This document shows, piece after piece, positions 1-64,000 of a DNA stretch of 64,000 nucleotides. Made by a program: the position numbers and the translations under genes. The notes beneath the pieces are model-generated. The model did no database searches, was not told the DNA's origin, and saw only the letters and a list, made by a program, of their open reading frames with translations. This DNA is from Schmidtea nova. Its lineage: Eukaryota. How positions within the stretch are numbered: the first letter of the stretch is position 1; the number at the start of each line of letters is the position of its first letter. Where the stretch lies: contig CM097882.1 in NCBI GenBank assembly GCA_044892505.1, positions 309,132,001 to 309,196,000 on the forward strand. The letters are read 5' to 3'.

Positions 1-626
1 TAATTTTTTAATTAATGTTTTTGTATTTTAATTAATTTGTAATTTTTTGTGTTTTTATTAATTTCTACTTTATTTTTTAAATTTTCACTTTACTTTTGAG
101 TCACTTCTGCCAAACCCCAACAGTATAATATAACCTATAATATAAATTTAAAATTAATTATATAGAAAATGCAAACTTGCGTGGTTGTTAATTTGTGATC
201 TTACATGGAATAAGATTTTATTGTGATAGAAAAAGTGTAACACATGAAAAAATGAATCTAAACTTGGAAAGTCTGCAACAATTTGACGTAAACAGTTCTA
301 TTAGAATTATAGTCAGTTTTAAAAACAAAGTTTTGGATAAAAACTTTGAATTTCCGAGAGAAGTTTTCTAAAAAATGAAGAAATAAAACTGTAAAAATTT
401 AATTAATTTATTATTTATATTTTCAAAATATAAATTGATCAAGATCTTATGTTTCCTGAAGGTCAATAGACCTTAGATATTTTTCAATTTATGATAAATT
501 TAACATTTTCTTATAACAATTTAGACATTTCTGAAGTCTCTGATAACGCAACTGGCAAATGCTAGAATTTTGGTAATGTTAGATATCTAAAAGAAAACTC
601 CTAAATTTTAATTAATTTAAATAATT

Positions 627-1535
627 TATTGGGTTTAATAATGAAAGTCGGTATTATCCTATGACTCCTGGTGCTCTTATTATTTTAGACAAATCAATAA
701 TACGCAAAATAATTACTTTTATCTAAGTTCAGCACAATCACTACACTTTGTCAATTACAATTTTCTTTATCTGTACTTTTCTTGCGTTAGGAGTAAGTCT
801 TCGAGCTGGAGATCGCCCTTTTTTGTATGCAATAATTGATTTGATTCGAATGATATTATCTTTATGCTTTCTAATCCTACTAAACTTTTTTTGAATTTAC
901 TAGAATCACTCTGAAAATATATCTTGGGCCAAATGGAAAATTTTGAGTATTTGCCTTTGTTTATATAGTGACTCAAATTTAAAAAATTGACTGAGTTTCA
1001 ATTCAATTTGACGGCAAAAAAAGAATTTTCCTTTTTATTTTTTCTCTGCAGTGTATTCCGTTGTTTTCCAATTTTAGGTTTTCAAATTTTCCTAAACAAA
1101 TTTAATTACTTGTTTTCTGATTCGGGTTTCCCACATGGCTTGGATTTTCCATAAGTTCACTAATTCGCTCAACAAATTCGATTATTTTGCTTTGAACTCG
1201 AGTTTCCAACACTTCCCAAATTTCATTTGACTCGTGTTTCACATTAGCTTGGATTTTCATTAGGTAATTAACTTTTCTAATTAACTTATAATTTCTTAAT
1301 ATTTATTTCTGGGGACACCCATTGATTTTATATTATTATATTTGAATTCATCTCATCTTTTCGCATCCGGCCATACGAGTTTCCCCTGCAAAATATTGAT
1401 TTTGATTTTTTTTTCAATTTTAAATTAACTTTTTGCCCTTTATTTGTTGCTTTTAGAATTTCGTTATTTTATTGATTTGCATTTAATTTTCTGATCATTT
1501 TATTTAATTTTCGTGTCTTTTTAGATGAACCCCAA
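627..1535. mobile_element. Degenerate copy of a TG...CA repeat family (solo-LTR-like), related to 3715-4798 and 43561-44318
   Basis: 627-850 aligns by eye to the reverse complement of 44100-44318 (tattggg.., tatgactcc.., tttcttgcgttagg); 1120-1270 matches 43830-43870. Ends and TSD are degenerate. Confidence 0.45.
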
Positions 1536-2307
1536 CGATATTATAACAGAGTTTCCTATGTTTACTAAAACAGATTAATTAATGCCATGGAGAATGGCAA
1601 AAATGTTTTGTAAAACATTTCAGTTAAAGATTATTTTTACTTAGTTTTACTTAAAGTGAAATAAATTCAAAAGCTTCATAAAAATTAAGATTTTCGACAA
1701 AGATTTCTGAAAATAAAATTATAGAATATTGATCAAATTAAAACGCTTGTTAAATAATCTCATATTACTATAAAATCCAAATAAAAGCCGTAAAATTAAC
1801 TTTTTAGGCTTACTTATCTATTTTAAAACATGGCTAAGAAAATATTTATGACTAATATTTATTTACATACCTGTGTATTATAAACAATGTTATACCATTA
1901 AAACTCTAAAGTTTAACAAGAATTAAGTAGTTTTAAATTAATTAAGGGTTACTGGGAGGGGCTAGAGCAAAAATACAAATAAATTGATTGATCTCATTAT
2001 TCATCAAAGAGTAAGTAGAAGTGTGGACGAGGTAACAAATATATATATGATGTCATCGCATGTGTTTATCAAATCAAAATCAAGAGACCCCGAGGAAGGG
2101 GTGCTTTTTTGCACACACACACGATGAGTCATCAATTTTTATGTTTAAGATCATTTTAATTACAAAAAATAACAAGGTCATCATAAGGTCAATGCCATTA
2201 TAAGGTCAAATTTTAAAAAATTCAAAAAACTTTAAAAATTACGAAAAAACATACCAAACTTCAAAAATTCAAAAAACTGATTATCAACATTATTTAAAAT
2301 ACATTTA

Positions 2308-2526
2308 TTAAAAAATACATTGAGCGATTCTAGCGCTGTTGATTTTCCTATTCGGATTCATTGATTCTTTTGGATCTACTTTATAGCCTTGAATCGACAC
2401 ATCCATAAACCAATCTTCATTATCCATTAATTCAACGGATTGAAATGCATCATGGAAGTCGGTTTTCCTGTTGTTGATAAATATTGTTTCATTGCAAGAT
2501 AATTTCTTGTTGATTTTCATCAACAC
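2308..2526 (-). pseudogene. Fragment of Maverick accessory protein, homolog of 27181-27709 (putative OB-fold ssDNA-binding protein)
   Basis: LMKINKKLSCNE...LMDNEDWFMDVSIQGYK aligns with LMLINKDIQFNE...LDDNSMYQIQIILQGFK of the ORF at 27452. Confidence 0.55.
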
Positions 2527-3221
2527 TTTATTGATCGCAACAATATTTTCTTTATAAAGCTGACCAATTAAGTTTGAATATTGCGAAGTCGAATGGAAAT
2601 TTCATTTTGAATGGAATTTCATTTACTAAGAAAAAGATTTGATAATCGTGAAACATCTGAACCAGTCGTAAATCAAACTTGGTTTGAATTGATTTGGTTT
2701 TGTTCTTAACTGGTTTCATTTTAACTGAATCTTTATTGGACTCGATTTGCAGAAAAGATTTTGTATTTTATGAACAAGACTAATTTTGTTTGCTTATTTA
2801 TACTCGTCATAGTCTGTGTTCAAACAATCAGATTCATGAATCTGTATTGCACATGACATGCATCGCTATTGCAACTTGAATACAATTCTTGTGTGTGAGA
2901 AAATTTACGAAATTTAATGTGTGTGTCTACTAATATGTGTATAAATAATGTTATGTGCATGTACTGCAACTTCATTGCATATCGATTGCAACTTCATTAT
3001 TATGATTAATATGATTAATAGTATAATTATTATAATTGGTGAATTAGTTATAAGTGTATTATTATTATTACTATTTTTTCAAAGTATAATATTCATAAAT
3101 CTTAACAAAAACAACCACTTCCAATAAAATGTATAATAAAATAAACAAAGACAAATAAAATTCTAAACATTTATTAAAAATAACATTAACATATCTTCAG
3201 CTCTTTTCGGAACAACAATTT

Positions 3222-3446
3222 CTACGTCCTATATATCCAACTTTCACATCTATAGGCACATATGATGTTGGCACTGCAAGTGGTTAGATCATCATCTACA
3301 CAATTTAGATGATCAATTAGGAATTCATTCATATCGATCCTTGTTAGTGCCATTATCTTGTAAGGCAACAGCTCCGGGGCGCAGTAAACCAATTCTTTCA
3401 TCAGCTTTGGGTAAAGATCATCTATCTTCGTAATTAGAACTACCAT
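3222..3446 (-). pseudogene. Maverick Cys-rich 'YCAPEL' accessory ORF (family B copy)
   Basis: LYPKL...YCAPELL motif shared with 35817-36131; a second partial copy lies at 38770-38900. Confidence 0.7.
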
Positions 3447-3714
3447 CAGTTTTTCTAAAAGAAATGAAAACTATAAGAAATGCCTAAATATAAATCCATG
3501 CTTACCATTAGATATTTTTACAACATCTTTTTTGCTGTTATAAATGTAATGAAATTGATATCAGTATATATACAGTTTAATCGTACTCACCAACAACAAT
3601 GGAAATCAAGTTTATTAATGAGTAATAAAGGTTTTAAAGATTCGATAAAGACTTGGTCAATACTCTAGGATTAAATAAACAAACATTTAGAGATAGAAAC
3701 ATTATTTATGGTAC

Positions 3715-4798
3715 TGTTGGGTTCTGGGGTTGTTGGTGAAATGGTAAAAGTTACCAATCAAATATCTGACTCCAAAACGTGTTTTTAATTGACCTCAATA
3801 ACACTTTCAACAACACAAACTTTATTGATTATTACACTGATTTACACGATTCAATTCTCACAACCAATTCAATAAACTCTTTTGAAAATTATACGAGCAT
3901 ATTACGACACTTCGTGAAGAATAGCTCACTTGTATATTGCCTAGAAAACAACTACTAACCACTGATTTGATTTAATACAGGTACTTGGTTTCGATTGTTT
4001 CCGCGCTTTGACTTTATTCTTTGTTAACCGCTCCGACTCTTTATTCAATCAAAATGTTTTGTTTTGTTCAATTAGATTATTTCGCTCTCGGTTTTCCACA
4101 CACAATTTAATCTTCTATCGTTTTCCAATTTTACGCACTCGCCCTTAATCAATTGCACTCGAATTCACTAGTTTCTTTGTCAACACTTCTTCAATTTTAG
4201 TTCTCCGATTCTCCGATTTGCTTCTTCGAATTTACTTCTATTTTTCTTCTCTAATTTTACTTCTCCAATTTTACTTTTGATTCAGTTCCGATTGCTTTCG
4301 CCTTTTATAGTTTGTCATTGTTCGTCACTCATGGCATTTCGCCTTTGCCATTCCCATCGTTGGTATTTTCCAATTTTCTCCCGCAACTCCCATGTTACGC
4401 CGGACAGTTCGGCACTCGTGACCACTTCCCATGCTTCTTTAGAACTCCCATGCTGCCTTTAGCAGCTCGGCTACTTTGTATTTTCTTTTTGCCGCTCCAG
4501 CCTGTTTTCTTTTCGCTTCCACTATCTCTGACAAACTGTCGAGATAAATTCGTCGTTGTTATTTTTGTTATTCCCAATTTGAAATTCCTTTTTCCTATGT
4601 ACTAATTAATTAGTACTGACCTTTGTTTTTATTTTCCTGTCTGATTTCTTTTGTCTGATTCCTCCTTCTCATTTCTCATTTCTTTTTATTTCCGTTTTCT
4701 TTTCTGAGTTCCCATTAGCCATCTCATTCGTCATGACGATTTTTCCCCAGGTAATTTTATTTATTTATTAGTAGATTATTATTTGGGTATCCTCAACA
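3715..4798. mobile_element. TG...CA element (solo LTR or Ginger-like non-autonomous element), 1084 bp, inserted in a Maverick penton remnant
   Basis: Starts TGTTGGG, ends CCTCAACA; 4-bp TSD GTAC (3711-3714 and 4799-4802). Removing it rejoins penton-like LGLNKQTFRDRNIIYGTEKPKFHVHHQQMFIYSN. Confidence 0.8.
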
Positions 4799-5684
4799 GT
4801 ACTGAGAAACCTAAATTTCATGTGCATCATCAACAAATGTTCATTTACAGTAACATCATTGAAAACAAATGCTTTGTCTGCAATTGGTAAAGTACTGCCT
4901 ACTTTGACTAGTATGATTCCTGGTGTAACAAGTATGTCTAAAAAAAATGAACCTGAACCCAAGCCTGAACAAGTGGGGCCTAGACGTAAAAAGCATCTTT
5001 TGAACCGACCATCACCTCAAGCAGTCATTGAATATGGAGCATTTGAAGAAATATTTCCCTTGAATTATATCACAGATTTAAGAAATAATGTGGAATTTTA
5101 CATTAGCGGATCTCAATCTGAATATTTGGATTTGAATGATATTTTACTAACAGTTCAAGTAAAAGTTGTAAAGGCTGATAAAAAAGATTTTTTCTGCAAC
5201 TAATGAAGTTATACCAAACAATTTAGTGTTTCATTCTCAATTCAAGAATGCAATTCTTGGTTTTAACAATATCAAGATTGAAGGTGGAAACAATACTTAT
5301 GCACACAAGGCAATTATCGAAACTTTTAAATTATAATGTGATACTAAAGAAACTTGTCTTACTTCAATGGGATATGGAGGTTCTGACGAGAGAAAAGCAT
5401 GGATCAAAGGCTCAAAATTATTCACAATTTGCTCATCCTTATAACTAGATTTCATTACCAGGTGTCAATATTCACATCAGACTGAATTGATCTGATTCTG
5501 CAATATCACTATATTCAAGAAATGACGCGCTAAAATACAATAGTTGATGCAAACTTAATGATTTGTCGTGTTCGCGTTGAACCATATGTATTAGCTGGAG
5601 ATCAAGTTGAAACGTATACTCAAGATTTCGAAAATGATAATTATTGTACACCATATATGCAGTCGATTGTCAGAAATATGGGAT

Positions 5685-6434
5685 TGTAATAGTCAACAGA
5701 GAGTAATGCTATTAATAGTAATTGTAACAGTTGTGCGAATTTTTATATAAGTTGTTGTTGATGGGTATTATTTGTTTGGGCTTATAACTGATAATGAATG
5801 TAAGTAAGTGTGTGTTAATGAGGTAGATTGAAGAGCCCAGCAGAGTCTCCGGTAAAATTTCTGTCTTGGGACAACTAGGGTGAATACCATTTGTTAAAAG
5901 TGTGTGCTTTAAATAAATAAATAACAGAATAACGCAGAATTAATTTAACAATTTTTAATTTTATTTAATCAACAAGTTTAATGCTGCAAAAATATTGAAC
6001 TTATGTAATAGTCTTCTTATCATTCATAAAATTCATAAAATCATTATTTGTTATTTTCTAATTTCTATTCCTTAGTAATTTCTATAGTTATATTTTTGTT
6101 AAATATAGAAATTTTTTTAATGATTATTTTTAATTTCATAATTTCATAATTATGTAATAATTTTTACAAAATAACTTAAAAATTCAAACACACCACAACG
6201 AACAACACTAGTAGTATGTAAAAAGTAGACGGAAGCTGGTCTTAAATCACATATTTGAAAGTCATCCGCTTCACTCCTGACCTCTAAAACACATGCTTGC
6301 CGGCTTCCGTCTACCTTTTACATACTACTAACACTACATGGAAGGTCAGAAATCAAAAATAAAAATGGCACAAGCACCCAAAATTATCAAGACTAACAAA
6401 TCAGTCAAAAGCAAATTAGAATGCGTACACTTCA
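5685..6434. mobile_element. Solo LTR (750 bp including a nested MITE)
   Basis: TGTAATAG...CTTCA with 5-bp TSD GGGAT (5680-5684 and 6435-6439). Excision restores MCP IVRNMGYLNK. Shares a GAAGAGCCCA..AGAGTCTCC motif with 37930 and 48090. Confidence 0.8.
6210..6329. mobile_element. 120-bp Maverick-like MITE
   Basis: 30-bp TIRs (28/30 identical) beginning AGTAGTATGT; 6-bp TSD AACACT (6204-6209 and 6330-6335). Confidence 0.8.
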
Positions 6435-6754
6435 GGGATATTTGAATAAGAATTTGAATTGTTGTATAACTCTTGCTGATGTTAAAAACAAATACCTATT
6501 CTTTACATTTGTTTTGGTACCAGATTTCGATTTAAATAAAAGTCAATTACCTCAAAACGGAAATTCGAGACTGGATATAAAATTCGCTAAAGCTATTGAA
6601 GAACCAGTACATGTAATAATATAGTTAAAAAATGAAATTCAAATTACTACAAATTGAACAGTACTGGTTTGAACTCTGTTTAAAAAACTATCAGAATAAT
6701 CTTTGTTCAAAGAACAAACAGTATAAATGAATTATTCAAAGTCAACCAATTTTC

Positions 6755-7123
6755 ATGGAATAAGCTTTATTATTTATTAATTAAATTTATTTATTTAGTT
6801 CTAATCAGTTTAATGGAATTGGAAAACAGATATTGGGTAATAAATTTATTGGAGTATATCCACTAGATAAAATCTCGTACTTAGATGCCAACTAAGTCAT
6901 AATCGTTAATATTCAATCATCTACCCTGGGCATTAAACATTGGATAGCTGTATATGTGAAACCAATCAAGATTTACACATTCGATCCATTTGGACGTTAC
7001 TATCCAGGTTTATTAGTTAGTAAACTTCAAACATTAGGTAAACCAATTGTATATAATCGAACTCGGTATCAAAGTTCATTACCAATTACTTGTGGTCAAC
7101 ATTGCCTTGCATGGCTTAATTGA
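6755..7123 (+). pseudogene. Maverick adenain-like cysteine protease pseudogene
   Basis: KFIGVYPLD...HWIAVY...FDPFG...YQ...TCGQHCLAW, homologous to 28713-29015. ATGGA micro-exon with a decayed donor and a TTAG acceptor at 6797-6798. Confidence 0.85.
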
Positions 7124-7169
7124 ATGTTAAAAGTGTAAATAATGTAGTTAAATAAATGTTTTTAGAAAA

Positions 7170-7460
7170 ATGAATTGTTATTTTATTGATATTTATGGTT
7201 GTAATGATAATTGTGGTGGAATAATTATTAAAGAATTATGTATTATGAATGTAAATAATATATTTAGACCAAGATATTGGATATGTATTGATGTTCAATT
7301 TTGGGCTGGAATTGGTGAACCTGGTAGATTAGAATGGTATGAAGGGGAAGATCAGCTTGTCCTACATGTATTTTGAAATAAATTAAAGATGTTGGTGCAA
7401 TTTTCTATATCACTGAGCAAGAAACACTTACTGTTTTAAAGAGATATTTCCCTTCGCGAT
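7170..7460 (+). pseudogene. Possible DEDD/RNase H-fold nuclease-like accessory ORF of Maverick (decayed)
   Basis: IDIYG...IIKEL...LEWYEGE...FYI resembles the D-x-x-G-F...I-x-K-E-L ORF family I recall from invertebrate Mavericks; contains a stop. Confidence 0.4.
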
Positions 7461-7992
7461 GAATGATTTTAATGCTCCGATGAATAGTTTAATACCGCAA
7501 CGTACAATTCAGCGATGAAAGGAGGAAATGATTTTAATACCGCGACGATTATACCACGAGGAATGGAAGAAATTAATCCAAATGTAAGATTTGTGAATTG
7601 TTTAATATATTTTTTATTTAAACATTTGATAAAGTTTTTAAATAACAATTTNNNNNNNNNNNNNNNNNNNNNNNNNNNNNNNNNNNNNNNNNNNNNNNNN
7701 NNNNNNNNNNNNNNNNNNNNNNNNNNNNNNNNNNNNNNNNNNNNNNNNNNNNNNNNNNNNNNNNNNNNNNNNNNNNNNNNNNNNNNNNNNNNNNNNNNNN
7801 NNNNNNNNNNNNNNTAACTAATTTATATAAATAAATTACCACGATTCGGAAATAATAATTCTAATAATAAATCAATAAATTATAATATTCAAAAATCTCT
7901 ATTTTACAACACAATATTCAAACAATATTCTAATAATTATAATATTAAACGAATTTGTAATATTATTAATTCACATATAACATTCCCCCGTC

Positions 7993-10900
7993 TTATTCGG
8001 CTCTCAACTCGAAATCGTCGTATAATCTCGGCTTCACATTTCTATTGTGTCTTTTCGGGTATCTTCCTGTGGTCTCTTTATTCTCTTCCGTTGACGTTGC
8101 TTCGTTAACCTCTTCCAATCTCTCCGATTCCTTTGTTCTTGACCATATACTTGTTCCCCAACTGTCCGTCTCTATCTTTGCTATTTCTGATCTTTCTGGG
8201 ATAATCTTAATCTGGTTAAAATTACGCTGTATTATCTTCCCATCAGCCTCGCTTCTTAATTTAAAAGTCCAATCATTTACTTTCTCCAGTATTTCATATG
8301 GGCCGCAGTATTTCTCCCCAAATCCTTGTTTCTGAACTACTTTTACTAATGCCGAATCTCCTATTTTGACGTCTTTATTCCATCTATTTCGATTGTAAAT
8401 CTTTTCGTTATATACTCTCACTTTATCAGTTCTCTTTTTTACTTCCTCTTCTATGTTCGTTAACTCTGTTCTCAGTTTTCTCATGAATTCTCCGTAGTCT
8501 TGTGGTCCTATTATGTCGCTTGTTTCTTCTTTTACTTTTGGTGTTCTGCCGAACATTAATTCTATCGGTTTATATCCAGTACTTTTATGGACTGTGTTCC
8601 TTACTCCATATTCTACCGTGTGTACTGTTGAATCCCATTCCTTCGTCTTCCTGTCGAACATGGTCGCTGCCATCATACTTTTTGCTGTTTGGAACATTCT
8701 TTCGATTAAGCCGTCAGATTGTGGGTAGTACGGTGATGTACAGGTTTTCTTTGTTCCTATCAGACTGCACAAACCCTTAAACATATTTGACTCAAAATTC
8801 TTTCCCTGATCTGAGTGAATCCTTTCTGGTATACCGAATTTTGTGATCCATTCTTCCCATATTGCTCTAGCCACTGTTTCTGTCTTAATTTCTGGGAGTG
8901 GTATTAGACATGGATATTTTGTGAAGTAGTCAATTAATCCCAGAATGTATCTATTTCCTTTTCTTGTCATTGGAAAAGGTCCGGTAATGTCTATTCCCAA
9001 AATTTCTAAAGGTCTACTGCTTATAAAACTCTGTAGTGGTGCTCTAACTCTTCCGTTTATATACTTGTTGTGTTGACAGGCTATACATCGGTTTACTCTA
9101 TCTATAACGTTCTCGTTGATATTTGGCCAATAGTATCTTTCTTTGGCTGCTCTCGTAGTTCTTTCAATGCCAACATGTCCCAATTCCCGATGTAACTCGT
9201 CAATATATCTATTTCTTTCTTCTTCTGGTAGTATTTTCCTATGTCCTTCTGCTTTCTTAATCATAAGATTTCCTTCACTGACATACATAAGCTCCGCTTT
9301 TCTCCATAGTTCTAAGTTTTTCCAGTTTTGTTCTTTTCTCCCTTGCTGTATCCAATCGATTATTTGCCTAACTTCTGAATCCGTCTTCGTATTTATCTGA
9401 CATATAATTCTTTCTGACTTGTTCTCTTCTGTAGAAGTGTTTTCTTCCTCGTAAACTTTTACATTTTGTTTCTTTCTTGGGTCCGCGTGTTTCAGTCGGC
9501 ATTGTTCGCATGGTGTAATTCTTGACAATGCATCCGCATTGCAATGGTCTTTCCCTTTTCTAAATTCCACTTTCATGTCATATATTTCTAGTTCTGCTTT
9601 CCATACACAATATTGAGAGGTGTTTGGGCTACTCCAATCTAATAACCATTTAAGTGCTTGATGATCTGTTCTTACTGTGAACTTTTTACCTACTAAATAA
9701 TACTTGTATTTTAATACAAATGTATAAATTGCCAAAAGTTCCTTGCGTGTGATACAGTATTTCCTCTGCGTTTTCGTCATAGTCTTCGATCCATACGCAA
9801 TAACTTTCTCCTTCCCATCTTGGATTTGAGACAGGACGGCCCCTATTGAATCGTTAGACGCGTCTGTGTCTAAAACGTAGTATCCATCTGTAGTTGGTAA
9901 TGCTAATATTGGCGGTGATAGTAAAGCCTGTCTTAATCTCTCGAACGATCCTTGTCTTTCCTCCGTCCATTCAAATTTGTTTTCTGTTCGAAGCATTTCG
10001 TTTAAAGGTTCTGTCGTCTTAGCGTAGCCTTTAATGAAGTTTCTGTAATATCCCGTCATCCCTAAAAATGTCCTTAACTCTTTCTGACACATTGGCTTCT
10101 TATATTCTCTTATCGCTTTGGTTTTGTCTGGGTCCGTCTGTACTCCTTCTTCGTTTATAATGTGTCCCAAATATCTTACCTCGTTTTTTAGCAAGTGGCA
10201 TTTCTCCGGTGATAATTTTAGTCCCGCTTCTCTCATCTTTTGTAGTACTCTATCTAATCTTTCGTTGTGCTCTTCAATTGTTTTTCCGAATACCAGAATA
10301 TCGTCCAAATATATCACACAGTTAGTCCAGTTCTCTCCTCTTAAGACTACGTTCATTATTCTTTGAAATGTTGCTGGTGCAGCACACAATCCGAATGGCA
10401 TTCTTGTGAACTCGTATTGGCCAAATCTCGTGCTGAATGCTGTTTTCCTTATATCCTCTTCTGCGATTGGAATTTGATAGTATCCACTGGACATATCTAA
10501 TGTGGAAAAGAATTTCGCGTTTCCGATCGTATCAAAGACTTCGTTTGCTGATGGTATTGGAAATATTGCTCTTTCTGTTTTTGCATTTAAAGCTCTGTAG
10601 TCGATGCACATTCTCATATCCCCATTCTTCTTTTTTGTTACCACTATGGGAAAGTTCCATGGTGAATTGCTTTCTCTAATAATTCCCGCTTCTTCCAATT
10701 CTGTAATGTATCTTCTCACATCTTCCTCCAATCCCCTTGGTATCCTTCTATGTTTGAATGCTATCGGTGTTGTTTTCCCCGTTTCTATAGTGTGTTGTCC
10801 CACATTTGTCTTCCCAATATCCATTTTGTAACTACTGAATACATCTTTGTTCCGCCATAAAATTTGTGAAATATTCTGTTTTTCTGTTATTGTTAATCTA

Positions 10901-11361
10901 TCGTCTAGTTTGTTTATCAACCCTTTCACAATTTTGTCTATACTTCTCTTTTCTTTGTTTTGGTCGATTGTTGACAATTTCATCAATGTGTTATTTTTTC
11001 CCTCCTTGTCCGTCCATTCTTCCACTTCTCCCAGTGTTGTTCCTGTATGTAGACTTTTCACTCCTCCTTCCTGCATATTAATTCGGACCCAAATCAATCC
11101 CTCGGAACATGTTGCTAGTCCATCTGCTACCAGTATACCTCTTTCCTCCATCTTGTTCTTGTTTCCTGTAAATAAACAATTAGTTACGTCTTCCTTTATC
11201 CTTTCGTTCTCCTTATCTACTATCATCCCTTTGATCCAATACTCTCCCTCTCCTTTCAATGTCACATTTTCTGCTACCACTACTTTTCTCGTTTCTTCTT
11301 CCGTCCCTTTAACTATTCTTCCCACTCCTGGACGCCTGGGAGTGGTCTTTAACAGTTTAAA
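7993..11361 (-). CDS. pol: Gypsy pol (RT, RNase H, integrase), reached by a -1 frameshift
   Basis: SPWNFP, MCIDYRALN, YLDD, LDTDAS, TDHQAL, HVG...YYWP...C..C, GIDITGPF, HSDQGKNF, SDGLIER; domain order RT-RH-IN. Confidence 0.95.
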   Translation of the reverse strand, partial: FKLLKTTPRRPGVGRIVKGTEEETRKVVVAENVTLKGEGEYWIKGMIVDKENERIKEDVTNCLFTGNKNKMEERGILVADGLATCSEGLIWVRINMQEGGVKSLHTGTTLGEVEEWTDKEGKNNTLMKLSTIDQNKEKRSIDKIVKGLINKLDDRLTITEKQNISQILWRNKDVFSSYKMDIGKTNVGQHTIETGKTTPIAFKHRRIPRGLEEDVRRYITELEEAGIIRESNSPWNFPIVVTKKKNGDMRMCIDYRALNAKTERAIFPIPSANEVFDTIGNAKFFSTLDMSSGYYQIPIAEEDIRKTAFSTRFGQYEFTRMPFGLCAAPATFQRIMNVVLRGENWTNCVIYLDDILVFGKTIEEHNERLDRVLQKMREAGLKLSPEKCHLLKNEVRYLGHIINEEGVQTDPDKTKAIREYKKPMCQKELRTFLGMTGYYRNFIKGYAKTTEPLNEMLRTENKFEWTEERQGSFERLRQALLSPPILALPTTDGYYVLDTDASNDSIGAVLSQIQDGKEKVIAYGSKTMTKTQRKYCITRKELLAIYTFVLKYKYYLVGKKFTVRTDHQALKWLLDWSSPNTSQYCVWKAELEIYDMKVEFRKGKDHCNADALSRITPCEQCRLKHADPRKKQNVKVYEEENTSTEENKSERIICQINTKTDSEVRQIIDWIQQGRKEQNWKNLELWRKAELMYVSEGNLMIKKAEGHRKILPEEERNRYIDELHRELGHVGIERTTRAAKERYYWPNINENVIDRVNRCIACQHNKYINGRVRAPLQSFISSRPLEILGIDITGPFPMTRKGNRYILGLIDYFTKYPCLIPLPEIKTETVARAIWEEWITKFGIPERIHSDQGKNFESNMFKGLCSLIGTKKTCTSPYYPQSDGLIERMFQTAKSMMAATMFDRKTKEWDSTVHTVEYGVRNTVHKSTGYKPIELMFGRTPKVKEETSDIIGPQDYGEFMRKLRTELTNIEEEVKKRTDKVRVYNEKIYNRNRWNKDVKIGDSALVKVVQKQGFGEKYCGPYEILEKVNDWTFKLRSEADGKIIQRNFNQIKIIPERSEIAKIETDSWGTSIWSRTKESERLEEVNEATSTEENKETTGRYPKRHNRNVKPRLYDDFELRAE
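11322..11361 (-). promoter_or_regulatory. -1 ribosomal frameshift signal (U UUA AAC plus stem-loop)
   Basis: TCT TTA AAC in gag frame just before the stop; 7-bp stem CCACTCC/GGAGTGG 9 nt downstream; pol is in the -1 frame. Confidence 0.8.
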
Positions 11362-12986
11362 GACGATGGTATCGATGTCTTGGATAGAAATGGAATTTGA
11401 ATACCCTTTACCTCGATACAGTCTTCTGCCGGTTTCATTATTACTCCCAGTTCTTTCATGCATCTGAGTCCGATATACGCATGTGGGAATACCCCGTTCA
11501 TTATTTCGAATTTGTGTTTGGTCGTCCTTGGACCCAAACTCAGTGACAATACTAATTGTCCTCGGCTTTTTCCTTTACTTCCATCTGCGTACGCTACTCT
11601 AACGTTTGAATCCCTGACTTCTATTGTCGAATCTCGTTGTATTATTTTCTCTGCCAGTTCCTCACTAATGACATTCAGATCTGCTCCCGTATCGAATAGT
11701 GCTTTAACTTCTTCTCCTTGGATTTTGCAACAAATGGTTGGCTTGTTGGTTGCCCTTTCCGATCGTCTTTGCGATATTACTGTTGTGGCTTTTTTTATAT
11801 ATTTTTCCTTTGGTTTGTCGCCATTACCTCCGATAAACTGTGCCCACTTCTCTTCCATTGTTAGCTTACTTTTCTTTGTCTTTTTTTCTTTTTGTGTAAT
11901 CGCTTTCATAATTCGTTCTGATGGGTCATCTTCTTCGTATTCGCTATCTGAACTTGTCCCTTGTACGGATACTTCTTCTAATTGTCGTACTCTTCTATAA
12001 TCGTCCCTCTTGTTTGGGCATTCTCTACTTATATGACCCTTTCTATTACAATTAAAACATGTTACTTTTTCTCGATACTCTCGGCAATTGCTCGATATAT
12101 GTCCTGTTTTCTTGCATCGGAAGCATCTTTCGTTCTTCTTTTCTTCGCAGAAACGTGCAATATGACCGGTTTTGCCGCAATTGTAACATTCCACTTGTTG
12201 TCCATTGTGGAATTCTTTTCTACTTCTATCTTGGTTATTCGGTTCTTTTAAACTTTTTATAATTTCCTGAAGTCTCTTAATCTCTTCTCTTAATTCTTGT
12301 AACTCCAATGTGGCATTTTTATCTACCCGCATTTGCCTAGAATTGTTGTTTCCTTTCGCTTGATTAATTCCTTTCCCGTCTCTCCATGCATTATAGCTCT
12401 CTTCTCGTAGTTGTGATAATCTGTATTCTGGGATTATTTCTTTCTGGTCATCTTCTTCCTTTATTAGTTCGACAGCTTCTTCTATGGTTTTGGGCCGCAA
12501 TATTTTCAATGTCTTTCTCATGATTTCACTTTTTAAACCTTCTCTAAAGATCATTAATTCTATTCTGTTTCGATCTTCTTTTGTGTCTTTCGTCGTTCTT
12601 TTTACCCGTCTACTGAAATCTACTATCGTCTCTCCTTCGTCCTGTTTGGTCGATAGAAAAATTCTAACCTTCTTGGCTCTTGACTCCTTTATTGGGAACA
12701 TTTCTGTTAATGTTTTTGTGTACCACTCTACTGTGTTGTTTTCTTCTCCATACGTACTTTTTGATTCCACCTCGAATAAGATTTCTGGATCAAAATATCT
12801 TCTTAATAATCGGACTTTGTATGCCTCTTCCATCTCAAACATCGCCAAAAAGGATGTTATATTCTCCAGATGTGTCCTCACATCCCTTTTACACTTCCTT
12901 GTGTATAGATATAGGGATCCCTCTATCTCTTGTGCCAATAAATTTTTGACAAAAGAATTGTCAAACGTAACTGCTCGTGACGCCAT
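11349..12986 (-). CDS. gag: Gypsy gag-protease ORF (545 aa)
   Basis: Three CCHC knuckles (CYNCGKTGHIARFC, CFRCKKTGHISSNC, CFNCNRKGHISREC) followed in frame by aspartic protease LFDTGAD. Confidence 0.93.
   Translation of the reverse strand: MASRAVTFDNSFVKNLLAQEIEGSLYLYTRKCKRDVRTHLENITSFLAMFEMEEAYKVRLLRRYFDPEILFEVESKSTYGEENNTVEWYTKTLTEMFPIKESRAKKVRIFLSTKQDEGETIVDFSRRVKRTTKDTKEDRNRIELMIFREGLKSEIMRKTLKILRPKTIEEAVELIKEEDDQKEIIPEYRLSQLREESYNAWRDGKGINQAKGNNNSRQMRVDKNATLELQELREEIKRLQEIIKSLKEPNNQDRSRKEFHNGQQVECYNCGKTGHIARFCEEKKNERCFRCKKTGHISSNCREYREKVTCFNCNRKGHISRECPNKRDDYRRVRQLEEVSVQGTSSDSEYEEDDPSERIMKAITQKEKKTKKSKLTMEEKWAQFIGGNGDKPKEKYIKKATTVISQRRSERATNKPTICCKIQGEEVKALFDTGADLNVISEELAEKIIQRDSTIEVRDSNVRVAYADGSKGKSRGQLVLSLSLGPRTTKHKFEIMNGVFPHAYIGLRCMKELGVIMKPAEDCIEVKGIQIPFLSKTSIPSSLNC
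12971..12985 (-). promoter_or_regulatory. Primer binding site TGGCGTCACGAGCAG (probably tRNA-Ser)
   Basis: Immediately follows the 5' LTR end; resembles the complement of tRNA-Ser(CGA) 3' ends (from memory). Confidence 0.8.
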
Positions 12987-13171
12987 GTTATATCTCTAAA
13001 TGAATTAACTTATTTATATAAATAAATTACCACGATTCGGAAATAATAATTCTAATAATAAATCAATAAATTACAATATTCAAAAATCTCTATTTTACAA
13101 CACAATATTCAAACAATATTCTAATAATTATAATATTAAACGAATTTGTAATATTATTAATTCACATATAA

Positions 13172-13173
<2 letters not shown>

Positions 13174-13241
<68 letters not shown>

Positions 13242-13351
13242 TCTTTAATTATAAAAGTAATTCAATAATAATAATAAAAGTAATATTATATTAAAAGTAA
13301 TAATAATAATAATATTATAAAAATAATAATAATTGATATACCAGTAATATT

Positions 13352-13410
<59 letters not shown>
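13174..13410. repeat. (TTA)n and (TA)n microsatellites
   Basis: Direct inspection; further (TA)n tracts at ~18014-18090, 18824-18882 and 41272-41303. Confidence 0.95.
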
Positions 13411-13421
<11 letters not shown>

Positions 13422-13466
13422 TTGATAATAATAATATTGATAGTTTTTATTTTAATAATGATATGT

Positions 13467-16255
13467 CAGGTGCGTAGCCAGGGGGTGCAAGGGTACATTT
13501 GCACCCTTGCTTTCCAGACGAAATGATTGAAATCGCTAGGGTTTTGGCAAAACTCTCCTTTAATAAGACATTTAATTGAGCTAAGAAACTTCTGAAATTT
13601 TTGAGGTTGATGATTGTCCTAACGGATTTCACCTATTCAAATTTTCAAAGTTCATTAAAGGCCTCATAATTGTACAATATTAAGCTAGTGTTCGATTAAA
13701 TTAGTCTCATATTTCGTCATTGTTTAGCAAACAGTAACTATATTTTCTGTCTTCACTTGTATTGAATATTTAATTAGTTAATTGATTTAAAGCTATGAAG
13801 AGACATCATCAAAGTTCGCTTTCCAGTTTTTTCGCTAAGACACCAAAAGTTGTTACAGAGAAAAACGATTCTGAACATAACGTCGAGTTACCGGTGGCTG
13901 ACAAAGAGGAAGAAAATGAACAGAACGAGGAACGCAGTGCTTGTCAAAACCCAGATGATGATAGAGTCTTATTGGCGATCTCAATTAAATGACAACGAAA
14001 AAATAGATGCTTTGTGCAAGCTTAAAAATCCTCCACCTCACTTCAGTTTCCCAACAGTAATGATAAGTTCAACGAAGCGGAAATTTAGTTACCACTGGTT
14101 GGGCGAGTTTGATTGGCTGATTTACTCGGTTGCAGGAGGTGAACTTTACTGCAAATTTTGCTTTTTCTTTGCGATCGGAGATCAAGTTGGATCACTGCTT
14201 GTCATAACACCTTTCAAGAATTACCAAAAGTGCCGGGAAACTTTCACTGACCATGCAAAAGCGCTGTACCATTTACGATCAGTTGAAACAGCAAAGACTC
14301 TTCATGTTATCAACAAAAATCCTGAAATAACCATTGAAAGACTGTTGACGAGGCAGAAAGAACTTGAACGAAAGCAGAATTTTGTTCTTTTAAAAGGAAT
14401 TTTTGACACCATCAATTATCTCTCTCGACAGTCGTTACCGTTCCGAGAACACAGAGATTCTGGTGGGATCTTCAATGACCAAAGAGGCATCAACGACGGA
14501 AACTTTAGAAATCTGATTAGACTTCTTGTTTCGAGGAACGAGTTTTTCCGGAATGCATTAGAAAGTTCGCCGTAAAATGCTACCTACTTAAGTAGTACAA
14601 TGCAGAACGAAATAATCGTCATGACGAATGAGATTGCGTTGACGAAGCTTCCTGCTGACGAGTCATCGGATGTTTCCGGAATTGAACAAATGTCGATTGG
14701 ACTCCGTTTCATCGACATTGATGACGGAAATTTTGTTGAAGCGTTTTTAATGCTCACAGATTTGGACGATGTCACTGCCAAATGACTTACTGACTCATTG
14801 TTAAGCGGAGCAAAAACGATGAAGCTACGAATAGAAAAGTGTCGAGGAATTGGCCTAGATGGAGCAAGAGTGATGAGTGGAGAAAAATCAGGCGTTTCGG
14901 CAATAGTTCGCCCTCAATTTCCTTTAGTTACTTACGTACATTTCTTCAGTCATCGATTGAACTTGGTCATTGGAGAAAGCTGCAAAGTAAAGCAGATAAC
15001 TCTGTGTCTTAGCACAATTAAAAATATCTACAACTTCTTAAAATCACCGACAAAAAACAAGTTGAATTTGGCAAATCTATCGAGAAAACAACACCGGAAA
15101 CTGCTAGGAGAAAGCTAAAGAACACTTTCAAAACGCGCTGGGTTGAACGTCACGAAGCAGTCAACACTTTCTTCGAACTTCTCGAGCCAACAATTGACGT
15201 TTTGAGTGTAATTGCAGAATGGAGTAACAACGAAGATGCTGTGAAAGCTCAAAGCCTCCTCAACACAGTGTCGACTTTGGACTTCATTGTCTCTCTCGTC
15301 ACTTTAAAATTCGTGTTCACTTTTACCCTTCCGTTAAGTCGGCTTCTGCAATCGCCTTCAATAGATAAAAGCACTGCTATTTCATCAGCCAATGATCTCA
15401 TCGAAAAGCTTGAAACGGTTAGGCAGAACAGTAAAGAAAACTTTGAAACCTTATTCAAAGAAGCATTTGACGTTGCTTCTTGCTTTGAAATTGAAATTTC
15501 ATTGCCGAAAAATAGAGGAAGGCCAAGATTGGATGGAATGAACCAGCAGCCTGTAGAATTTTATTTAAGTTTCCTGTTCATCCCACGGTTGAATTCAATT
15601 AGTCGAGAACTCAAAGAAAAATTTCGAGAAAACGCAGTGCTAGCAAATTTCAAAAATCTTATGTTCAACCCTGAGTGGCTGTTAAGCGGCGAAGTTCAGA
15701 ATAGTCTTCAGCATCTTTACCATTTCTAAACAGAAGATTTGAACGGATCACTGCAGATGTTTTTCGGTGAAGTTGAGATGTGGCAGAAAAGACTGGGAAA
15801 TGCTACTGTAAAACCACAAACTGCGATGGACCACCTAAAAACATGCCCTCAAGATATGTTTCCTAACGGGTTCCAATTACTGAAAATATAAAATGTGATT
15901 ACTGTAACAACCGCTGATGTCGAACGCTCTTTCAGCAAAATGAAACAACTTAAAACGGACGACAGAAACACGACAGGAAAGGAAAGACTCAGTGGACTAA
16001 TGCTTCTGAGCATTCATCGTGATACCGAAGTTTTGTTTGAAGAATTTATATACGAGTTCCGCAAAGGAAAACGTCGACTTGATGTGTGAATTCCTTAGAT
16101 CAAGAATAAATGTTATTGCTGAGTTTAGAGATACATAAGAAATTTATTTGAAATTGCTAGGGTTTTGAAGGCAAAAATTTTTAAAGAATTCCTAGGGTTT
16201 TTCGGATGAAAAAACATTTTGCACCCCCCCTCCGAAATTTCTGGCTACGCCACTG
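13467..16255 (+). mobile_element. hAT DNA transposon with disrupted ZMYM1/THAP12-like transposase
   Basis: TIRs CAGGTGCGTAGCCAG / CAGTGGCGTAGCCAG; degenerate 8-bp TSD (tgatatgt vs atatatgt). ORF pieces 13795-16089 contain TTF-type Zn finger, RGH..GNF, ADESSD, TRWVERH and hAT dimerisation (TTADVERSFS) motifs, with several stops. Confidence 0.92.
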
Positions 16256-17212
16256 ATATATGTACAATAATGATANNNNNNNNNNNNNNNNNNNNNNNNN
16301 NNNNNNNNNNNNNNNNNNNNNNNNNNNNNNNNNNNNNNNNNNNNNNNNNNNNNNNNNNNNNNNNNNNNNNNNNNNNNNNNNNNNNNNNNNNNNNNNNNNN
16401 NNNNNNNNNNNNNNNNNNNNNNNNNNNNNNNNNNNNNNNNNNNNNNNNNNNNNNNNNNNNNNNNNNNNNNNNNNNNNNNNNNNNNNNNNNNNNNGTTAAT
16501 AATGATATATGTACAATTATGATAATAATAGTTATATTGATTATAGTTATAATATTGACATTGTATATAATAATATTATTTATATATGTACAATAATAAT
16601 AAAAATAATTTTTATGATAAATTTAAGATAATAATAAATCGTGAAAACTGATTAGCTTATTACATTATAGTTTAATCTGTTAAATTAGTTTAAACTATTA
16701 TATAACAGGGTAAACATTTATTCATAATTTATTTTTCATACTTGGTTTAATTTGCGTTTGTTATTTTATTTAAATAGGTTGCAACTGTCTTTTGTACTGT
16801 AATAGTACTTTACGTAATAATTGTCATATCATTATGGGAAAGTAATATTCATATAAATATAATAGTGTCACCGTTTTTATCTGCCTCACATGTAAGTTAA
16901 AAGAATCCTGTCATATACTGAGTTTTATAATAAACATTTTTATCATTTAACTCAGTATAGTGAATATAATAAATATATTTTTACTAATAATAAAAACAAT
17001 AATAACATAAGTCACAATAATAATATCATTAATCACAATAATATTTACAATAATAATAATAATGCAATAAACAAAAAATAAGTGATGAGATTTCAATACA
17101 TTCTAAATTATTTAAAAAAGAAATCATCGCCGTTTCCGATGATGAAGATGAAAATATAACTATAATTCTAAACACTTCTAAATTAAATGAAACACCTTTA
17201 AATAATTTTACA

Positions 17213-17300
17213 AGTAAGTAGAAGTGTGGAGCCGGGAACAAAGACACGATGACTCGCACAAAGATATACCCCGGGGGTATTTTGTGGGGACAGGGGAGGG
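17213..17300. repeat. Isolated family-B Maverick terminus
   Basis: AGTAAGTAGAAGTGTGG...GAACAAAGACA matches the termini at 2010 and 41899; no partner end or TSD found. Confidence 0.55.
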
Positions 17301-18010
17301 TTAATTTTTTTAAATTTCTTTTAAAATTTCTTTAATCTTTTTTTCAAATTTTTTTATGACTCTTCGATGGCTTACTGATGAATCATTTCAAATTTGAATT
17401 TTATGATTTCATTGATGATTCATTTCAAATTTGAATAAAATAAAAGAAATAAAAATTCAAAGTGCAAAGGTCAACTGTGGTATCATTCGAAAGGTCTTGG
17501 TGAGATACGCGCAATGGTCTTGTCAAAAATTTCACTAAACTGTTACATGATGATAAGTATATTGAAAATGAGGTAACAGTATATTTGTTATTAGAAATAT
17601 GTTCGAGTATGAAGCTTGACAGATATAAACCATCACAAAATAGGTTCTACTAATAAGATCTGCTAGCCAAGTTCTGCTAGAAAGTCTCTGTCACTATGAT
17701 AAATATGAATATCATCACATTAGACTGAGCAAGATAATGAATGAAAAAGTTATCAAAATATATTATAATTACATCATACACCCACAAAGGATATCGTGAC
17801 ATTTATGAAATATCATCACACTATAATGCAAAATACACACAATTACATACAAAATATCATCACATACATGAAATTTCATATCAAAATATTAAAATTACAT
17901 AAGGTTTTATCACACACAAACTAGAAATACAGACAATAATAATCATAAAAAGGAATATTTACATGCAATAGTATAATAACATTAAAACTATGCAGAAATA
18001 CGCACAAAAT

Positions 18011-18093
<83 letters not shown>

Positions 18094-18338
18094 TCATTAT
18101 ACAACGCAAAATATCATCACAGATATTATCATAAAATATTAAAAATATACAAAAGTTTATCGTACACACACTAGAAATACAGACAATAATAATCATTAAA
18201 AAAAAAATATTGAGTCATTGATGCGTCATAAAAAATGTTTAAGAAAAATAAAAAAAGATAACAAAAGATAACAAAAGATTTTGAAAAAAAATAATTAAAA
18301 AATGATATTAAGAAAATTGGAAAAAATTTGGAAAAAAT

Positions 18339-18820
18339 TTGGAAAAAATAGATTTAAAAAATCAACAAACCTATAGAGCTGATCCAAGACATGGAAATTT
18401 ATCGGGGGGGCTTGCCTTTGTAAATAAGCATCCCGTTAAATCCAGTGGTGATACACAGTTGTTGTGTATTGACATCAACAACATGTATGGGTGGGCTTTT
18501 TTGTCAAAAGCTCCCAGAGGGTAATTTCAAATGGGTCACAAATGACAACTTATTAAGCGATATAATATAATAATGTACAACGATAGATTTACATCTAATT
18601 ACATATGGCTATTCCATAGAAGTAGAATTAAAGATACCGACAAAATTCTGGATTATTTTCCAGTTGCCACTGAAAAAATGTGCGTGCCACAATCAAAGGT
18701 GGAGAAGCTGTTGCTCACGCACAATCCCAAGAAGAGCTGAATTCTTCATTGGAGGGTTCTCCAGCTATTTATTAATATAGGGGTTAAAATTACAAAGGTA
18801 CATCGTGCAATTAAATTTTA

Positions 18821-18891
<71 letters not shown>

Positions 18892-21800
18892 TCGAGACGA
18901 ACACACAATCAAGGACTTCAGCCACTAATAAACTCGATAGAAATTATTTTAAATTTCTAAATAACAGTTTATATTGGAAAACTGTAGAAAATCTGAAAAA
19001 ACACATTATTCTTAATTTTTTACATATTGCTCTAAACCGACTTTTTGGAAGAGTACTAAAATCGATAATAATTTAATTTTCGTTTTATTGAGAAAGAAAG
19101 GGGTTTGTTTAGATAGACCTAGTTACATAGGTCAAACTTTGCTAGATCTGCCCAAACTGATCATGTATCAGCTGCAGTATATTGATTTGGAAAAGTATAG
19201 ACATGAATAAATTTGACAAATCAATATTATTGCTGGGAACAGAGGCGGATTTTAACAAATTGAGGCCCTAGGCAAAAATCAATTATTGTGGCCCCTCTAA
19301 GATTTTTTTTAAATAATAAATATTTTTTTTCATGGCTTAGTTTCTAAATTTTGACCAAAGAAAGCCCATTTATAATATTTTTTTTCGTGATTTATTATTT
19401 GCAAAATTATCAATTAAGGAGTCATAGTTAATTTTTTTGACTAGATCGCTTTCAATTGCCATGATAGCTAAGTGATTTAGTTTTTTTGGCCAAGTGACGT
19501 CCTTAGGTAGTTTTTGACCCGCTTAAGAATGCTAAATGATCTCTCACCAGACGCATTTGCAATTGGGATTGTTAAAAAAAATTTTAGGATTATTTCAACG
19601 TTTGGAAATGTTGATGATAAACCTTCCAGAATTGATGCATACATTTCAGGAAGTGTTAATAATTTTTCCAATTTTACAAAATGAAGGAACTGTTCAACCT
19701 CATCTTTGAATACTAATTGATTTATGTCATCTTTATAGTGTTCAGCTAAATTTGATACACACTGAGCAAAGTTTTCTTCAGGCAAATCTAAATCAACAAA
19801 TATTAGAAACTTTTCTAATACCTTGTCATAAACTACAGACCTTCTTTTTATTTCAGAGTTTAAAGTATCGCAAATTGAGTAAAATGTTTCAACTTTGAAT
19901 AGTTCTTTCCCACATAAAATGGTGTCATTATCAGAAGTTTCATCGAATAGTATTTTTCTTTTCCTGTTTCGATTTTTTGCTGTTGAGTATTCTGTACTAC
20001 CAGATAATTCGATTGCTTCTTTTTCCATTTGGTGAAAATATGCATCATTAGTTCGAATACTAAGTATGAATTCTGATAAAGATTTCAATAAATATGTTCC
20101 TTTTTGAAAGTTACATTCTTTGCTTTGTAACGACTTATTGGTGGCATTGATTCTTTGCAATAGCGTATTCCAAAAAATCAATAACAGAGCCGTCTCTAAA
20201 TCTTCAAAACTGCTATGTAATTTTTTCGCCTCAATTTTTGCTATGGGTTTTTCAGATGGGTTAATACAAATTTCACCAAGAACAGCTTTTATGGAAGAAA
20301 CATTCATTCTTACAGTTAATACAGCTTCAGCTCTAGATGACCATCGAGTGTCGCATATTCGTTTTAAACTATGGCTTAATTTTTGATCAGTATTCATTAG
20401 CTGATCCCATCTCTTTGTCGAAGAGGAAAAAAACAAACAAATTTTTAATAAAATCAAAGAATCTAATAGCTTTAGAAGAACATTCTGCTGCTGTATTTCC
20501 AACTACATTTAAAGAATGTCCTGCGCAAGGTACAAATTCAGCATTTTTGCTGTAACATTTAATTTTGGCTTGGAGACCGTTATAAATGCCTAACATGTTC
20601 GCAGCATTATCATATGTTTGTCCCCGGCAATTATTAATGTTCAACTCTAATTCTGACAAGGCGGACAAAATCGTTTTTCCTAAATATGTTGCATCATGAT
20701 GTTCAATCGAAATAAAACATATGAACCTTTCTTGAATTTTTTGATCCAGATCTACGTACCTGATAATAATAGTTAACTGGTCAGTATGGCTTGCATCAGG
20801 CGTGGAATCAACTATAAGAGCAAAATAGTTAGCTTGGTTTATTTCATCAACAATGGATTTTTGTACGGTTTTGCCCATAAGTTCTATAAATTCATCACAC
20901 GTGCTTTTAGATAAATAATTAACATGCCCACTTCCGCAATTACTGTATTTTTTTAAGTGAACCTTTAAGAAGTCATCAAATTCAGCCAAATATTCAATAC
21001 AGCTGAAGAAATTGCCTTTGGAAGAATTATCATGTCCTCTGAACCCTAAACCCAAACTTCCCAAAAGTTTAACTGTAGCAACGACTCGTTTTAATACCTC
21101 TCGCCAATAAATTGACTCTTTTTCTATTACCTGTAAAAGTTTGGAATCGATGCGACCACTTATTTTAGCACGACGAACATAAGCACACATACAACTTTTA
21201 TGTTCTTTCGACTCATCATGTCTTTTCAAAACGTCTACAATATTTTTCCAATCTGAATATCCTGAAACTAGAACATTAGATTTTTTGCTAAATAGTTTAC
21301 AAGCAAAGCAATAAACAGATTTCGTTGTTTCAGAATAAATCAACCATTCTCTTAGCTCTTGGACTCCGTTTATTTTAGTCGTATAAAAATGTACATCATT
21401 TAATTTTCGGTATATTTGTTGATCATTGTTATCTTTATAACATTTTTTAGAAGACTCTAAATCTCACACATTTTTGGGTTTTGTACAGATACAATGTTCA
21501 ATCACATCATTAGTAATTATTTTTGGCCATAAACCAAATTGAGGCCCCGAAAGGTTTTAAACTCTGAAAATTTTAAAACTGTTAAAGTTTAAAATGTAAA
21601 ATGCTACGACTATTGTTTTTTTTAAAAAAAAAAATTATAATTTTTTTTTGTATTTTGGAGGCCCTTATAAATCCGAGGCCCTAGGCAAATGCCTAATCTG
21701 CCTACAGGTAAATACGCCGCTGGCTGGGAACACCGATTCTTTTTGCCTCAAAAATAAAAAATTGTAAATTAGATTGTCTCTTGCCAGCAACGATAAGGAA

Positions 21801-22180
21801 CAATCTATTAGATACTTCTAATTATGATTCGGCTCATTCACCATATTCAAGGAACCTTGACTTGAATTTAAGGATGAAAGTAAAAGCCTTTGATATGATA
21901 AATGGGTATTTTTGAGGCCTAAATGCTACAGCATTAAGGACGTTGATTGTAGTATGAAAGCTTAAGGTGTAACAATCAAAGTTATTGGACTAACACGACA
22001 GTCGTATCTTGATTGTTACTTAAATAATATAATATATACGGTGCCCCAATTTCGCATCACCAGCAAAGATCATCAACTGTTAAGCGTAGAAAATAATAAA
22101 AGGGCATTAACAAATGCTAATGATAAGCGAAATTGTGTTTGGAAATATTAACGTTTGGCGTATGGGTACTATAGAGGGGG
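18339..22180 (+). pseudogene. Decayed Maverick protein-primed DNA polymerase B (C-terminal half), split by a hAT insertion
   Basis: GGLAFVNKH...IDINNMYGW, KFLNNS..GKTVEN, DRPSYIG, IIAGN|TDSF, ALTNANDKR, LAYG match 23024-24430; many frameshifts. Confidence 0.88.
19240..21722 (-). mobile_element. hAT DNA transposon with frameshifted transposase
   Basis: TIRs CAGAGGCGGATTT / CAGCGGCGTATTT; perfect 8-bp TSD GCTGGGAA. ORFs 20387-21343 and 19477-20502 contain FRGH..GNF, DSTPD, CDTRW and NASGERSFS. Confidence 0.95.
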
Positions 22181-22211
22181 TGGCACTATTATATATGACA
22201 ATGATGATGAT

Positions 22212-22711
22212 AGTAGAGTAGGGGGAGCGCCCAAGAACAGGAACAGACCCCCCCTCCCCCCTAAAAAATTTTTTTTTTAACCCCCCCAAAAAAAAATTGT
22301 TTAAATGAAGTGAATTTTTTAAAATTTTTTATTTTGTTTAAATTAAGTGAATTTTTTATTTTTTATTTTGTTTAAATGAAGTGAATTTTTTTTTAATTTT
22401 AATTTTTTGTTTAAATGAAGTCAATTTAATTTATTATTTTNNNNNNNNNNNNNNNNNNNNNNNNNNNNNNNNNNNNNNNNNNNNNNNNNNNNNNNNNNNN
22501 NNNNNNNNNNNNNNNNNNNNNNNNNNNNNNNNNNNNNNNNNNNNNNNNNNNNNNNNNNNNNNNNNNNNNNNNNNNNNNNNNNNNNNNNNNNNNNNNNNNN
22601 NNNNNNNNNNNNNNNNNNNNNNNNNNNNNNNNNNNNNNNNNNNNNNNNNNNNNNNNNNNNNNNNNNNNNNNNNNNNTTAATATTTATTTATTTTTCGGTT
22701 CAGTGGGAAAA
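22212..22711. repeat. Left TIR of the Maverick (partner 37018-37517); contains a G/C-rich tip and a partly masked minisatellite
   Basis: 22212-22440 and 22677-22711 are reverse complements of 37294-37517 and ~37021-37057; mirror N-runs of 236 and 230 nt. Confidence 0.9.
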
Positions 22712-23023
22712 NNNNNNNNNNNNNNNNNNNNNNNNNNNNNNNNNNNNNNNNNNNNNNNNNNNNNNNNNNNNNNNNNNNNNNNNNNNNNNNNNNNNNNNNN
22801 NNNNNNNNNNNNNNNNNNNNNNNNNNNNNNNNNNNNNNNNNNNNNNNNNNNNNNNNNNNNNNNNNNNNNNNNNNNNNNNNNNNNNNNNNNNNNNNNNNNN
22901 NNNNNNNAATAATAAAAACTTAGAAAAAATTTTTAAAATAATAATACTAATATTTCATCACAGTGTAAATAATACAATAAAGTAGAAAATTAATAAAAAC
23001 AAAAAGAAATAAAATACAAATAT

Positions 23024-26000
23024 TTATTGAAATAAATCATCTTCATCTTCGTCATCTTCTTGAATATCTTCATCTTCGGTAATTGAATCCCCCATAACTG
23101 TAAAACTTTCTCTACAATGTCCATAAGCAATACTTTTATTTTTCTCAACCCAAAGTCTCTTATCATCGAGGTTAGTAAGTGCAATTTTTGAAAACTTATT
23201 AGTAAAAATTTGATGATTTTTACTCACAAATCGAGACTGCTCTACTGAAACTATAGTATTATTTCTATAACAATCAAGATAAGACCGATGCTTCAGTTTA
23301 GTATCTTTCAAACAGACGCCTTTAGCCTTTAAACATTCCTTATCACCTAAAAGACTATAACATTTAGGTCTAAGAAAAACCCATTCCTTATATTTATGAC
23401 CCTTATTTTCGTCTTTAAACTTTCCTATAACAGAATCAAGTTTTTTCGAATATAAAGAATGACTAGGGTCGTAATTCGATGTATCCAAAAGACAATCTCT
23501 AACCATCGCAGGTAACAGAATATCAAGCTTACAATTCTTAATCTCCAAGAAAAAAGAGTCAGTATCGCCTGCAACTATATTAATCTCACAGTTGAATTCA
23601 TTGCGATATTTTTGCAATTCTTCATACTGGAGTTGATACATTCTAAGTTTAGATAAATCCAGTACACTTTGGCCAATGTAGCTGGGTCTATCTAAACACA
23701 CAGAGTCCTTATTAAGCAAGACAGAAATTAGATCATCATCAATCCTATAAGTTTTTCTAAAGGTAGGTTTTGATGTATATGTAATCAGTTTTGATGCTGA
23801 ATTACAAAGTCGTAAATTGAGTCTTTTCTTAAGATTTTCGACAGTTTTTCCATAAAGACTATTATTTAAAAGTTTGTAATAGTTTTTATCTAAAACAAAC
23901 GATAAAGCTGCCCTAAGTTCAGTGTTTGTATCAATATATTTTTTAAAGATGGGTTTCTGTTTGTACTGAACAGCCCGATGAACTCGTGTTATTTTAACAC
24001 CCAAAGAAACAAAAAGCTTGAGAAGCCTCCAATGAACAACATAGTTGAACTTTGGATAATGCGTAAGCATTAACTTCTCAACTTTAGAATTGGGAGCACA
24101 CATTTTCTCTGCTGCAACCGGAAAGTCATTTAATTTATCGTGAATTTCAACTGGGATTACCAAGTCAACTTCAAATGTTACACCGATTGTTAAAAGTTCC
24201 AAGTCAGCATCCATCAAATTAATTAATTTATTTAATTTTTTCTCATCATTAATCCATTTAAATTTACCACAAGGTAATTTTTGGCTTAAGGCCCAACCGT
24301 ACAAATTATTAATATCGATGTAAAGTAGTTCAGTCGTTTCGGAGGATACTACATGATGCTTGTTGACAAATGTCAAACCACCACGGATCCCCCCTTCGAA
24401 AAAATTATACATCTCCATATCCTGGAGCAATTCAATAAGCCCACGACATACCTGGAATACCCAAGAAATTCAACGGTTCTAACCTATTATGAGAAATTGA
24501 CTTGGCTCTAAACTGTTGAAAGAAATCAGCAAGAAGAAAGACATCAAGTTTTAAGTATATCATCATATAGTCACAAAGAGTTTGACAATTAGTTTCCCTC
24601 CAAATAACTAATGCCTTGTCGTATTCAGCCTGCTTAACACCCTCCCAGATTGGTGGCAACTCATAAGTGTTGTTAAGAATTTCTAACGATGTTGCAAAAT
24701 CATAAGGAAAAATACCCTTACAGTCAACAATAGTCCCGGTGAATTCAGATCTAGTCAAAGGTAATGAAGTCAATGTTTTAACCGCATCATTTAAACTGGA
24801 GTTAATAAATTGACAAGAATCGATGAATTTAATTGTTAAATCGCCGACTCTTGCAGACAAAGTAAGGAATTTTTCACTCGTAGTTGGAATACATGATATA
24901 TTCCAAGTTGAAAAGTTTGCCAATCCATATTTAAGAATATGGTGCATGTCATACCCTTTTAAATTATGAAACACAACCGGTAGTTCCTTACGAATCTGTC
25001 TAGTAAGATTACATTTTAAGCAAGCAGCTCCCAAGAATTCACAAGTGTAGTGATCATGGTCTCTAACCGGATTAACTAAACGATTTTTACAAAGATAACA
25101 ATTTGTAGATGAGGCAAAAGATATTTTATTTTCAAATGTCATAATAAGTGGTTTTTTGAAATTGTTTTTATAAAAAGGAAAAACAATTTCTTCACCTATA
25201 TTATTAATTTCAGCAAGAAAATTAGTAACGCAATCAAGACCTAAGAAACTCTTGTAAATCTTTTCACCAGTGAAATTATTTACAAGTAAAAGACCGGCAG
25301 ATATTGGGACATGTCTTTGAAAGTACTTATCATCAGCAGGTAAGATTGCCTCAAAATCGGCGTAAACAACAAAAGGTGGAGTAATTGTTTTGCCCCAATT
25401 ACTTAATGTCAAATAAGGATTTTTAGGCAAAGTATATAGAGTTGTGCCTAATTGATTTTTAGAACACAACTCTTGATGACGAACAAAAGAATCTTGATAT
25501 CTAAACCCATTCAAGCATCGATGGCACCATATACTTTGAATACGAGTACCAGATATCGATTTATTGTCAAGATTTAAAAGCCTATCAAGATTGGTTACTG
25601 CTATATAATGAAAAGAGTCACCATTTTGTAAAAGAATCAAGTTAATAGGGATTCCGTCTACTACTTTCGACCTATGAATTATATCAATACACGGATGTTT
25701 GAAAACTTCAGGCTTAGTGTCTAGAATTCCAGATTCATCATATGAAAGTACATTAATCGCATATCCCGGGTTTTTAGCTTCAAACTTTGGGATATTGCAA
25801 AGACGCATAGGCAAATCAGAAGGACTAAAGTTAACATCAGAAAGATTGTAATTACTGATCCTATGTTTATTTTTACGACCAGATATCTCATCATATTTAA
25901 TAATTACCAAAACAGAATAGATAAAGCACAAGTCATCAGAATTCTGAACATTTACAACACAATGTTTTGATTTTAAAGATTCAGGAGTGTCAATACCACC

Positions 26001-26894
26001 GTAACCTATCAACCTACTAATTTCAGAAAATTTGGTTAATATGAAATGAATTTCATTAATTTTATTAATTATCCAGTTACTACCTCTATTATTAATTAAT
26101 GTAATTTTTTCATTAAGAATATTAATGCCATCGTCTATAAAGGTATCTGTGACACGTTTTGCAGAGTTAGAAATAACTATAGTTTGAAAAGCACCATCTT
26201 TTTCAAACTCAACTTCGATGCAAAATTGAATTTTAACCGTTCCCATGGTTTCAATTACATTATTTAATTTATTAATTAAATTATCAGGTACAAACATGCT
26301 TTTTAAATTCAAGTTAGTCACAATCATTTTCACTATAGCATGTGATTTATTTAAATCAAATTTAACAACAGGTAAAATGGAGCCACCAACCTGTACTTCA
26401 GGAACTAAAGAGTATTTATCGTCACAAATTTTATCAAAAGAACCACCAATTTGAATATTATCGATAGGATCAAAAGTATCTACAACCACAAAATCAGAAA
26501 GAATATTTAAATCAAGAATGTTATCAGGAATGATATCATTATCAAGAATGGTATCATTATCAAGAATTTTATCATCAAGAATGGTATCATTATCAAGAAT
26601 GTTATCATCATCATCAGAAATTACAACTATATCTGAAGGAACAACCGAATGAACAATTGAAGAAATATCATCAGAAAGAACTGACTTGTTAATTTTGATT
26701 GGGATTGGATTATTTTCATTACATTTTCTTTTAATCGGTAATTTAAAAATTGATTTTTTAGATGTTTTAAATTGATCTAAATGATCGCAATGAGTATTGT
26801 AAAAGTCAATATACGAAGAGGACGAAGTAGATTTGCAAAAAGGACAAATGTAGTAGGTTTTACAGTTATGAGGGTATGCATAATATCTTTCCAT
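23024..26894 (-). pseudogene. Protein-primed DNA polymerase B, split by one frameshifting deletion at ~24432
   Basis: VVYADFE (Exo I), VRDHDH..C..C insertion, FHNLKGYD, FIDS, YLKLDV, DINNLYG, KLLNNSLYGK, AGDTDS, RPKCY. The junction SWA|IELL lacks ~8 conserved residues. Confidence 0.93.
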
Positions 26895-27180
26895 TAATTC
26901 ATGGCATTTTACATCATGAATTGTGGAGTTGCAATATTTTTGATATATATTGCCTATAAATTTTAAAAAATAATATAAAAATAATGATCAAAATAATGAT
27001 AAAAATTATGATAAAAATATTATGATAAAAATTATGATAAAATATCAATGATGTATATCAAGTGTGTATACACACATTCAATTCAAAATATCGTAATATA
27101 TATTTATTGATTATGATTGGTCAAAATAATTTAAAAATTACTATATAAACGACTTATAAAATTAAAATAATCATTAAAAA

Positions 27181-27709
27181 ATGTATCAACTGAAAAGTAA
27201 GATTAATTAATTTTAAATGATTATTTTTAAATTTTCTTTTTCTAGAATCGAAAAGAATGTCAAAACAAGAAATAATGAAGATTATACTTGAGGAAAATCC
27301 TATTTCTTCATCTAATTTGGCATTGAATTCACCAGTTCAATTCATGCAATACTCGATGGAGTATTTGAAATATCCGATCAAATATTCATTTAAAGTAATT
27401 AATTAAAAATTATAAAAATCTAATTAATATTATTTACAGGAACCTGTTACATTGAAACAATGTCAATTCAATATTCAGGTTGGAAAAATCGGAGAAACTG
27501 ATAGAAAGAATCTATCAGAAATTTTAATGCTAATAAATAAAGATATTCAATTCAACGAGGAATTCACATATATGAACTGTAAAAAAGAAACAGATTTAGG
27601 CAAATTAGATGATAATTCAATGTATCAAATTCAAATTATCTTACAAGGATTTAAACAAACTGAAAACGTGATAAAACCTATTTGGAAAATTATCGAATTT
27701 CATGAATAA
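27181..27709 (+). CDS. Three-exon accessory gene (exons 27181-27196, 27246-27394, 27440-27709); putative OB-fold ssDNA-binding protein
   Basis: GT-AG introns of 49 and 45 nt give one continuous frame MYQLKKSKRMSKQE...WKIIEFHE. C-terminal S.Y.I.I.L.GF...P.WKI pattern resembles viral SSBs; homolog at 2308-2526. Confidence 0.65.
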
Positions 27710-27805
27710 ACTCTTGTTTAATTTGTTCTTTATTTTTCTTATTTACATTAAATATATTTTAAAAATAATATATAAATATATCATTTATAAAATATATTTA
27801 TTATA

Positions 27806-28090
27806 AAAATTAATTAAATTCATATAAAAATCTATCGATTATTAATTAAATTCATATAAAATCTATTAATTAAATCTATATAAAAAATCTAACAATTATT
27901 AATTAAATTCATATAAAAATCTATCGATTATTAATTAAATCTATATAAAGAAAAATCTATCAATTATTAATTAAATCTATATAAAAATCTATCAATTAAA
28001 TTAATTAAATCTATATAAAAAATCTAACAATTATTAATTAAATTCATATAAAGAAAAATCTATCAATTATTAATTAAATTCATATAAAAA
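27806..28090. repeat. Tandem array of ~9 units of ~24-36 bp (TAATTAAAT-C/TC-ATATAAAAATCT)
   Basis: Direct inspection; a second 33-34 bp array lies at ~28440-28610. Confidence 0.85.
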
Positions 28091-28113
28091 ATAAACATTT
28101 AATCAATATATAT

Positions 28114-28323
28114 TTAATCAATATATAAATACTTACATTTAAGTATCGATGGTTTAATTTTCTTTGACATAATATTGCTTGATTTAATTTTCATTGGTAT
28201 AACATTGTTTGGTATAATTTTCATTGACATAATATTGCTTGGTTCAATTTTCTTTGACATAATATTGCTTGGTTCAATTTTCTTTGACATAATATTGTTT
28301 GGTAAAATTTTCTTTGTTGTCAT
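28114..28323 (-). CDS. Small ORF made of 10-aa repeats (MSKKIEPSNI)
   Basis: 30-bp tandem repeats in frame; preceded by a 49-nt GTAAGT...TACAG putative 5'-UTR intron (28335-28383). Confidence 0.45.
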   Translation of the reverse strand: MTTKKILPNNIMSKKIEPSNIMSKKIEPSNIMSMKIIPNNVIPMKIKSSNIMSKKIKPSILKCKYLYID

Positions 28324-28712
28324 TATTTAAAAATCTGTAAAAAATAAATTTAAAAATATTCATAAAAAATTAAACTTACTTACTTAAGTTAGCTTGTTCG
28401 TAAAAATGTCGTTTATTTAAACGAAATTATTTTTAAATTAATGTAATTTAAAATTAATTAAATATTTTACAATATGTAATTTAAAATTAATTAAATATTT
28501 TTACAATATGTAATTTAAAATTAATTAAATATTTTTACAATATGTAATTTAAAATTAATTAAATATTTTTACAATATTAAAATTACTTAAATATTTTACA
28601 ATATGCAATTTTAAATTAATAAATTCAAACATAAAAATTCACTTTTGTATTAGCGAATACCATAAATAGAAAAAGTCGTTTTATAATAAAAGTCGTTTTA
28701 TAATAAAAAATT

Positions 28713-29092
28713 TTATTTCATATATTTTAGCCAAGCTAAACAATGTTGCCCACAGGTTTTTGTCATTGGATTTTGATATCGAATTCTGTTATATTCTATT
28801 GGTTTTAACATTGACGATAATTTTTTCAATAATATCGGTGGATAATAAAATCCCATTGGATCAAACACGTATATTTTATCGGGTTTATTATAAATTGCAA
28901 GCCAATGTTCACCTTTGAGGTTTGATGATTGAGTATTGACAATCAATGCTTTATTCACATCTATATACGGTATTTTATCTAGAGGAAAAACTCCTAGAAA
29001 TTCCGATCCAATCAATTTTCTAGCAATCTGATCTACCTGAATTGAACTAAAATCAATAAAATTTAATTAATAAAAAATAAATCTTACTTCAT
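28713..29092 (-). CDS. Adenain-like cysteine protease (2 exons: 29088-29092 and 28713-29046)
   Basis: FLGVFPLD, NTQ...GEHW, FDPMG, YQ...TCGQHC. A 41-nt intron gives the N-terminus MNSIQVDQIARKLIGSEF. Confidence 0.93.
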
Positions 29093-29153
29093 TTACTTTT
29101 TTAATTAATAAAAAAAAATAGTTTATATTAAACGAGTATTGTTTGAGCTCTGC

Positions 29154-30380
29154 TCAAACCAGTATTGTTCGATTAGCTGTAATTTGTAATTCCTTTTCAA
29201 AAACTCCATATACAATTACAGAAACTGATTCAGTCAATGGTGTACCAAATTTAATATCAAGTCTTAGATTACCTTGTTGTGGTAATTGACTTTGATTTAG
29301 GTCAAAATCTGGAGCCAAAACGAAGGTGAAAAAAGGATATTTACTTTTCCAATCTGCTAAAGTAATACCGCAATTCATACTCTTATTCAGGTAACCAAGG
29401 TTACGGACAATAGATTGCATATAACTAGTACTACAAATATCATTTTCAAAATCTTGAGAATATTTTTCACGATAATCACTTCCTTTCGATAAAGTTAATG
29501 ATTTGACATTAAAATGATCGTAAATAGAATAAGTTTCAGTAAAAGAACCACTATGTCTTTTATTTCCTTGAAATGCTACAAGAATAAAGTTTGGTAATCG
29601 TCTATCGCCAAAGATTTGTTCCTTATAAAATGAAGAAGAACCCATTGGCAATGAAAATTCTACAACTTCCTTATTTCTTATTGGATAAATTGCATTTCTT
29701 GTACCAAGTCCAATTTGATGCCCAGCATAAACTGATGGTTCTACTCGAACTCTTCTAACCATTAATTTTGCCTCTAATAATTCAATTATAGGTTCAATTT
29801 TTGTACATGTTAAACTATTGGATGGATTTGATCTCGTCAATTTAATTTGAACACTAACACCTGGTAATAAATACTTGGGCTGTTCCATGAAATCGAAATG
29901 TAATGGAGAACAAATTGAAAATGGTTTTGATTTTGCAATCCATGCTTTTCTAGTAAGATCATGGTCATTGTATCCCATTGGAGTTAAAGATGTGTGTTTT
30001 GTATCACTATTGTAGTTGAGAATAGTTTCAATCATGGCTTTGTGTGTAAATGTATCATTTCCTCCTTCAACTTTAGTAGAATTGAAAATTAATTCGGCTT
30101 CTTTAAAAAGAGTTTGGAAAAAGAAATTGTTGGGAGTAACATCAGCATCCAATCCTAAATTTTCACCCGATTTGTTTACAACTTTGACCTGAAGAGATAG
30201 TAAAATATCGTTCAAATCTAAATATTCAGTTTGAGATCCATTGATGTAAAATTGAATAGATGATGTCCCAGCATCTGTAATTGAATTTGTTGGGTAAATA
30301 TCTTCAAATGCACCATGTTCAATTACTGCTTGTGGAGATGGTCTATCAAAAACACATAATTCAGATTTTGCACTAATCAT
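29154..30380 (-). CDS. Major capsid protein (double jelly-roll), intact 408 aa
   Basis: Position between protease and penton; SEL.VF...Q, YLDL.D..L, KLTRS, P.FILVAF, FTFVL.PD, G.LRLDIKF are typical Polinton MCP motifs. Confidence 0.88.
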   Translation of the reverse strand: MISAKSELCVFDRPSPQAVIEHGAFEDIYPTNSITDAGTSSIQFYINGSQTEYLDLNDILLSLQVKVVNKSGENLGLDADVTPNNFFFQTLFKEAELIFNSTKVEGGNDTFTHKAMIETILNYNSDTKHTSLTPMGYNDHDLTRKAWIAKSKPFSICSPLHFDFMEQPKYLLPGVSVQIKLTRSNPSNSLTCTKIEPIIELLEAKLMVRRVRVEPSVYAGHQIGLGTRNAIYPIRNKEVVEFSLPMGSSSFYKEQIFGDRRLPNFILVAFQGNKRHSGSFTETYSIYDHFNVKSLTLSKGSDYREKYSQDFENDICSTSYMQSIVRNLGYLNKSMNCGITLADWKSKYPFFTFVLAPDFDLNQSQLPQQGNLRLDIKFGTPLTESVSVIVYGVFEKELQITANRTILV

Positions 30381-30784
30381 TTTTCAAAAATTGTTCCATA
30401 TCCTTTCATTCTTTTGTTTATATGTTTCTTCATATTTCTTTTTCGTTTAAGAATTCCGCCATTTTGTTTATTTTCAGTTTTATTTTCGTTAAACACATCA
30501 GTCACTTTACTAATTACTTGTGGTAAATGATGAATCACATCGGGCAATGAGTCTTTAATTTCAGAAATGACATTGGATTTTAGTGCAGGTAAAATCTTTG
30601 AATTATTATTTAACACATCATTGGCAGTTTTCATACCAAAATTTCCAATACGTCTAAGAATTGGTAATGCAAATCTACCTATCGTTTTCAACCAACCAGT
30701 TCCATATTGTTTACCTACAAAATACGGTAATTCTCCACCTGATTGGCTGTTGCTATAGAAACTGATAATATCTGGATTATTCAT
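30377..30784 (-). CDS. Conserved Maverick ORF upstream of MCP; putative virion core or membrane protein with QxGG/QxGxG motifs
   Basis: QSGG, QYGTG, an amphipathic WLKTIGRFALPILRRIG segment, QNGG and a basic tail. Confidence 0.7.
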   Translation of the reverse strand: MNNPDIISFYSNSQSGGELPYFVGKQYGTGWLKTIGRFALPILRRIGNFGMKTANDVLNNNSKILPALKSNVISEIKDSLPDVIHHLPQVISKVTDVFNENKTENKQNGGILKRKRNMKKHINKRMKGYGTIFEK

Positions 30785-31795
30785 TTATTTTACGGAAATG
30801 TAATGTCAAGTAAGTTTTGTCTTCTTTTGCAAATTTAACTATTTTTCCACTGTCATCACGAATATTGATTTCAATATTGTTTATATATGTGGAACTGACC
30901 GGTAAATACATTGGATTTTTCTCAACAATTTGAACCAAATCACCCTTTTTATGTTTTTCAACCCAAACACATTTCAATAGGGGAACTGACATGTCACCAA
31001 CAAGAATTGGTTGAATAATATTCGTATAGATGAACATTTGTTGATGAAGTTTTAAAACTTGTGGATAATATACGCCATCAATAATTTTGTCAAAGAATTC
31101 TTGTTCAACTAATCCTAATGAATTTGCTAAATTCCTACTAAATTTGACACTAGTTATATCATCTTCAAGAATTAATTTAATTAATTTTCCTTCTTTAATA
31201 TCAATCACTTTAAATGGATGTGGATAAAAAGTTTCAATTTGATCAGATAATTCAGTAATATTATTTATTATTAAATCGTCTTTGAAATTATCTGTGTATT
31301 CAACAGGAAAAGTATAAGTTATAGTAAATCGTATAGTATCATCAAGTTTTTTATTTTCATTTGCTGGAATTTTAATTTTGTTTAATTCATCATTAAATGT
31401 CACAGCTTTTTCTTGAAACCCTAATTTTTTAGCTTCATCAACACTATCAAATATTATTTGAAATATTATTTACAATTTACATTTAAAATATTGCCATCAA
31501 TATACATTAAATAATAATTAGAATCGTGACTTATATCATATTCTTTCTTTTGTTGGTTAAAATTGAAATATTCATAACTAGAATGTAATTCATTTCTAGT
31601 AAATTTTATACTTGAACTATTATAAAATGGAAATTCATTGTACACAAAAGTAAAATCCATAAGAGCAACTTCCCAACTACCATCCAAATAAATAGGGTTT
31701 TGATATTCAACATTGAATTTTCCAACTTTATTATTGGGATGTGTCAATGGACAAGAATTGCTTGGTAAATTAACATAAAAATCTTTTTTAATCAT
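30777..31795 (-). pseudogene. Minor capsid (penton) paralog 2, broken by a stop plus frameshift near 31450
   Basis: FYVNLPSN...WEVALMDF and QMFIYTNII...VGD...PLL...MYLPV...IEINIRDDSG...LTLHFRK, paralogous to 31788-32825. Confidence 0.85.
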
Positions 31796-32825
31796 TTATT
31801 TTACGAAAATGTAGAGTCAAATGAGTCTTTGTATCTTTTGAAAATTTAATTAATTTTCCACTGTCATCACGAATATTGATTTCAATGTTGTTTATAGTTG
31901 ATGTTGAAATCGGCAAATACATTGGATTCTTTATTTCAATTTGTACAACTTCGCCTTGGTCATATTTCTTGATCCAAATTGATTTAAGGAGGGGAACTCG
32001 TACATCTCCAACAGTCACTGGTTCGATAATGTTGCTGTAAATGAACATTTGCTGATGAAGTTGTAAAATTTTGGGGATTTTTACACCAATTATTTCGGTA
32101 TCAGTATATGTTTGTTTCTGTAGACTCAGAGATTTGGTTAAATTTGAATCAAAAGTAATTTTTGAAATATTATCCTGAAGAATAATTTTAACCAATTCAT
32201 TATTGACAAGTTTCATTTCTTTAAATGGAGATGGATTAATTTTCATTAAATATCCTTGTAATTCCGGTAATGACGTTATGAATAATTCATCTTGAAAATA
32301 ATAATTATTAACAGTTTTAATGTCATAATTTATTAAAATTCCAAATTGTTCAAGACTATTATCATTCGTGAATTTTGGTAATTTTAAACGACAATGGTCA
32401 TTTTCACTTGTAATTGATATATTTTCCAATCCAAAACTTTTTGCATGTTCAAGATCTGGAAATGTAATTTTAAATGGAACATGTGGGCAAACAATCACTA
32501 AATAATTATATTTTTCAATAAATACATCAGTGTCTGAACTAGGTTGAGAAACTATAACTTGAATTGTTTTATTTTGATTATTAATTCTCAAATAACTAAT
32601 TTCTTGAATTTCTCTTTTAGTTTCAATTTGAATAAAAGAATTACTATAATACGGAAACAAATTATACACAAAAGTAAAATCAATCAAAGCAACTTCCCAA
32701 TCGTCATTACTATTTAAATAAATCGGATTTTGAAATTCTACATTAAAATTACTAGCTTCATTATTAGGATAAATAAGAGGACATGCATTGCTAGGTAAAA
32801 TCATATAAAACTGGTTCTCTTTCAT
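31788..32825 (-). CDS. Minor capsid (penton) paralog 1, intact 345 aa
   Basis: FYMILPSN...WEVALIDF...MFIYSNII...VGDV.VPLL...YLPI...IEINIRDDSG...LTLHFR, the Polinton penton pattern. Confidence 0.88.
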   Translation of the reverse strand: MKENQFYMILPSNACPLIYPNNEASNFNVEFQNPIYLNSNDDWEVALIDFTFVYNLFPYYSNSFIQIETKREIQEISYLRINNQNKTIQVIVSQPSSDTDVFIEKYNYLVIVCPHVPFKITFPDLEHAKSFGLENISITSENDHCRLKLPKFTNDNSLEQFGILINYDIKTVNNYYFQDELFITSLPELQGYLMKINPSPFKEMKLVNNELVKIILQDNISKITFDSNLTKSLSLQKQTYTDTEIIGVKIPKILQLHQQMFIYSNIIEPVTVGDVRVPLLKSIWIKKYDQGEVVQIEIKNPMYLPISTSTINNIEINIRDDSGKLIKFSKDTKTHLTLHFRKIND

Positions 32826-32830
32826 AATAT

Positions 32831-33916
32831 TTATTTAATCAATTGTTTTTCAGATATCCAACTTGGAGTTTCATAGCCATGCCATTTAACGTAATATTGT
32901 TTATATTTCCCATCAGTTTTGGTTTTTAAAATCTTTTGAATTCTAAAAACTGTGGGAGCTGGAATAACTTGAAGTTCTTGTTCGTAGAATTTACCCTCGA
33001 TTACATTGTTTTCATGATCGGAAATAGTATACATGACAGGATTTTGATTAGTATCAACATTTGAGATTTGATATACTTCATCACTCCAATTACTATCAAA
33101 ATTTTTGATGAATGGAGAAGCACTAATTTTACTCATTCTCACATAATCGCCTACTTTATATTTCGGTTTTTTATTAATTGATTTTAATCTATCTTTTATC
33201 CATCCGTCAAAATTATTATTTGAATAAACATCGATAGGTTTCATTTTATTTAATCCCGAATGCGGTGATCGATTGTAACTGGAAATAATTTTCGGTAAAA
33301 CATTTATCCACGTTTTGTTACCTTGATACACAAAATACTTTTTCAAGCGATCTCTTAAAGTACGATTAAATCTTTCAACATGAGCAGCTTTGAATTGAGA
33401 AAATACAGAATAATGATTGATTCCTTTGATCACTTCTTTTACTTTGCTGTTATAAAACTCTTTTCCTAAATTAAAATTAATTAATTTTTAAAAATTTAAT
33501 TTATTACCCAAATCAGGTTGTAAATTACGTGGCTTCCCATCTTTAAATAAAGATTCAATAGCCTCAGCCATTTCATTAGCAGATTTAGTTTTTGTTGGAA
33601 TAGCTCGTGCATAACGGCTAAAAACATCAATACAAGTCAAAATATATTTGTAACCCTTGTTAATTTTAGAATAAGGAATCATTTCCATTAAATCCATTTG
33701 CCATAAATCGTTACCCCCAAAAGTTTTATATTTGCGTGTAGGAAATCTTTTCAACATTGGTTTATTTAAACTCTATGCCAATTGATCAGATAACCATTTC
33801 TGAGTTTCATTCTTTGAACTTTTTATTCTTTTTGCCAATTTTTTGACTGAACCAAAACCATCGGGATCTTTTGGGTTTGTCCATATCGTTTTTATATTCT
33901 TCATGATTTTCTTCAT
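32831..33916 (-). pseudogene. Retroviral-like integrase with C-terminal chromodomain; 42-nt intron (33466-33507) and premature TAG (33773-33775)
   Basis: WQMDL, CIDVFSR, spliced QPDLG|KEFYN, VERFNRTL, YYVKWHGY...SW. The relative at 53620 reads QLAYSLNKP where this copy has TAG. Confidence 0.92.
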
Positions 33917-33978
33917 TAATACAACAATTTGTTAAAATATTTAAATCTATATTATGTTTATTCGGTTCAGAAATTTTA

Positions 33979-34308
33979 TTACCCATTTCTTAAAGATGAG
34001 ATTGCGCTTATTGCTGATAATACTATTGGAATTAATGTACCGAGAAACCCACCCTTTTGTTTATATATTATTTTTCGCATAAGATTTCTATTTTTGGTAT
34101 TCACTAATGATAAAAGTGAATTTTTATGTTTTTGTAGTTCAATTTTCTTTGATCTACTAATATTTACATTACCATGAACAATATTAAAAACGACTTCAAG
34201 TAAATCATCAATAACAAAGGGTGGGAAAGCTTGTAAAATTATCATTCGCTTATTTGTTGGAGCTTTAACCAAAGCATTAAAATACGGTAAACTACGTTCA
34301 AATTTCAT
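33979..34308 (-). CDS. Conserved Maverick ORF with a C-terminal QKGGFL amphipathic helix
   Basis: NIVHGNV.IS...KQKGGFLGTLIPIVLSAI; homolog at 53771-54064 (KQQGGF). Confidence 0.75.
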   Translation of the reverse strand: MKFERSLPYFNALVKAPTNKRMIILQAFPPFVIDDLLEVVFNIVHGNVNISRSKKIELQKHKNSLLSLVNTKNRNLMRKIIYKQKGGFLGTLIPIVLSAISAISSLRNG

Positions 34309-34338
34309 GATTAAAATTTTTGTATATATTTATTTCGT

Positions 34339-34524
34339 TTATAATTTTATCCACTTCTTAACTTGTTTCTTTCTTTTACCAATCTTTTTGGTAACTTTTT
34401 TAACTAATTTAGATTTTCGATCAACTTTTTTAAGAAGTTTTCGATCAACTTTTTTAATCAGTTTTTGATCAGCTTTTTGAACAGCTTCTTTATTTAACTT
34501 GACAATTACTTTTTTAAATGACAT
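34339..34524 (-). CDS. Small Lys-rich basic protein (possible DNA-condensing protein)
   Basis: 61 aa, very Lys-rich, tightly packed between core genes; a Lys-rich duplicated region occupies the equivalent place at 54123-54604. Confidence 0.5.
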   Translation of the reverse strand: MSFKKVIVKLNKEAVQKADQKLIKKVDRKLLKKVDRKSKLVKKVTKKIGKRKKQVKKWIKL

Positions 34525-34545
34525 TATTATTTCATTTATTTGTTT

Positions 34546-35168
34546 TCAATTTTGTTTATAAACCGTGACTCCATTTTCGTTAAATATATCCGTTCGGATA
34601 CGTAAATCATCAGGACATTGTTGAGTAAAATCAAAGAATAAATATCCATGAGGAACTTTAGTAGCATCTTGAAATGAATTAATTAAGAATTTCCTATCAT
34701 TAGGGTAAGCTTGTCTTGCTAGAAAATCAATAATTGTAGCATCTCTTGGGTTTCTGAATATAACCAAGTATTGAACATTTAAATTACGAGTTCTGTGACT
34801 ACCACCTTGATGAAATAAATTTTGAGTAATGAAAATTACAGTAACTCCTAAATGTCTACTAATTTTTGTGAATAAATTATTAAAATCTTTTCTTTATTTG
34901 CTTCTTGGTACAAATCATCGATAATTATAACATCGCCTTGTCGTAATCTAGATGACCAGTTTTTATCAAACCCTTTTATAATTGTCATTTTTAATTTACA
35001 GAATTGATCTTGAGTCAGTCCATGTTCTTCATCAGCTCCTCTATGCCAGTAAATTTTATTGAATTTAGATTTAAACATTTTTGATTGCAACAATTTACAT
35101 ACAAATAATGTTTTTCCACTACCACTTGGGCCCACTATTTGATAAACTGCATCATTTCTTAATTCCAT
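34546..35168 (-). pseudogene. A32/FtsK-like packaging ATPase with a 1-bp frameshift near 34890
   Basis: GPSGSGKT (Walker A), IIIDDL (Walker B), then in another frame LFTKISRH...IFITQNLF...RNLNVQYLVIFRNPRD. Confidence 0.93.
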
Positions 35169-35227
35169 TTTTATTTAATTAATTATTAATTAATTTAATA
35201 TTGTTTATATTTATTCAATTTATAAAA

Positions 35228-35710
35228 ATGATAAGTAATATTAATTATATGGGCAAGTGTTTAGTTCCAAACATGTTATTTCCTGTTGGGAAACCCCAGC
35301 AAGTTATAGATAGGAGCGGGAAGTACCCTATTTTATTTTTCAGATCGGGGAAATGCCGTGTAATGGGTTGTAAGCAACCGTTAAAACCAGATGATTTGAA
35401 ATATAAAATTTCAGATTTAAAAATTCAATCGATCACTATAACATTGGATATGGGTAAATCCATAAATTTATACGAATTGCAAAATAAAACAGAGTGCTGG
35501 TACGAACCCGAAATATTTCCAGCTTTGAGATTAATAAATTATAACCCAATTTGCATTAATATTTTTTCAAGTGGAAAAGTTGTAATATTAGGAATTAAAA
35601 CATTGGATTATTTTAATCAAGTAAATGAAATTAAAAATTATATTAATTCATTAATTAATAATGAATTAATTGATGAAAAATATCTCGATTTATTATTTAA
35701 TTTTGTTTAA
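35228..35710 (+). CDS. TATA-binding protein (TBP)-like, 160 aa
   Basis: Two TBP repeats: ISNIN..LFP..ILFFRSGKCRVMG and KIQSITITLDMGKSINLYEL..YEPEIFPAL..INIFSSGKVVILGIK. Confidence 0.85.
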   Translation: MISNINYMGKCLVPNMLFPVGKPQQVIDRSGKYPILFFRSGKCRVMGCKQPLKPDDLKYKISDLKIQSITITLDMGKSINLYELQNKTECWYEPEIFPALRLINYNPICINIFSSGKVVILGIKTLDYFNQVNEIKNYINSLINNELIDEKYLDLLFNFV

Positions 35711-35745
35711 ATACATTGTTATTTTACAAATCCATATTTTTGAAA

Positions 35746-36131
35746 ATGTCTAAAAGTAAGTATTATTTTTAATTAACTATATTATTAATATTTTTTATTT
35801 AGCTTATTTATTTGAAGTGGTCCTGAAGAAAATTCAAGAATTATATCCAAAAATAAAAGATTCTTTGGATTATTGTGCGCCAGAGTTATTGGTTCATAAG
35901 ATATATAAGCTTACTGGGATCAATATCGAACAATTGCTCGAGATTCACTACGATATGGTGCTAGGAGCTGGAGTCAAATGCGTTGAAAATTGCATAGTTT
36001 GCAATGATTCACTAAGAGTATCCTGTGTAAACGGATGTGCATGCTGCCATGATTTTAAAAGAGATCATTCGGTGCATATCTTAATGTCAGAAATGCGTAA
36101 AGCATATTATAACGACATTTATAATTTATAA
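35746..36131 (+). CDS. Cys/His-rich 'YCAPEL' accessory protein (2 exons: 35746-35755 and 35803-36131)
   Basis: 47-nt GTAAGT...TTAG intron in frame; CVENCIVC...CVNGCACCHD; homologs at 3222 and 38780. Confidence 0.7.
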
Positions 36132-36429
36132 TAAAGTTTTGTGATTTAGTTGTTCTTTATTTTTATTTCAAAGTTTTGTGATTTAGTTGTTCTTTATTAT
36201 NNNNNNNNNNNNNNNNNNNNNNNNNNNNNNNNNNNNNNNNNNNNNNNNNNNNNNNNNNNNNNNNNNNNNNNNNNNNNNNNNNNNNNNNNNNNNNNNNNNN
36301 NNNNNNNNNNNNNNNNNNNNNNNNNNNNNNNNNNNNNNNNNNNNNNNNNNNNNNNNNNNNNNNNNNNNNNNNNNNNNNNNNNNNNNNNNNNNNNNNNNNN
36401 NNNNNNNNNNNNNNNNNNNNNNNNNNNNN

Positions 36430-36563
36430 ACTATAGATCAAATTTTTTTATAAACAATAACACAATATTTCGGCACAGCCTTTATCAAGTGTGTAAATAC
36501 ACACTTGATAAAGGCTGTGCCGAAATATTGTGTTATTGTTTATAAAAAAATTTGATCTATAGT
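36430..36563. repeat. Perfect 134-bp palindrome (66-bp arms, 2-nt loop)
   Basis: ACTATAGATC...GTGTGTA-AA-TACACAC...GATCTATAGT; no mismatch found by eye. Confidence 0.92.
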
Positions 36564-37847
36564 CATTATGAGAATTATTGATAATAATAATAAAAAAAGA
36601 TCAAAGGTNNNNNNNNNNNNNNNNNNNNNNNNNNNNNNNNNNNNNNNNNNNNNNNNNNNNNNNNNNNNNNNNNNNNNNNNNNNNNNNNNNNNNNNNNNNN
36701 NNNNNNNNNNNNNNNNNNNNNNNNNNNNNNNNNNNNNNNNNNNNNNNNNNNNNNNNNNNNNNNNNNNNNNNNNNNNNNNNNNNNNNNNNNNNNNNNNNNN
36801 NNNNNNNNNNNNNNNNNNNNNNNNNNNNNNNNNNNNNNNNNNNNNNNNNNNNNNNNNNNNNNNNNNNNNNNNNNNNNNNNNNNNNNNNNNNNNNNNNNNN
36901 NNNNNNNNNNNNNNNNNNNNNNNNNNNNNNNNNNNNNNNNNNNNNNNNNNNNNNNNNNNNNNNNNNNNNNNNNNNNNNNNNNNNNNNNNNNNNNNNNNNN
37001 NNNNNNNNNNNNNNNNNGTTATTTTTCCCACTGAACCGAAAAATAAATAAATATTAATTAAAATNNNNNNNNNNNNNNNNNNNNNNNNNNNNNNNNNNNN
37101 NNNNNNNNNNNNNNNNNNNNNNNNNNNNNNNNNNNNNNNNNNNNNNNNNNNNNNNNNNNNNNNNNNNNNNNNNNNNNNNNNNNNNNNNNNNNNNNNNNNN
37201 NNNNNNNNNNNNNNNNNNNNNNNNNNNNNNNNNNNNNNNNNNNNNNNNNNNNNNNNNNNNNNNNNNNNNNNNNNNNNNNNNNNNNNNNNNNNNAAAATAA
37301 TAAATTAAATTGACTTCATTTAAACAAAAAATTAAAATTAAAAAAATTCACTTCATTTAAACAAAATAAAAAAAATTCACTTAATTTAAACAAAATAAAA
37401 AATTTAAAAAATTCACTTCATTTAAACAAAAAAATTTTTTTTGGGGGGGGGTAAAAAAAAATTTTTAGGGGGGAGGGGGGGTCTGTTCCTGTTCTTGGGC
37501 GCTCCCCCTACTCTACTGATGATAGACTGATACGAAGAGATGTCACCATGAAGAACGAGATGCCTTTGGACTTATTTGTCCATCCAGATTTCCCAGATAA
37601 AGAAGACGCAATGTTATTTTAATATATTTTGTTGAAAAATCAAAAATTTTGTTTTTAATTTCATTCATTATGAATTGTTCGTTATTATATGTTAAATATG
37701 ACTTGTTGGTCATTTTTGTATTAGGTAGTATAGAGTAAGATTTTTCTTAAATATGATTTGTTCACCATTTTCTTAAATTTGGCTTGTTTGTCATTTTTAT
37801 TACATAGTATATGGTTAACGTTTTGATCAGTATATCTTGTTGATTAT

Positions 37848-38659
37848 TGTTATGTTTGCAAATTAGTTATTTGAGTTGGTTAATTTTGACTAGTACTAGT
37901 TGAGTGCTTGGGGATTTGTAAGTGCCCAAAAGAGTCTCCCAAAAATTATAGTGGGGACAATTGGGGTGCCTGTGTGTGTAATGTAGGATTTACTGTGATT
38001 AACAAAGATAATATTAAATAACGAATTAACAAATATCGAACAATAAACTATATTTTTGGAAAACAAAAATGTTACTCCCGTAGTAAAGAGATGAAGTTTG
38101 ATTTTTTTGTTATATTCTTATAAATCGAATTAGTTTATGTTTTCTTGTTTCCGGTATAACGATATTTTATAGAAAAATATTTGGTAGGAAAAAGATGTTG
38201 AAATTGACTTTGGTCAAGTTTCTTTTTATCCGGATATTATAACGATATTTTATAGAAAAGTATTTGGTAGGAAAATGGATGTTGGAATTGACTTTGGATG
38301 AGTTTCCTTTTATCCGGATATTATAACGATATTTGGTAGGAAAAGGATATTCTTTAGAAATTTTCTTTTAATATTTGCAACAATTTACTTTTAACAATTT
38401 TAATGAAATTGTCCGTAATATTAAGTTTAAATTCAATTAATCAATTTTCTTAATTTTTTGTTGTTAGCCTTACTATAGCTATTTGCTATAGTAAGCTAAT
38501 TTAAAATTTTAAAATTCAAAATTTCTAATTTTTTATAAAACCCAAAAATAACAATTAACAACAAAAAGGGGGGTCCTCGGTGACTGTGAGAGAGCCGACC
38601 ATAATAATGACGGCGCTTACAACAAAATATAAAAATAACAAAATTGTTAACATAATACA
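37848..38659. mobile_element. Probable solo LTR, same family as 5685-6434; internal ~80-bp tandem repeats
   Basis: TGTTATG...TAATACA with a possible TSD ATTAT (AT-rich, so weak); shares the AGAGTCTCC and AAAGGGGGGTC motifs. Confidence 0.5.
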
Positions 38660-38769
38660 ATTATTGCCCAACATTTCTGTGCATTACAATTATTATTAAT
38701 TTTGTTTTAGTTATTAAGATAACAATAATTTTAGATACAGTGACGAAATCATAAAAAATAATGTAGAAT

Positions 38770-41269
38770 AAAGTCCTAATCGATCATCTATATTGTGTAG
38801 ATGATGATCTACCCACTTGCAGCACCAACATCATCTGTGCCTATAGATGTGAAAGTTGGATCTATAGGACGTAGAAATTGTGGTTCCGAAAAGAGCTGAA
38901 GAAATGTTAATGTTATTTTTAATAAATGTTTAGAATTTTATTTGTCTTTGTTTATTTTATTATATTTTTTATTGGAAGTAGTTGTTTTGTTAAGATTTGT
39001 GAATATTAGAGTTTGAAAAAAATAGTAATAATAATACAATTATAACTAATTCACCAATAATAATATTTATAATATTAATCATAATAATTATAATAATGAA
39101 GTTGTAATTGATATGCAATCAAGTTTCAGTTGATATGCAATCAAGTTGCAGTTGATATGCAATCAAGATGCAGTACCGTAAAGTTCTGAATATAGTACCC
39201 CCCAAATAAAGTACCCCGGATGCACTAATAGCAATATTTGTCCAAATACAGTACCCGGGTACAGTAATTGGATTTTTTTTTGGAAATTAATTTTGAACTT
39301 CATATTGGATTTATGTTTCATGCTAGTTTTATTCTATCTACTACTAAAACCATTATGAAAATGGTGTGAAACTTCATCTATTAATATAAAACCATTTATA
39401 TTTGTTATACATCATTTTGACAAGTGTAAATATAGACAAGGAGGCCGAAAATATAAACGATTTTTGAATATTATAAACAAATATTACAAACAAATTCTCA
39501 TTTGACAACTAAACAAAAAAAAATCGAAAATCGAAAAAGTTAAAAAATATATTAGATTAATAATTAAATAGGTTTCATTAGTGTTTTGAAATTTTCATTT
39601 TTTATTTAACATTTTGTTTTGATACAGCCATGTCATCGAAAAGAAAGAATATCACAACTGAACGCAAGTTGCAAATTGTATCGCGAGTAAAGAATGGAGA
39701 GTCATTACATTTTTTAGAAAGACACTTTATTCAAAGAAATCAAATCAGGAAATGGGTACGTCTGGAGAATGATTTTCTTGGATTAATAAAGAAAAAAGAA
39801 GCAAGAGTAGAGTTTTGGGTAGAGGTTCTAAACCAAAATTTCGCGAAATTGAAAATCTTTTAGGGGACTGGTTTAGAAATCAGCGATCCAAAATACTTGT
39901 TGTTAATTATAATGAACTTCGAAGACAAGCAAAGAAAATTTCAGAAAACATTCCAGACTCACCAGAAAATGGGTTATTCTATTGCAGCAGCAAATGGCTT
40001 CGAAATGTTTGTCGCAGAAACAAGATTACTTCGAGAAAAAATAACTCACCAAAGTCAACAGGATAATTGTACGGCTACTGAATTATTCAATAAAGTTCAA
40101 AATTATTTAACAGTCGTAAATATGAAAACAATTAACTTTGCCAAAAACTGTATTTACAATATGGATGAAACTCCATGTTAAAGCTTTGCATTTCCAAGGT
40201 GAAAAACAAGTTGATGGTTTGGATACTGGACATAATAAAAAAAGTTTCACTGTTGTTCTGTGCATCTCCACTGCGGGAAAATTGGTGCGCACTTTTATTA
40301 TACTAAAAGGATTAAAAAAAATACCAAAAGTTAATTTACCAAAAGACATCGATTTTTGTGTTAGCTTGGGTGGTTCGATGACCACAGATTTAATGTTACG
40401 TTGGTTGAAAACATGTTTTCACAAAGAAAACAGTTTTTTTGATACTGAAAAGTTTCTATAAATAATGGACTCTTATGGTTGCCATTTAATGAATGAAGTG
40501 ACAAAACAACTAAAGAAGCTATGCAATGCAGAGCCAGTCATAATACCTCCAAAACTACGTCCTTTTTACAGTCATTGGATGTTTCAATTAACTATCCATT
40601 TAAACATTTTATGAGAGCAGCTTGGAATGATTGGCTTATAAATGGTAAAGAGGAATTTACAAAAAAAAGGATACAGGAAAATACCGACCTGTCAAGATAT
40701 TGTTAATTTTACATCTTCAGCTTTAAAAAAAATTTCACCAGAAATAATTGAACGGTCATTTGAGTGTTGCGGAGTTGGAGAGCTCGGAAAAGAAATATGT
40801 TTGGAAAAACTGAATAGCCGACTTCAAACTGTTCTTAAATCATATGAATAAAATATTTCTGAAATCGAAACCGAACCAAATGATACAACTTACGAGCTGG
40901 TCAGGGTTGATGAAGCTAATGAAACTGATCTAGAAACTGTTGATGAACATGTAACTGATAGTCTGAGTTCTTCCTCTGATGATGATGATGATGAATATGT
41001 CAGCGAGACTTCCTGTGAAGTTGATACAGAGGAGCTATTAAAATTGGTTCAGATGAGTAATAAATAATACTTTAAAAAATAATTAATTAATTTGTATCGG
41101 ACTATGTTCCTAGTTTTTCTATTATTATATACAGTTGAATTAATGTATACAGTTTTTTTATTATTAATGAATAATCTTATTGTTTTTTGAATTAATAATA
41201 TAGTTGTTTTGTTCGTTAATTATATATTAATTGGTTTTATTTTAATTTTAGATAATACATTCCCTGTGC

Positions 41270-41305
<36 letters not shown>

Positions 41306-41899
41306 CGTTCCCAATGGTGTACCTGGGTATAAATAACCAATTTTAGTACCCGGGTATACTAATTGGATTTATTATTTTTTCAGAATATTGCCATTTTCCA
41401 ATTAGAGTACCCGGGTATTATATTCAGAACTTTACAGTACATGCACATAACATTATTTATACACATATTAGCAGACACACGCATTAAATTTCGTAAATTT
41501 TCTTATACACACAAGAATAGTATTCAAGTTGCAATAGCGATGCATGTCATGTGCAATACAGATGCATGAATATGATTGTTTGAACACAGACTATGACGAG
41601 TATAAATAAGCAAACAAAATTACTCTTGTTCATAAAATGCAAAATCTTTTCGTAATTTTTAAAGTTTTTTGAAATTTTTGAATTTTTAAAATTTGACCTT
41701 AGGGTGACCTTGACTTCGCGGTGACCTTGACCTTAAGATGACCTAGTTGTTTTTTCATAAAATGACCTTTAAAAAATGAAATTTGATGACTCATTGTGCA
41801 CGTGTGTGCAAAAGAAATTAGGGAGTCATGTGATTTTAATTGGACGTACACATGCGATGACGTCATGTCTTTGTTCTCCCATCCACACTTCTCCATACT
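38770..41899. mobile_element. Terminal fragment of a family-B Maverick, interrupted by pogo
   Basis: Reverse complement of ~2010-3320 (YCAPEL ORF, subterminal region); ends ...CCACACTTCTCCATACT. Confidence 0.8.
39176..41437 (+). mobile_element. pogo-like (CENP-B/DDE_1) DNA transposon, decayed
   Basis: TIRs CCGTAAAGTTCTGAATAT / CTGTAAAGTTCTGAATAT with TA TSD; the empty site is visible at ~2955-2965. Motifs include HTH, YNMDETP, MDSYGCH and LQSLDVSIN. Confidence 0.92.
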
Positions 41900-42169
41900 T
41901 CAGACTAATCACATAAATCATTGTGGAGAAAGAGGCAAAATGGCAGATCTGACAAGCCGGCAAATTACTTGTCAAAGTGCCAGTAACAAAGAAAATTTAA
42001 AATGTCAAAATTAGTATGATTGGTCCGATTTCACGTTTCTTCACAGTGATTAATGGAGTTGAGTTTGGTATATAAACCAATTCATCTCAATAAAATTGCC
42101 AGTTAGTCAGAGGAGTTAAATATAAATCATTTCGAATTGCAAGTGGCCGAAGGATTAAAATTTAAAAAT

Positions 42170-42849
42170 AAAATATTGAAGAAATATGTGTCAAACAAGC
42201 AATTGATTTTATCGTATCAGCTTGGAAGGATATGAATTGTTTAATCATACAAAATTGCTTCAAAGAAATGTGGATTTGATATCGAAATAGCATCAAATAA
42301 TGGCAATAACGATATAGAATCCATTGAGTCTGTAATTTTTCAGCTTCAATCAAACAATATAACACCAGAGAACTTCAACTTTGAAGGTTATGTTAATTGT
42401 GATGAAGAACTTGCTGTATCAGCTATCATTGATGACAAGGAAATCGTTGAAACCATCCTTGAAAAAGATAAAGAATACACAGACGAAACATGTGAGCAAA
42501 TTGAGGAAGATAAGATGAATTTCAACGTCTACCTAAAAAACAAGCATTAGACGCAATCAAAATATTAAGATATTATTTTCTGTGATGAAGCTGATACAAA
42601 AGATGAACTTGAAATGATTTACAATTTAGAGAATAAGATAAGTATTTCAAATCAAAAACAAACAAAAATATCTAATTTTTTCAAACGTTAAATATAAATT
42701 TATTTGTCTGTCTTTATTTTTGTATTTGGTTTTTGTAATAACTAATTAAATAATTTTTTCTTAATTTTTTGTAACTCATAATTGAACACCCTACCAATTG
42801 AACAGTATTTTCTTGCCCCCTTGACAGTTCATTTACACGAGTTTTACTG
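42170..42849 (+). mobile_element. 3' remnant of a Tigger-like transposon
   Basis: AIDFIVSAW, KQTKISNFFK; right TIR ...TTACACGAGTTTTACTG followed by TA. Confidence 0.7.
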
Positions 42850-43560
42850 TACTTCGAATTACCATTTGGTCTGAAATATAAAAGAATTTTAAGAAAAACT
42901 AAAAATAATCACCTGTGATAAAAAGAAGTATCTTGTCAATCAGATTTCATGGGTGATATCATGTGGATAGTCAACTCAAAGTCAAAGCAAAATAGTATCG
43001 GCGTTGTAAAAATTTATTCTTGTTCAATAAATATTTTATTTGCTGGGTCTTCATTGATTTTCAAAGAATAGGAGGAGTCAGAAAAAAACTTGGTCTTACC
43101 GAAATTATTATTACCGAAAAATATTTATGTTAAATTAAATAAATAAATTTTTAATTAATTACCAGAAATTTTCCCATACAAATATTTTTAGGCTCAGATT
43201 GATTCCAGTTTACTGGCTAAATTCTGCAAACCATGAGGACACCACGATAATAAGTAGTGTTCCTAATAATTATTGAGACTTTTAGAAGTAAATAAGTAAA
43301 ATAAGCCAGTGTAAATATATATTCAGTCTTGTATATAGGCCAATATATTGGTATTTGTTTTAATCAGTTATTATTTAATTAAGAAATTGTATCACTTATT
43401 TTAAAATGTCCATAGAAAGCGTGCAATATCGCAGTGTCATTAGTTTTATCTTTATGAAAAGTAAAACTAAAGAAGAAGTCAATACAAAGCTGAGTGGGGT
43501 TTTTGGTGGTTAGTAACAGTCAAAAACAGCAATTTACCGTCGGTACAAAATCTTACATAG

Positions 43561-44318
43561 TGTAAGGGTTGCCTGAACAGGCTTGAAATAAAAAAGTTAA
43601 TAAGCACAAAAACTATGAGCAAAACGATGAAAATACGAAAATTGGAAATATAATAATTAAAGTTCAAACATTAATTAAAAATTTATAAATTCAAAATAAA
43701 GATTGAGAGGAGGAAACTGGTATGGGAGGATGCCAAATGATGAGACAAATTCAAATATGGGTATATAAAATTAAAAGGGGGTTCTCAGAAAGAAATATTA
43801 AGAAAATGCAAATTAAATAAAATAATTAATTACCTAATAGGAAACCCGAGCGATGTGGGAAATCCGATGCATCAAAAACTATTAATTAGAAAAATAAACT
43901 GACGAATTGAAAGGTGCCGTGGAAAAACCGCAAACGAAATTAGCGGCAACTCTCAATTTAATTAATAATTTGACAGATCCATAATATAAACTGAGAGCAA
44001 TTTGCCGAGATTGCCAGTTGGTCGAAGAAAAATTCAAAAGAGTTGAGTGAGAAATCTGAAAGTAGAAAAGAAAGCTGAAACGGTAATTGAAACTTATAGA
44101 GTATTGATCTATCAATTTCCTGCGTACCAGAAAGAGAGATATCCCATTGGGTCTTCTACCCTAACGCAGAAGAGTGCAGATAACAGTTATAACTTTTGTG
44201 GTTGATATTCTTGTGATTGAATTGGAGAAATAAAAATTATTGTGTTGGGTCTAATTTTTTTGTAAACGAAAGAACACCGGAGTCAGATACCAACCGACTA
44301 CTCCTTAATAACCCAACA
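43561..44318. mobile_element. TG...CA element (solo-LTR-like), 758 bp
   Basis: TGTAAGGGTT...AACCCAACA; 4-bp TSD ATAG (43557-43560 and 44319-44322). Confidence 0.7.
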
Positions 44319-44462
44319 ATAGTAATAGAACCTTAGTTTATTGTGAATAAAAGCCAGAAAAGCTTGTGAAATAAAGGAAAAAACAACTGAAGACCTGAGA
44401 TAAATTGTTCAGACTGAGAGGAAAATAATAATAAGAAAGCTAACAATGAGCTTGAATATGAG

Positions 44463-44873
44463 TGTGGGATGTTTAAAAATACTCTAAAGATTTTTATAAA
44501 AGTATTTTAATAAAAAAAGTATTTCGCAAAGAAAACATCTCGTTTAAAATAAAAATAATTATCAGTAAAGATTTTAATATTTAAAATCAAATTTAAAATG
44601 TACTGTCTTAAATAAAAGTCTTAATAAAGTTTTTATTAAATATATAGGTTTATTAAAATATAGCTGAAATTAATTAAAAATCGTATGTTGAATTTATGTA
44701 TGAATGTTCTGTATGAAAATTCTGTCAAGAAAATTTACATATTTATTTGAATCTCCTAACGTTGTTTAAATAATTGTGGTAAAAAATACAATTTTGAAAT
44801 TTTGTTAATTTAATTAATTATTTAATGATTGACGCAATTAATACCCGATGTTCGGGAAAAGAAGATACTAACA
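44463..44873 (+). mobile_element. Solo LTR of the Gypsy-2 family
   Basis: Reverse complement of the LTRs at 58254-58665 and 63039-63448; 5-bp TSD ATGAG. Confidence 0.95.
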
Positions 44874-45885
44874 ATGAGCAAATGCACTATTACTCAGTGA
44901 AAGAGACAAGAAAATTAGCTCTCACTTTATACAACGTTTTTTAACTGTTGAAATGCAAAATCAACATGTGCATCACTGCGAAGTAAAAATCTTCAGATTT
45001 TGAATGTTGTTAGTGAGTTTTTAGTATAATATGGATGAGGCTCCACTTTCACTATATGTTCTTCAGTTTAAACTGGAATCTGAAGAGTGGAAACAATATG
45101 TTGAGGTCTGTTCTAAGAAGATTAGGCCATCAACAAGTCACCGAAAAGCGCTCATGCTCATTGTGTTTTGGAATCCAAATATCATTATTTTGGCTGATCT
45201 TTCAGAAATTGGGGTTTAAATTAACAGCTCCTATTACTCCAAACTTGTAGAAAAAACACGGAAACTGCAAAGAAAAAGCAGAGTGGATGTATTCTATTAC
45301 TTACACGATAACGCTCCTATTCACACAAATACAGTTTAATGGGCAAAATTAAGAGTTGTGGAATTATAGTGCTTCCCATCTTCTCTACATTCCCGATTTG
45401 GCTCCATAGAACTTCTATTTGTTTATTTACCCTAAGGTATCCTTGCAAGTCCAGCAGTTTGCCACAAAAGACGACTTAAAAGATGTAATGGAGCATTTTA
45501 CGGGTGAAGTGTCAGAATTTCTTCAAAATCGTCTTTCAAACTCTGGATTCACGCTGAAAAGCATGTGTTGATGCAAATGAAAATTATTTTGAGAAATAAA
45601 CTCTATATGACTTGCTTATTGTCAGTACAAAATATATTTGTGTTCATTTCTCATTCCTCACTACTTATTGGACGCACCGCGTTTCATTAACAATGTTTTT
45701 TGATCCCTCTCAAATTATTTTTCATAATTTTGACTATTTCTTTAACGTTTGAATTTTATAATATCTTACGTTTTTCTAACATGTAAACCCCTTTAAAAGA
45801 AAATATAAAATTTGGTTCTTTTAATTTTTATTTGTCAATAGCGTACATCATTTTGATAAACATTAATGAGCTTCGTTGAGGACTT

Positions 45886-46782
45886 CTAATCTTCTATGGG
45901 TGGTTCTTTGAAATGTTCACCTTTATAAGGACTATGAATTATTCCCATTGTGAAAGCGGGACTGCTTGGTAAATGAGAAGTTACCTAAATTGCAGTAAAA
46001 TTTTATTATTGAAAATAAAAAATAATTAACCATTTCATGCTTATAATGTGCTGGACTAGGTGTTAATAGTCTCGAATCTGGACATTGGGCTCCAGAACCC
46101 ATTGTGTATTTTGGAGAAGCAGTAAGATATAAATCTGGAGAACCGACTTTATAATCAGCTGGCCCAGGCCCCTTGAAGGATATCATTTAAAATTTATTAA
46201 TACTTAATACTTACTTCTCTAGATTTATCATAATGGAGATATTGTCCCACAGAATATTTAGGACCGCTGGGTTTGTCACTGGTAATGTCAGGTGGTGGTA
46301 GTTTGTACTCATTCGGAGCTATTTAAATTATATTTTAATACCATCAAAATTTTTTTATCACCTGGTGTCACATTTGAAGTAAGTTCTGTTAAGTATTTTC
46401 CCATAACATGTTCAGGAGCTTTCGGCCATACAACATTATTCGCTTTAGTTATGTCATAATCACTTGGACCTGGGGTTACATCTTTTGCATATGGATGTAA
46501 AAGCTGTCCAATTGAGTATTTTGGAATAGAATCATAGCCATGATGAGTCAGTTTTGTGTCTGGTCCATATGCTGCTGGCCCTGGGCTTTGGTCTTGGCTA
46601 TGTGGGAAAGTTTTCAATCCGAAAGAATAAGCTGGAGCCTTAACATGAACACTTCTTATATCATGACCTTTTTCGCCGACTAATGTTGGTGCACCATAAA
46701 TAGGACCTGGATTTGCAAACTGGGCAGCAATCGGCATTCTAGGTCTTGTGTAATTATAGCCCCTGACTTCATCTTTTGCCAT
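45886..46782 (-). CDS. ODF3: ODF3/SHIPPO1 (CIMAP1)-family PGP-repeat ciliary protein, 254 aa; exons 46362-46782, 46215-46318, 46031-46171, 45886-45984
   Basis: PRMPIAAQFANPGP..Y..P.LVG..GHD.RS...KAPAYSFG and repeated (S/T)PGP..Y motifs; three GT-AG introns (43, 43, 46 nt) keep the frame. Confidence 0.9.
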
Positions 46783-48060
46783 TGTTGTGAACGTATATTT
46801 TAATTATATTAATTCAATATTATTGATAGCCGTATGCCTGGTAATTAATTATAAAAAATTAAAATTTCTAGCTTATTTTAAATATAATGTATTAATTAGT
46901 CCTCGAAAAATAGACCATTTTTAATAAAATCAAGTTTTAATTTGATATTCAATATGATTTTATATAATAGCCGCGTGGCCCAATCGTTTGGCCGCTCCAC
47001 CTCCAAGCCACATTGAATATCAAAATTGTCCTACCCCTCTATTCAAATTTATATAAATACATTTGATATCTCACAAACTACGCCTATAAGACATGACCAT
47101 AATAAAATGCATTTTTCAATGATTTCAGTCAACTTTGCTCTATTTTTTAGTACAACAGCTTTTAAGTAGAATTTTGGTTTTGTACTATGCCTTCAATTGC
47201 ATTCAAGAAAATGTCCATGAATGGCTGAGAATGATTAATACTGTATATCTATTTTTGTTTTTAAGATTAGATTAGTGTAGCGTTTTGTCTAGTTTGTTAA
47301 TCACATTCAGTTTTTTCGTATAAATTAATTTATATATTCATACTTTCAATTTTACTTAATAAACAACCTTATTCTTCATTGTTTTGCTACTTATTCTTTT
47401 GTCTCAGTCATTTTCTATTATAATTCATTATAATTATAAGTAAATTATCACAATTAAATTAAAAACACTATTCAATGAAATATTAGCGCTATCTAATACA
47501 CGGTTGCCAGATTTTTACCATGAACAACCGGGACGTCTGGCAACTCTACTTATTTAAATAACGGAGAATTTAATTAATTTATGTATGTTATAATAAGCAC
47601 CAATTTTGAAATATTATTTATATTTTATAATCACAGTAATTGGAAATTTATTATTATTAAGCAGCACCGCAAGTATACTAAATTATGTCTAGTTGCATAT
47701 ATCTTTTATTTATAAAAAAATACATATTAATCTCAATCAACAAATTAATAATTTTAAAATACCACAACGTAAAATATTCCTAAAATACTTCATATTTACT
47801 ATTCTATCTCGATTTTGATTGGCTATAGATTAAGGTAAGTGTTTTCTTTATAAACATTTTCACTTTTACAAAAACATTTTAGACAAAATAAACTATAACA
47901 ATGGAGCTCTCTACAGAAAATGGTAAATTTTTAATAAATTTTTATTTTATTATTTTCAATGCGTTTTTATTTTACATAACGATTGTATTATTATTTTAAT
48001 CCCGAGGATTCGATTCAAATGAAATTTGGTTATTAAATGTTTTTTTTTTGTTATTTTTTG

Positions 48061-48640
48061 TGTTATTATAGTGTGCTGGTGTGGAGGATTGAAGAGCCCA
48101 ACAGAGTCTCCCGTAATATTTTGTCGCGACATTTAGAGTGAGTGTTATGTACAGTTGTGTGAATGCGTGCCTGCGTATGTTTTTGTGTAATAACAACAAA
48201 TTTAACAAAACAGAAATTTATTTAACAACTTTTATTTAATAAAAGAGTGAGTCGATACTCACGTAATTCAATAAAGTTTTGAATTTCCAAAATTCTTAGA
48301 ATAATAAATTTGTTCTGAGTTGATCACTTGCTTTAAAGTTTCGGATATAATTGCTACACTTAAATTTTCTTACAAATTTCAAACTTTATTTTTAGTTTCC
48401 AAGTTCTATTTCTGTAGTTATTTTCAAACTGTTTTCTTTGTAATTGTTTCAATTTTTTTATATTAATTAATTTGTCATTATTTACTATTGATTTTTTGAA
48501 TTGCAATTATAATTAGCAATTTTTGTAAATAGATAAAAGATAAATAAAGGGGGGTCACCCTGTCTCCGACAGGACGCTCACAAAACCATATGAATCATAA
48601 CAATAAAAATAATAATAATAACAATAACAAGAATTTTGGT
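48061..48640. mobile_element. LTR-like fragment of the 5685/37848 family, ends undefined
   Basis: GATTGAAGAGCCCAACAGAGTCTCC and AAAGGGGGGTC motifs; no TSD found. Confidence 0.5.
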
Positions 48641-48907
48641 ACATTTCATAGTTATTATTATTAAAGATTTCCTGTTGATGTTACAATATGCCCGATTCTG
48701 CTCATACAGATGAAATATTTANNNNNNNNNNNNNNNNNNNNNNNNNNNNNNNNNNNNNNNNNNNNNNNNNNNNNNNNNNNNNNNNNNNNNNNNNNNNNNN
48801 NNNNNNNNNNNNNNNNNNNNNNNNNNNNNNNNNNNNNNNNNNNNNNNNNNNNNNNNNNNNNNNNNNNNNNNNNNNNNNNNNNNNNNNNNNNNNNNNNNNN
48901 NNNNNTG

Positions 48908-49002
48908 TGATTGTCTAGCTAACTGCTGATTGCCTAGCTAACTGATGATTGCCTAGCTAACTGATGATTGCCTAGCTAACTGATGATTGCCTAGCTAACT
49001 GA
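48908..49002. repeat. 19-bp minisatellite (TGATTGCCTAGCTAACTGA) x~5
   Basis: Direct inspection; adjacent to an N-run. Confidence 0.9.
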
Positions 49003-49171
49003 ATCTGATCGACAGAACATTGCCCAACAATCAATTCAAACAATCCAAACAGTGAGAACGCACCACCGGTCATCTTTAGGGCCACAAATATTGATTGTAT
49101 ATGACCAAAAATATAAAAAAGTTTTTTGTCAATTTATTAAATTTTGTTGTTTTTATTTGTTATTATTATTA

Positions 49172-49371
49172 CTAGGATTTATCCCGTGCTAGCACGGGTA
49201 AATAGTTTGAATACTTAAAGCCTTGTCACTGTATGTATGTGTCTGTAACGCTGATAATAAATCAACTTAATAAATTTATTTTAATAAATTTTAATAAATT
49301 TCAATTTTAATCTACTTACTATAGTAATTGGACTGTCTAATGTGGTCAGCGTTACAGACACATACAGTGAC
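49172..49371. mobile_element. Two opposed fragments of a non-autonomous Helitron-like element
   Basis: Minus-strand 3' end: hairpin CCCGTGC-TA-GCACGGG then CTAG|T (49172). Plus-strand 5' end: A|TCTACTTAC at 49311. Both share TCAGCGTTACAGACACATAC. Confidence 0.55.
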
Positions 49372-49876
49372 NNNNNNNNNNNNNNNNNNNNNNNNNNNNN
49401 NNNNNNNNNNNNNNNNNNNNNNNNNNNNNNNNNNNNNNNNNNNNNNNNNNNNNNNNNNNNNNNNNNNNNNNNNNNNNNNNNNNNNNNNNNNNNNNNNNNN
49501 NNNNNNNNNNNNNNNNNNNNNNNNNNNNNNNNNNNNNNNNNTTATCATATTTTAATTATTATATTTTAATCAATTATTATAATTATAAGTATTATAAGTA
49601 TCATAGTTATAATTATTAGTATTATTATTATTTAAATAAGTCACAAATTTAGTTCACATTTATTTAATAGTTAAAAAATCAACAACACATAATATCCAAA
49701 GTTTGTACGCACAATTGAAATGTTTGCCATAGAGACATGTTATATTCGTTGGAAAAATTGTTTTCTTGATTGAATATGTTATTAATCGAGGAGTTGGAAA
49801 ATATTTCTTCAATATTCTGATTTTCCATTCATTAGGCACATTAAATACTTGAGTAACATCAAGTAGTTTCAATATA

Positions 49877-51223
49877 CAGTCACCGCCAATAAATTAGCAT
49901 CACCTTCAATAAAACCACTATCTTGGGAAATCGAACAAGTAAGAAGAAAAATATGGGTTATTTTTAAATGCAATCCATATGTCTACAAAGATGAATAATG
50001 CAACAGAGGCTTACAGTCAATAGTCAATACTTTGATGGGAAACTGCGATTTTTCAGGATATCGGCGATTCTTCTTGGCACAGTACTGTGGTGTAATGTCT
50101 GTGCTCCAGACTTGTTTTATTCTCTCTTTCAATTCAGCGGCGCTCTTGGGACGATGAACAGCAACGTTTTTCTTAATGACATTCCAACAGTTCTTAATGA
50201 TGTTGAGATCTGGTGAATTGCCAGGCCATTTTTCAAGGAGGGGAATGTTGTTGTCACAAAGCCACTTTTTCACAGATTTCGCAGTGTAGCACGGAGCACC
50301 ATCATGCTGGAAAACTGTGCAACCCAGAGCCCGCATGTAGACAGGTAAATGTTCCTGGAGAACACTGAGGTAAACATGGCGGTTGATCATCGTATTCGGA
50401 GGCATTAACCACAGGGGACCGGTGCCTGCAGCAGATATGGCACCCCAGACTATTTTAGTGGGTGAGCGCTTGACGACTGGGATGGTAAACCGGCTGTTGT
50501 ACCGCTGATTGCGAGGACGTCGAACCATACGAGTGATGGCATGGAACTGACTGAAAGTGGACTCGTCAGAAAAGAGAACAGCATTCCATTGCTCTACTGT
50601 CCAATTCACATGCTGCTTACAGAACCAAATTCTGTCCAGCAGATTCTTTTTGGACAGCAAGGGCTTCTTGACTGCTTTATGACATGGCAGCCCATGATCG
50701 ACTTGGAGCCTCCGTTGAATAGTTCGAATTGACGGTACAACAGGTAGCTCGGCGACTTCTTGAATCTGGCTTGCCGAGGCAAATGGATGACGAACAGCCA
50801 CCCTCCTGATGACACTGTCAGTTATGGCTGTTGTGCATCGAGGACGGCCATTTCCCTCTCTCCCGTGGTGTGATCCTGTTTCAGATTTACACTTCAGTAC
50901 ACGGCTTATGCAGCTCTGCGAGAGATGCATTCTGGCAACAATCTGGCGTTGAGAGTAACCCTCCTAGACGAGAATCTCTACTTGGGCGGAGGTTTCTAAT
51001 GAGCAATCCTCTCTCTTTCCCATAATACTGTGACAGAAAAGAAACACGTGCTTCACCAGTGTGACAAAAAATAATGATAAGTCAATGCCCCAACACTGTC
51101 AAGAATGCTGCAACCAATTAAAACACTTTTCATTCATGTCTGGACTTCCCAAAGTCTATTTTTAGAACATAATTGCATCTATGCGAAATTAACAGAGTGA
51201 TGCTAATTTATTGGCGGCGATTG
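49877..51223 (-). mobile_element. Tc1-like DD34E transposon (1347 bp), inactivated
   Basis: 27-bp TIRs (25/27), TA TSD; FSDES, FQHDGAP, WPGNSPDLNIIKN (catalytic E to K); premature TAG near the N-terminus (ATG at 51023). Confidence 0.95.
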
Positions 51224-51349
51224 TATATGTTTACAAAAGTATCTTGTAAGTAATGGTTCCAAACTATTATTTGAATTTATTATACACAATTCTTTAATAA
51301 CGTCTTTATGACATAAAGTTTTTATAAAGTAACAACGCATTTTACAATA

Positions 51350-54300
51350 CATTTATTTATTTATGAAGTTTATACATTAGCCATGCAAGACAATGTTGAC
51401 CACAAGTAATAGTTAGTGTATATTGAAATTGAATTTTGTTATATTCAATAGGTGCACCAATTGATGATAGTTTTTTGACTAAAAGTGATAGATAATAGTA
51501 TCCCATGGGATCAAAAACATATCTTGTCTGGTTTTATATAGATTACAATTCAATGTTCCTAATCGAGAGGAGATGATTGTGTATCGACAACATTGGTTTG
51601 ATTGATATTCAAATTGGGAATTTTATCTAATGGGTACACTCCAACAAACTCATTTCCCAATATCTGAGCACTTATTTAATTTATCTGTACAGAACTAAAT
51701 CAATAAATCTTTGATAGAAATCAAATACTTACTCCATGATTATTTTTATATTTTTTTTTATTTATCTGTACAGAACTAAATCAATAAATCTTTGATAGAA
51801 ATCAAATACTTACTCCATGATTATTTTTAAACCTAATTAGCTGCATTTATACTAAGTTCAAATCAGTATTCTTTGAACAAAGTTCAAACAAGCACAGTTC
51901 GATTTGCAGTAATTTGTACTTCATTTTCAAATACTCCGTATATTATGACATGTAACGGTTCAGTAATAGCTTTAACAAACTTTATATCTAATCGCAAATT
52001 TCCATTTTGAGGTCATTGACTCTGATTCAAATCAAAGTCAGGGGCCAAAACAAATTTGAAGAACGGATATTTAGTTTTAAATTCATCAAGAGTTATACCG
52101 CAATTCATATTTTTATCCAAATATCCCATATTTCTCACAATTGATTGCATATATGTAGCACAACAATTATCATTATCGAAATCCTGAGTAAATAATTTTC
52201 TATTATTAGTATTTTTCGATAAAGTAAGATATGTAACTCTAAAATGTTTGAAAATTGAAATTGGAGCAGTATGTGATTCATTACATTGATTTTCACTTTG
52301 AAATGTGACGAGAATAAATTTAGGTATTCTTTTATCACCAAATATTTGTTCCTTAGAGAATGATGAGACACCTTTGGCAATTGCAATTTGTACGATATAA
52401 TATATTCATTAAAATCGAAAGATCAACTTGAACTCTTCTTACCAATAGTTTTGCATGAATTAATTGACATATTGGTGCTCCGGCAGTACAATTTAGCGAT
52501 AGAGCAGAATCCGATATTTCCAACCAAATGTGAACATTAACACCTGTAAATAAATATTTCGGCTGATCCATAAAGTCTAATTTTAATGATAAACACGTAG
52601 TAAATGTTTTTGAACATTTAATCCATTTTTTCTTATCTTCATCACTTCCATAACAACTATTACTCGGCAAAATTGTATTGAAATTTACTTTACTAAGTAT
52701 TTTGCTGATATTCATGTTGGAGTTGGATACTCATGCCACTTGACATAGTATTGTTTATCCTTACCTACTTTTTTGAATTTAAAACTTTTTGAATTCTGAA
52801 TACTTTAGGTGGAAGAATAACCTGTAATTCTAACTCGTAAAATTTACCTGCTACTTCATTATTTTTATAATCTTTAATCACATACATAATAGGATTCTTT
52901 TTTGTTTTAATGTTTGATATTTTAAATACTTCATCACTCCAATTTGCATTGAAATCTTTAATAAATAGTGATGCGCTAATTTTAGATATGCGCACATGAC
53001 CACCGAATTTATATTTAGGTTTCTTAACTTTTTCTTCTTTGCTCGATAGCCATAAATCAATTTCATTTTTAGATGAAATATCTACAGGTCTTAATCCATT
53101 TAAATTTCTATGTGATAAATGATTATAACTTTGTATAATTTTTGGCAAAACATTTATTCAAGTTTTATTACCTTGATGAACAAAATACTTTTTGAGTCTA
53201 TCCCAAAGTGTTCGATTAAATCTTTCTACATGAGCTTCCTTGTATTGTTGAATGTACAGAGTAATGATTTATTTTAATATAATCCGTTATTTTCTTTACT
53301 TTACTGTTGTAAAATTCTTTACCTAAACATTGTCAAATAAATATTAATTATTGATAATACCTAAATCAGTTTGTAAATTGTTTGGATGTCCAACCGCAAA
53401 AAACGTTTTTATAGCTTCAGCCATTTCATCAGCAGACTTTGTCTTGGTTGGAATAGCACATGAGTAACGACTGAAAACATCGATACTTGTTAAAATATAC
53501 TTGCATCCTTTGTTGATTTTTGAATATGGAATCATTTCCATTAAATTCATTTGCCATAAATCTTCAATTCCAAATGTTTTATATGCTCTTGTAGGAAACA
53601 ATGTCAACATTGGTTTGTTCAAACTGTATGCCAGTTGTCCTGATTACCAGTTTTGAATCTCCTGTTTTGATTTCAGAACTCTTTTCTTTAGCTTTTCGAC
53701 TCCGCCTAAACCGGCGGGGTCTTTTTGGGTTTGTCCAAATTTTCTCCATTACAGCAAGATGATTTAAAGTTTAAGTTAAGATTTGGCAATGATTGTCCCA
53801 TTGTTTATGACGGTTTTCCAAATAAACCAGCACCTTCCAATATGATAATGTAATAAAACCACCTTGTTGTTTATATATGAATTTATGCATTGATTTTCGA
53901 TTTTTGGAATTTACGAGTGATAACAATGGCTTTTTATGTTTTTTCAAAACTATATTTTTAGATTTACTAATCTTAATTTTGCCTTTGACAACTTTCAATA
54001 AAATGGCAACTAAATCATTAATGACGAAATTAGAAAAATATTGTAATATAGTCATTCTTTTCATGCTTGGAGCTATTATTAATGATGTGAAAATGCATGA
54101 CTTCGATGAATAGTTTTATTCTTAGATTTTCGATTTTGTTTCATGTTATGAGAAATTAAATTTTTGTTGGGAGTATTTGCTACAAGTTTTTTCAATGGTG
54201 TATAACTGGTTTTTTCTATCTGTCTTTCTATTTTCTTTTTGAGTATTTTTTCTAATTTATTTTAATTTTGATTGTTTAAAATTTTTAGAAATCTTTTTAT

Positions 54301-55030
54301 GTTTTACAATAGTCTTTAAATACATTTTTGATTTATTTTACTATCGACTTTGTTTATAAGTCATAGATTTTCGATTTTGTTTCATGTTATGAGAAATTAA
54401 ATTTTTGTTGGGAGTATTTGCTACAAGTTTTTTCAATGGTGTATAACTGGTTTTTTCTATCTGTCTTTCTATTTTCTTTTTGAGTATTTTTTCTAATTTA
54501 TTTTAATTTTGATTGTTTAAAATTTTTAGAAATCTTTTTATGTTTTACAATAGTCTTTAAATACATTTTTGATTTATTTTACTATCGACTTTGTTTATAA
54601 GTCATTGCCCCTTCCTTATTGAATGTACCAGTTCTAACTCGTAAATCATCGCTGCATTGTTGTGTGAAATCGAAAAAAACATATCCATGCGGGTCTTTGG
54701 TTGCATCCTGAAACGCAATTATGAGGAAATTGCGATTATTCGAATACGCCTGTCTTGCAAGAAAATCAATAACTGTTGCATCTCTAGAATTTTTGAAACA
54801 ACCAAATATGGTACATTCAAATTACATGTTCGATGTGCATCGCCTTGTTGAAACATCTAGGATGGATGTTATCATCTGTAAAAATGAGTTATCGATGGCT
54901 CACTTCTACCTACTCATAGCATCACTAATTTTACGGTTATACCCAGCCAAACGTTGATTCAAAATTTAATACTATTTATTTGTAAAATACCAGCAAAAAA
55001 AATATCCCTGCAAAATCATCGATGAAGACA
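51350..55030 (-). mobile_element. Decayed Maverick core (protease, MCP, integrase, QQGGF ORF, ATPase)
   Basis: TCGQHC and FDPMG (51380-51740); DFMDQPKYL (52353-52715); WQMNL, VERFNRTL and QTDLG (52740-53730); NVIEYH..FQK.RD-like and ATPase remnants (54600-55030). Same gene order as family A, but pentons are deleted. Confidence 0.88.
54123..54604. repeat. Tandem duplication, 2 x 241 bp, apparently identical
   Basis: Units 54123-54363 and 54364-54604. Confidence 0.9.
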
Positions 55031-55835
55031 TTAAAATTGTTAAAGAAAACCTCTTTCGGGACACCGGAACATTGACTTGAAAACCGGGACGTCTGGCAAC
55101 TTTATCTAATGCGAAGTAATTGATGAAAACCTCAAAAGGTTTAAACAGGAATTTCTATATTACATTTAAAAATCGAATAAAAACTTCATTTGAAGAAATA
55201 AAATTACTTAATTTATTTCAATAGTAATAAATAAATGTAATGTTAATTTGGTTAAAGAAATTTTAAATTATACATAAAAGATTTGAATTTTTTGCAAAAT
55301 TTTTCATCAAAATATTTTATCAATGGATTTCTCAACGGAGCTTCCCATTCTTTAGGAGAACATGGATTGAAGGAAACAGAAAACATTTTCACGCATTGAC
55401 AGGTGTGAAATATGTCTTGAAAGGAGAATAAGTTTACTAATCACTTTCTTTGGAAATTTATGTATGATAAGAAAAATTTTATTCATAATTATTAACTAAA
55501 AATATAAAAATATAAAAGTATTACATTTAAAACAAACAAAAAATCATAACATTATTTCATAAAAAATTGCAAAATAATTTAATAAAAAATAACGAAAGAA
55601 ATATTTTTAAATATCGACTTTACTTGATGTTGATCCATTTAATTGCCTGGTAGTGTTCTAGTGGGAGAGGGTTTTAAGGGGTGTGAATGGAGGTACCTAA
55701 ATAAATTATATTGAGAGCAGGGTTGAATCATCGCATAGACAAATACCCGGTAACATTGTCTATTTTAAAAAGATTTGTAAATAAGATAGTTAATTAATAG
55801 TTATTAATTTCTATCTGGGTAAACATTGTGAACAC

Positions 55836-56258
55836 CAGGTGTCTCAAACTCAAAGTCTAACTTGGGCCGTGTGTGACTAAAAGCATAACACCAGGTGCCG
55901 CACTACTTAAAATCTTTATACAATGATTAAAACACATAAATCTAGTTGTAAAGAAAGGAAAACTTAAAATTTTTTTAACACTATTCTTCTATGGGTTAAA
56001 AAATTTTTAAATATGCAAATTATTATTAATAAAACAAATGAAAAATTTTAAAGAATAAATAAACTGTTTTCAATAATATTATAAGAATTACATAATGAAA
56101 CTTTTATTGAGTTGTAAGCAGAAAAAATCGTTCAAATAAAAATAATTTAAAAGAAAGTTCTAAATTTTAAAGCTAATCATGATTTTAATTGTTATATAAG
56201 TTTGATTAAATTACAAAATCTATATGCTTCGTTTCGGGCCACGTGTTTGAGATACCTG
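55836..56258. mobile_element. hAT-derived MITE (423 bp)
   Basis: TIRs CAGGTGTCTCAAAC / CAGGTATCTCAAAC; 8-bp TSD GTGAACAC / GTGTACAC (7/8). Confidence 0.85.
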
Positions 56259-57258
56259 GTGTACACAAAAATTATTAACAAAATTTGAATGTATTGTACA
56301 TTTAAATTAAGAAAATAGTATTTAAATTTTAATTATATCGGGAAAAGTAAATAGTTCCTGACATAAAATAATTCTACAAATACAAAGAAAATCTTTTAAA
56401 TTTCTTCCGAGGCAATAGTAACCCAAAAAGGCTACTGTTCAGACATTTTGATGATTTTAGAATCTTAGATTCTCCTTTTTATGCTATGCAAGATTAATAA
56501 ATCACATTAACATTACAAACTATATTAGGAAATTGGAAAATTTTTGCAACCTTTCTTTAAATGTCAATGAAAAATATAAAATTATACTATATGAATTTAA
56601 TATATTTTATATATTGAAGTATTTTTTTATTTTCGTTGATGCATTTAAGCAAATTGTTCTAGAATGAATTTTCGATTCTTCCAAAATTCAGTTTAACAAT
56701 TTTAAGAAAAAATAGATTATTATTTTGTATAAAACTTTTATAAAACTTTAAATAATTTTATTTTAATATGAAAATTTATTTTTAATTAAAGTTTTTCACT
56801 ACTTTATTTAATTTATTAGGTTTTCATTTAGAATAACCATCTTGTTGCCCGTCACAATGTAACATTGGTAATGCAACAAATTGGTGGGTATTCGCAATCA
56901 GTGAGCGTCGTCAATAAGAAACTATGATTGACCGAATATCTCCTGGGTCCAAGGGCTACCGATAGAAGGTTTAATGCCCGTTTTGTCCCCTTCTATGCAC
57001 TATTTACTTTCAGATTCTGAAGTTTGTAAAAAAATCATAAGCTATATCGAGTTAAATTTACTAATGAACCTCAGTTAATTCTCTTCACAAAAATGAGTAT
57101 CGATTTTTATCAATTTATTCTCTTCACGCATTCAAACAAATAAATATTTCCAACACAAAAGAAAACCCTTTAATGTCATCAAAAAATAAACAACATAAAC
57201 TACAACCTAAGATATTAAATACAAAATTATCTACAAGATAAAATATTATTTGTTCAAT

Positions 57259-57788
57259 TCAAGAAATCACAATAGTGTTATGTCTATCACTTCTGATGAC
57301 TCTTTGCGTATTTGCTCCAGCAATCGCGCTTCTTGACGACGTCTTTGTCGATTTCATCGGAACAGGAAATGTCAGGAGTTCTTCCTCAACCCTCACTGGG
57401 AACAATTTTTGGGGTGGAAACGATGATTTCGGCAACATGGCAGAGATGATGCCACTATCCACCCTCAATTTTTCGATCAAGAGCTCCTGCTCTTGCATCG
57501 TAACCCGGCATGCGCGCAATCTCATCGCGTCTTCAGCCGCTTGTTGTAGAAGCATCTGGTTCTGCTTCTTTATTTTGTCGACGGTCTCCTTGTCGGACCA
57601 GGTCGACTCCATTTCTCTACAACGAGCTCGGAATTTCTCCATCCGAGAGGTCATGATTTGTAGGGCGTCGGAATTTGATACTTTCGTCTTCTCCAGCTCG
57701 GCGAAGCTCTGATCGACCCGGCGATTATGCCTGGCATTTTCCAGAGTTAGCCAGTGAATCTCTTCCAATTTTTGTTCAAGGTTCATTC
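57259..57788 (-). CDS. Orphan coiled-coil ORF or exon, GC-rich
   Basis: 179-codon open frame in otherwise AT-rich DNA; TTTCAG acceptor at 57789-57790; no family recognised. Confidence 0.4.
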
Positions 57789-58660
57789 CTGAAATCAAAT
57801 ATCACACATTCAAAACACATTTAAGTCATCATTTAGCATCACAATTTAATTACAGATATTCATTTTAAATTAGTAAGAGGAAATAATTTTATCGATAAAA
57901 ATTTATTGATTTTTCACAACCAACTATTATACACAGTATTGTCTCAAAACACAGGAGTTTTCGCGCATTCATTTTTATTTGTAAGCTTATACTCAAGTAT
58001 ACCGTCGCCAACTCAATTCGGGGATCAATTCTTCCTATGAAAATGTATATATAAAATGGGATTCAATAGCCGATGATTTTATTTAAGTGACTACTATTTT
58101 TGGAGTTTTTCCAATTTATCATGTTTTATAACATTTAAAACTGCCGGTAACTTTATGTATATCCTAATCCTATTGTCTATCTTGCTTTATAAGTTTAATT
58201 ATATTTTTATTAAAATTTGATAATTTTAACATTTGAATTCTCGCCGAGGCCTTTGTTAGTATCTTCTTTTCCCGAACTTCGGGTATTAATTGTGTCCATC
58301 ATTAAATAATTAATTAATTTCACAAAATTTCAAAAGTGTATTTTTTACAACAATTATTAAAACAACGCTAGGAGATTCCAATAAATATGTAATTTTTCTT
58401 GACAGAATTTTCATACAGAACATTCATACATACATTCAACATACGATTTTTAATTAATTTCAGCAATATTTTAATAAACCTATATATTTAATAAAAACTT
58501 TAATAAGACTTTTTTATAGTACATTTTAAATTTAATTTTAAACATTCTAATTATTAAAATCTTTAATGAATCATTTTTATTTTAAACGAGATGTTTTCTT
58601 TGCAAAATACTTTTTTATTAAAATAATTTTATAAAAATCTTTTGAGTATTTTTAAACATC

Positions 58661-61600
58661 TCACATTCCCCTCTTTTTAAAAAACTTTAGCCATGCGATG
58701 TTTCGTATTACATTCTTCCCATTTTGCATTTTTACTTCAAAACTTCTATCGTGTCTTTGGTTAATAATTTCACCCGGACCTTCGTATCTATCGTCATCTT
58801 TATTTCGAATATCCTTTTTTATTAGTACTATATCTCCTATATTAAACCTTCTGATATTTGTATGGTTTTCTTTAAATCTTTTTGTTGGATCTACACCGCT
58901 CCATTCTAACATTATCTTTTTACCGAAAACCATCTCAGCCGGTGTTTTACTAATCGTTTTCTGATACGTTGAATTTAACATGAATTCCACTTCTGGGAGT
59001 ACTTCTACCCAACTTTTATGTAATTTATCTTTTAAAGTTATGTGAAGTACATCACGTATCGTCCTGAACTGACGTTCAATCTGTCCATTTGCAGCATGAT
59101 GATATGGACTTGAAAAATTCATCCTTGATTTATATCTTTGACACAATTCTTTTATCATTGAACTTTCAAAAGATTTGCCTCTGTCTGTATTGATTATTCT
59201 AGGTGCTCCATACTTTAATATCCATTGATTTAATATTGATGCTGTTGTTTTTTCATCTTGAGAATTAGTGGCATGTAATGAAACATATTTGCTATATTGA
59301 TCAATTATTGCTAATATATATTTCTTGTTGTATATATTGTTCCCGAAAGGTCCACAATAGTCTATAAAGATTGACTCAAATAATTCAACTTTCTCTGGGG
59401 TTTTTATATCTTCCTTAGTTCTCTCAGTAACAACTTTTCTCCTTTGACAATTTTCCCAGCTTTGAATTACCTCTTTTATTATATTCGACATATCTTTCAT
59501 TGCAAAGTTATTTTCTATGTATTTAATTACTTTATTATATCCCGCATGACATAATCTTTTGTGATAATTCAAAATAAATTCTTCTCTTTTGTTTTCTGGT
59601 ATCCATATTTTATCATTACCAGTTTTCACAATTCCATTTTCTGTGAAAAATTTGAAATTCCCGATTTTACTTATTTTACCATTTAGTATATCTGTTATCT
59701 CGATTGACTGGTTTTGCCATACGTTTTCACTGTCCTCGACCATCATCGAAAGTATTCTCGTCTTAAGTTTCCCTATTTTTGGATCCCCATGTATCATTTG
59801 GCATTGTATACATGTTGTACATTCACTTCTTGACATGGCATCCGCATTTGTGTGAATATCGCCCTTTCTGTACTGTAAATCAATATCCAGACTGCTTAAA
59901 TAATTTATCCACGTTTGAAATTGTGGGGTTGATGGTTTTTTGGTTTTCATCATGAACGTTATTGCTTTGTGATCTGTTCTTAATTTAAATCGTTTACCAT
60001 ATAAATAATGCTTAAAATGATTCGTAAAATAATAAATGGCAAGCAATTCTTTCCTCGTTATACAATATCCAATTTCATGTTTACTCATTGCATGTGAACC
60101 ATACGCTACTACTTTTTCTTTACCATTTTCTTGCTTTTGGGAGAGGACGGCACCAATTCTATCAAAACTTGCATCTGTATCCAATATAAATGTCTTTTGG
60201 AAATCTGGATATGCCAGTACGGCCGTTGTACTCAGTTTATCTTTTAAATTTTTAAAACTTTCTTCACAATCTTCTGTCCATATTAGTTTCTTTTGATTGC
60301 TTCCATAAAGACCTTCTAAGACTCTTGCATGTTTGGTATAATCGTGAATGAATTTCCTGTAATAATTGGCTAGTCCCAAGAAACTTCTTAATTTTTTTAA
60401 GCATTTCGGTCTATCAAATTCTTTAATTGCCTTAATTTTATTAGGATCCGTTTGAATGCCTTCTTCATTTATTATATGCCCCACAAATTTAATTTCTTTT
60501 CTTTTAAAATAGCACTTTTCTGGGCTGATTTTTAATCCCGCTTTTTTAATCTTCAGAAATACTTTTTCTATCGATCTATAATGCTCATCTAATGTTTTTG
60601 AGAAAATCAGAATATCATCTAAGTATACTACCGCTTCTATCCAATTCAATTCTCCTAATACTCTATTCATGAGTTTCTGAAATGTTCCTGGTGCTGCTGC
60701 AATTCCGAAAGGCATTCTATTAAAACAATATTGCTTATTTTTAGTTGAAAATGCCGTTTTAATTTTAGACTCTTCTTCTAGTTCAACTTGATAATATGCA
60801 TTTCCCAGATCGATTGTTGAAAAATACTTTGATCCATTCAAAACATCTAGTAATTCATTCATGTTTGGCATTGGGAATACCGGTCTTTCTGCTACGTTAT
60901 TTAGCGCTCTAAAGTCTAAGCATATTCTAATATCATCTTTCCCTTTTTTCTTTACACATACTAATGGTGTATTCCATGGTGATTCACATTCCTTGATAAT
61001 GCCAAACCTTTCCATTTCTTTTATTTGTTCATCGATTTTATCCAGTAGATGAGCCGGTTGTCTTCTTGGATTGAGTGCTATAGGTTTGCTAGCAGTAATT
61101 ATTTCGTGTTTCATTAAGTCAGTTTTCCCCACATCCCATTTGTGTTTCATAAAAACATTGTCGTATTTGTTTATTAGGTTATTAATTACCATATCTTCAA
61201 CTTTCCTTTCAATAAATCCTTCTTCTATGAAATTCACAGACAATTTCGATAACTTTGTCGAACGAATCAGACTATCATTTATACAATCATCGATATTCAA
61301 CCGGATACCAAATGCATCCAGGAAGTTCATTCCACCAATTAGTTGAGGTCTAATTTCATCCGCTATATAAAATTGTATATCTTTACTTTCTTTTATTCCT
61401 TGAATTTTAATGTTTATCATAATAGTTCCAACAATATTAAGGGGACTGTCATTTGCACATTTTACTTTCATATTACTCTTTTTGACATTATTCATATAAC
61501 ATTTCTCAATCATATTGCGGTCTATGACGCTGATTTTTGCTCCTGTGTCAAGCAAACATCTTAAACATCTGCCATTCATAGTAATATCAACGCTCGGTCT

Positions 61601-62050
61601 GCCTCCCATAGCATCATATCTGATAATTGAATCCCTGTCATTCATCAAACACATACTTGAATCAATTGTTAGTAATCTTTCTTCACTACTACTTCCACTT
61701 GCATCATAGTGGCTGTTAATTTCATTTATTAAACTTATACATTCGCTATTTTGAAAGTTATATTCAGATATACTATTTCTATTTAATTTACAAATATTAT
61801 TTATATTATCATTTATTAAACTTATACATTTGCTATTTTGAAAGTTATATTCAGATATATTATTTCTATTTAATTCACAAATATTATTTATATTAAAAAA
61901 ATTATTATTTAAATATTTACTATTAAAATGACAAGAATCAAACATACAATCACAATCATTCGCATACATACAGTTTCTGTCAAGAATATTACATACTTTT
62001 AGTCCTGTGCTTTTGTGCTCTCCTCCATCACAAAAGCTTTGGCATTTGGG
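58661..62050 (-). CDS. pol: Gypsy pol (PR, RT, RNase H, integrase), reached by a -1 frameshift
   Basis: LLDTGA, SPWNTP, CLDFRALN, YLDD, LDTDAS, TDHKA, HAG..C, IDYCGPF, TDRGKSF, NGQIER; the stop lies inside the 3' LTR. Confidence 0.95.
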   Translation of the reverse strand, partial: PKCQSFCDGGEHKSTGLKVCNILDRNCMYANDCDCMFDSCHFNSKYLNNNFFNINNICELNRNNISEYNFQNSKCISLINDNINNICKLNRNSISEYNFQNSECISLINEINSHYDASGSSSEERLLTIDSSMCLMNDRDSIIRYDAMGGRPSVDITMNGRCLRCLLDTGAKISVIDRNMIEKCYMNNVKKSNMKVKCANDSPLNIVGTIMINIKIQGIKESKDIQFYIADEIRPQLIGGMNFLDAFGIRLNIDDCINDSLIRSTKLSKLSVNFIEEGFIERKVEDMVINNLINKYDNVFMKHKWDVGKTDLMKHEIITASKPIALNPRRQPAHLLDKIDEQIKEMERFGIIKECESPWNTPLVCVKKKGKDDIRICLDFRALNNVAERPVFPMPNMNELLDVLNGSKYFSTIDLGNAYYQVELEEESKIKTAFSTKNKQYCFNRMPFGIAAAPGTFQKLMNRVLGELNWIEAVVYLDDILIFSKTLDEHYRSIEKVFLKIKKAGLKISPEKCYFKRKEIKFVGHIINEEGIQTDPNKIKAIKEFDRPKCLKKLRSFLGLANYYRKFIHDYTKHARVLEGLYGSNQKKLIWTEDCEESFKNLKDKLSTTAVLAYPDFQKTFILDTDASFDRIGAVLSQKQENGKEKVVAYGSHAMSKHEIGYCITRKELLAIYYFTNHFKHYLYGKRFKLRTDHKAITFMMKTKKPSTPQFQTWINYLSSLDIDLQYRKGDIHTNADAMSRSECTTCIQCQMIHGDPKIGKLKTRILSMMVEDSENVWQNQSIEITDILNGKISKIGNFKFFTENGIVKTGNDKIWIPENKREEFILNYHKRLCHAGYNKVIKYIENNFAMKDMSNIIKEVIQSWENCQRRKVVTERTKEDIKTPEKVELFESIFIDYCGPFGNNIYNKKYILAIIDQYSKYVSLHATNSQDEKTTASILNQWILKYGAPRIINTDRGKSFESSMIKELCQRYKSRMNFSSPYHHAANGQIERQFRTIRDVLHITLKDKLHKSWVEVLPEVEFMLNSTYQKTISKTPAEMVFGKKIMLEWSGVDPTKRFKENHTNIRRFNIGDIVLIKKDIRNKDDDRYEGPGEIINQRHDRSFEVKMQNGKNVIRNIAWLKFFKKRGM

Positions 62051-63108
62051 GTCGGTATCTGGTCCTCGTAGTTGTCATCCACATAGTCTTCTTCCATACC
62101 GGCAACCTGTCCTCTGGATCTGTAGTTATTCATTGCAAAACATTGATGTTTGAAATGTCCTTGTTTATGGCACTGTGTACATTGTACATTTGGACATTCG
62201 TGCCTTCTATGGCCCCATTCTCTGCATGCCCAGCACTGGTATTTTCTCGGTTGGCCAGCTTCCTCATCTTTATATTGTTTTCTTTTCTGGTCGTTGCTAT
62301 ATCTGTTGTAGTTATATCCTTTATATTGATTATCTTGTACCCGATTTCCTTGGCGTAAACCATTTGTCCTTGGGTAAAAACTTTGCTTATTACCCTCCCA
62401 GCGTTTAACTTCATGTCGAATGACGTTTTGATTTGAAAAATTACTTCTTGCACCAGGCAATTTGTTTTCCATATTCTGAATTTTAACGGTATCAGCAAAT
62501 GTTCTCCTTGAAATCACTGCAATTGGTCTGTAAGTTTCGTTTAACTCGTCTTTAATCTTTTCTAATTTCTCCATTCTCGCTTTTATTTCTCCGATAGGCT
62601 TTATGTCTTGGATTTTGAGATCGTATTTCATCTCCTTATCATCCAATGTGTGGAACAGTAGAAACTTCATTAACGTATCTTTATCCATCTTATGTTTGAG
62701 GATACCATCTGTTAATTTTTCAAGCTTCCTCCAATAATCGTTAACTCTATCTTCTCCTTTCGTATAATTCAGAGCTTCTTGTAGATCTTCGATTAACGTT
62801 GATGGTTTCGAAAACGCCCTAATAAGTTTTTCTTTGTATCCCATTTCTGATGTTATCTCATCATATAGTTCGATGGCTTTTCCGGATAAAAATGCTCTCA
62901 CAAAGTTATTTCTTAATCTGCCTTCGATATTTAATATCTCGAAGAAACGTTCGATGTCTGCTATGAACTTGTGGATATCTTGGCCCATTTCAAAATGTTT
63001 CGGTTGTTCGACAAAATTTGCCAAAAGCGTGGTCGCCATGTTAGTATCTTCTTTTCCCGAACTTCGGGTATTAATTGTGTCCATCATTAAATAATTAATT
63101 AATTTCAC
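61999..63108 (-). CDS. gag: Gypsy gag with two CCHC knuckles
   Basis: CWACREWGHRRHEC and CTQCHKQGHFKHQC; the ORF opens inside the 5' LTR. Confidence 0.9.
   Translation of the reverse strand: MKLINYLMMDTINTRSSGKEDTNMATTLLANFVEQPKHFEMGQDIHKFIADIERFFEILNIEGRLRNNFVRAFLSGKAIELYDEITSEMGYKEKLIRAFSKPSTLIEDLQEALNYTKGEDRVNDYWRKLEKLTDGILKHKMDKDTLMKFLLFHTLDDKEMKYDLKIQDIKPIGEIKARMEKLEKIKDELNETYRPIAVISRRTFADTVKIQNMENKLPGARSNFSNQNVIRHEVKRWEGNKQSFYPRTNGLRQGNRVQDNQYKGYNYNRYSNDQKRKQYKDEEAGQPRKYQCWACREWGHRRHECPNVQCTQCHKQGHFKHQCFAMNNYRSRGQVAGMEEDYVDDNYEDQIPTPNAKAFVMEESTKAQD
62009..62050 (-). promoter_or_regulatory. -1 ribosomal frameshift signal (C CCA AAU plus 9-bp stem-loop)
   Basis: ACC CCA AAT in gag frame, 6-nt spacer, GCTTTTGTG/CACAAAAGC stem; the -1 frame is open into pol. 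Confidence 0.85.
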
Positions 63109-64000
63109 AAAATTTCAAAAGTATTTTTTACAACAATTATTAAAACAACGCTAGGAGATTCCAATAAATATGTAATTTTTCTTGACAGAATTTTCATACA
63201 GAACATTCATACATACATTCAACATACGATTTTTAATTAATTTCAGCAATATTTTAATAAACCTATATATTTAATAAAAACTTTAATAAGACTTTTTTAT
63301 AGTACATTTTAAATTTAATTTTAAACATTCTAATTATTAAAATCTTTAATGAATCATTTTTATTTTAAACGAGATGTTTTCTTTGCAAAATACTTTTTTA
63401 TTAAAATAATTTTATAAAAATCTTTTGAGTATTTTTAAACATCTCACATGGCGACGGCAGCGACAAAATTCTCAAAGAAATTAAAACTGTGTTAAAAAAA
63501 TTTATTATGTTTTTTCGACTTTCATTTGGATATCTAAATTTTAAATTAATTTTCACATTATGGAAACCAAGTTCCGGGTGCCTTTTTCTCGTCCCTATCG
63601 GTGGAGAACACATAAAAGAAAATCTATATGGGTGCTTTGCAAAAATTCCAGGATTTTAATTGGTTAGCCCCTATTATGTAATTTTTGATTTCCATATCAC
63701 AAATATTGATTTTAGGGAATCTAATTTTAGAAGGAGATTTCCCTCAATTTTGATTTTTTCAAGTTAGTAAGTTAATTTTGAATTTTGTGTCTTCAATTAC
63801 CATTTTCTCCTTTTAAGTTAACTGATTATTGCATATGGTATTATTATGGATGGAATTCATGAGTGTTATAAATGTATTGTTTTGCAAATAGGGGTGTATT
63901 ATACCTTTTGTGATACCGTGGGTTTTGTTTATAATTAATAAATTACACAAATATAAAATTAAATTTTTACAATAAAATAATAATTTTATTATCTATAAAT

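Follow-up and report, generated by a model that had tools for sequence, protein, structure and literature searches.

A 120-bp element bounded by inverted repeats lies at 6210-6329 of the 64,000-nucleotide stretch of DNA analysed here (the window), and it is probably derived from a Maverick. This origin is the leading reading because the end motif and the 6-bp TSD match a published signature, because the window is dense in Maverick sequence, and because the best-preserved local Maverick, family A, combines AGTAG ends with an exact 6-bp TSD, GATGAT, which serves as the local reference for a 6-bp TSD. The signature in question, (AGT)2//(ACT)2 with a 6-bp TSD, is given as the commonest one for vertebrate Maverick ends by Barreat and Katzourakis (2021, PMC8097293). 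For its present form we favour a mobile mini-Maverick, MITE-like and non-coding, moved by an autonomous Maverick that is absent from the window, and we hold this reading at somewhat under an even chance. The likelihoods attached to the readings throughout are judgements and were not computed. The features discussed are collected in Table 1.

Table 1. Positions, in the window, of the 120-bp element, of the sequences that enclose it and of the local Maverick families.
Feature	Position	Strand	Remarks
Left TIR, 30 bp, begins AGTAGT	6210..6239	+	28/30 complementary to the right arm
Core, 60 bp, non-coding	6240..6299	.	15-nt direct repeat, imperfect, one copy at each end
Right TIR, 30 bp, terminates ACTACT	6300..6329	-	Arm weakly like the ends of an older Maverick family (family B)
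AACACT, left copy	6204..6209	+	6-bp TSD, or 4-bp TSD ACAC at 6205-6208 with 6209 in the element
AACACT, right copy	6330..6335	+	6-bp TSD, or 4-bp TSD ACAC at 6331-6334
Host insert, 750 bp, TGT…TCA, probably a solo LTR	5685..6434	.	TG…CA ends and 5-bp TSD
GGGAT, left 5-bp TSD of host insert	5680..5684	+	
GGGAT, right 5-bp TSD of host insert	6435..6439	+	
Maverick major capsid pseudogene, part 1	4997..5683	+	Frameshifted, gapped; tblastn against the intact ORF 29157-30383
Maverick major capsid pseudogene, part 2, past the host insert	6436..6621	+	aa 330-391, 71%
Maverick cysteine protease pseudogene, same old element	6794..7126	+	Intact homolog is Pfam Peptidase_C5
Family A, best-preserved Maverick, 15.3 kb	22212..37517	-	AGTAGAGTAG ends, TSD GATGAT, pPolB, protease, capsid, integrase
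Old Maverick (family B) with the capsid pseudogene, probable left end	2010..2039	+	Related ends at 17213 (+) and 41899 (-)

The preliminary description of this locus had reported a 120-bp element with 30-bp TIRs matching at 28 of 30 positions and starting AGTAGT, a 60-bp core and flanking AACACT repeats, all of which was confirmed by re-measurement. The left end reads AGTAGT and the right end ACTACT, and complementarity between the arms breaks off sharply beyond base 30. Both mismatches between the arms are transitions (6224/6315 and 6237/6302), the second pair in a CpG context. AACACT directly adjoins the element on each side. Of 60,702 window positions, 87 show an exact 6-bp flank match over a 120-bp span; from local composition the rate is about 0.004. 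The arm pattern, with up to three mismatches allowed, occurs twice in the window against an expectation of zero from 100 shuffles.

The element is 41% GC, compared with 26% for the remainder of the host insert, and it is non-coding, with stops in all six frames. Folded as single-stranded DNA, its hairpin is calculated at -26.1 kcal/mol. The fold z-scores are -8.1 as DNA and -9.7 as RNA, and the hairpin is beyond chance because in each case none of 200 shuffles folds as well. An RNA gene was considered, and a microRNA was rejected, since the Rfam matches are sub-threshold hairpins, the best being MIR7996 at 24.8 bits against a cut-off of 119. The two copies of the direct repeat in the core (6243-6257 and 6285-6299) agree at 12 of 15 positions, a result equalled in 14 of 2000 shuffles with parameters chosen post hoc; they could be subterminal binding sites. 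Three bases past the right TSD an ATG begins a frame of about 35 codons that is free of stops and runs to the end of the host insert (6339-6446, + strand), which may be chance.

The element sits about 100 bp from the right end of the host insert, which measures 624 bp once the element and one TSD copy are subtracted. The host insert in turn interrupts a decayed Maverick gene. Homology to the major capsid protein halts at about residue 330 at position 5683 and restarts at residue 330 at position 6436 (tblastn segments 5594-5683 and 6436-6621); the family of the intact capsid ORF at 29157-30383 includes F54H12.2-like proteins. The structural criteria for a solo LTR, as set out in a part of PMC8969392, are TG…CA ends with a 4-6-bp TSD, and the host insert has TGT…TCA ends with GGGAT on both sides. 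Judged by those ends and that 5-bp TSD, it is probably a solo LTR. None of the LTR pairs within the 64-kb window matches it, and it shares only a 74-bp motif with 48071-48141. The earlier picture of an insertion within an insert within a Maverick capsid pseudogene held up, with the proviso that the term solo LTR stands without a matching LTR copy in the window.

The shared motif is common to 5810-5883, about 37900-37980 and 48071-48141, in AT-rich segments that are otherwise unalignable. The three segments are probably LTRs of related families. A G-run with a small GC-rich hairpin after it, 430-640 bp downstream, is also present in those near 37.9 and 48.1 kb.

These segments bear on one alternative, in which the hairpin is a constant component of the LTR family, either as an intrinsic structure or as an insertion in a master copy that was passively spread by retrotransposition. 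The window offers no empty copy of the host LTR, which suits this idea; a look for an empty site in the relatives near 37.9 and 48.1 kb found at most the 74-bp motif shared, and no convincing TG…CA or TSD boundaries in these AT-rich segments. The same relatives are without arm sequence, which speaks against a fixed hairpin but is a weak test, because their alignment to the host insert covers a short motif only. The exact hexamer repeat at the flanks, expected at about 0.001-0.004 of sites, and the difference in GC between the element and the rest of its host also argue against a fixed part of the LTR, and we consider that account very improbable.

The length of the TSD depends on where the ends of the element are drawn. 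AACACT has A as its first base and T as its last, which lengthens the inverted repeat by one base, and the element can also be read as 122 bp at 6209-6330, with TAG…CTA ends, 31-bp arms and a 4-bp TSD, ACAC. The empty site is identical under both registers, and about 30% of true 6-bp TSDs carry an ambiguity of this kind. The flank geometry has a probability of 0.123 under the 4-bp reading and 0.123 under the 6-bp reading, so the end motif decides the register. Among 1362 TAG sites of the window only 6 extend to TAGTAGT, or 6 of 456 given TAGT, and given this rarity the motif would be a coincidence at about 0.4-1.3% under the 4-bp reading. From these counts we estimate that the AG register, with its 6-bp TSD, is favoured over the TAG register by roughly tens-fold. 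The 6-bp TSD of the preliminary description stands as an exact AACACT repeat, while its length is not unique, a point which that description had missed.

AGTAGT is found at 23 of 123,828 window sites, and none of the remaining 21 AGTAGT/ACTACT sites in the window pairs as a terminus; the one at 44302 appears to be internal to a longer repeat. A scan of the window for short TIRs gave 503 raw matches and 43 rows after removal of arms with fewer than five G/C, and it also yielded spurious 6- and 8-bp "TSDs" within the perfect hairpin at 36.4-36.6 kb, a reason for care with TSDs assigned in this way.

The choice of register is closely tied to a second alternative, that the element is an ordinary cut-and-paste DDE MITE, either AcademX-like at 122 bp with a 4-bp TSD or unclassified or hAT-like at 120 bp with a 6-bp TSD, with the Maverick motif coincidental. 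MITEs of the cut-and-paste kind greatly outnumber Maverick ones, which counts for this account, and Academ ends often begin TAG, which counts for its AcademX-like form. The 122-bp register, with its identical empty site and 31-bp arms, also speaks for it, and hAT, Tc1 and pogo-like elements are present in the genome. AcademX is described as making 3- or 4-bp TSDs in the pertinent part of PMC10045372, and the supplements to PMC2817418 list short families outside the Mavericks that have 4- or 6-bp TSDs. However, this account requires TAG to continue as TAGTAGT by chance, at the rates given above, and it leaves unexplained the likeness of the right arm to family B that is described below. Nor was a transposase element matching the 120-bp element found in the window, by Pfam searches of 36 and 60 reading frames or by TIR scans, although Pfam may lack an Academ model. 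All told, a cut-and-paste MITE seems to us unlikely, while keeping a real share of the probability.

A third register is formally possible, at 118 bp (6211-6328) with GTAG…CTAC ends and a TA duplication. It would make the element a Tc1/mariner-type MITE inserted at the junction of a pre-existing tandem pair of AACACT. TA flanks 6211-6328 on both sides, and the window contains Tc1 and pogo-like elements. The tandem hexamer that must already have been present at the TA is found, however, at only 2 of 5324 TA sites containing G or C; counting pure A/T segments as well gives 127 of 5954. The TA-duplicating 118-bp reading is unlikely, and as a full account of the locus the Tc1/mariner-type MITE receives hardly any weight from us.

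Returning to the Maverick reading, the ends of the element can be compared with those of the local Mavericks. All Maverick ends found in the window begin AGTA. Those of family B, near 2010, 17213 and 41899, begin AGTAAG or AGTATG. The end at 2010 is probably that of the old Maverick with the capsid pseudogene, and its pairing with 41899 as one element is tentative because the flanking hexamers match at only 4 of 6 positions. Against each of four local Maverick ends the element matches at 6 of the first 11 bases. A Repbase rule of thumb, as quoted in part of PMC4455052, expects non-autonomous elements to have the same TSD length and no more than one mismatch over positions 1-11, so that the element falls outside this rule with respect to the Maverick ends in this window. 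Local alignment of the element to the first 230-300 nt of the local Maverick ends was not significant (p 0.11-0.88). Family A was tried as TIR partner of the element and rejected, the end comparisons and alignments being against it.

When the right arm is offset by one AGT (three bases), its matches to the three family B ends number 16, 14 and 16 over 21 positions. The score is reached by 5 of 17,455 sampled 30-mers of the window, by 1 of 533 30-mers starting AGTA, and by 23 of 2000 doublet shuffles, in a test devised after the alignment was seen. The left arm shows no significant likeness to family B (395 of 2000 shuffles), and the right-arm signal over 90 nt weakens to p 0.20 once the first six bases are taken away. 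Based on these comparisons, the likeness of the right arm to family B weakly suggests a relationship and is a lead, not proof. The earlier statement that the TIR is unlike both larger families agrees with the 6 of 11 matches to each, and it needs qualifying for the weak likeness to family B that appears after the 3-base offset.

Several observations were made on the Mavericks themselves. In family A the pPolB is spread over two overlapping frames, and its N-terminal part has an Endonuclease VII-like domain (23024-26987, - strand). The integrase-chromodomain ORF is interrupted and split across two frames near 33.47 kb (32831-33960, - strand), and a PDB sequence search with the integrase fragment gave no match. 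A small ORF at 33979-34329 (- strand) matches adenovirus core protein X. An ORF at 35183-35710 (+ strand) is TBP-like (Pfam TBP, E 9.7e-17, one repeat matched) and belongs to a sizeable family of 100-200-aa proteins with 118 clusters at E up to 1e-10; a TATA-binding-protein fold in a Maverick could serve as a transcription or packaging factor. Family A also contains a near-perfect hairpin of about 130 bp at 36430-36562, between assembly gaps. A third, decayed block of Maverick genes at 51265-54954 (- strand) includes protease, capsid, integrase and others, and is about 72% identical to family A.

The window as a whole is crowded with sequence of the Gypsy-like, hAT, Tc1, pogo-like and Maverick types. 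A nested cluster spans 2010-41899, where an old Maverick apparently holds the solo LTR, a Gypsy element at about 7.8-13.2 kb, hATs at 13.5-16.3 and 19.2-21.7 kb, the Maverick end at 17213, family A just past a pPolB pseudogene, and a pogo-like element at 39.1-41.4 kb. Three other short units bounded by TIRs were seen. One, of 71 bp at 41347-41417, is the end of the pogo-like element; another, of about 135 bp at 49234-49366, is cut off by an assembly gap; the third is a hAT-like MITE of 425 bp at 55835-56259 with imperfect flank repeats. The only clear host gene seen is represented by exons at 45935-46803 (- strand) similar to outer dense fiber protein 3 (ODF3/SHIPPO repeat). This gene shows the window to be animal DNA; its named matches are in molluscs and a lizard, the best being molluscan at 48% identity, and a search for it among longer proteins gave no match.

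The 120-bp element itself is present once in the 64-kb window. Relatives were sought there by blastn, by the arm pattern with the same tolerance of three mismatches, and by local alignment against shuffles, and none was found; the observed score was attained by 35 of 40 shuffles for the core, 9 of 40 for the arm and 36 of 40 for the whole element. The core has no significant match elsewhere in the 64-kb window and corresponds to no longer element there, and an autonomous partner with the 30-bp TIR was not found in the window. Plasmid sequences gave no match to the element, and phage sequences gave six records with fragments at E 0.3, which is chance level. Two patterns run against prokaryotic genome contigs had 0 matches, which is expected for an animal element and uninformative.

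A single copy is what would be expected from a further alternative, in which a full Maverick inserted here with its 6-bp TSD and then collapsed in place, by deletion or abortive gap repair, so that the 120-bp unit never moved; the preliminary description had missed this alternative too. About 30 bp would come from one end of that Maverick and about 90 bp from the other, and the "30-bp TIR" would be the shorter stump of a long TIR. Such a one-off remnant predicts the sharp end of complementarity at base 30, the Maverick motif and the TSD as well as the single copy, and the region is full of nested, decayed Mavericks. Maverick TIRs are, in addition, usually hundreds of bases long according to a section of PMC8097293. 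Against a remnant, no longer element in the window has a match to the core, and the direct repeat at the core ends is a weak sign of an organised unit. We also infer that a short element encountered at random in 64 kb would more often belong to an amplified family than stem from a unique event. We think a collapsed Maverick rather improbable, and place it a little behind the cut-and-paste MITE. Because a remnant collapsed in place leaves the same footprint, the single copy says nothing about a minimal mobile unit.

The evidence on the favoured mini-Maverick can be weighed in the same way. Its sharply bounded 30-bp arms and its size, within the 0.05-1 kb range of MITEs, fit a MITE. On the other hand, there is one copy in 64 kb, and mobility at 120 bp is thus something we infer. 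The 30-bp arms are below any reported intact vertebrate Maverick TIR (shortest 46 bp), the TSD is readable as 4 bp, and a 6-bp TSD is not exclusive to Mavericks. Of the interpretation offered earlier, a Maverick origin is plausible given the motif match. The further claims, that the element is mobilised in trans and defines the minimal cis requirement, go beyond what a single copy with no TIR partner in the window can show; they would call for several copies that have identical ends but differ in their 6-bp TSDs.

If the element is a mini-Maverick, it could have arisen in three steps. In the first, internal deletion would have shortened a Maverick, probably a distant relative of family B, with one extra AGT added at the terminus. 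In the second, the 30-bp arms would act as the ends bound and cleaved by an integrase, and a retroviral-type Maverick integrase would have inserted the element with a 6-bp stagger. The third step is the weakest and has two options. In the published racket model, an excised single strand would fold on its arms and be copied by the protein-primed pPolB by way of the AGT repeat; in the other option, the integrase alone would move the element by cut-and-paste, with no polymerase. We favour integrase-driven movement as the core step and regard a role of pPolB as putative.

The excision-replication-integration model for Mavericks is itself a proposal, as summarised in PMC4196379, and the same summary states that protein-primed replication is thought to rely on terminal tandem repeats. 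The extra terminal AGT unit would suit the terminal repeats of protein-primed replication. A more far-reaching reading, which we hold a little less likely than not, is an amplified family of Maverick satellites of about 120 bp, for which two 30-bp ends with AGT repeats would suffice for the integrase, and perhaps the polymerase, to excise, copy and re-insert the element, so that genomes of capsid size would not be required.

Such a family would matter in several ways if it is real. It would provide candidate cis sequences of a length suited to synthesis and assay, it would mean that integration needs no genome-length, packageable substrate, and it would be a natural minimal substrate for the still untested model of Maverick transposition. 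It would also suggest that some unclassified short animal elements with "6-bp TSDs" are Maverick parasites. Should the element instead be a collapsed Maverick or a MITE of Academ type, there would be nothing unusual about it. Kilobase-sized non-autonomous Polinton families are catalogued in Repbase/Dfam. No description of a MITE-sized Maverick derivative was found by full-text searches of the literature, which led to general papers on transposable elements and to work on Tlr1. Mavericks have been characterised mainly in silico, as noted in a part of bioRxiv 10.1101/2023.08.22.554363.

Several known systems resemble the element in part. MITEs are defined in a section of PMC8969392 as non-coding, TIR-bounded and TSD-flanked elements of 0.05-1 kb, and the 120-bp element is short, non-coding, TIR-bounded and TSD-flanked, with a TSD of ambiguous length and one copy in 64 kb. 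Unlike cut-and-paste MITEs, it has ends and a TSD that point to a Maverick integrase and not to a transposase. Non-autonomous AcademX elements would fit the 122-bp register, with its TAG…CTA ends and the 4-bp TSD ACAC (TSD length from part of PMC10045372), but in that comparison the Maverick motif has to be a product of chance, and no Academ element was identified in the window. IS3EU/GingerRoot elements are given TA..TA termini and a 6-bp TSD in the same part of that paper; here the TA..TA register (6209-6330) has flank repeats of only 2 and 4 bp, and the 6-bp register has AG..CT ends. The C. elegans family R178, listed in the supplements to PMC2817418, is short (about 300 bp) and has a 6-bp TSD but starts CAC.

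The remaining comparisons are with Mavericks and their derivatives. Non-autonomous Polintons and Tlr1, as treated in a section of PMC5499653, are like the element in having Maverick-type ends without the full gene set; Tlr1 differs in being large and coding, and is now viewed there as a Polinton-like virus. As a Maverick proper the element is too small, its TIRs are short, and it has no protein-primed PolB or integrase genes. It measures 120 bp and has 30-bp arms, against lengths of 12.7-24.6 kb and TIRs of 46-1447 bp for the vertebrate elements covered in PMC8097293, and Maverick TIRs are put at 100-1500 bp in a general statement of the bioRxiv paper; it is also non-coding, with no cognate autonomous element in the window. 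The terminal micro-repeats of Mavericks are (AGT)2//(ACT)2 or (AG)3//(CT)3 in the same section of PMC8097293, and in its 120-bp register the element has the first of these, AGTAGT…ACTACT. With the Mavericks and Polintons described there, it shares the same six-base motif at both ends and TIRs, together with a flanking duplication that can be read as 6 bp.

Follow-up and report, generated by a model that had tools for sequence, protein, structure and literature searches.

Does a Maverick/Polinton in a flatworm host carry genuine introns in its own core genes, or are the short GT-AG segments that interrupt them the debris of decaying copies? The question is raised by one complete element in a 64,000-nucleotide stretch of Schmidtea nova DNA, hereafter the window, where a first-pass annotation had marked six such segments of 41-49 nt. 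We consider it probable (roughly 85%) that they are spliceosomal introns of the major (GT-AG) type, gained at different times by a Maverick clade whose genes are transcribed in the host nucleus and spliced by the host. The element thus appears to need the splicing machinery of its host.

The element and its genes

The 15.3-kb element and its genes without proposed introns in the coding part are as follows.

22212..37517, no strand assigned: complete Maverick/Polinton, with terminal inverted repeats starting AGTAG and a 6-bp target-site duplication, GATGAT
23024..26987, minus strand: protein-primed DNA polymerase B (Pfam DNA_pol_B_2, PF03175, 3e-18), frame break near 24440-24517
28114..28323, minus strand: small lysine-rich repeat ORF of about 69 aa
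29154..30380, minus strand: major capsid protein, double jelly roll, without intron (model pLDDT 82)
30377..30784, minus strand: conserved 135-aa ORF between the minor and major capsid genes, from comparison with relatives
30777..31795, minus strand: second minor-capsid paralogue, frame break near 31466
31788..32822, minus strand: minor capsid (penton) protein, without intron (model pLDDT 84; mavirus penton, E 5e-10)
33979..34308, minus strand: conserved small core-like ORF with a Pfam Adeno_PX match
34546..35168, minus strand: packaging ATPase (P-loop matches), frame break near 34850-34890
35228..35710, plus strand: TBP-like ORF (Pfam TBP 7e-17; PDB TBP 1e-12)

The element has the terminal repeats and target duplication of a Maverick/Polinton, together with a protein-primed polymerase, an rve integrase, a packaging ATPase, an adenain-type protease and both capsid types. 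The repeats are identical across the terminal 49 nt compared, and GATGAT flanks both sides. The major capsid model matched the major capsid proteins of iridovirus, mavirus and PBCV-1 at E values of 2e-15 to 4e-15 (Foldseek), and the minor capsid is of the single jelly-roll type. The Pox_A32 match of the ATPase lies below its Pfam cut-off; the ATPase and protease genes are syntenic with those of relatives. Scans of viral contigs returned nothing or loci only 29% identical, and the prokaryote scan gave a single weak match. In the relevant passages of PMC8097293 and of Widen et al., intronless core ORFs figure as a descriptive trait, outside the family definition; here, the protease and the integrase are split.

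Four genes of this copy are damaged. The polymerase, which lies in two frames when compared with that of a metagenomic relative (L013), the second minor capsid gene and the ATPase carry frame breaks, and the integrase is interrupted by an in-frame stop in its first exon. All three frame breaks were considered as introns and rejected. No introns were found in the capsid and ATPase genes of the element, and the ATPase gene is uninterrupted in 13 of 13 close relatives.

Properties of the six segments

The six segments, proposed here as introns, and the host gene used as a size reference are listed below.

27197..27245, plus strand: intron acc1.1, 49 nt, phase 1, 16 nt after an ATG, no homologue support
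27395..27439, plus strand: intron acc1.2, 45 nt, phase 0, with in-frame stops
28335..28383, minus strand: candidate 5′-UTR intron, 49 nt, ending 11 nt upstream of the repeat ORF's start codon
29047..29087, minus strand: protease intron, 41 nt, phase 2
33466..33507, minus strand: integrase intron, 42 nt, phase 1, splitting the second codon downstream of that for the second catalytic Asp
35756..35802, plus strand: acc3 intron, 47 nt, phase 1
45889..46782, minus strand: host ODF3-like gene, introns 46361-46319, 46214-46172 and 46030-45985

All six begin with GT and end with AG on the expected strand, exactly where they had been placed, and their AT content is 0.88-0.95 as against 0.66-0.74 in the adjoining exons. 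The host introns, positioned by means of a spliced database protein of 97% identity, measure 43, 43 and 46 nt, so the likeness in size claimed earlier holds. A GTAAG/GTAAT donor consensus and a YAG acceptor after a T-rich tract agree with the major (U2) type. Each of the five coding segments would bring in an in-frame stop if retained, and once it is skipped, the frame that continues downstream is the longest of the three. The first-pass claim that these five restore the reading frames is right locally; it does not extend to whole genes, in view of the integrase stop near 33773 and the three frame-broken genes. Removal restores a conserved protein, at a conserved position, for the protease, integrase and acc3 introns, and acc1.2 is backed by frame only. 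These positions, phases, conservation and frame effects are matters of observation, and together they support the view that the segments behave as spliceosomal introns.

A blind scan of 22908-36200 for an intron pattern gave 11 overlapping matches, all six segments among them. However, the loose pattern is by itself weak evidence, being common by chance in AT-rich DNA: block-shuffled sequence gave 4.5 ± 2.0 matches, with a maximum of 12 in 100 shuffles. Strict GTAAG matches numbered 5 (4 distinct introns) against 0.1 expected. Loose YTRAY-like branch-point words occur in four of the six segments and are absent from one of the three host introns, and are uninformative in DNA so rich in AT. Similarly, intron interiors are no less alike than exons in several pairs, an identity that low-complexity AT inflates. 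The sequencing runs listed as containing 27000-36190 were four DNA-like runs of one study, with no RNA run among them. Their reads were placed on 28640-36190, a stretch that takes in the protease, integrase and acc3 introns. Among the 10 common indels listed there, two fall in the protease intron, four are intergenic, four lie at the copy's own frame breaks and none is inside intact coding sequence; none of the 15 joints listed, of 674, matches an intron, and intronless copies may nevertheless exist.

Could the segments be AT-rich insertions acquired after integration, or spacers in dead copies that happen to start with GT and end with AG? Damage to the window copies and the chance occurrence of the loose pattern speak for this, and such an origin could still apply to the UTR segment and acc1.1. 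As an account of the whole set we find it highly improbable, since one segment keeps its position and phase in elements about 50% identical, in front of an open second exon, and the integrase motif is restored exactly.

The protease intron

28713..29092, minus strand: adenain-type maturation protease (Pfam Peptidase_C5), with a 5-nt first exon (29088-29092) and a 110-aa second exon
51695..51732, minus strand: protease intron of a decayed copy, 38 nt
6760..6798, plus strand: 39-nt protease intron of a third remnant, its GT donor decayed to AT

Three window copies share the position of the protease intron, and so do all five close metagenomic relatives that have a protease gene (47-57% identity). 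The decayed copy had been credited with introns at positions identical to those of the complete element, which is borne out for both its protease and its integrase. The third remnant does contain the intron, but its extent, first given as 6755-6798, had taken in the micro-exon at 6755-6759. Mapping across relatives, proposed as a check on the original observation, placed the intron at the same site in L009, L010, L013, L018 and L019, which share first-exon length, donor and phase with the window copies; as L018 and L019 are 99% alike, these five count as four lineages. Lengths range from 37 to 47 nt and take any value modulo 3, the GTAAG donor is retained in seven of eight copies, and the second exon forms an open frame of 110-120 aa in all five relatives as in the window copy. 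The motif was found in none of 20 distant loci.

Unspliced protease RNA would read two codons and then stop, and the next Met lies past the catalytic His in four of five protease lineages; thus, protease output would depend on splicing. L010 has a Met at residue 7 of exon 2, by which it could bypass splicing. In this same locus, a candidate intron at 7832-7866 was rejected because it contains the ATG of the next gene, whose homologue in L009 is continuous.

The database proteases nearest to that of the window mostly have odd N-termini, in which the AT-rich lead is read through or the start is internal; a split gene would be expected to yield such products in the hands of a gene caller. This pattern bears out the earlier remark that ORF-finders fragment these genes. 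The protease intron is not universal: within the intron-bearing group, the nested P0152 and P0324 begin continuously, as do P0178, P0181, P0189 and P0191 in a wider, weakly resolved group; these six may derive from spliced RNA, have lost the intron or lie outside the clade. The data support an old protease intron, marking a long-lived lineage that reaches well beyond the host genome. It would be older than the divergence of elements that today share about 50% identity, and would have been retained through many rounds of copying.

The integrase intron

32831..33904, minus strand: rve integrase with a C-terminal chromo-like domain, two exons (Pfam rve on both)
53323..53360, minus strand: 38-nt integrase intron of the decayed copy, matching that of the complete element in position and phase

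The integrase tells a different history. Among 508 homologues, 116 of the 120 listed span the intron site with no gap within 6 residues, and the other four do not span it; the split codon encodes Gly in all 116. The gene is continuous in 77 of 80 loci. Hence, the long-adapted, spliced lineage first proposed finds support in the protease intron, whereas the integrase intron is not lineage-wide. It looks like a young intron gained in one subclade, for which quick trees give moderate support (93 and 84, no bootstrap); three database members of this subclade are proteins without DNA. The sequence TTA GGT stands at the intron site in seven of the 22 closest intronless loci. The intron may accordingly be a later gain, made at an AG|GT proto-splice site that the intronless sisters already possess.

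In the decayed copy, an 8-nt direct repeat, TTTAGGTA, spans both ends of the integrase intron.

Accessory genes and a possible source of the introns

27181..27709, plus strand: accessory gene acc1, three exons, no known family, homologue in L013
35746..36131, plus strand: accessory gene acc3, Cys-rich, 10-nt first exon with the ATG at 35746
3455..3505, minus strand: acc3 intron of a remnant, 51 nt, absent from the first-pass annotation

The Pfam search named no family for acc1, acc3 or the capsid genes. The acc3 intron is kept at the same position in a remnant of 43% identity. The acc1 homologue of L013 also has an intron, which in a weak alignment coincides with neither acc1 intron of the window. 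The segment at 28335..28383 is a candidate 5′-UTR intron without homologue support and the weakest of the six. In L013, three further segments (45, 53 and 49 nt) join four stop-free pieces into its polymerase frame. Accessory and polymerase genes would thus have gained introns of their own, and capsid and ATPase genes none.

An introner, that is, an intron-generating transposon, might have seeded these introns, as in dinoflagellate Maverick-like elements (PMC11957031, in the passages on such elements). One of the 15 pairs among the window's six introns, acc1.1 with the UTR segment, outscores all 300 shuffles, and two more reach p of about 0.01-0.02. However, the other 12 pairs are at shuffle level, low-complexity AT can yield high pair scores, lengths and interiors vary, and no inverted repeats were noted. 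The many near-identical introns at unrelated sites that define an introner family are not seen among these six, and we regard such a source as very unlikely.

Possible roles of splicing

Splicing might act as a switch, timing protease and integrase through intron retention or piRNA-guided control. Retention would abolish both products, the protease donor is kept in nearly all copies, and the Drosophila P element offers a precedent for splicing control of a transposase. Against this, the splice sites are not weak but strong and resemble those of the host, and the integrase intron is missing from nearly all relatives. No support was found for the regulation of integrase and protease suggested at the outset, and a switch seems unlikely to us. 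More probably, the introns are spliced constitutively and efficiently, as befits short, AT-rich introns of host type.

Four of the six segments have an ATG no more than 16 nt away (a probability of about 7e-5 under even placement, a rough and post hoc figure), and the first intron follows an ATG by 19 nt in the L013 polymerase and by 31 nt in one L005 gene. This bias to gene starts may reflect a benefit to expression or tolerance at the N-terminus. If selected, early introns could license Maverick RNA as host-like, favouring export, stability and escape from silencing directed at RNA that lacks introns or is targeted by piRNAs. Human transgenes are shielded from HUSH by introns (PMC8770142), and planarian Polintons are SMEDWI-2 piRNA targets (PMC8532177), in the sections of these reports that treat them. 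Yet the longest transcribed genes, for capsids and ATPase, have no introns; tolerance, or the RNA-mediated loss of 3′ introns, would likewise lead one to expect a 5′ bias; and AT-rich gene starts make detection easier there. Selection is thus a tentative proposal. A broader one, to which we give rather little weight, is a clade with an ancestral intron behind the protease ATG, selected since early introns let its RNA pass as host and escape piRNA and intronless surveillance, tying virion maturation to splicing, and scored as broken by ORF surveys.

Relation to known elements

Introns in DNA transposons are in general ordinary. Adenoviruses, related nuclear dsDNA viruses with an adenain protease and a protein-primed polymerase, rely on host splicing; they differ in having long, alternatively spliced transcription units and no integrase, rather than short, intron-defined introns in single genes. 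The comparisons that follow draw on the pertinent excerpts of each source. Ginger1 transposons (PMC2836005) have Gypsy-like integrase genes with one to four GT-AG introns, some conserved between families, but are cut-and-paste elements that lack both polymerase and capsid. Vertebrate Mavericks (Barreat and Katzourakis 2021, PMC8097293) share with our element the terminal repeats, 6-bp duplication, protein-primed polymerase, integrase, ATPase, protease and major and minor capsid. They differ in being intronless: no introns were seen in intact elements, an observation given there as agreeing with Kapitonov and Jurka 2006, and intactness was itself defined by intronless ORFs. In Caenorhabditis Mavericks with wasp/krma cargo (Widen et al., bioRxiv 10.1101/2022.07.12.499685), likewise invertebrate and with intron-containing genes, the introns are in captured host cargo and the core is intronless, whereas in the flatworm they lie in protease and integrase. 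Dinoflagellate introner-containing maverick-polinton-like elements (PMC11957031) also hold spliceosomal introns, which are young introner copies mostly inserted after integration; those of the flatworm element mostly do not resemble one another, and one has been conserved between elements that diverged deeply.

In the literature searched, we found no earlier report of conserved introns in Maverick core genes; they may be annotated in Repbase, Kapitonov and Jurka 2006, Pritham 2007 or supplements. The parts consulted of PMC10748475, PMC8502044, PMC11296320, PMC12220804, PMC6431247, PMC5718144, PMC5803895 and PMC11244446 contain no spliceosomal introns in such genes. Since surveys require continuous core ORFs of an intact Maverick (PMC8097293, in its passages on intactness), spliced lineages would be counted as fossils and their proteases mis-called in databases.

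Two introns, one old and clade-wide and the other young with intronless sisters, would offer a tractable example of how a virus-like element gains introns. Dependence on nuclear splicing would bear on whether Mavericks live as transposons or viruses, and in a planarian host, RNAi and piwi knockdown data make function testable.

The literature searched held no earlier report of a TBP in Mavericks; the TBP-like ORF is present in L005 and L013 as well.

The element and its family

The element at 22212-37517 is a true Maverick. Its protease intron is old and its integrase intron young; both are predicted to be spliced. The intron observation was confirmed, and it holds beyond this genome as well. 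By every defining feature tested, the element belongs to the Maverick family: its terminal repeats match, a GATGAT duplication is present, and it encodes pPolB, an rve integrase, an ATPase, an adenain-type protease, a double jelly-roll major capsid protein and a penton-like minor capsid protein with a second paralogue. It also encodes a TBP-like protein (Pfam TBP, 7e-17; best PDB matches archaeal TBPs), as do related loci on metagenome contigs (L-handles). We found no earlier description of a Maverick TBP in the literature searched.

Window 35228-35710, + strand: TBP-like ORF
L013 2175-2621: TBP-like ORF
L005 213-693: TBP-like ORF

The window integrase has an in-frame stop in exon 1 near 33773, and the polymerase, ATPase and second minor capsid genes carry frame breaks. 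At the integrase stop, 88-90% of the summed depth in four DNA runs differs from the window copy. Across these runs, which come from one study and no more than three samples, 10,402-29,702 contigs match 28640-36190; therefore, the family is large. All 10 common indels listed for these runs lie outside intact coding sequence, and two are in the protease intron. No RNA run was among those listed as matching 27000-36190.

The minor capsid (penton) gene is tandemly duplicated in the window element (30777-32822, - strand), L002 and L077, and single in L005, L009 and L013. The window polymerase (24432-26987, - strand) has an Asp-rich repeat at its N-terminus and contains a stretch resembling Endonuclease_7 (Pfam 2e-4, below cut-off).

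Six candidate introns

The first-pass annotation had proposed six GT-AG introns, and their ends, strands and lengths proved exact.

27197-27245, + strand: accessory gene acc1, first segment (acc1.1)
27395-27439, + strand: acc1, second segment
28335-28383, - strand: 5'-UTR segment before a lysine-rich repeat ORF
29047-29087, - strand: protease
33466-33507, - strand: integrase
35756-35802, + strand: accessory gene acc3

These segments are 41-49 nt long and 88-95% AT, compared with 66-74% AT in the exons beside them. A scan blind to this finding returned 11 overlapping matches in the element, all six segments included; chance alone yields the loose pattern fairly often (4.5 ± 2.0, maximum 12, in 100 shuffles), whereas strict GTAAG matches numbered 5 against 0.1 in shuffles. 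The restoration of reading frames, claimed for the five coding segments, was also borne out locally: each contains an in-frame stop when retained, and skipping it yields the longest downstream frame (52, 89, 110, 210 and 108 residues). The acc1.1 and UTR segments are candidate introns on the basis of sequence and frame. The host is a flatworm: its ODF3 protein shares 97% identity with an annotated protein, and tapeworm proteins (42-49%) make up most of the named matches. It is probably a planarian. The introns of the host ODF3 gene measure 43, 43 and 46 nt. In S. mediterranea the short-intron peak is reported to lie at 45-85 bp (PMC13594981).

An introner could have seeded all six introns, and dinoflagellate Maverick-like elements are reported to carry young introners (PMC11957031). 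However, 12 of the 15 pairs of window introns are no more alike than shuffles, which argues against such an origin.

The annotated set of conserved introns stood but was incomplete, as it had missed the acc3 intron in a remnant of 43% identity (3455-3505), where position and phase are unchanged. The L013 acc1 homologue has an intron at a position not aligning with those of window acc1. In the L013 polymerase, segments of 45, 53 and 49 nt join four stop-free pieces into a polymerase frame.

L013 12562-12909, - strand: three in-frame-compatible introns, 5' part of polymerase gene (from frame)

The window polymerase shows an acceptor-like site near 26955, without a clear donor. Among close relatives, stops were found in 0/9 major-capsid and 0/17 minor-capsid matches, and the ATPase is continuous in 13/13.

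The protease intron

In metagenome contigs, our profile scan detected 151 integrase loci, and the 80 best were kept; about 23 of these are close loci whose gene order matches that of the window element. Five extend as far as the protease gene (L009, L010, L013, L018 and L019; four lineages, 47-57% protease identity). In all five, the first exon is 5 nt long, the donor is GTAAG and the AT-rich segment, 37-47 nt, closes with AG; the phase is shared. The three window copies (the complete one, the decayed one at 51-55 kb, and a remnant whose intron at 6760-6798 has a donor decayed to AT) agree with them, as the annotation had held for the position in other copies. The protease intron is old. The motif occurred in 0/20 distant protease loci; 14 of these passed a scripted in-frame ATG test, and the other 6 have an ATG just outside the script window.

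Intron-retaining protease RNA is predicted to read two codons and then a stop in 8/8 copies. The next in-frame Met is exon-2 residue 55-78, past the invariant His47, in the window copy, L009, L013 and L018/L019; in L010, exceptionally, it is residue 7. Of eight database proteases (P-handles) around the window copy, one reads through an intron-like lead, three carry AT-rich leads that stop where the acceptor would be, one has an internal start, and P0152 (cluster mate P0324) starts continuously. The continuous forms reflect either spliced RNA or intron loss. A wider, poorly resolved group adds four further continuous starts.

A second candidate intron lies near the protease C-terminus in L018 and L019. 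In the decayed copy, the first exon and intron of the protease recur in a tandem duplication of ~82 nt (51760-51841), and a second duplication lies at 54120-54601. An ORF 3' of the protease in L009 (5990-6242) and L010 (7850-8310) resembles, by eye (DFQG motif), a DEDD-type exonuclease.

The integrase intron

The integrase intron is young. Among the best 120 of 508 homologues, 116 cover the site gap-free, with Gly at the split codon in every one; therefore, the intron boundaries are fixed and the intron is not general. The integrase is continuous in 77 of the best 80 of 151 loci, and the other 3 end before the site. Since this ranking favours whole genes, split relatives may lie among the remaining 71. 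Quick trees group the two window integrases with P0009, P0039 and P0001, close database integrases that start after the junction (support 93; 84 on shared columns only). The continuous P0048, P0003 and P0005 are sister to this group. P0065, the fourth non-spanning integrase, is on a short contig and is placed elsewhere.

TTA GGT, an AG|GT proto-splice site, stands at this position in 7 of the 22 intronless loci that are closest; in the decayed copy, an 8-nt direct repeat spans both intron ends. Intron gain through a short duplication or through break repair would be expected to leave such features. In the annotated protein P0001, a Prp19-like N-terminus is joined to exon 2 of a related Maverick integrase; this protein is probably a gene-prediction chimera.

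Splicing and comparison with other elements

We consider it very probable (roughly 85%) that host RNA polymerase II transcribes the integrated element and that the host spliceosome removes its short, intron-defined, host-like introns. The protease would thus depend on splicing, as would the integrase in the window copy's subclade. Four of the six introns lie ≤16 nt from an ATG (~7e-5 if evenly placed; rough and post hoc), which is compatible with an advantage in expression or in evading silencing. Introns are reported to give protection from HUSH in human cells (PMC8770142), and planarian Polintons to be targeted by SMEDWI-2 (PMC8532177). The start-proximal placement is also consistent with neutral tolerance or detection bias. 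Regulated splicing found no support.

A TAAA(A)CGAC-like motif, seen by eye upstream of acc1 (27146-27155), upstream of the UTR intron (28395-28404) and twice past the protease (28676-28702), is possibly a promoter element.

In contrast to the predicted introns in the protease and integrase of the window element, vertebrate Mavericks have been reported without introns, intactness being defined by intronless ORFs (PMC8097293), and nematode Mavericks have introns in cargo only, their core genes being intronless (bioRxiv 10.1101/2022.07.12.499685). Conserved integrase-gene introns are known from other DNA transposons, the Ginger transposons (PMC2836005). Our literature search, with Repbase, founding papers and supplements outside its scope, turned up no earlier description of conserved introns in the core genes of Mavericks.

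Other mobile elements in the window

The window holds further mobile elements.

3261-3505, 4997-5683, 6436-7126, 16795-16982, 18376-19252, 21742-22202, 51372-54856: further decayed Maverick pieces
7815-13175, 58338-63420: two Gypsy-type LTR elements, near-identical LTRs
49983-50963: Tc1-like transposase

The complete element directly adjoins a polymerase remnant of another Maverick, which is split by a hAT element (19477-21463).

What the first reader, a model, noticed from the sequence alone, without database searches (positions are those of the whole stretch)
35228..35710. A Maverick/Polinton that encodes its own TATA-binding-protein-like factor
Seen: an intact 160-aa ORF inside the TIRs, divergent from the ATPase, with both TBP repeats. 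Repeat 2 is close to canonical (KIQS..D....INL..L...YEPEIFPAL...IFSSGKVVILG vs TBP KIQN..D....IRL..L...YEPELFPGL...IFVSGKVVLTG). Repeat 1 is shortened but keeps LFP and FFRSGK, so candidates for all four DNA-intercalating Phe residues are present. Known: TBP-like genes occur in giant DNA viruses but are not part of the standard Maverick core, and Mavericks lack an RNA polymerase. Inference: a captured, divergent TBP that redirects host Pol II to element promoters, or acts as a decoy. It is intact although pPolB, integrase and ATPase in this copy each carry a lesion.
Basis: partly seen in the sequence, partly recalled or inferred. Interest (0 to 1): 0.9.

Follow-up and report, generated by a model that had tools for sequence, protein, structure and literature searches.

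The report
Maverick element encoding a short TBP
A virus-like transposon sitting in an animal-type genome carries an intact gene for a cut-down TATA-binding protein that belongs to a large, essentially undescribed family, and it probably helps the element steer the host's transcription machinery to its own genes.

Summary
The ORF is real: 35228-35710 (+), 160 aa, no internal stop. It matches Pfam TBP well above the cutoff (61.4 vs 22.9 bits, E 7.4e-17). It lies inside a 15,306-bp Maverick/Polinton-type element (22212-37517) with long TIRs and a 6-bp target duplication. It is 59 bp from the ATPase gene and transcribed divergently from it. pPolB, integrase and ATPase are all broken.

The claim of "both repeats, four Phe" is only partly right. 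Repeat 2 is complete. Of repeat 1, only strands S3-S5 align, helix H2 is deleted and residues 1-24 are unalignable. Three Phe are near-invariant in 82 relatives. The fourth candidate (F18) probably sits at a conserved Tyr position instead.

The gene is not a one-off. At least 66 cluster representatives share the same short architecture, all from metagenome or run assemblies. One 16.2-kb contig seems to hold both a TBP-like gene and a relative of the element's 408-aa capsid candidate. The gene shows no special likeness to animal TBPs.

The only precedent I found is a "TBP" label in figure legends of the adintovirus paper.

Function (an element-specific promoter factor using host Pol II) is inferred, not shown.

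The parts
22212..37517 (.). Whole Maverick/Polinton-type element, 15,306 bp
   Evidence: TIR ends and identical 6-bp flanks. Core gene content.
22206..22211 (.). Left copy of the 6-bp target-site duplication (GATGAT)
37518..37523 (.). Right copy of the 6-bp target-site duplication (GATGAT)
22212..22907 (+). Left terminal inverted repeat, starting AGTAGAGTAGG; partly N-masked
   Evidence: Readable outer ~230 nt are 92.7% identical to the right arm.
36827..37517 (-). Right terminal inverted repeat; partly N-masked
23024..26894 (-). [quoted passage not shown]
   Evidence: PF03175 at 66.3 bits against a cutoff of 25.8. Break count. No OTU domain detected in residues ~280-460.
28713..29015 (-). Adenovirus-type cysteine protease ORF (100 aa as listed)
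   Evidence: PF00770 Peptidase_C5 at 25.6 bits against a cutoff of 21.3
29154..30380 (-). 408-aa ORF, the major capsid protein candidate by position only; one uninterrupted ORF
   Evidence: 99 relatives, mostly about 405-415 aa with 100% query coverage. No Pfam hit. 0 PDB hits with profile A4 at E<=10. The capsid label is unverified.
30377..30784 (-). 135-aa ORF, function unknown
   Evidence: only sub-threshold Pfam hits
30777..31795 (-). Shorter paralogue of the 345-aa ORF, in two ORFs (one interruption); function unknown
   Evidence: Shared N- and C-terminal stretches are visible in the translations. No Pfam hit.
31788..32825 (-). 345-aa ORF, function unknown
   Evidence: 0 Pfam families
32831..33916 (-). 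Retroviral-type integrase gene with a C-terminal chromodomain-like end, broken by 2 in-frame stops
   Evidence: rve at 35.9 bits against a cutoff of 32.6. rve_3 and Chromo are below their cutoffs. Break count.
33979..34308 (-). 109-aa ORF with a weak adenovirus protein X-like C-terminus
   Evidence: PF05829 at 25.6 bits against a cutoff of 25
34339..34524 (-). 61-aa lysine-rich ORF, function unknown
   Evidence: translation
34546..35168 (-). P-loop packaging-type ATPase gene, broken: 2 pieces in different frames, so at least 1 frameshift
   Evidence: PF00910 at 28.1 bits. Pox_A32 at 17.6 bits is below its cutoff of 22.8. Break count.
35169..35227 (.). 59-bp AT-rich spacer between the divergent ATPase and TBP-like genes; holds a palindromic TTTATAAA just before the TBP-like ATG
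35228..35710 (+). TBP-like gene, 160 aa plus stop, intact
35300..35377 (+). Residues 25-50, the remnant of TBP repeat 1 (strands S3-S5, includes F38 and M46)
   Evidence: Profile-profile alignment. Pfam on the N-half. N-half against C-half gives score 27.5, against shuffles with mean 10.8 and maximum 17.8, n=40.
35414..35662 (+). Residues 63-145, the complete TBP repeat 2 (includes YEPEIFPAL and NIFSSGK)
35663..35707 (+). Residues 146-160, a C-terminal tail not shared by any of the 26 closest relatives
   Evidence: alignment A1
35817..36131 (+). 104-aa Cys-rich ORF downstream of the TBP-like gene on the same strand; function unknown and start unresolved (the listed start is GTG)
   Evidence: 0 Pfam families. 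Best PDB hit has E 1.1.

Best explanation
The ORF encodes a genuine but cut-down member of the TATA-binding protein family. It is carried as an accessory gene by a Maverick/Polinton-type (adintovirus-like) element.

The protein keeps a complete second TBP repeat. That repeat includes both DNA-kinking Phe residues and the acidic E-P-E-(I/L)-F stirrup, which in cellular TBP contacts TFIIB (residue roles are recalled from the TBP structural literature). The first repeat is reduced to about 50 residues. Its S3-S5 strands and its second Phe are kept, helix H2 is deleted, and the S1-H1-S2 part is replaced by 24 conserved but unalignable residues.

Two polar positions that are invariant or nearly invariant in canonical TBPs are replaced across the family (Asn to Ser68, Thr to Leu121). 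I recall these as minor-groove contacts.

Inferred mechanism: the element has no RNA polymerase. The protein binds an AT-rich, TATA-like but non-canonical promoter element in the element's very short intergenic regions. Through its repeat-2 stirrup it recruits host TFIIB and RNA polymerase II. This would give the element promoter recognition of its own, as the herpesvirus TBP mimics do for late genes.

Shown: homology, architecture, family conservation, and location inside the element. Inferred: DNA binding, the target motif, the TFIIB/Pol II partnership, and any benefit to the element.
For: Homology: Pfam TBP at 61.4 bits against a cutoff of 22.9. The family profile against PDB gives 35 hits at E<=0.001, all cellular TBPs or TBP fusions, best 1.5e-22.

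Architecture: one collinear profile-profile alignment with canonical TBPs, 128 columns, probability 99.6%, E 3.7e-24.

Constraint across 82 aligned family members: F38 81/81, F97 81/82, F113 82/82, M46 82/82, N111 82/82, E93 78/82, E95 80/82, R44 81/82. The short N-half is about as conserved as the full repeat (mean identity to the window protein 0.38 against 0.42).

Family size: 26 of 59 candidates at E<=0.001. 88 of 3,485 candidates at E<=1e-10. In the exhaustive search, 55 representatives fall at E<=1e-30, and by my hand count 66 of the 150 listed match the profile from position <=5 to >=128 in one stretch.

Part of the element: the gene is inside the TIRs and target duplication, 59 bp from the ATPase start, and has the element's composition.

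Linkage elsewhere: TBP-like P0028 (ENA) and P0237, a relative of the 408-aa ORF (ENA), both report a contig of exactly 16,200 bp.

A TATA-like word, TTATAAA, occurs upstream of 4 of 7 non-coat genes. That is 3 independent sites against about 0.5 expected.

Precedent: a 'TBP' label on MELD virus maps. Functional analogue: herpesvirus TBP mimics that bind TATT and recruit Pol II (PMC4893493, PMC7498053, PMC12529657; search listing and abstract starts only).
Against: The first Phe of repeat 1 is probably lost, and residues 1-24 cannot be aligned. A complete ten-stranded saddle is therefore not demonstrated.

The changed Asn and Thr positions could mean weak or no TATA binding.

The upstream motif is weak evidence in DNA of 27% GC.

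Linkage rests on one contig-length match. 4 of the 5 family-type TBP contigs >=10 kb have no same-length partner on the capsid-candidate side, and 25 of the 26 capsid-candidate contigs >=10 kb have none on the TBP side. The gene therefore looks accessory rather than universal, although the lists are incomplete.

This copy is in a dead element and has a unique 15-residue tail.

None of the three other Maverick remnants in the window has a TBP-like gene, but only one of them reaches as far as the ATPase.
Confidence: 0.5

Rival explanations
1. Decoy or repressor. The protein keeps the TFIIB-contact stirrup or the DNA face but cannot build a productive complex. It would then titrate host TFIIB, or occupy TATA boxes. 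The effect would be either to damp host transcription or to keep the element quiet.
For: The stirrup E-P-E-(I/L)-F is conserved (78/82, 72/82, 80/82 and 81/82 for E93, P94, E95 and F97). Meanwhile repeat 1 has lost helix H2, and its first 24 residues are unalignable. In cellular TBP, by recall, that side of the protein is where TFIIA and several regulators bind.
Against: Three kinking Phe residues and the whole N-half are strongly conserved. That suggests real DNA engagement rather than simple titration. No data separate this reading from the activator reading.
Confidence: 0.15
2. Architectural DNA bender. The TBP fold is used not for transcription but to bend AT-rich terminal DNA during protein-primed replication, integration or packaging.
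For: The gene lies next to the TIR and the packaging ATPase. The TIRs and spacers are extremely AT-rich with homopolymer runs. The canonical Asn and Thr base-contact positions are replaced.
Against: The best-conserved surface outside the sheet is the TFIIB-type stirrup, which has no obvious role in replication. I know of no precedent, and none came up.
Confidence: 0.12
3. Factor for another virus's polymerase. The element would behave like a virophage-type parasite of a large cytoplasmic DNA virus, and its TBP-like protein would work with that virus's RNA polymerase. By recall, giant-virus TBP-like proteins work with their own polymerases in this way.
For: Intergenic regions are very short and AT-rich. 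Polinton-like viruses associated with entomopoxviruses exist (PMC11296320, title and abstract start).
Against: That paper has 0 occurrences of TATA, TBP, promoter or transcription factor. This element has a retroviral-type integrase, TIRs and a target duplication in a nuclear genome. No viral protein came back among the 35 PDB hits.
Confidence: 0.06
4. Passenger. A host TBP-like sequence was picked up once by this copy and has no role for the element.
For: The gene lies in an accessory region. It is absent from the three remnants in the window. 25 of 26 long capsid-candidate contigs have no length-matched TBP contig.
Against: The same odd short architecture recurs in at least 66 representatives of 50%-identity clusters, with near-invariant functional positions. 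There is no special similarity to animal TBPs. Composition matches the element. One 16.2-kb contig is shared with a capsid-candidate relative.
Confidence: 0.05

Closest known systems
Cellular TATA-binding protein (archaeal and eukaryotic TBP, Pfam PF00352)
   Same: There is clear sequence homology over a full repeat, including the Y-E-P-E-x-F-P stirrup and the F-x-S-G-K hairpin. Strands S3-S5 of repeat 1 are collinear with canonical TBP.
   Different: The protein is about 150-160 aa rather than about 180 aa of core. Helix H2 of repeat 1 is deleted, and the S1-H1-S2 part of repeat 1 is replaced by 24 unalignable residues. The first Phe of repeat 1 is probably absent. The canonical invariant Asn of repeat 2 is Ser in 77/82 family members, and the near-invariant Thr is Leu or another residue. 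Scores against archaeal NCBIfam TBP models are far below their cutoffs, at 44.9 against 278.
'TBP' gene label on MELD viruses with adintovirus-like PolB (Starrett et al. 2021, PMC8502044 Fig. 5 legend; preprint 10.1101/697771)
   Same: It is a TBP-similar gene on a midsize linear dsDNA virus or element with an adintovirus-type PolB.
   Different: It appears only as a legend label, in the section on non-animal datasets, and is not discussed. Figures and supplements are not visible to me, so I cannot say which genome carries it or whether it belongs to the same short family. Here the gene sits in an integrated element flanked by a target duplication, in an animal-type genome.
Beta- and gamma-herpesvirus TBP mimics (KSHV ORF24, EBV BcRF1, HCMV UL87)
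   Same: In function they are the nearest model. A nuclear DNA virus without its own RNA polymerase encodes a TBP-like promoter-recognition factor that binds a non-canonical TATT box and brings in host Pol II (abstract starts of PMC7498053, PMC12529657 and PMC8360532).
   Different: They are much larger proteins, and their TBP likeness is structural mimicry. None came back as a hit to this protein or its family profile. Membership was not tested and is not claimed.
TBP-like proteins of giant DNA viruses (I had in mind African swine fever virus pB263R and mimivirus TBP-like; names recalled)
   Same: They are virus-encoded TBP homologues.
   Different: Those viruses carry their own RNA polymerase, and this element does not. 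Mirusvirus-like elements of a green alga also sporadically carry TBP genes (PMC10675990, passage read).
Animal TBP paralogues (TRF2/TBPL1 and similar; recalled)
   Same: They are divergent TBP-family members with changed DNA-contact residues.
   Different: Those keep two full repeats and are host genes. No such protein appeared among the 35 PDB hits. This family is intronless, short, and found on metagenome contigs.

Membership tests
TBP family (PF00352) | Significant match to the TBP repeat profile above the curated cutoff | tested here: met
   61.4 bits against a cutoff of 22.9, E 7.4e-17. The family profile against PDB TBPs reaches 1.5e-22.
TBP family (PF00352) | Two complete tandem repeats (S1-H1-S2-S3-S4-S5-H2, twice) | tested here: not met
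   Only repeat 2 is complete. Repeat 1 aligns over S3-S5 only, with about 13 columns deleted at H2 and residues 1-24 unaligned.
TBP family (PF00352) | Four DNA-kinking Phe residues (role recalled) | tested here: inconclusive
   Three align with canonical invariant Phe positions and are kept in 81/81, 81/82 and 82/82 relatives. F18 (65/82) lies outside any significant alignment and, by spacing, falls at the conserved Tyr position.
TBP family (PF00352) | Acidic repeat-2 stirrup that contacts TFIIB/TFB (role recalled) | tested here: met
   Y92-E93-P94-E95-I96-F97-P98 aligns with the canonical Y-E-P-E-x-F-P. Family shares are 78/82, 72/82, 80/82 and 81/82 for E93, P94, E95 and F97. This is a sequence-level result only.
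TBP family (PF00352) | Saddle fold and TATA-box binding | not testable with these tools
No binding data exist.
Maverick/Polinton (Polintoviricetes, adintovirus-like) | Long terminal inverted repeats and a 6-bp target-site duplication | tested here: met
   The TIRs span about 690 nt and are partly N-masked. The readable outer ~230 nt are 92.7% identical. GATGAT flanks both ends.
Maverick/Polinton (Polintoviricetes, adintovirus-like) | [quoted passage not shown] | tested here: met
   PF03175 at 66.3 bits against a cutoff of 25.8. The gene is broken.
Maverick/Polinton (Polintoviricetes, adintovirus-like) | Retroviral-type (rve) integrase, with a chromodomain in adintoviruses | tested here: met
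   rve at 35.9 bits against a cutoff of 32.6. Chromo at 20.7 is below its cutoff of 25.1. The gene is broken.
Maverick/Polinton (Polintoviricetes, adintovirus-like) | Adenovirus-type cysteine protease | tested here: met
   PF00770 at 25.6 bits against a cutoff of 21.3.
Maverick/Polinton (Polintoviricetes, adintovirus-like) | A32/FtsK-type packaging ATPase | tested here: inconclusive
   A P-loop NTPase is present (PF00910 at 28.1 bits). Pox_A32 at 17.6 is below its cutoff of 22.8.
Maverick/Polinton (Polintoviricetes, adintovirus-like) | Double jelly-roll major capsid protein and penton protein | tested here: inconclusive
   The 408-aa ORF has 99 full-length relatives but no Pfam hit and 0 PDB hits with its profile.
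Maverick/Polinton (Polintoviricetes, adintovirus-like) | OTU-like domain at the PolB N-terminus (adintovirus hallmark according to 10.1101/2024.03.25.586562, passage read) | tested here: inconclusive
   There is no OTU family at E<=5 in PolB residues ~280-460 or in the whole 820-aa piece at E<=0.01. A divergent domain could be missed.
Herpesvirus vTBP mimics and giant-virus TBP-like proteins | Sequence or fold relationship to those viral proteins | not tested
   None came back among the PDB hits. Fetching such comparators is barred, and no fold search was possible.

The most novel reading that the evidence does not exclude
A large, so far undescribed family of minimal 'one-and-a-half-repeat' TBPs is a recurrent accessory gene of animal Mavericks/adintoviruses. 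These proteins keep the TFIIB-contact stirrup and three kinking Phe residues but have lost both helices of repeat 1. The family would give these polymerase-less viruses a private promoter-recognition factor with altered sequence preference. In other words, a self-contained transcription switch like the herpesvirus late-gene system, but built from a true TBP homologue.
Probability: 0.35. Interest if true: 0.8.

Novelty: new variant of a known kind. Interest (0 to 1): 0.62.

Why it matters
Mavericks/Polintons are thought to depend wholly on host transcription. A conserved TBP variant encoded by the element would mean that some of them carry their own promoter-recognition factor. That bears on how these elements escape silencing, on how they time their gene expression, and on how DNA viruses repeatedly acquire control of Pol II.

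For TBP biology, a natural family that has shed most of repeat 1 yet keeps that half as conserved as the other tests which parts of the saddle are needed. The family is large: 55 representatives of 50%-identity clusters fall at E<=1e-30. It carries only automatic names in public data.

Tried and rejected
No model and no fold search followed.
- A second TBP-like copy in the window: none. The best other tblastn hit has E 0.16 and lies on the opposite strand of the gene itself.
- Rfam scan of the window: 0 matches.
- Capsid identity of the 408-aa ORF: no Pfam hit and 0 PDB hits with a 34-sequence profile.
- OTU domain in PolB: not detected.
- Downstream ORF104: no Pfam hit. The best PDB hit has E 1.1.
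- Homology of residues 1-24 to S1...S2 of canonical repeat 1: score 7.5 over 5 columns, reached by 29 of 60 shuffles. Rejected as not shown.
- Global N-half against C-half alignment: score 9.9, not significant.
- Promoter motif search: only TTATAAA, which is weak.
- Literature: searches found no text on a TBP gene in Mavericks/Polintons beyond the Starrett legends. Papers checked for TBP/TATA with 0 relevant hits: PMC8097293, 10.1101/2024.03.25.586562, 10.64898/2026.06.19.733378, PMC11296320 and PMC12220804 (reference list only). Figures and supplements were not visible and may name the TBP-bearing genomes.
- The recent-host-capture reading was rejected.
Full report
**The observation**

Its TBP homology is not a matter of chance. 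Pfam PF00352 scores 61.4 bits against a curated cutoff of 22.9 (E 7.4e-17). All 35 PDB sequences matched are cellular TBPs or TBP fusions, the best being 1mp9_A at 1.3e-12. I recall the top chains as archaeal TBPs, and 3eik and 4wzs as a microsporidian one. The organism names come from memory, not from a call.

**The element**

Inverted repeats begin at 22212 and 37517 with the same AGTAGAGTAGG motif, and both ends are flanked by GATGAT. The element is therefore 15,306 bp long with a 6-bp target-site duplication.

Much of both TIR arms is N-masked. I did not fill these stretches or look them up. The '100%' arm is largely N against N, and the readable outer ~230 nt are 92.7% identical.

On the minus strand the element holds:
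- a protein-primed PolB (PF03175, 66.3 bits),
- an adenovirus-type protease (25.6 against a cutoff of 21.3),
- an rve integrase (35.9 against 32.6) with a sub-threshold chromodomain,
- a P-loop ATPase.

A 408-aa ORF is the capsid candidate by position. It is full length relative to 99 relatives. It has no Pfam hit and no PDB match, so that label is unverified.

[quoted passage not shown] The TBP-like gene and a 104-aa Cys-rich ORF form such an accessory block next to the right TIR. They are transcribed divergently from the ATPase across a 59-bp spacer.

**The surroundings**

The rest of the window is rich in transposons:
- two Ty3/gypsy-type elements,
- a Tc1/mariner transposase,
- a hAT/DUF4371 transposase,
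- a sperm-tail PG-repeat exon.

GC content is about 28%. This looks like an invertebrate-type animal genome, not a human one. I could not name the species.

**Lesions**

Counts only:
- integrase: 2 in-frame stops;
- pPolB: 2 pieces in different frames;
- ATPase: 2 pieces in different frames;
- TBP-like gene: none.

This contrast is not evidence of selection in this copy. With at least 4 breaks in about 9.1 kb of ORFs, a 483-nt gene is expected to be unbroken about 80% of the time (my arithmetic). The 408-, 345- and 109-aa ORFs are unbroken too. The window protein also has a 15-residue C-terminal tail that none of its 26 closest relatives shares.

**Architecture of the protein**

HMMER aligns only residues ~59-145 to TBPs, and it aligns that stretch to both repeats of each TBP. 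For eukaryotic TBPs the C-terminal repeat scores better, at 45 against 25 bits for the microsporidian chain.

The N-terminal 57 residues alone give a sub-threshold Pfam match (13.1 bits, E 0.091) over residues 32-51. Compared as profiles, the family's N-half matches its own C-half over 14 columns at the F-x-S-G-K...G-x-K hairpin. The score is 27.5, against 40 column shuffles with mean 10.8, SD 2.4 and maximum 17.8.

The decisive test was the family profile (82 sequences) against a profile of 11 canonical two-repeat TBPs taken from the lower ranks. It gave one collinear alignment of 128 columns, with probability 99.6% and E 3.7e-24. In that alignment:
- residues 25-50 lie on S3-S5 of repeat 1;
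- about 13 columns are missing where helix H2 of repeat 1 belongs;
- repeat 2 follows in full, to residue 146;
- residues 1-24 are not aligned.

Tested on their own, residues 1-24 match nothing: score 7.5, reached by 29 of 60 shuffles. They are nonetheless conserved (N4 77/82, N6 79/82).

One relative, P0152, has a longer first repeat and looks intermediate.

So 'repeat 1 is shortened' is right, but 'both repeats' overstates it.

**The Phe residues and other contact positions**

F38, F97 and F113 align with Phe positions that are invariant in the canonical set. They are kept in 81/81, 81/82 and 82/82 family members.

It lies five residues before P23 (79/81). That is the spacing between the conserved Tyr and the first Phe in canonical TBPs. 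It therefore more likely stands at the Tyr position, and the first Phe of repeat 1 is probably gone. This is an inference from spacing, outside the significant alignment.

The canonical invariant Asn of repeat 2 is Ser68 here, as in 77/82 members. The near-invariant Thr is Leu121, as in 44/82. I recall these two positions as minor-groove contacts, so the sequence preference may differ from a classic TATA box.

The Y-E-P-E-I-F-P stirrup of repeat 2 is well conserved. I recall it as the TFIIB/TFB contact.

**The family**

The first search gave 26 hits among 59 candidates, of 100-181 aa and 41-72% identity. A profile search gave 88 hits at E<=1e-10 among 3,485 candidates.

The exhaustive search of 1.84 billion representatives gave 3,412 hits at E<=1e-3, 764 at E<=1e-10 and 55 at E<=1e-30. 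By my hand count, 66 of the 150 listed match the profile from position <=5 to >=128 in one stretch. Canonical TBPs appear lower in the list, as two-stretch hits.

For alignment A3 I used 19 of the 26 hits and 62 of the 150 representatives, chosen for near-full-length matches. I dropped short or N-terminally truncated rows.

All members whose source I saw come from ENA, JGI/IMG, MGnify or Logan assemblies, plus two records sourced from NCBI. The only names are JGI's automatic 'TATA-box binding protein' and MGnify's 'FL=1'. The window's own protein is not in the collection.

The N-half is about as conserved as the C-half (0.38 against 0.42 mean identity to the window protein). That argues against its being a decaying relic.

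**Is the gene linked to Mavericks elsewhere?**

As a substitute I compared source and contig length between the TBP-like proteins and the relatives of the 408-aa ORF. On the TBP side I used plus 49 cluster members. On the other side I used plus 81 cluster members.

There was one same-source exact match: 16,200 bp, with ENA as the source on both sides (P0028 and P0237).

The other 4 of the 5 family-type TBP contigs >=10 kb (15,141, 18,985, 14,369 and 32,480 bp) have no partner. Likewise, 25 of the 26 capsid-candidate contigs >=10 kb have none. The lists are incomplete, but this looks like an accessory gene present in a subset of elements, not a core gene.

Within the window, three remnants of related elements (67-72% DNA identity) carry no TBP-like sequence. 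Only one of them extends as far as the ATPase.

**Origin**

The family profile scores archaeal, microsporidian, yeast, plant and human TBPs within a narrow band of 83 to 53 bits, and animal TBPs are not favoured. It falls far below the archaeal NCBIfam cutoffs. The gene's GC and GC3 (0.267 and 0.242) sit within the range of the element's other genes and differ from the neighbouring transposons. A recent capture from the host is therefore not supported. An old, fast-evolving lineage carried by these elements fits better.

**Mechanism**

Homology, architecture, conservation and location are shown. Everything beyond that is inference.

My best reading is that the element has no RNA polymerase and uses this protein as its own promoter-recognition factor. 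The protein would sit on a TATA-like word in the very short spacers and recruit host TFIIB and Pol II through the conserved stirrup.

TTATAAA occurs upstream of 4 of 7 non-coat genes. That is 3 independent sites against about 0.5 expected. In DNA this AT-rich, this is weak evidence.

The closest working model is the herpesvirus TBP mimic (ORF24, BcRF1, UL87), which binds TATT and recruits Pol II. I saw only listings and abstract starts for those papers.

The rivals are a decoy or repressor, an architectural DNA bender for replication or integration, a factor for a co-infecting large virus's polymerase, and a passenger gene.

**Prior knowledge**

Six searches found only one mention linking TBP to these elements. 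It is in figure legends of Starrett et al. [quoted passage not shown] Both occur in the section on non-animal datasets and are not discussed in the text. The figures and supplements were not visible to me.

A green-alga paper notes sporadic TBP genes in mirusvirus-like elements.

I found no description of the short architecture. My searches did not target that point specifically, and subscription journals are not covered.

**Verdict**

This is a real and interesting finding. It is a genuine, reduced TBP homologue carried as an accessory gene by a Maverick-type element, and it represents a large family that has gone unnoticed.

Noticed in passing
window 35817-36131 (+): A 104-aa Cys-rich ORF lies directly downstream of the TBP-like gene on the same strand. 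The two form a two-gene accessory block. It has no Pfam or PDB match, and its true start is unresolved (the listed start is GTG).
   Followed up: partly
window 30777-31795 and 31788-32825 (-): Two paralogous genes of unknown function lie side by side. One is an intact 345-aa ORF and the other is shorter and in two ORFs. Their N- and C-terminal stretches are clearly alike in the translations.
   Followed up: no
window 5007-7119, 18657-19236, 51865-54853: Three remnants of related Maverick-type elements, 67-72% identical in DNA to parts of this element. None includes a TBP-like region.
   Followed up: partly
window 35663-35707: The window's TBP-like protein ends in a 15-residue tail that none of its 26 closest relatives has.
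   Followed up: no
protein P0152: A 184-aa relative carries the family's hairpin signature but has a much longer first repeat. It may be an intermediate between canonical TBPs and the short family.
   Followed up: no
window 34339-34524 (-): A 61-aa ORF of which about a third is lysine, lying between the ATPase and the 109-aa ORF. It could be a DNA-condensing core protein.
   Followed up: no
window 19477-21343 (-): A hAT-type transposase (DUF4371 plus the hAT dimerisation domain) in two overlapping ORFs, just left of the element.
   Followed up: partly
window 7993-12986 and 58661-63108 (-): Two Ty3/gypsy-type retroelements with long gag and pol ORFs. Repeats at 44589-44874, 58253-58538 and 63121-63321 are 91-92% alike in inverted orientation and may be LTR copies.
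   Followed up: no
window 13167-13453 and 16980-18892: Clusters of short repeats that match each other in inverted orientation many times over (pairs I12-I25). This suggests minisatellite-like arrays.
   Followed up: no
window 46309-46782 (-) and 49983-50930 (-): A sperm-tail PG-rich repeat (SHIPPO) exon and a Tc1/mariner transposase. The first is the only candidate host gene seen in the window.
   Followed up: partly
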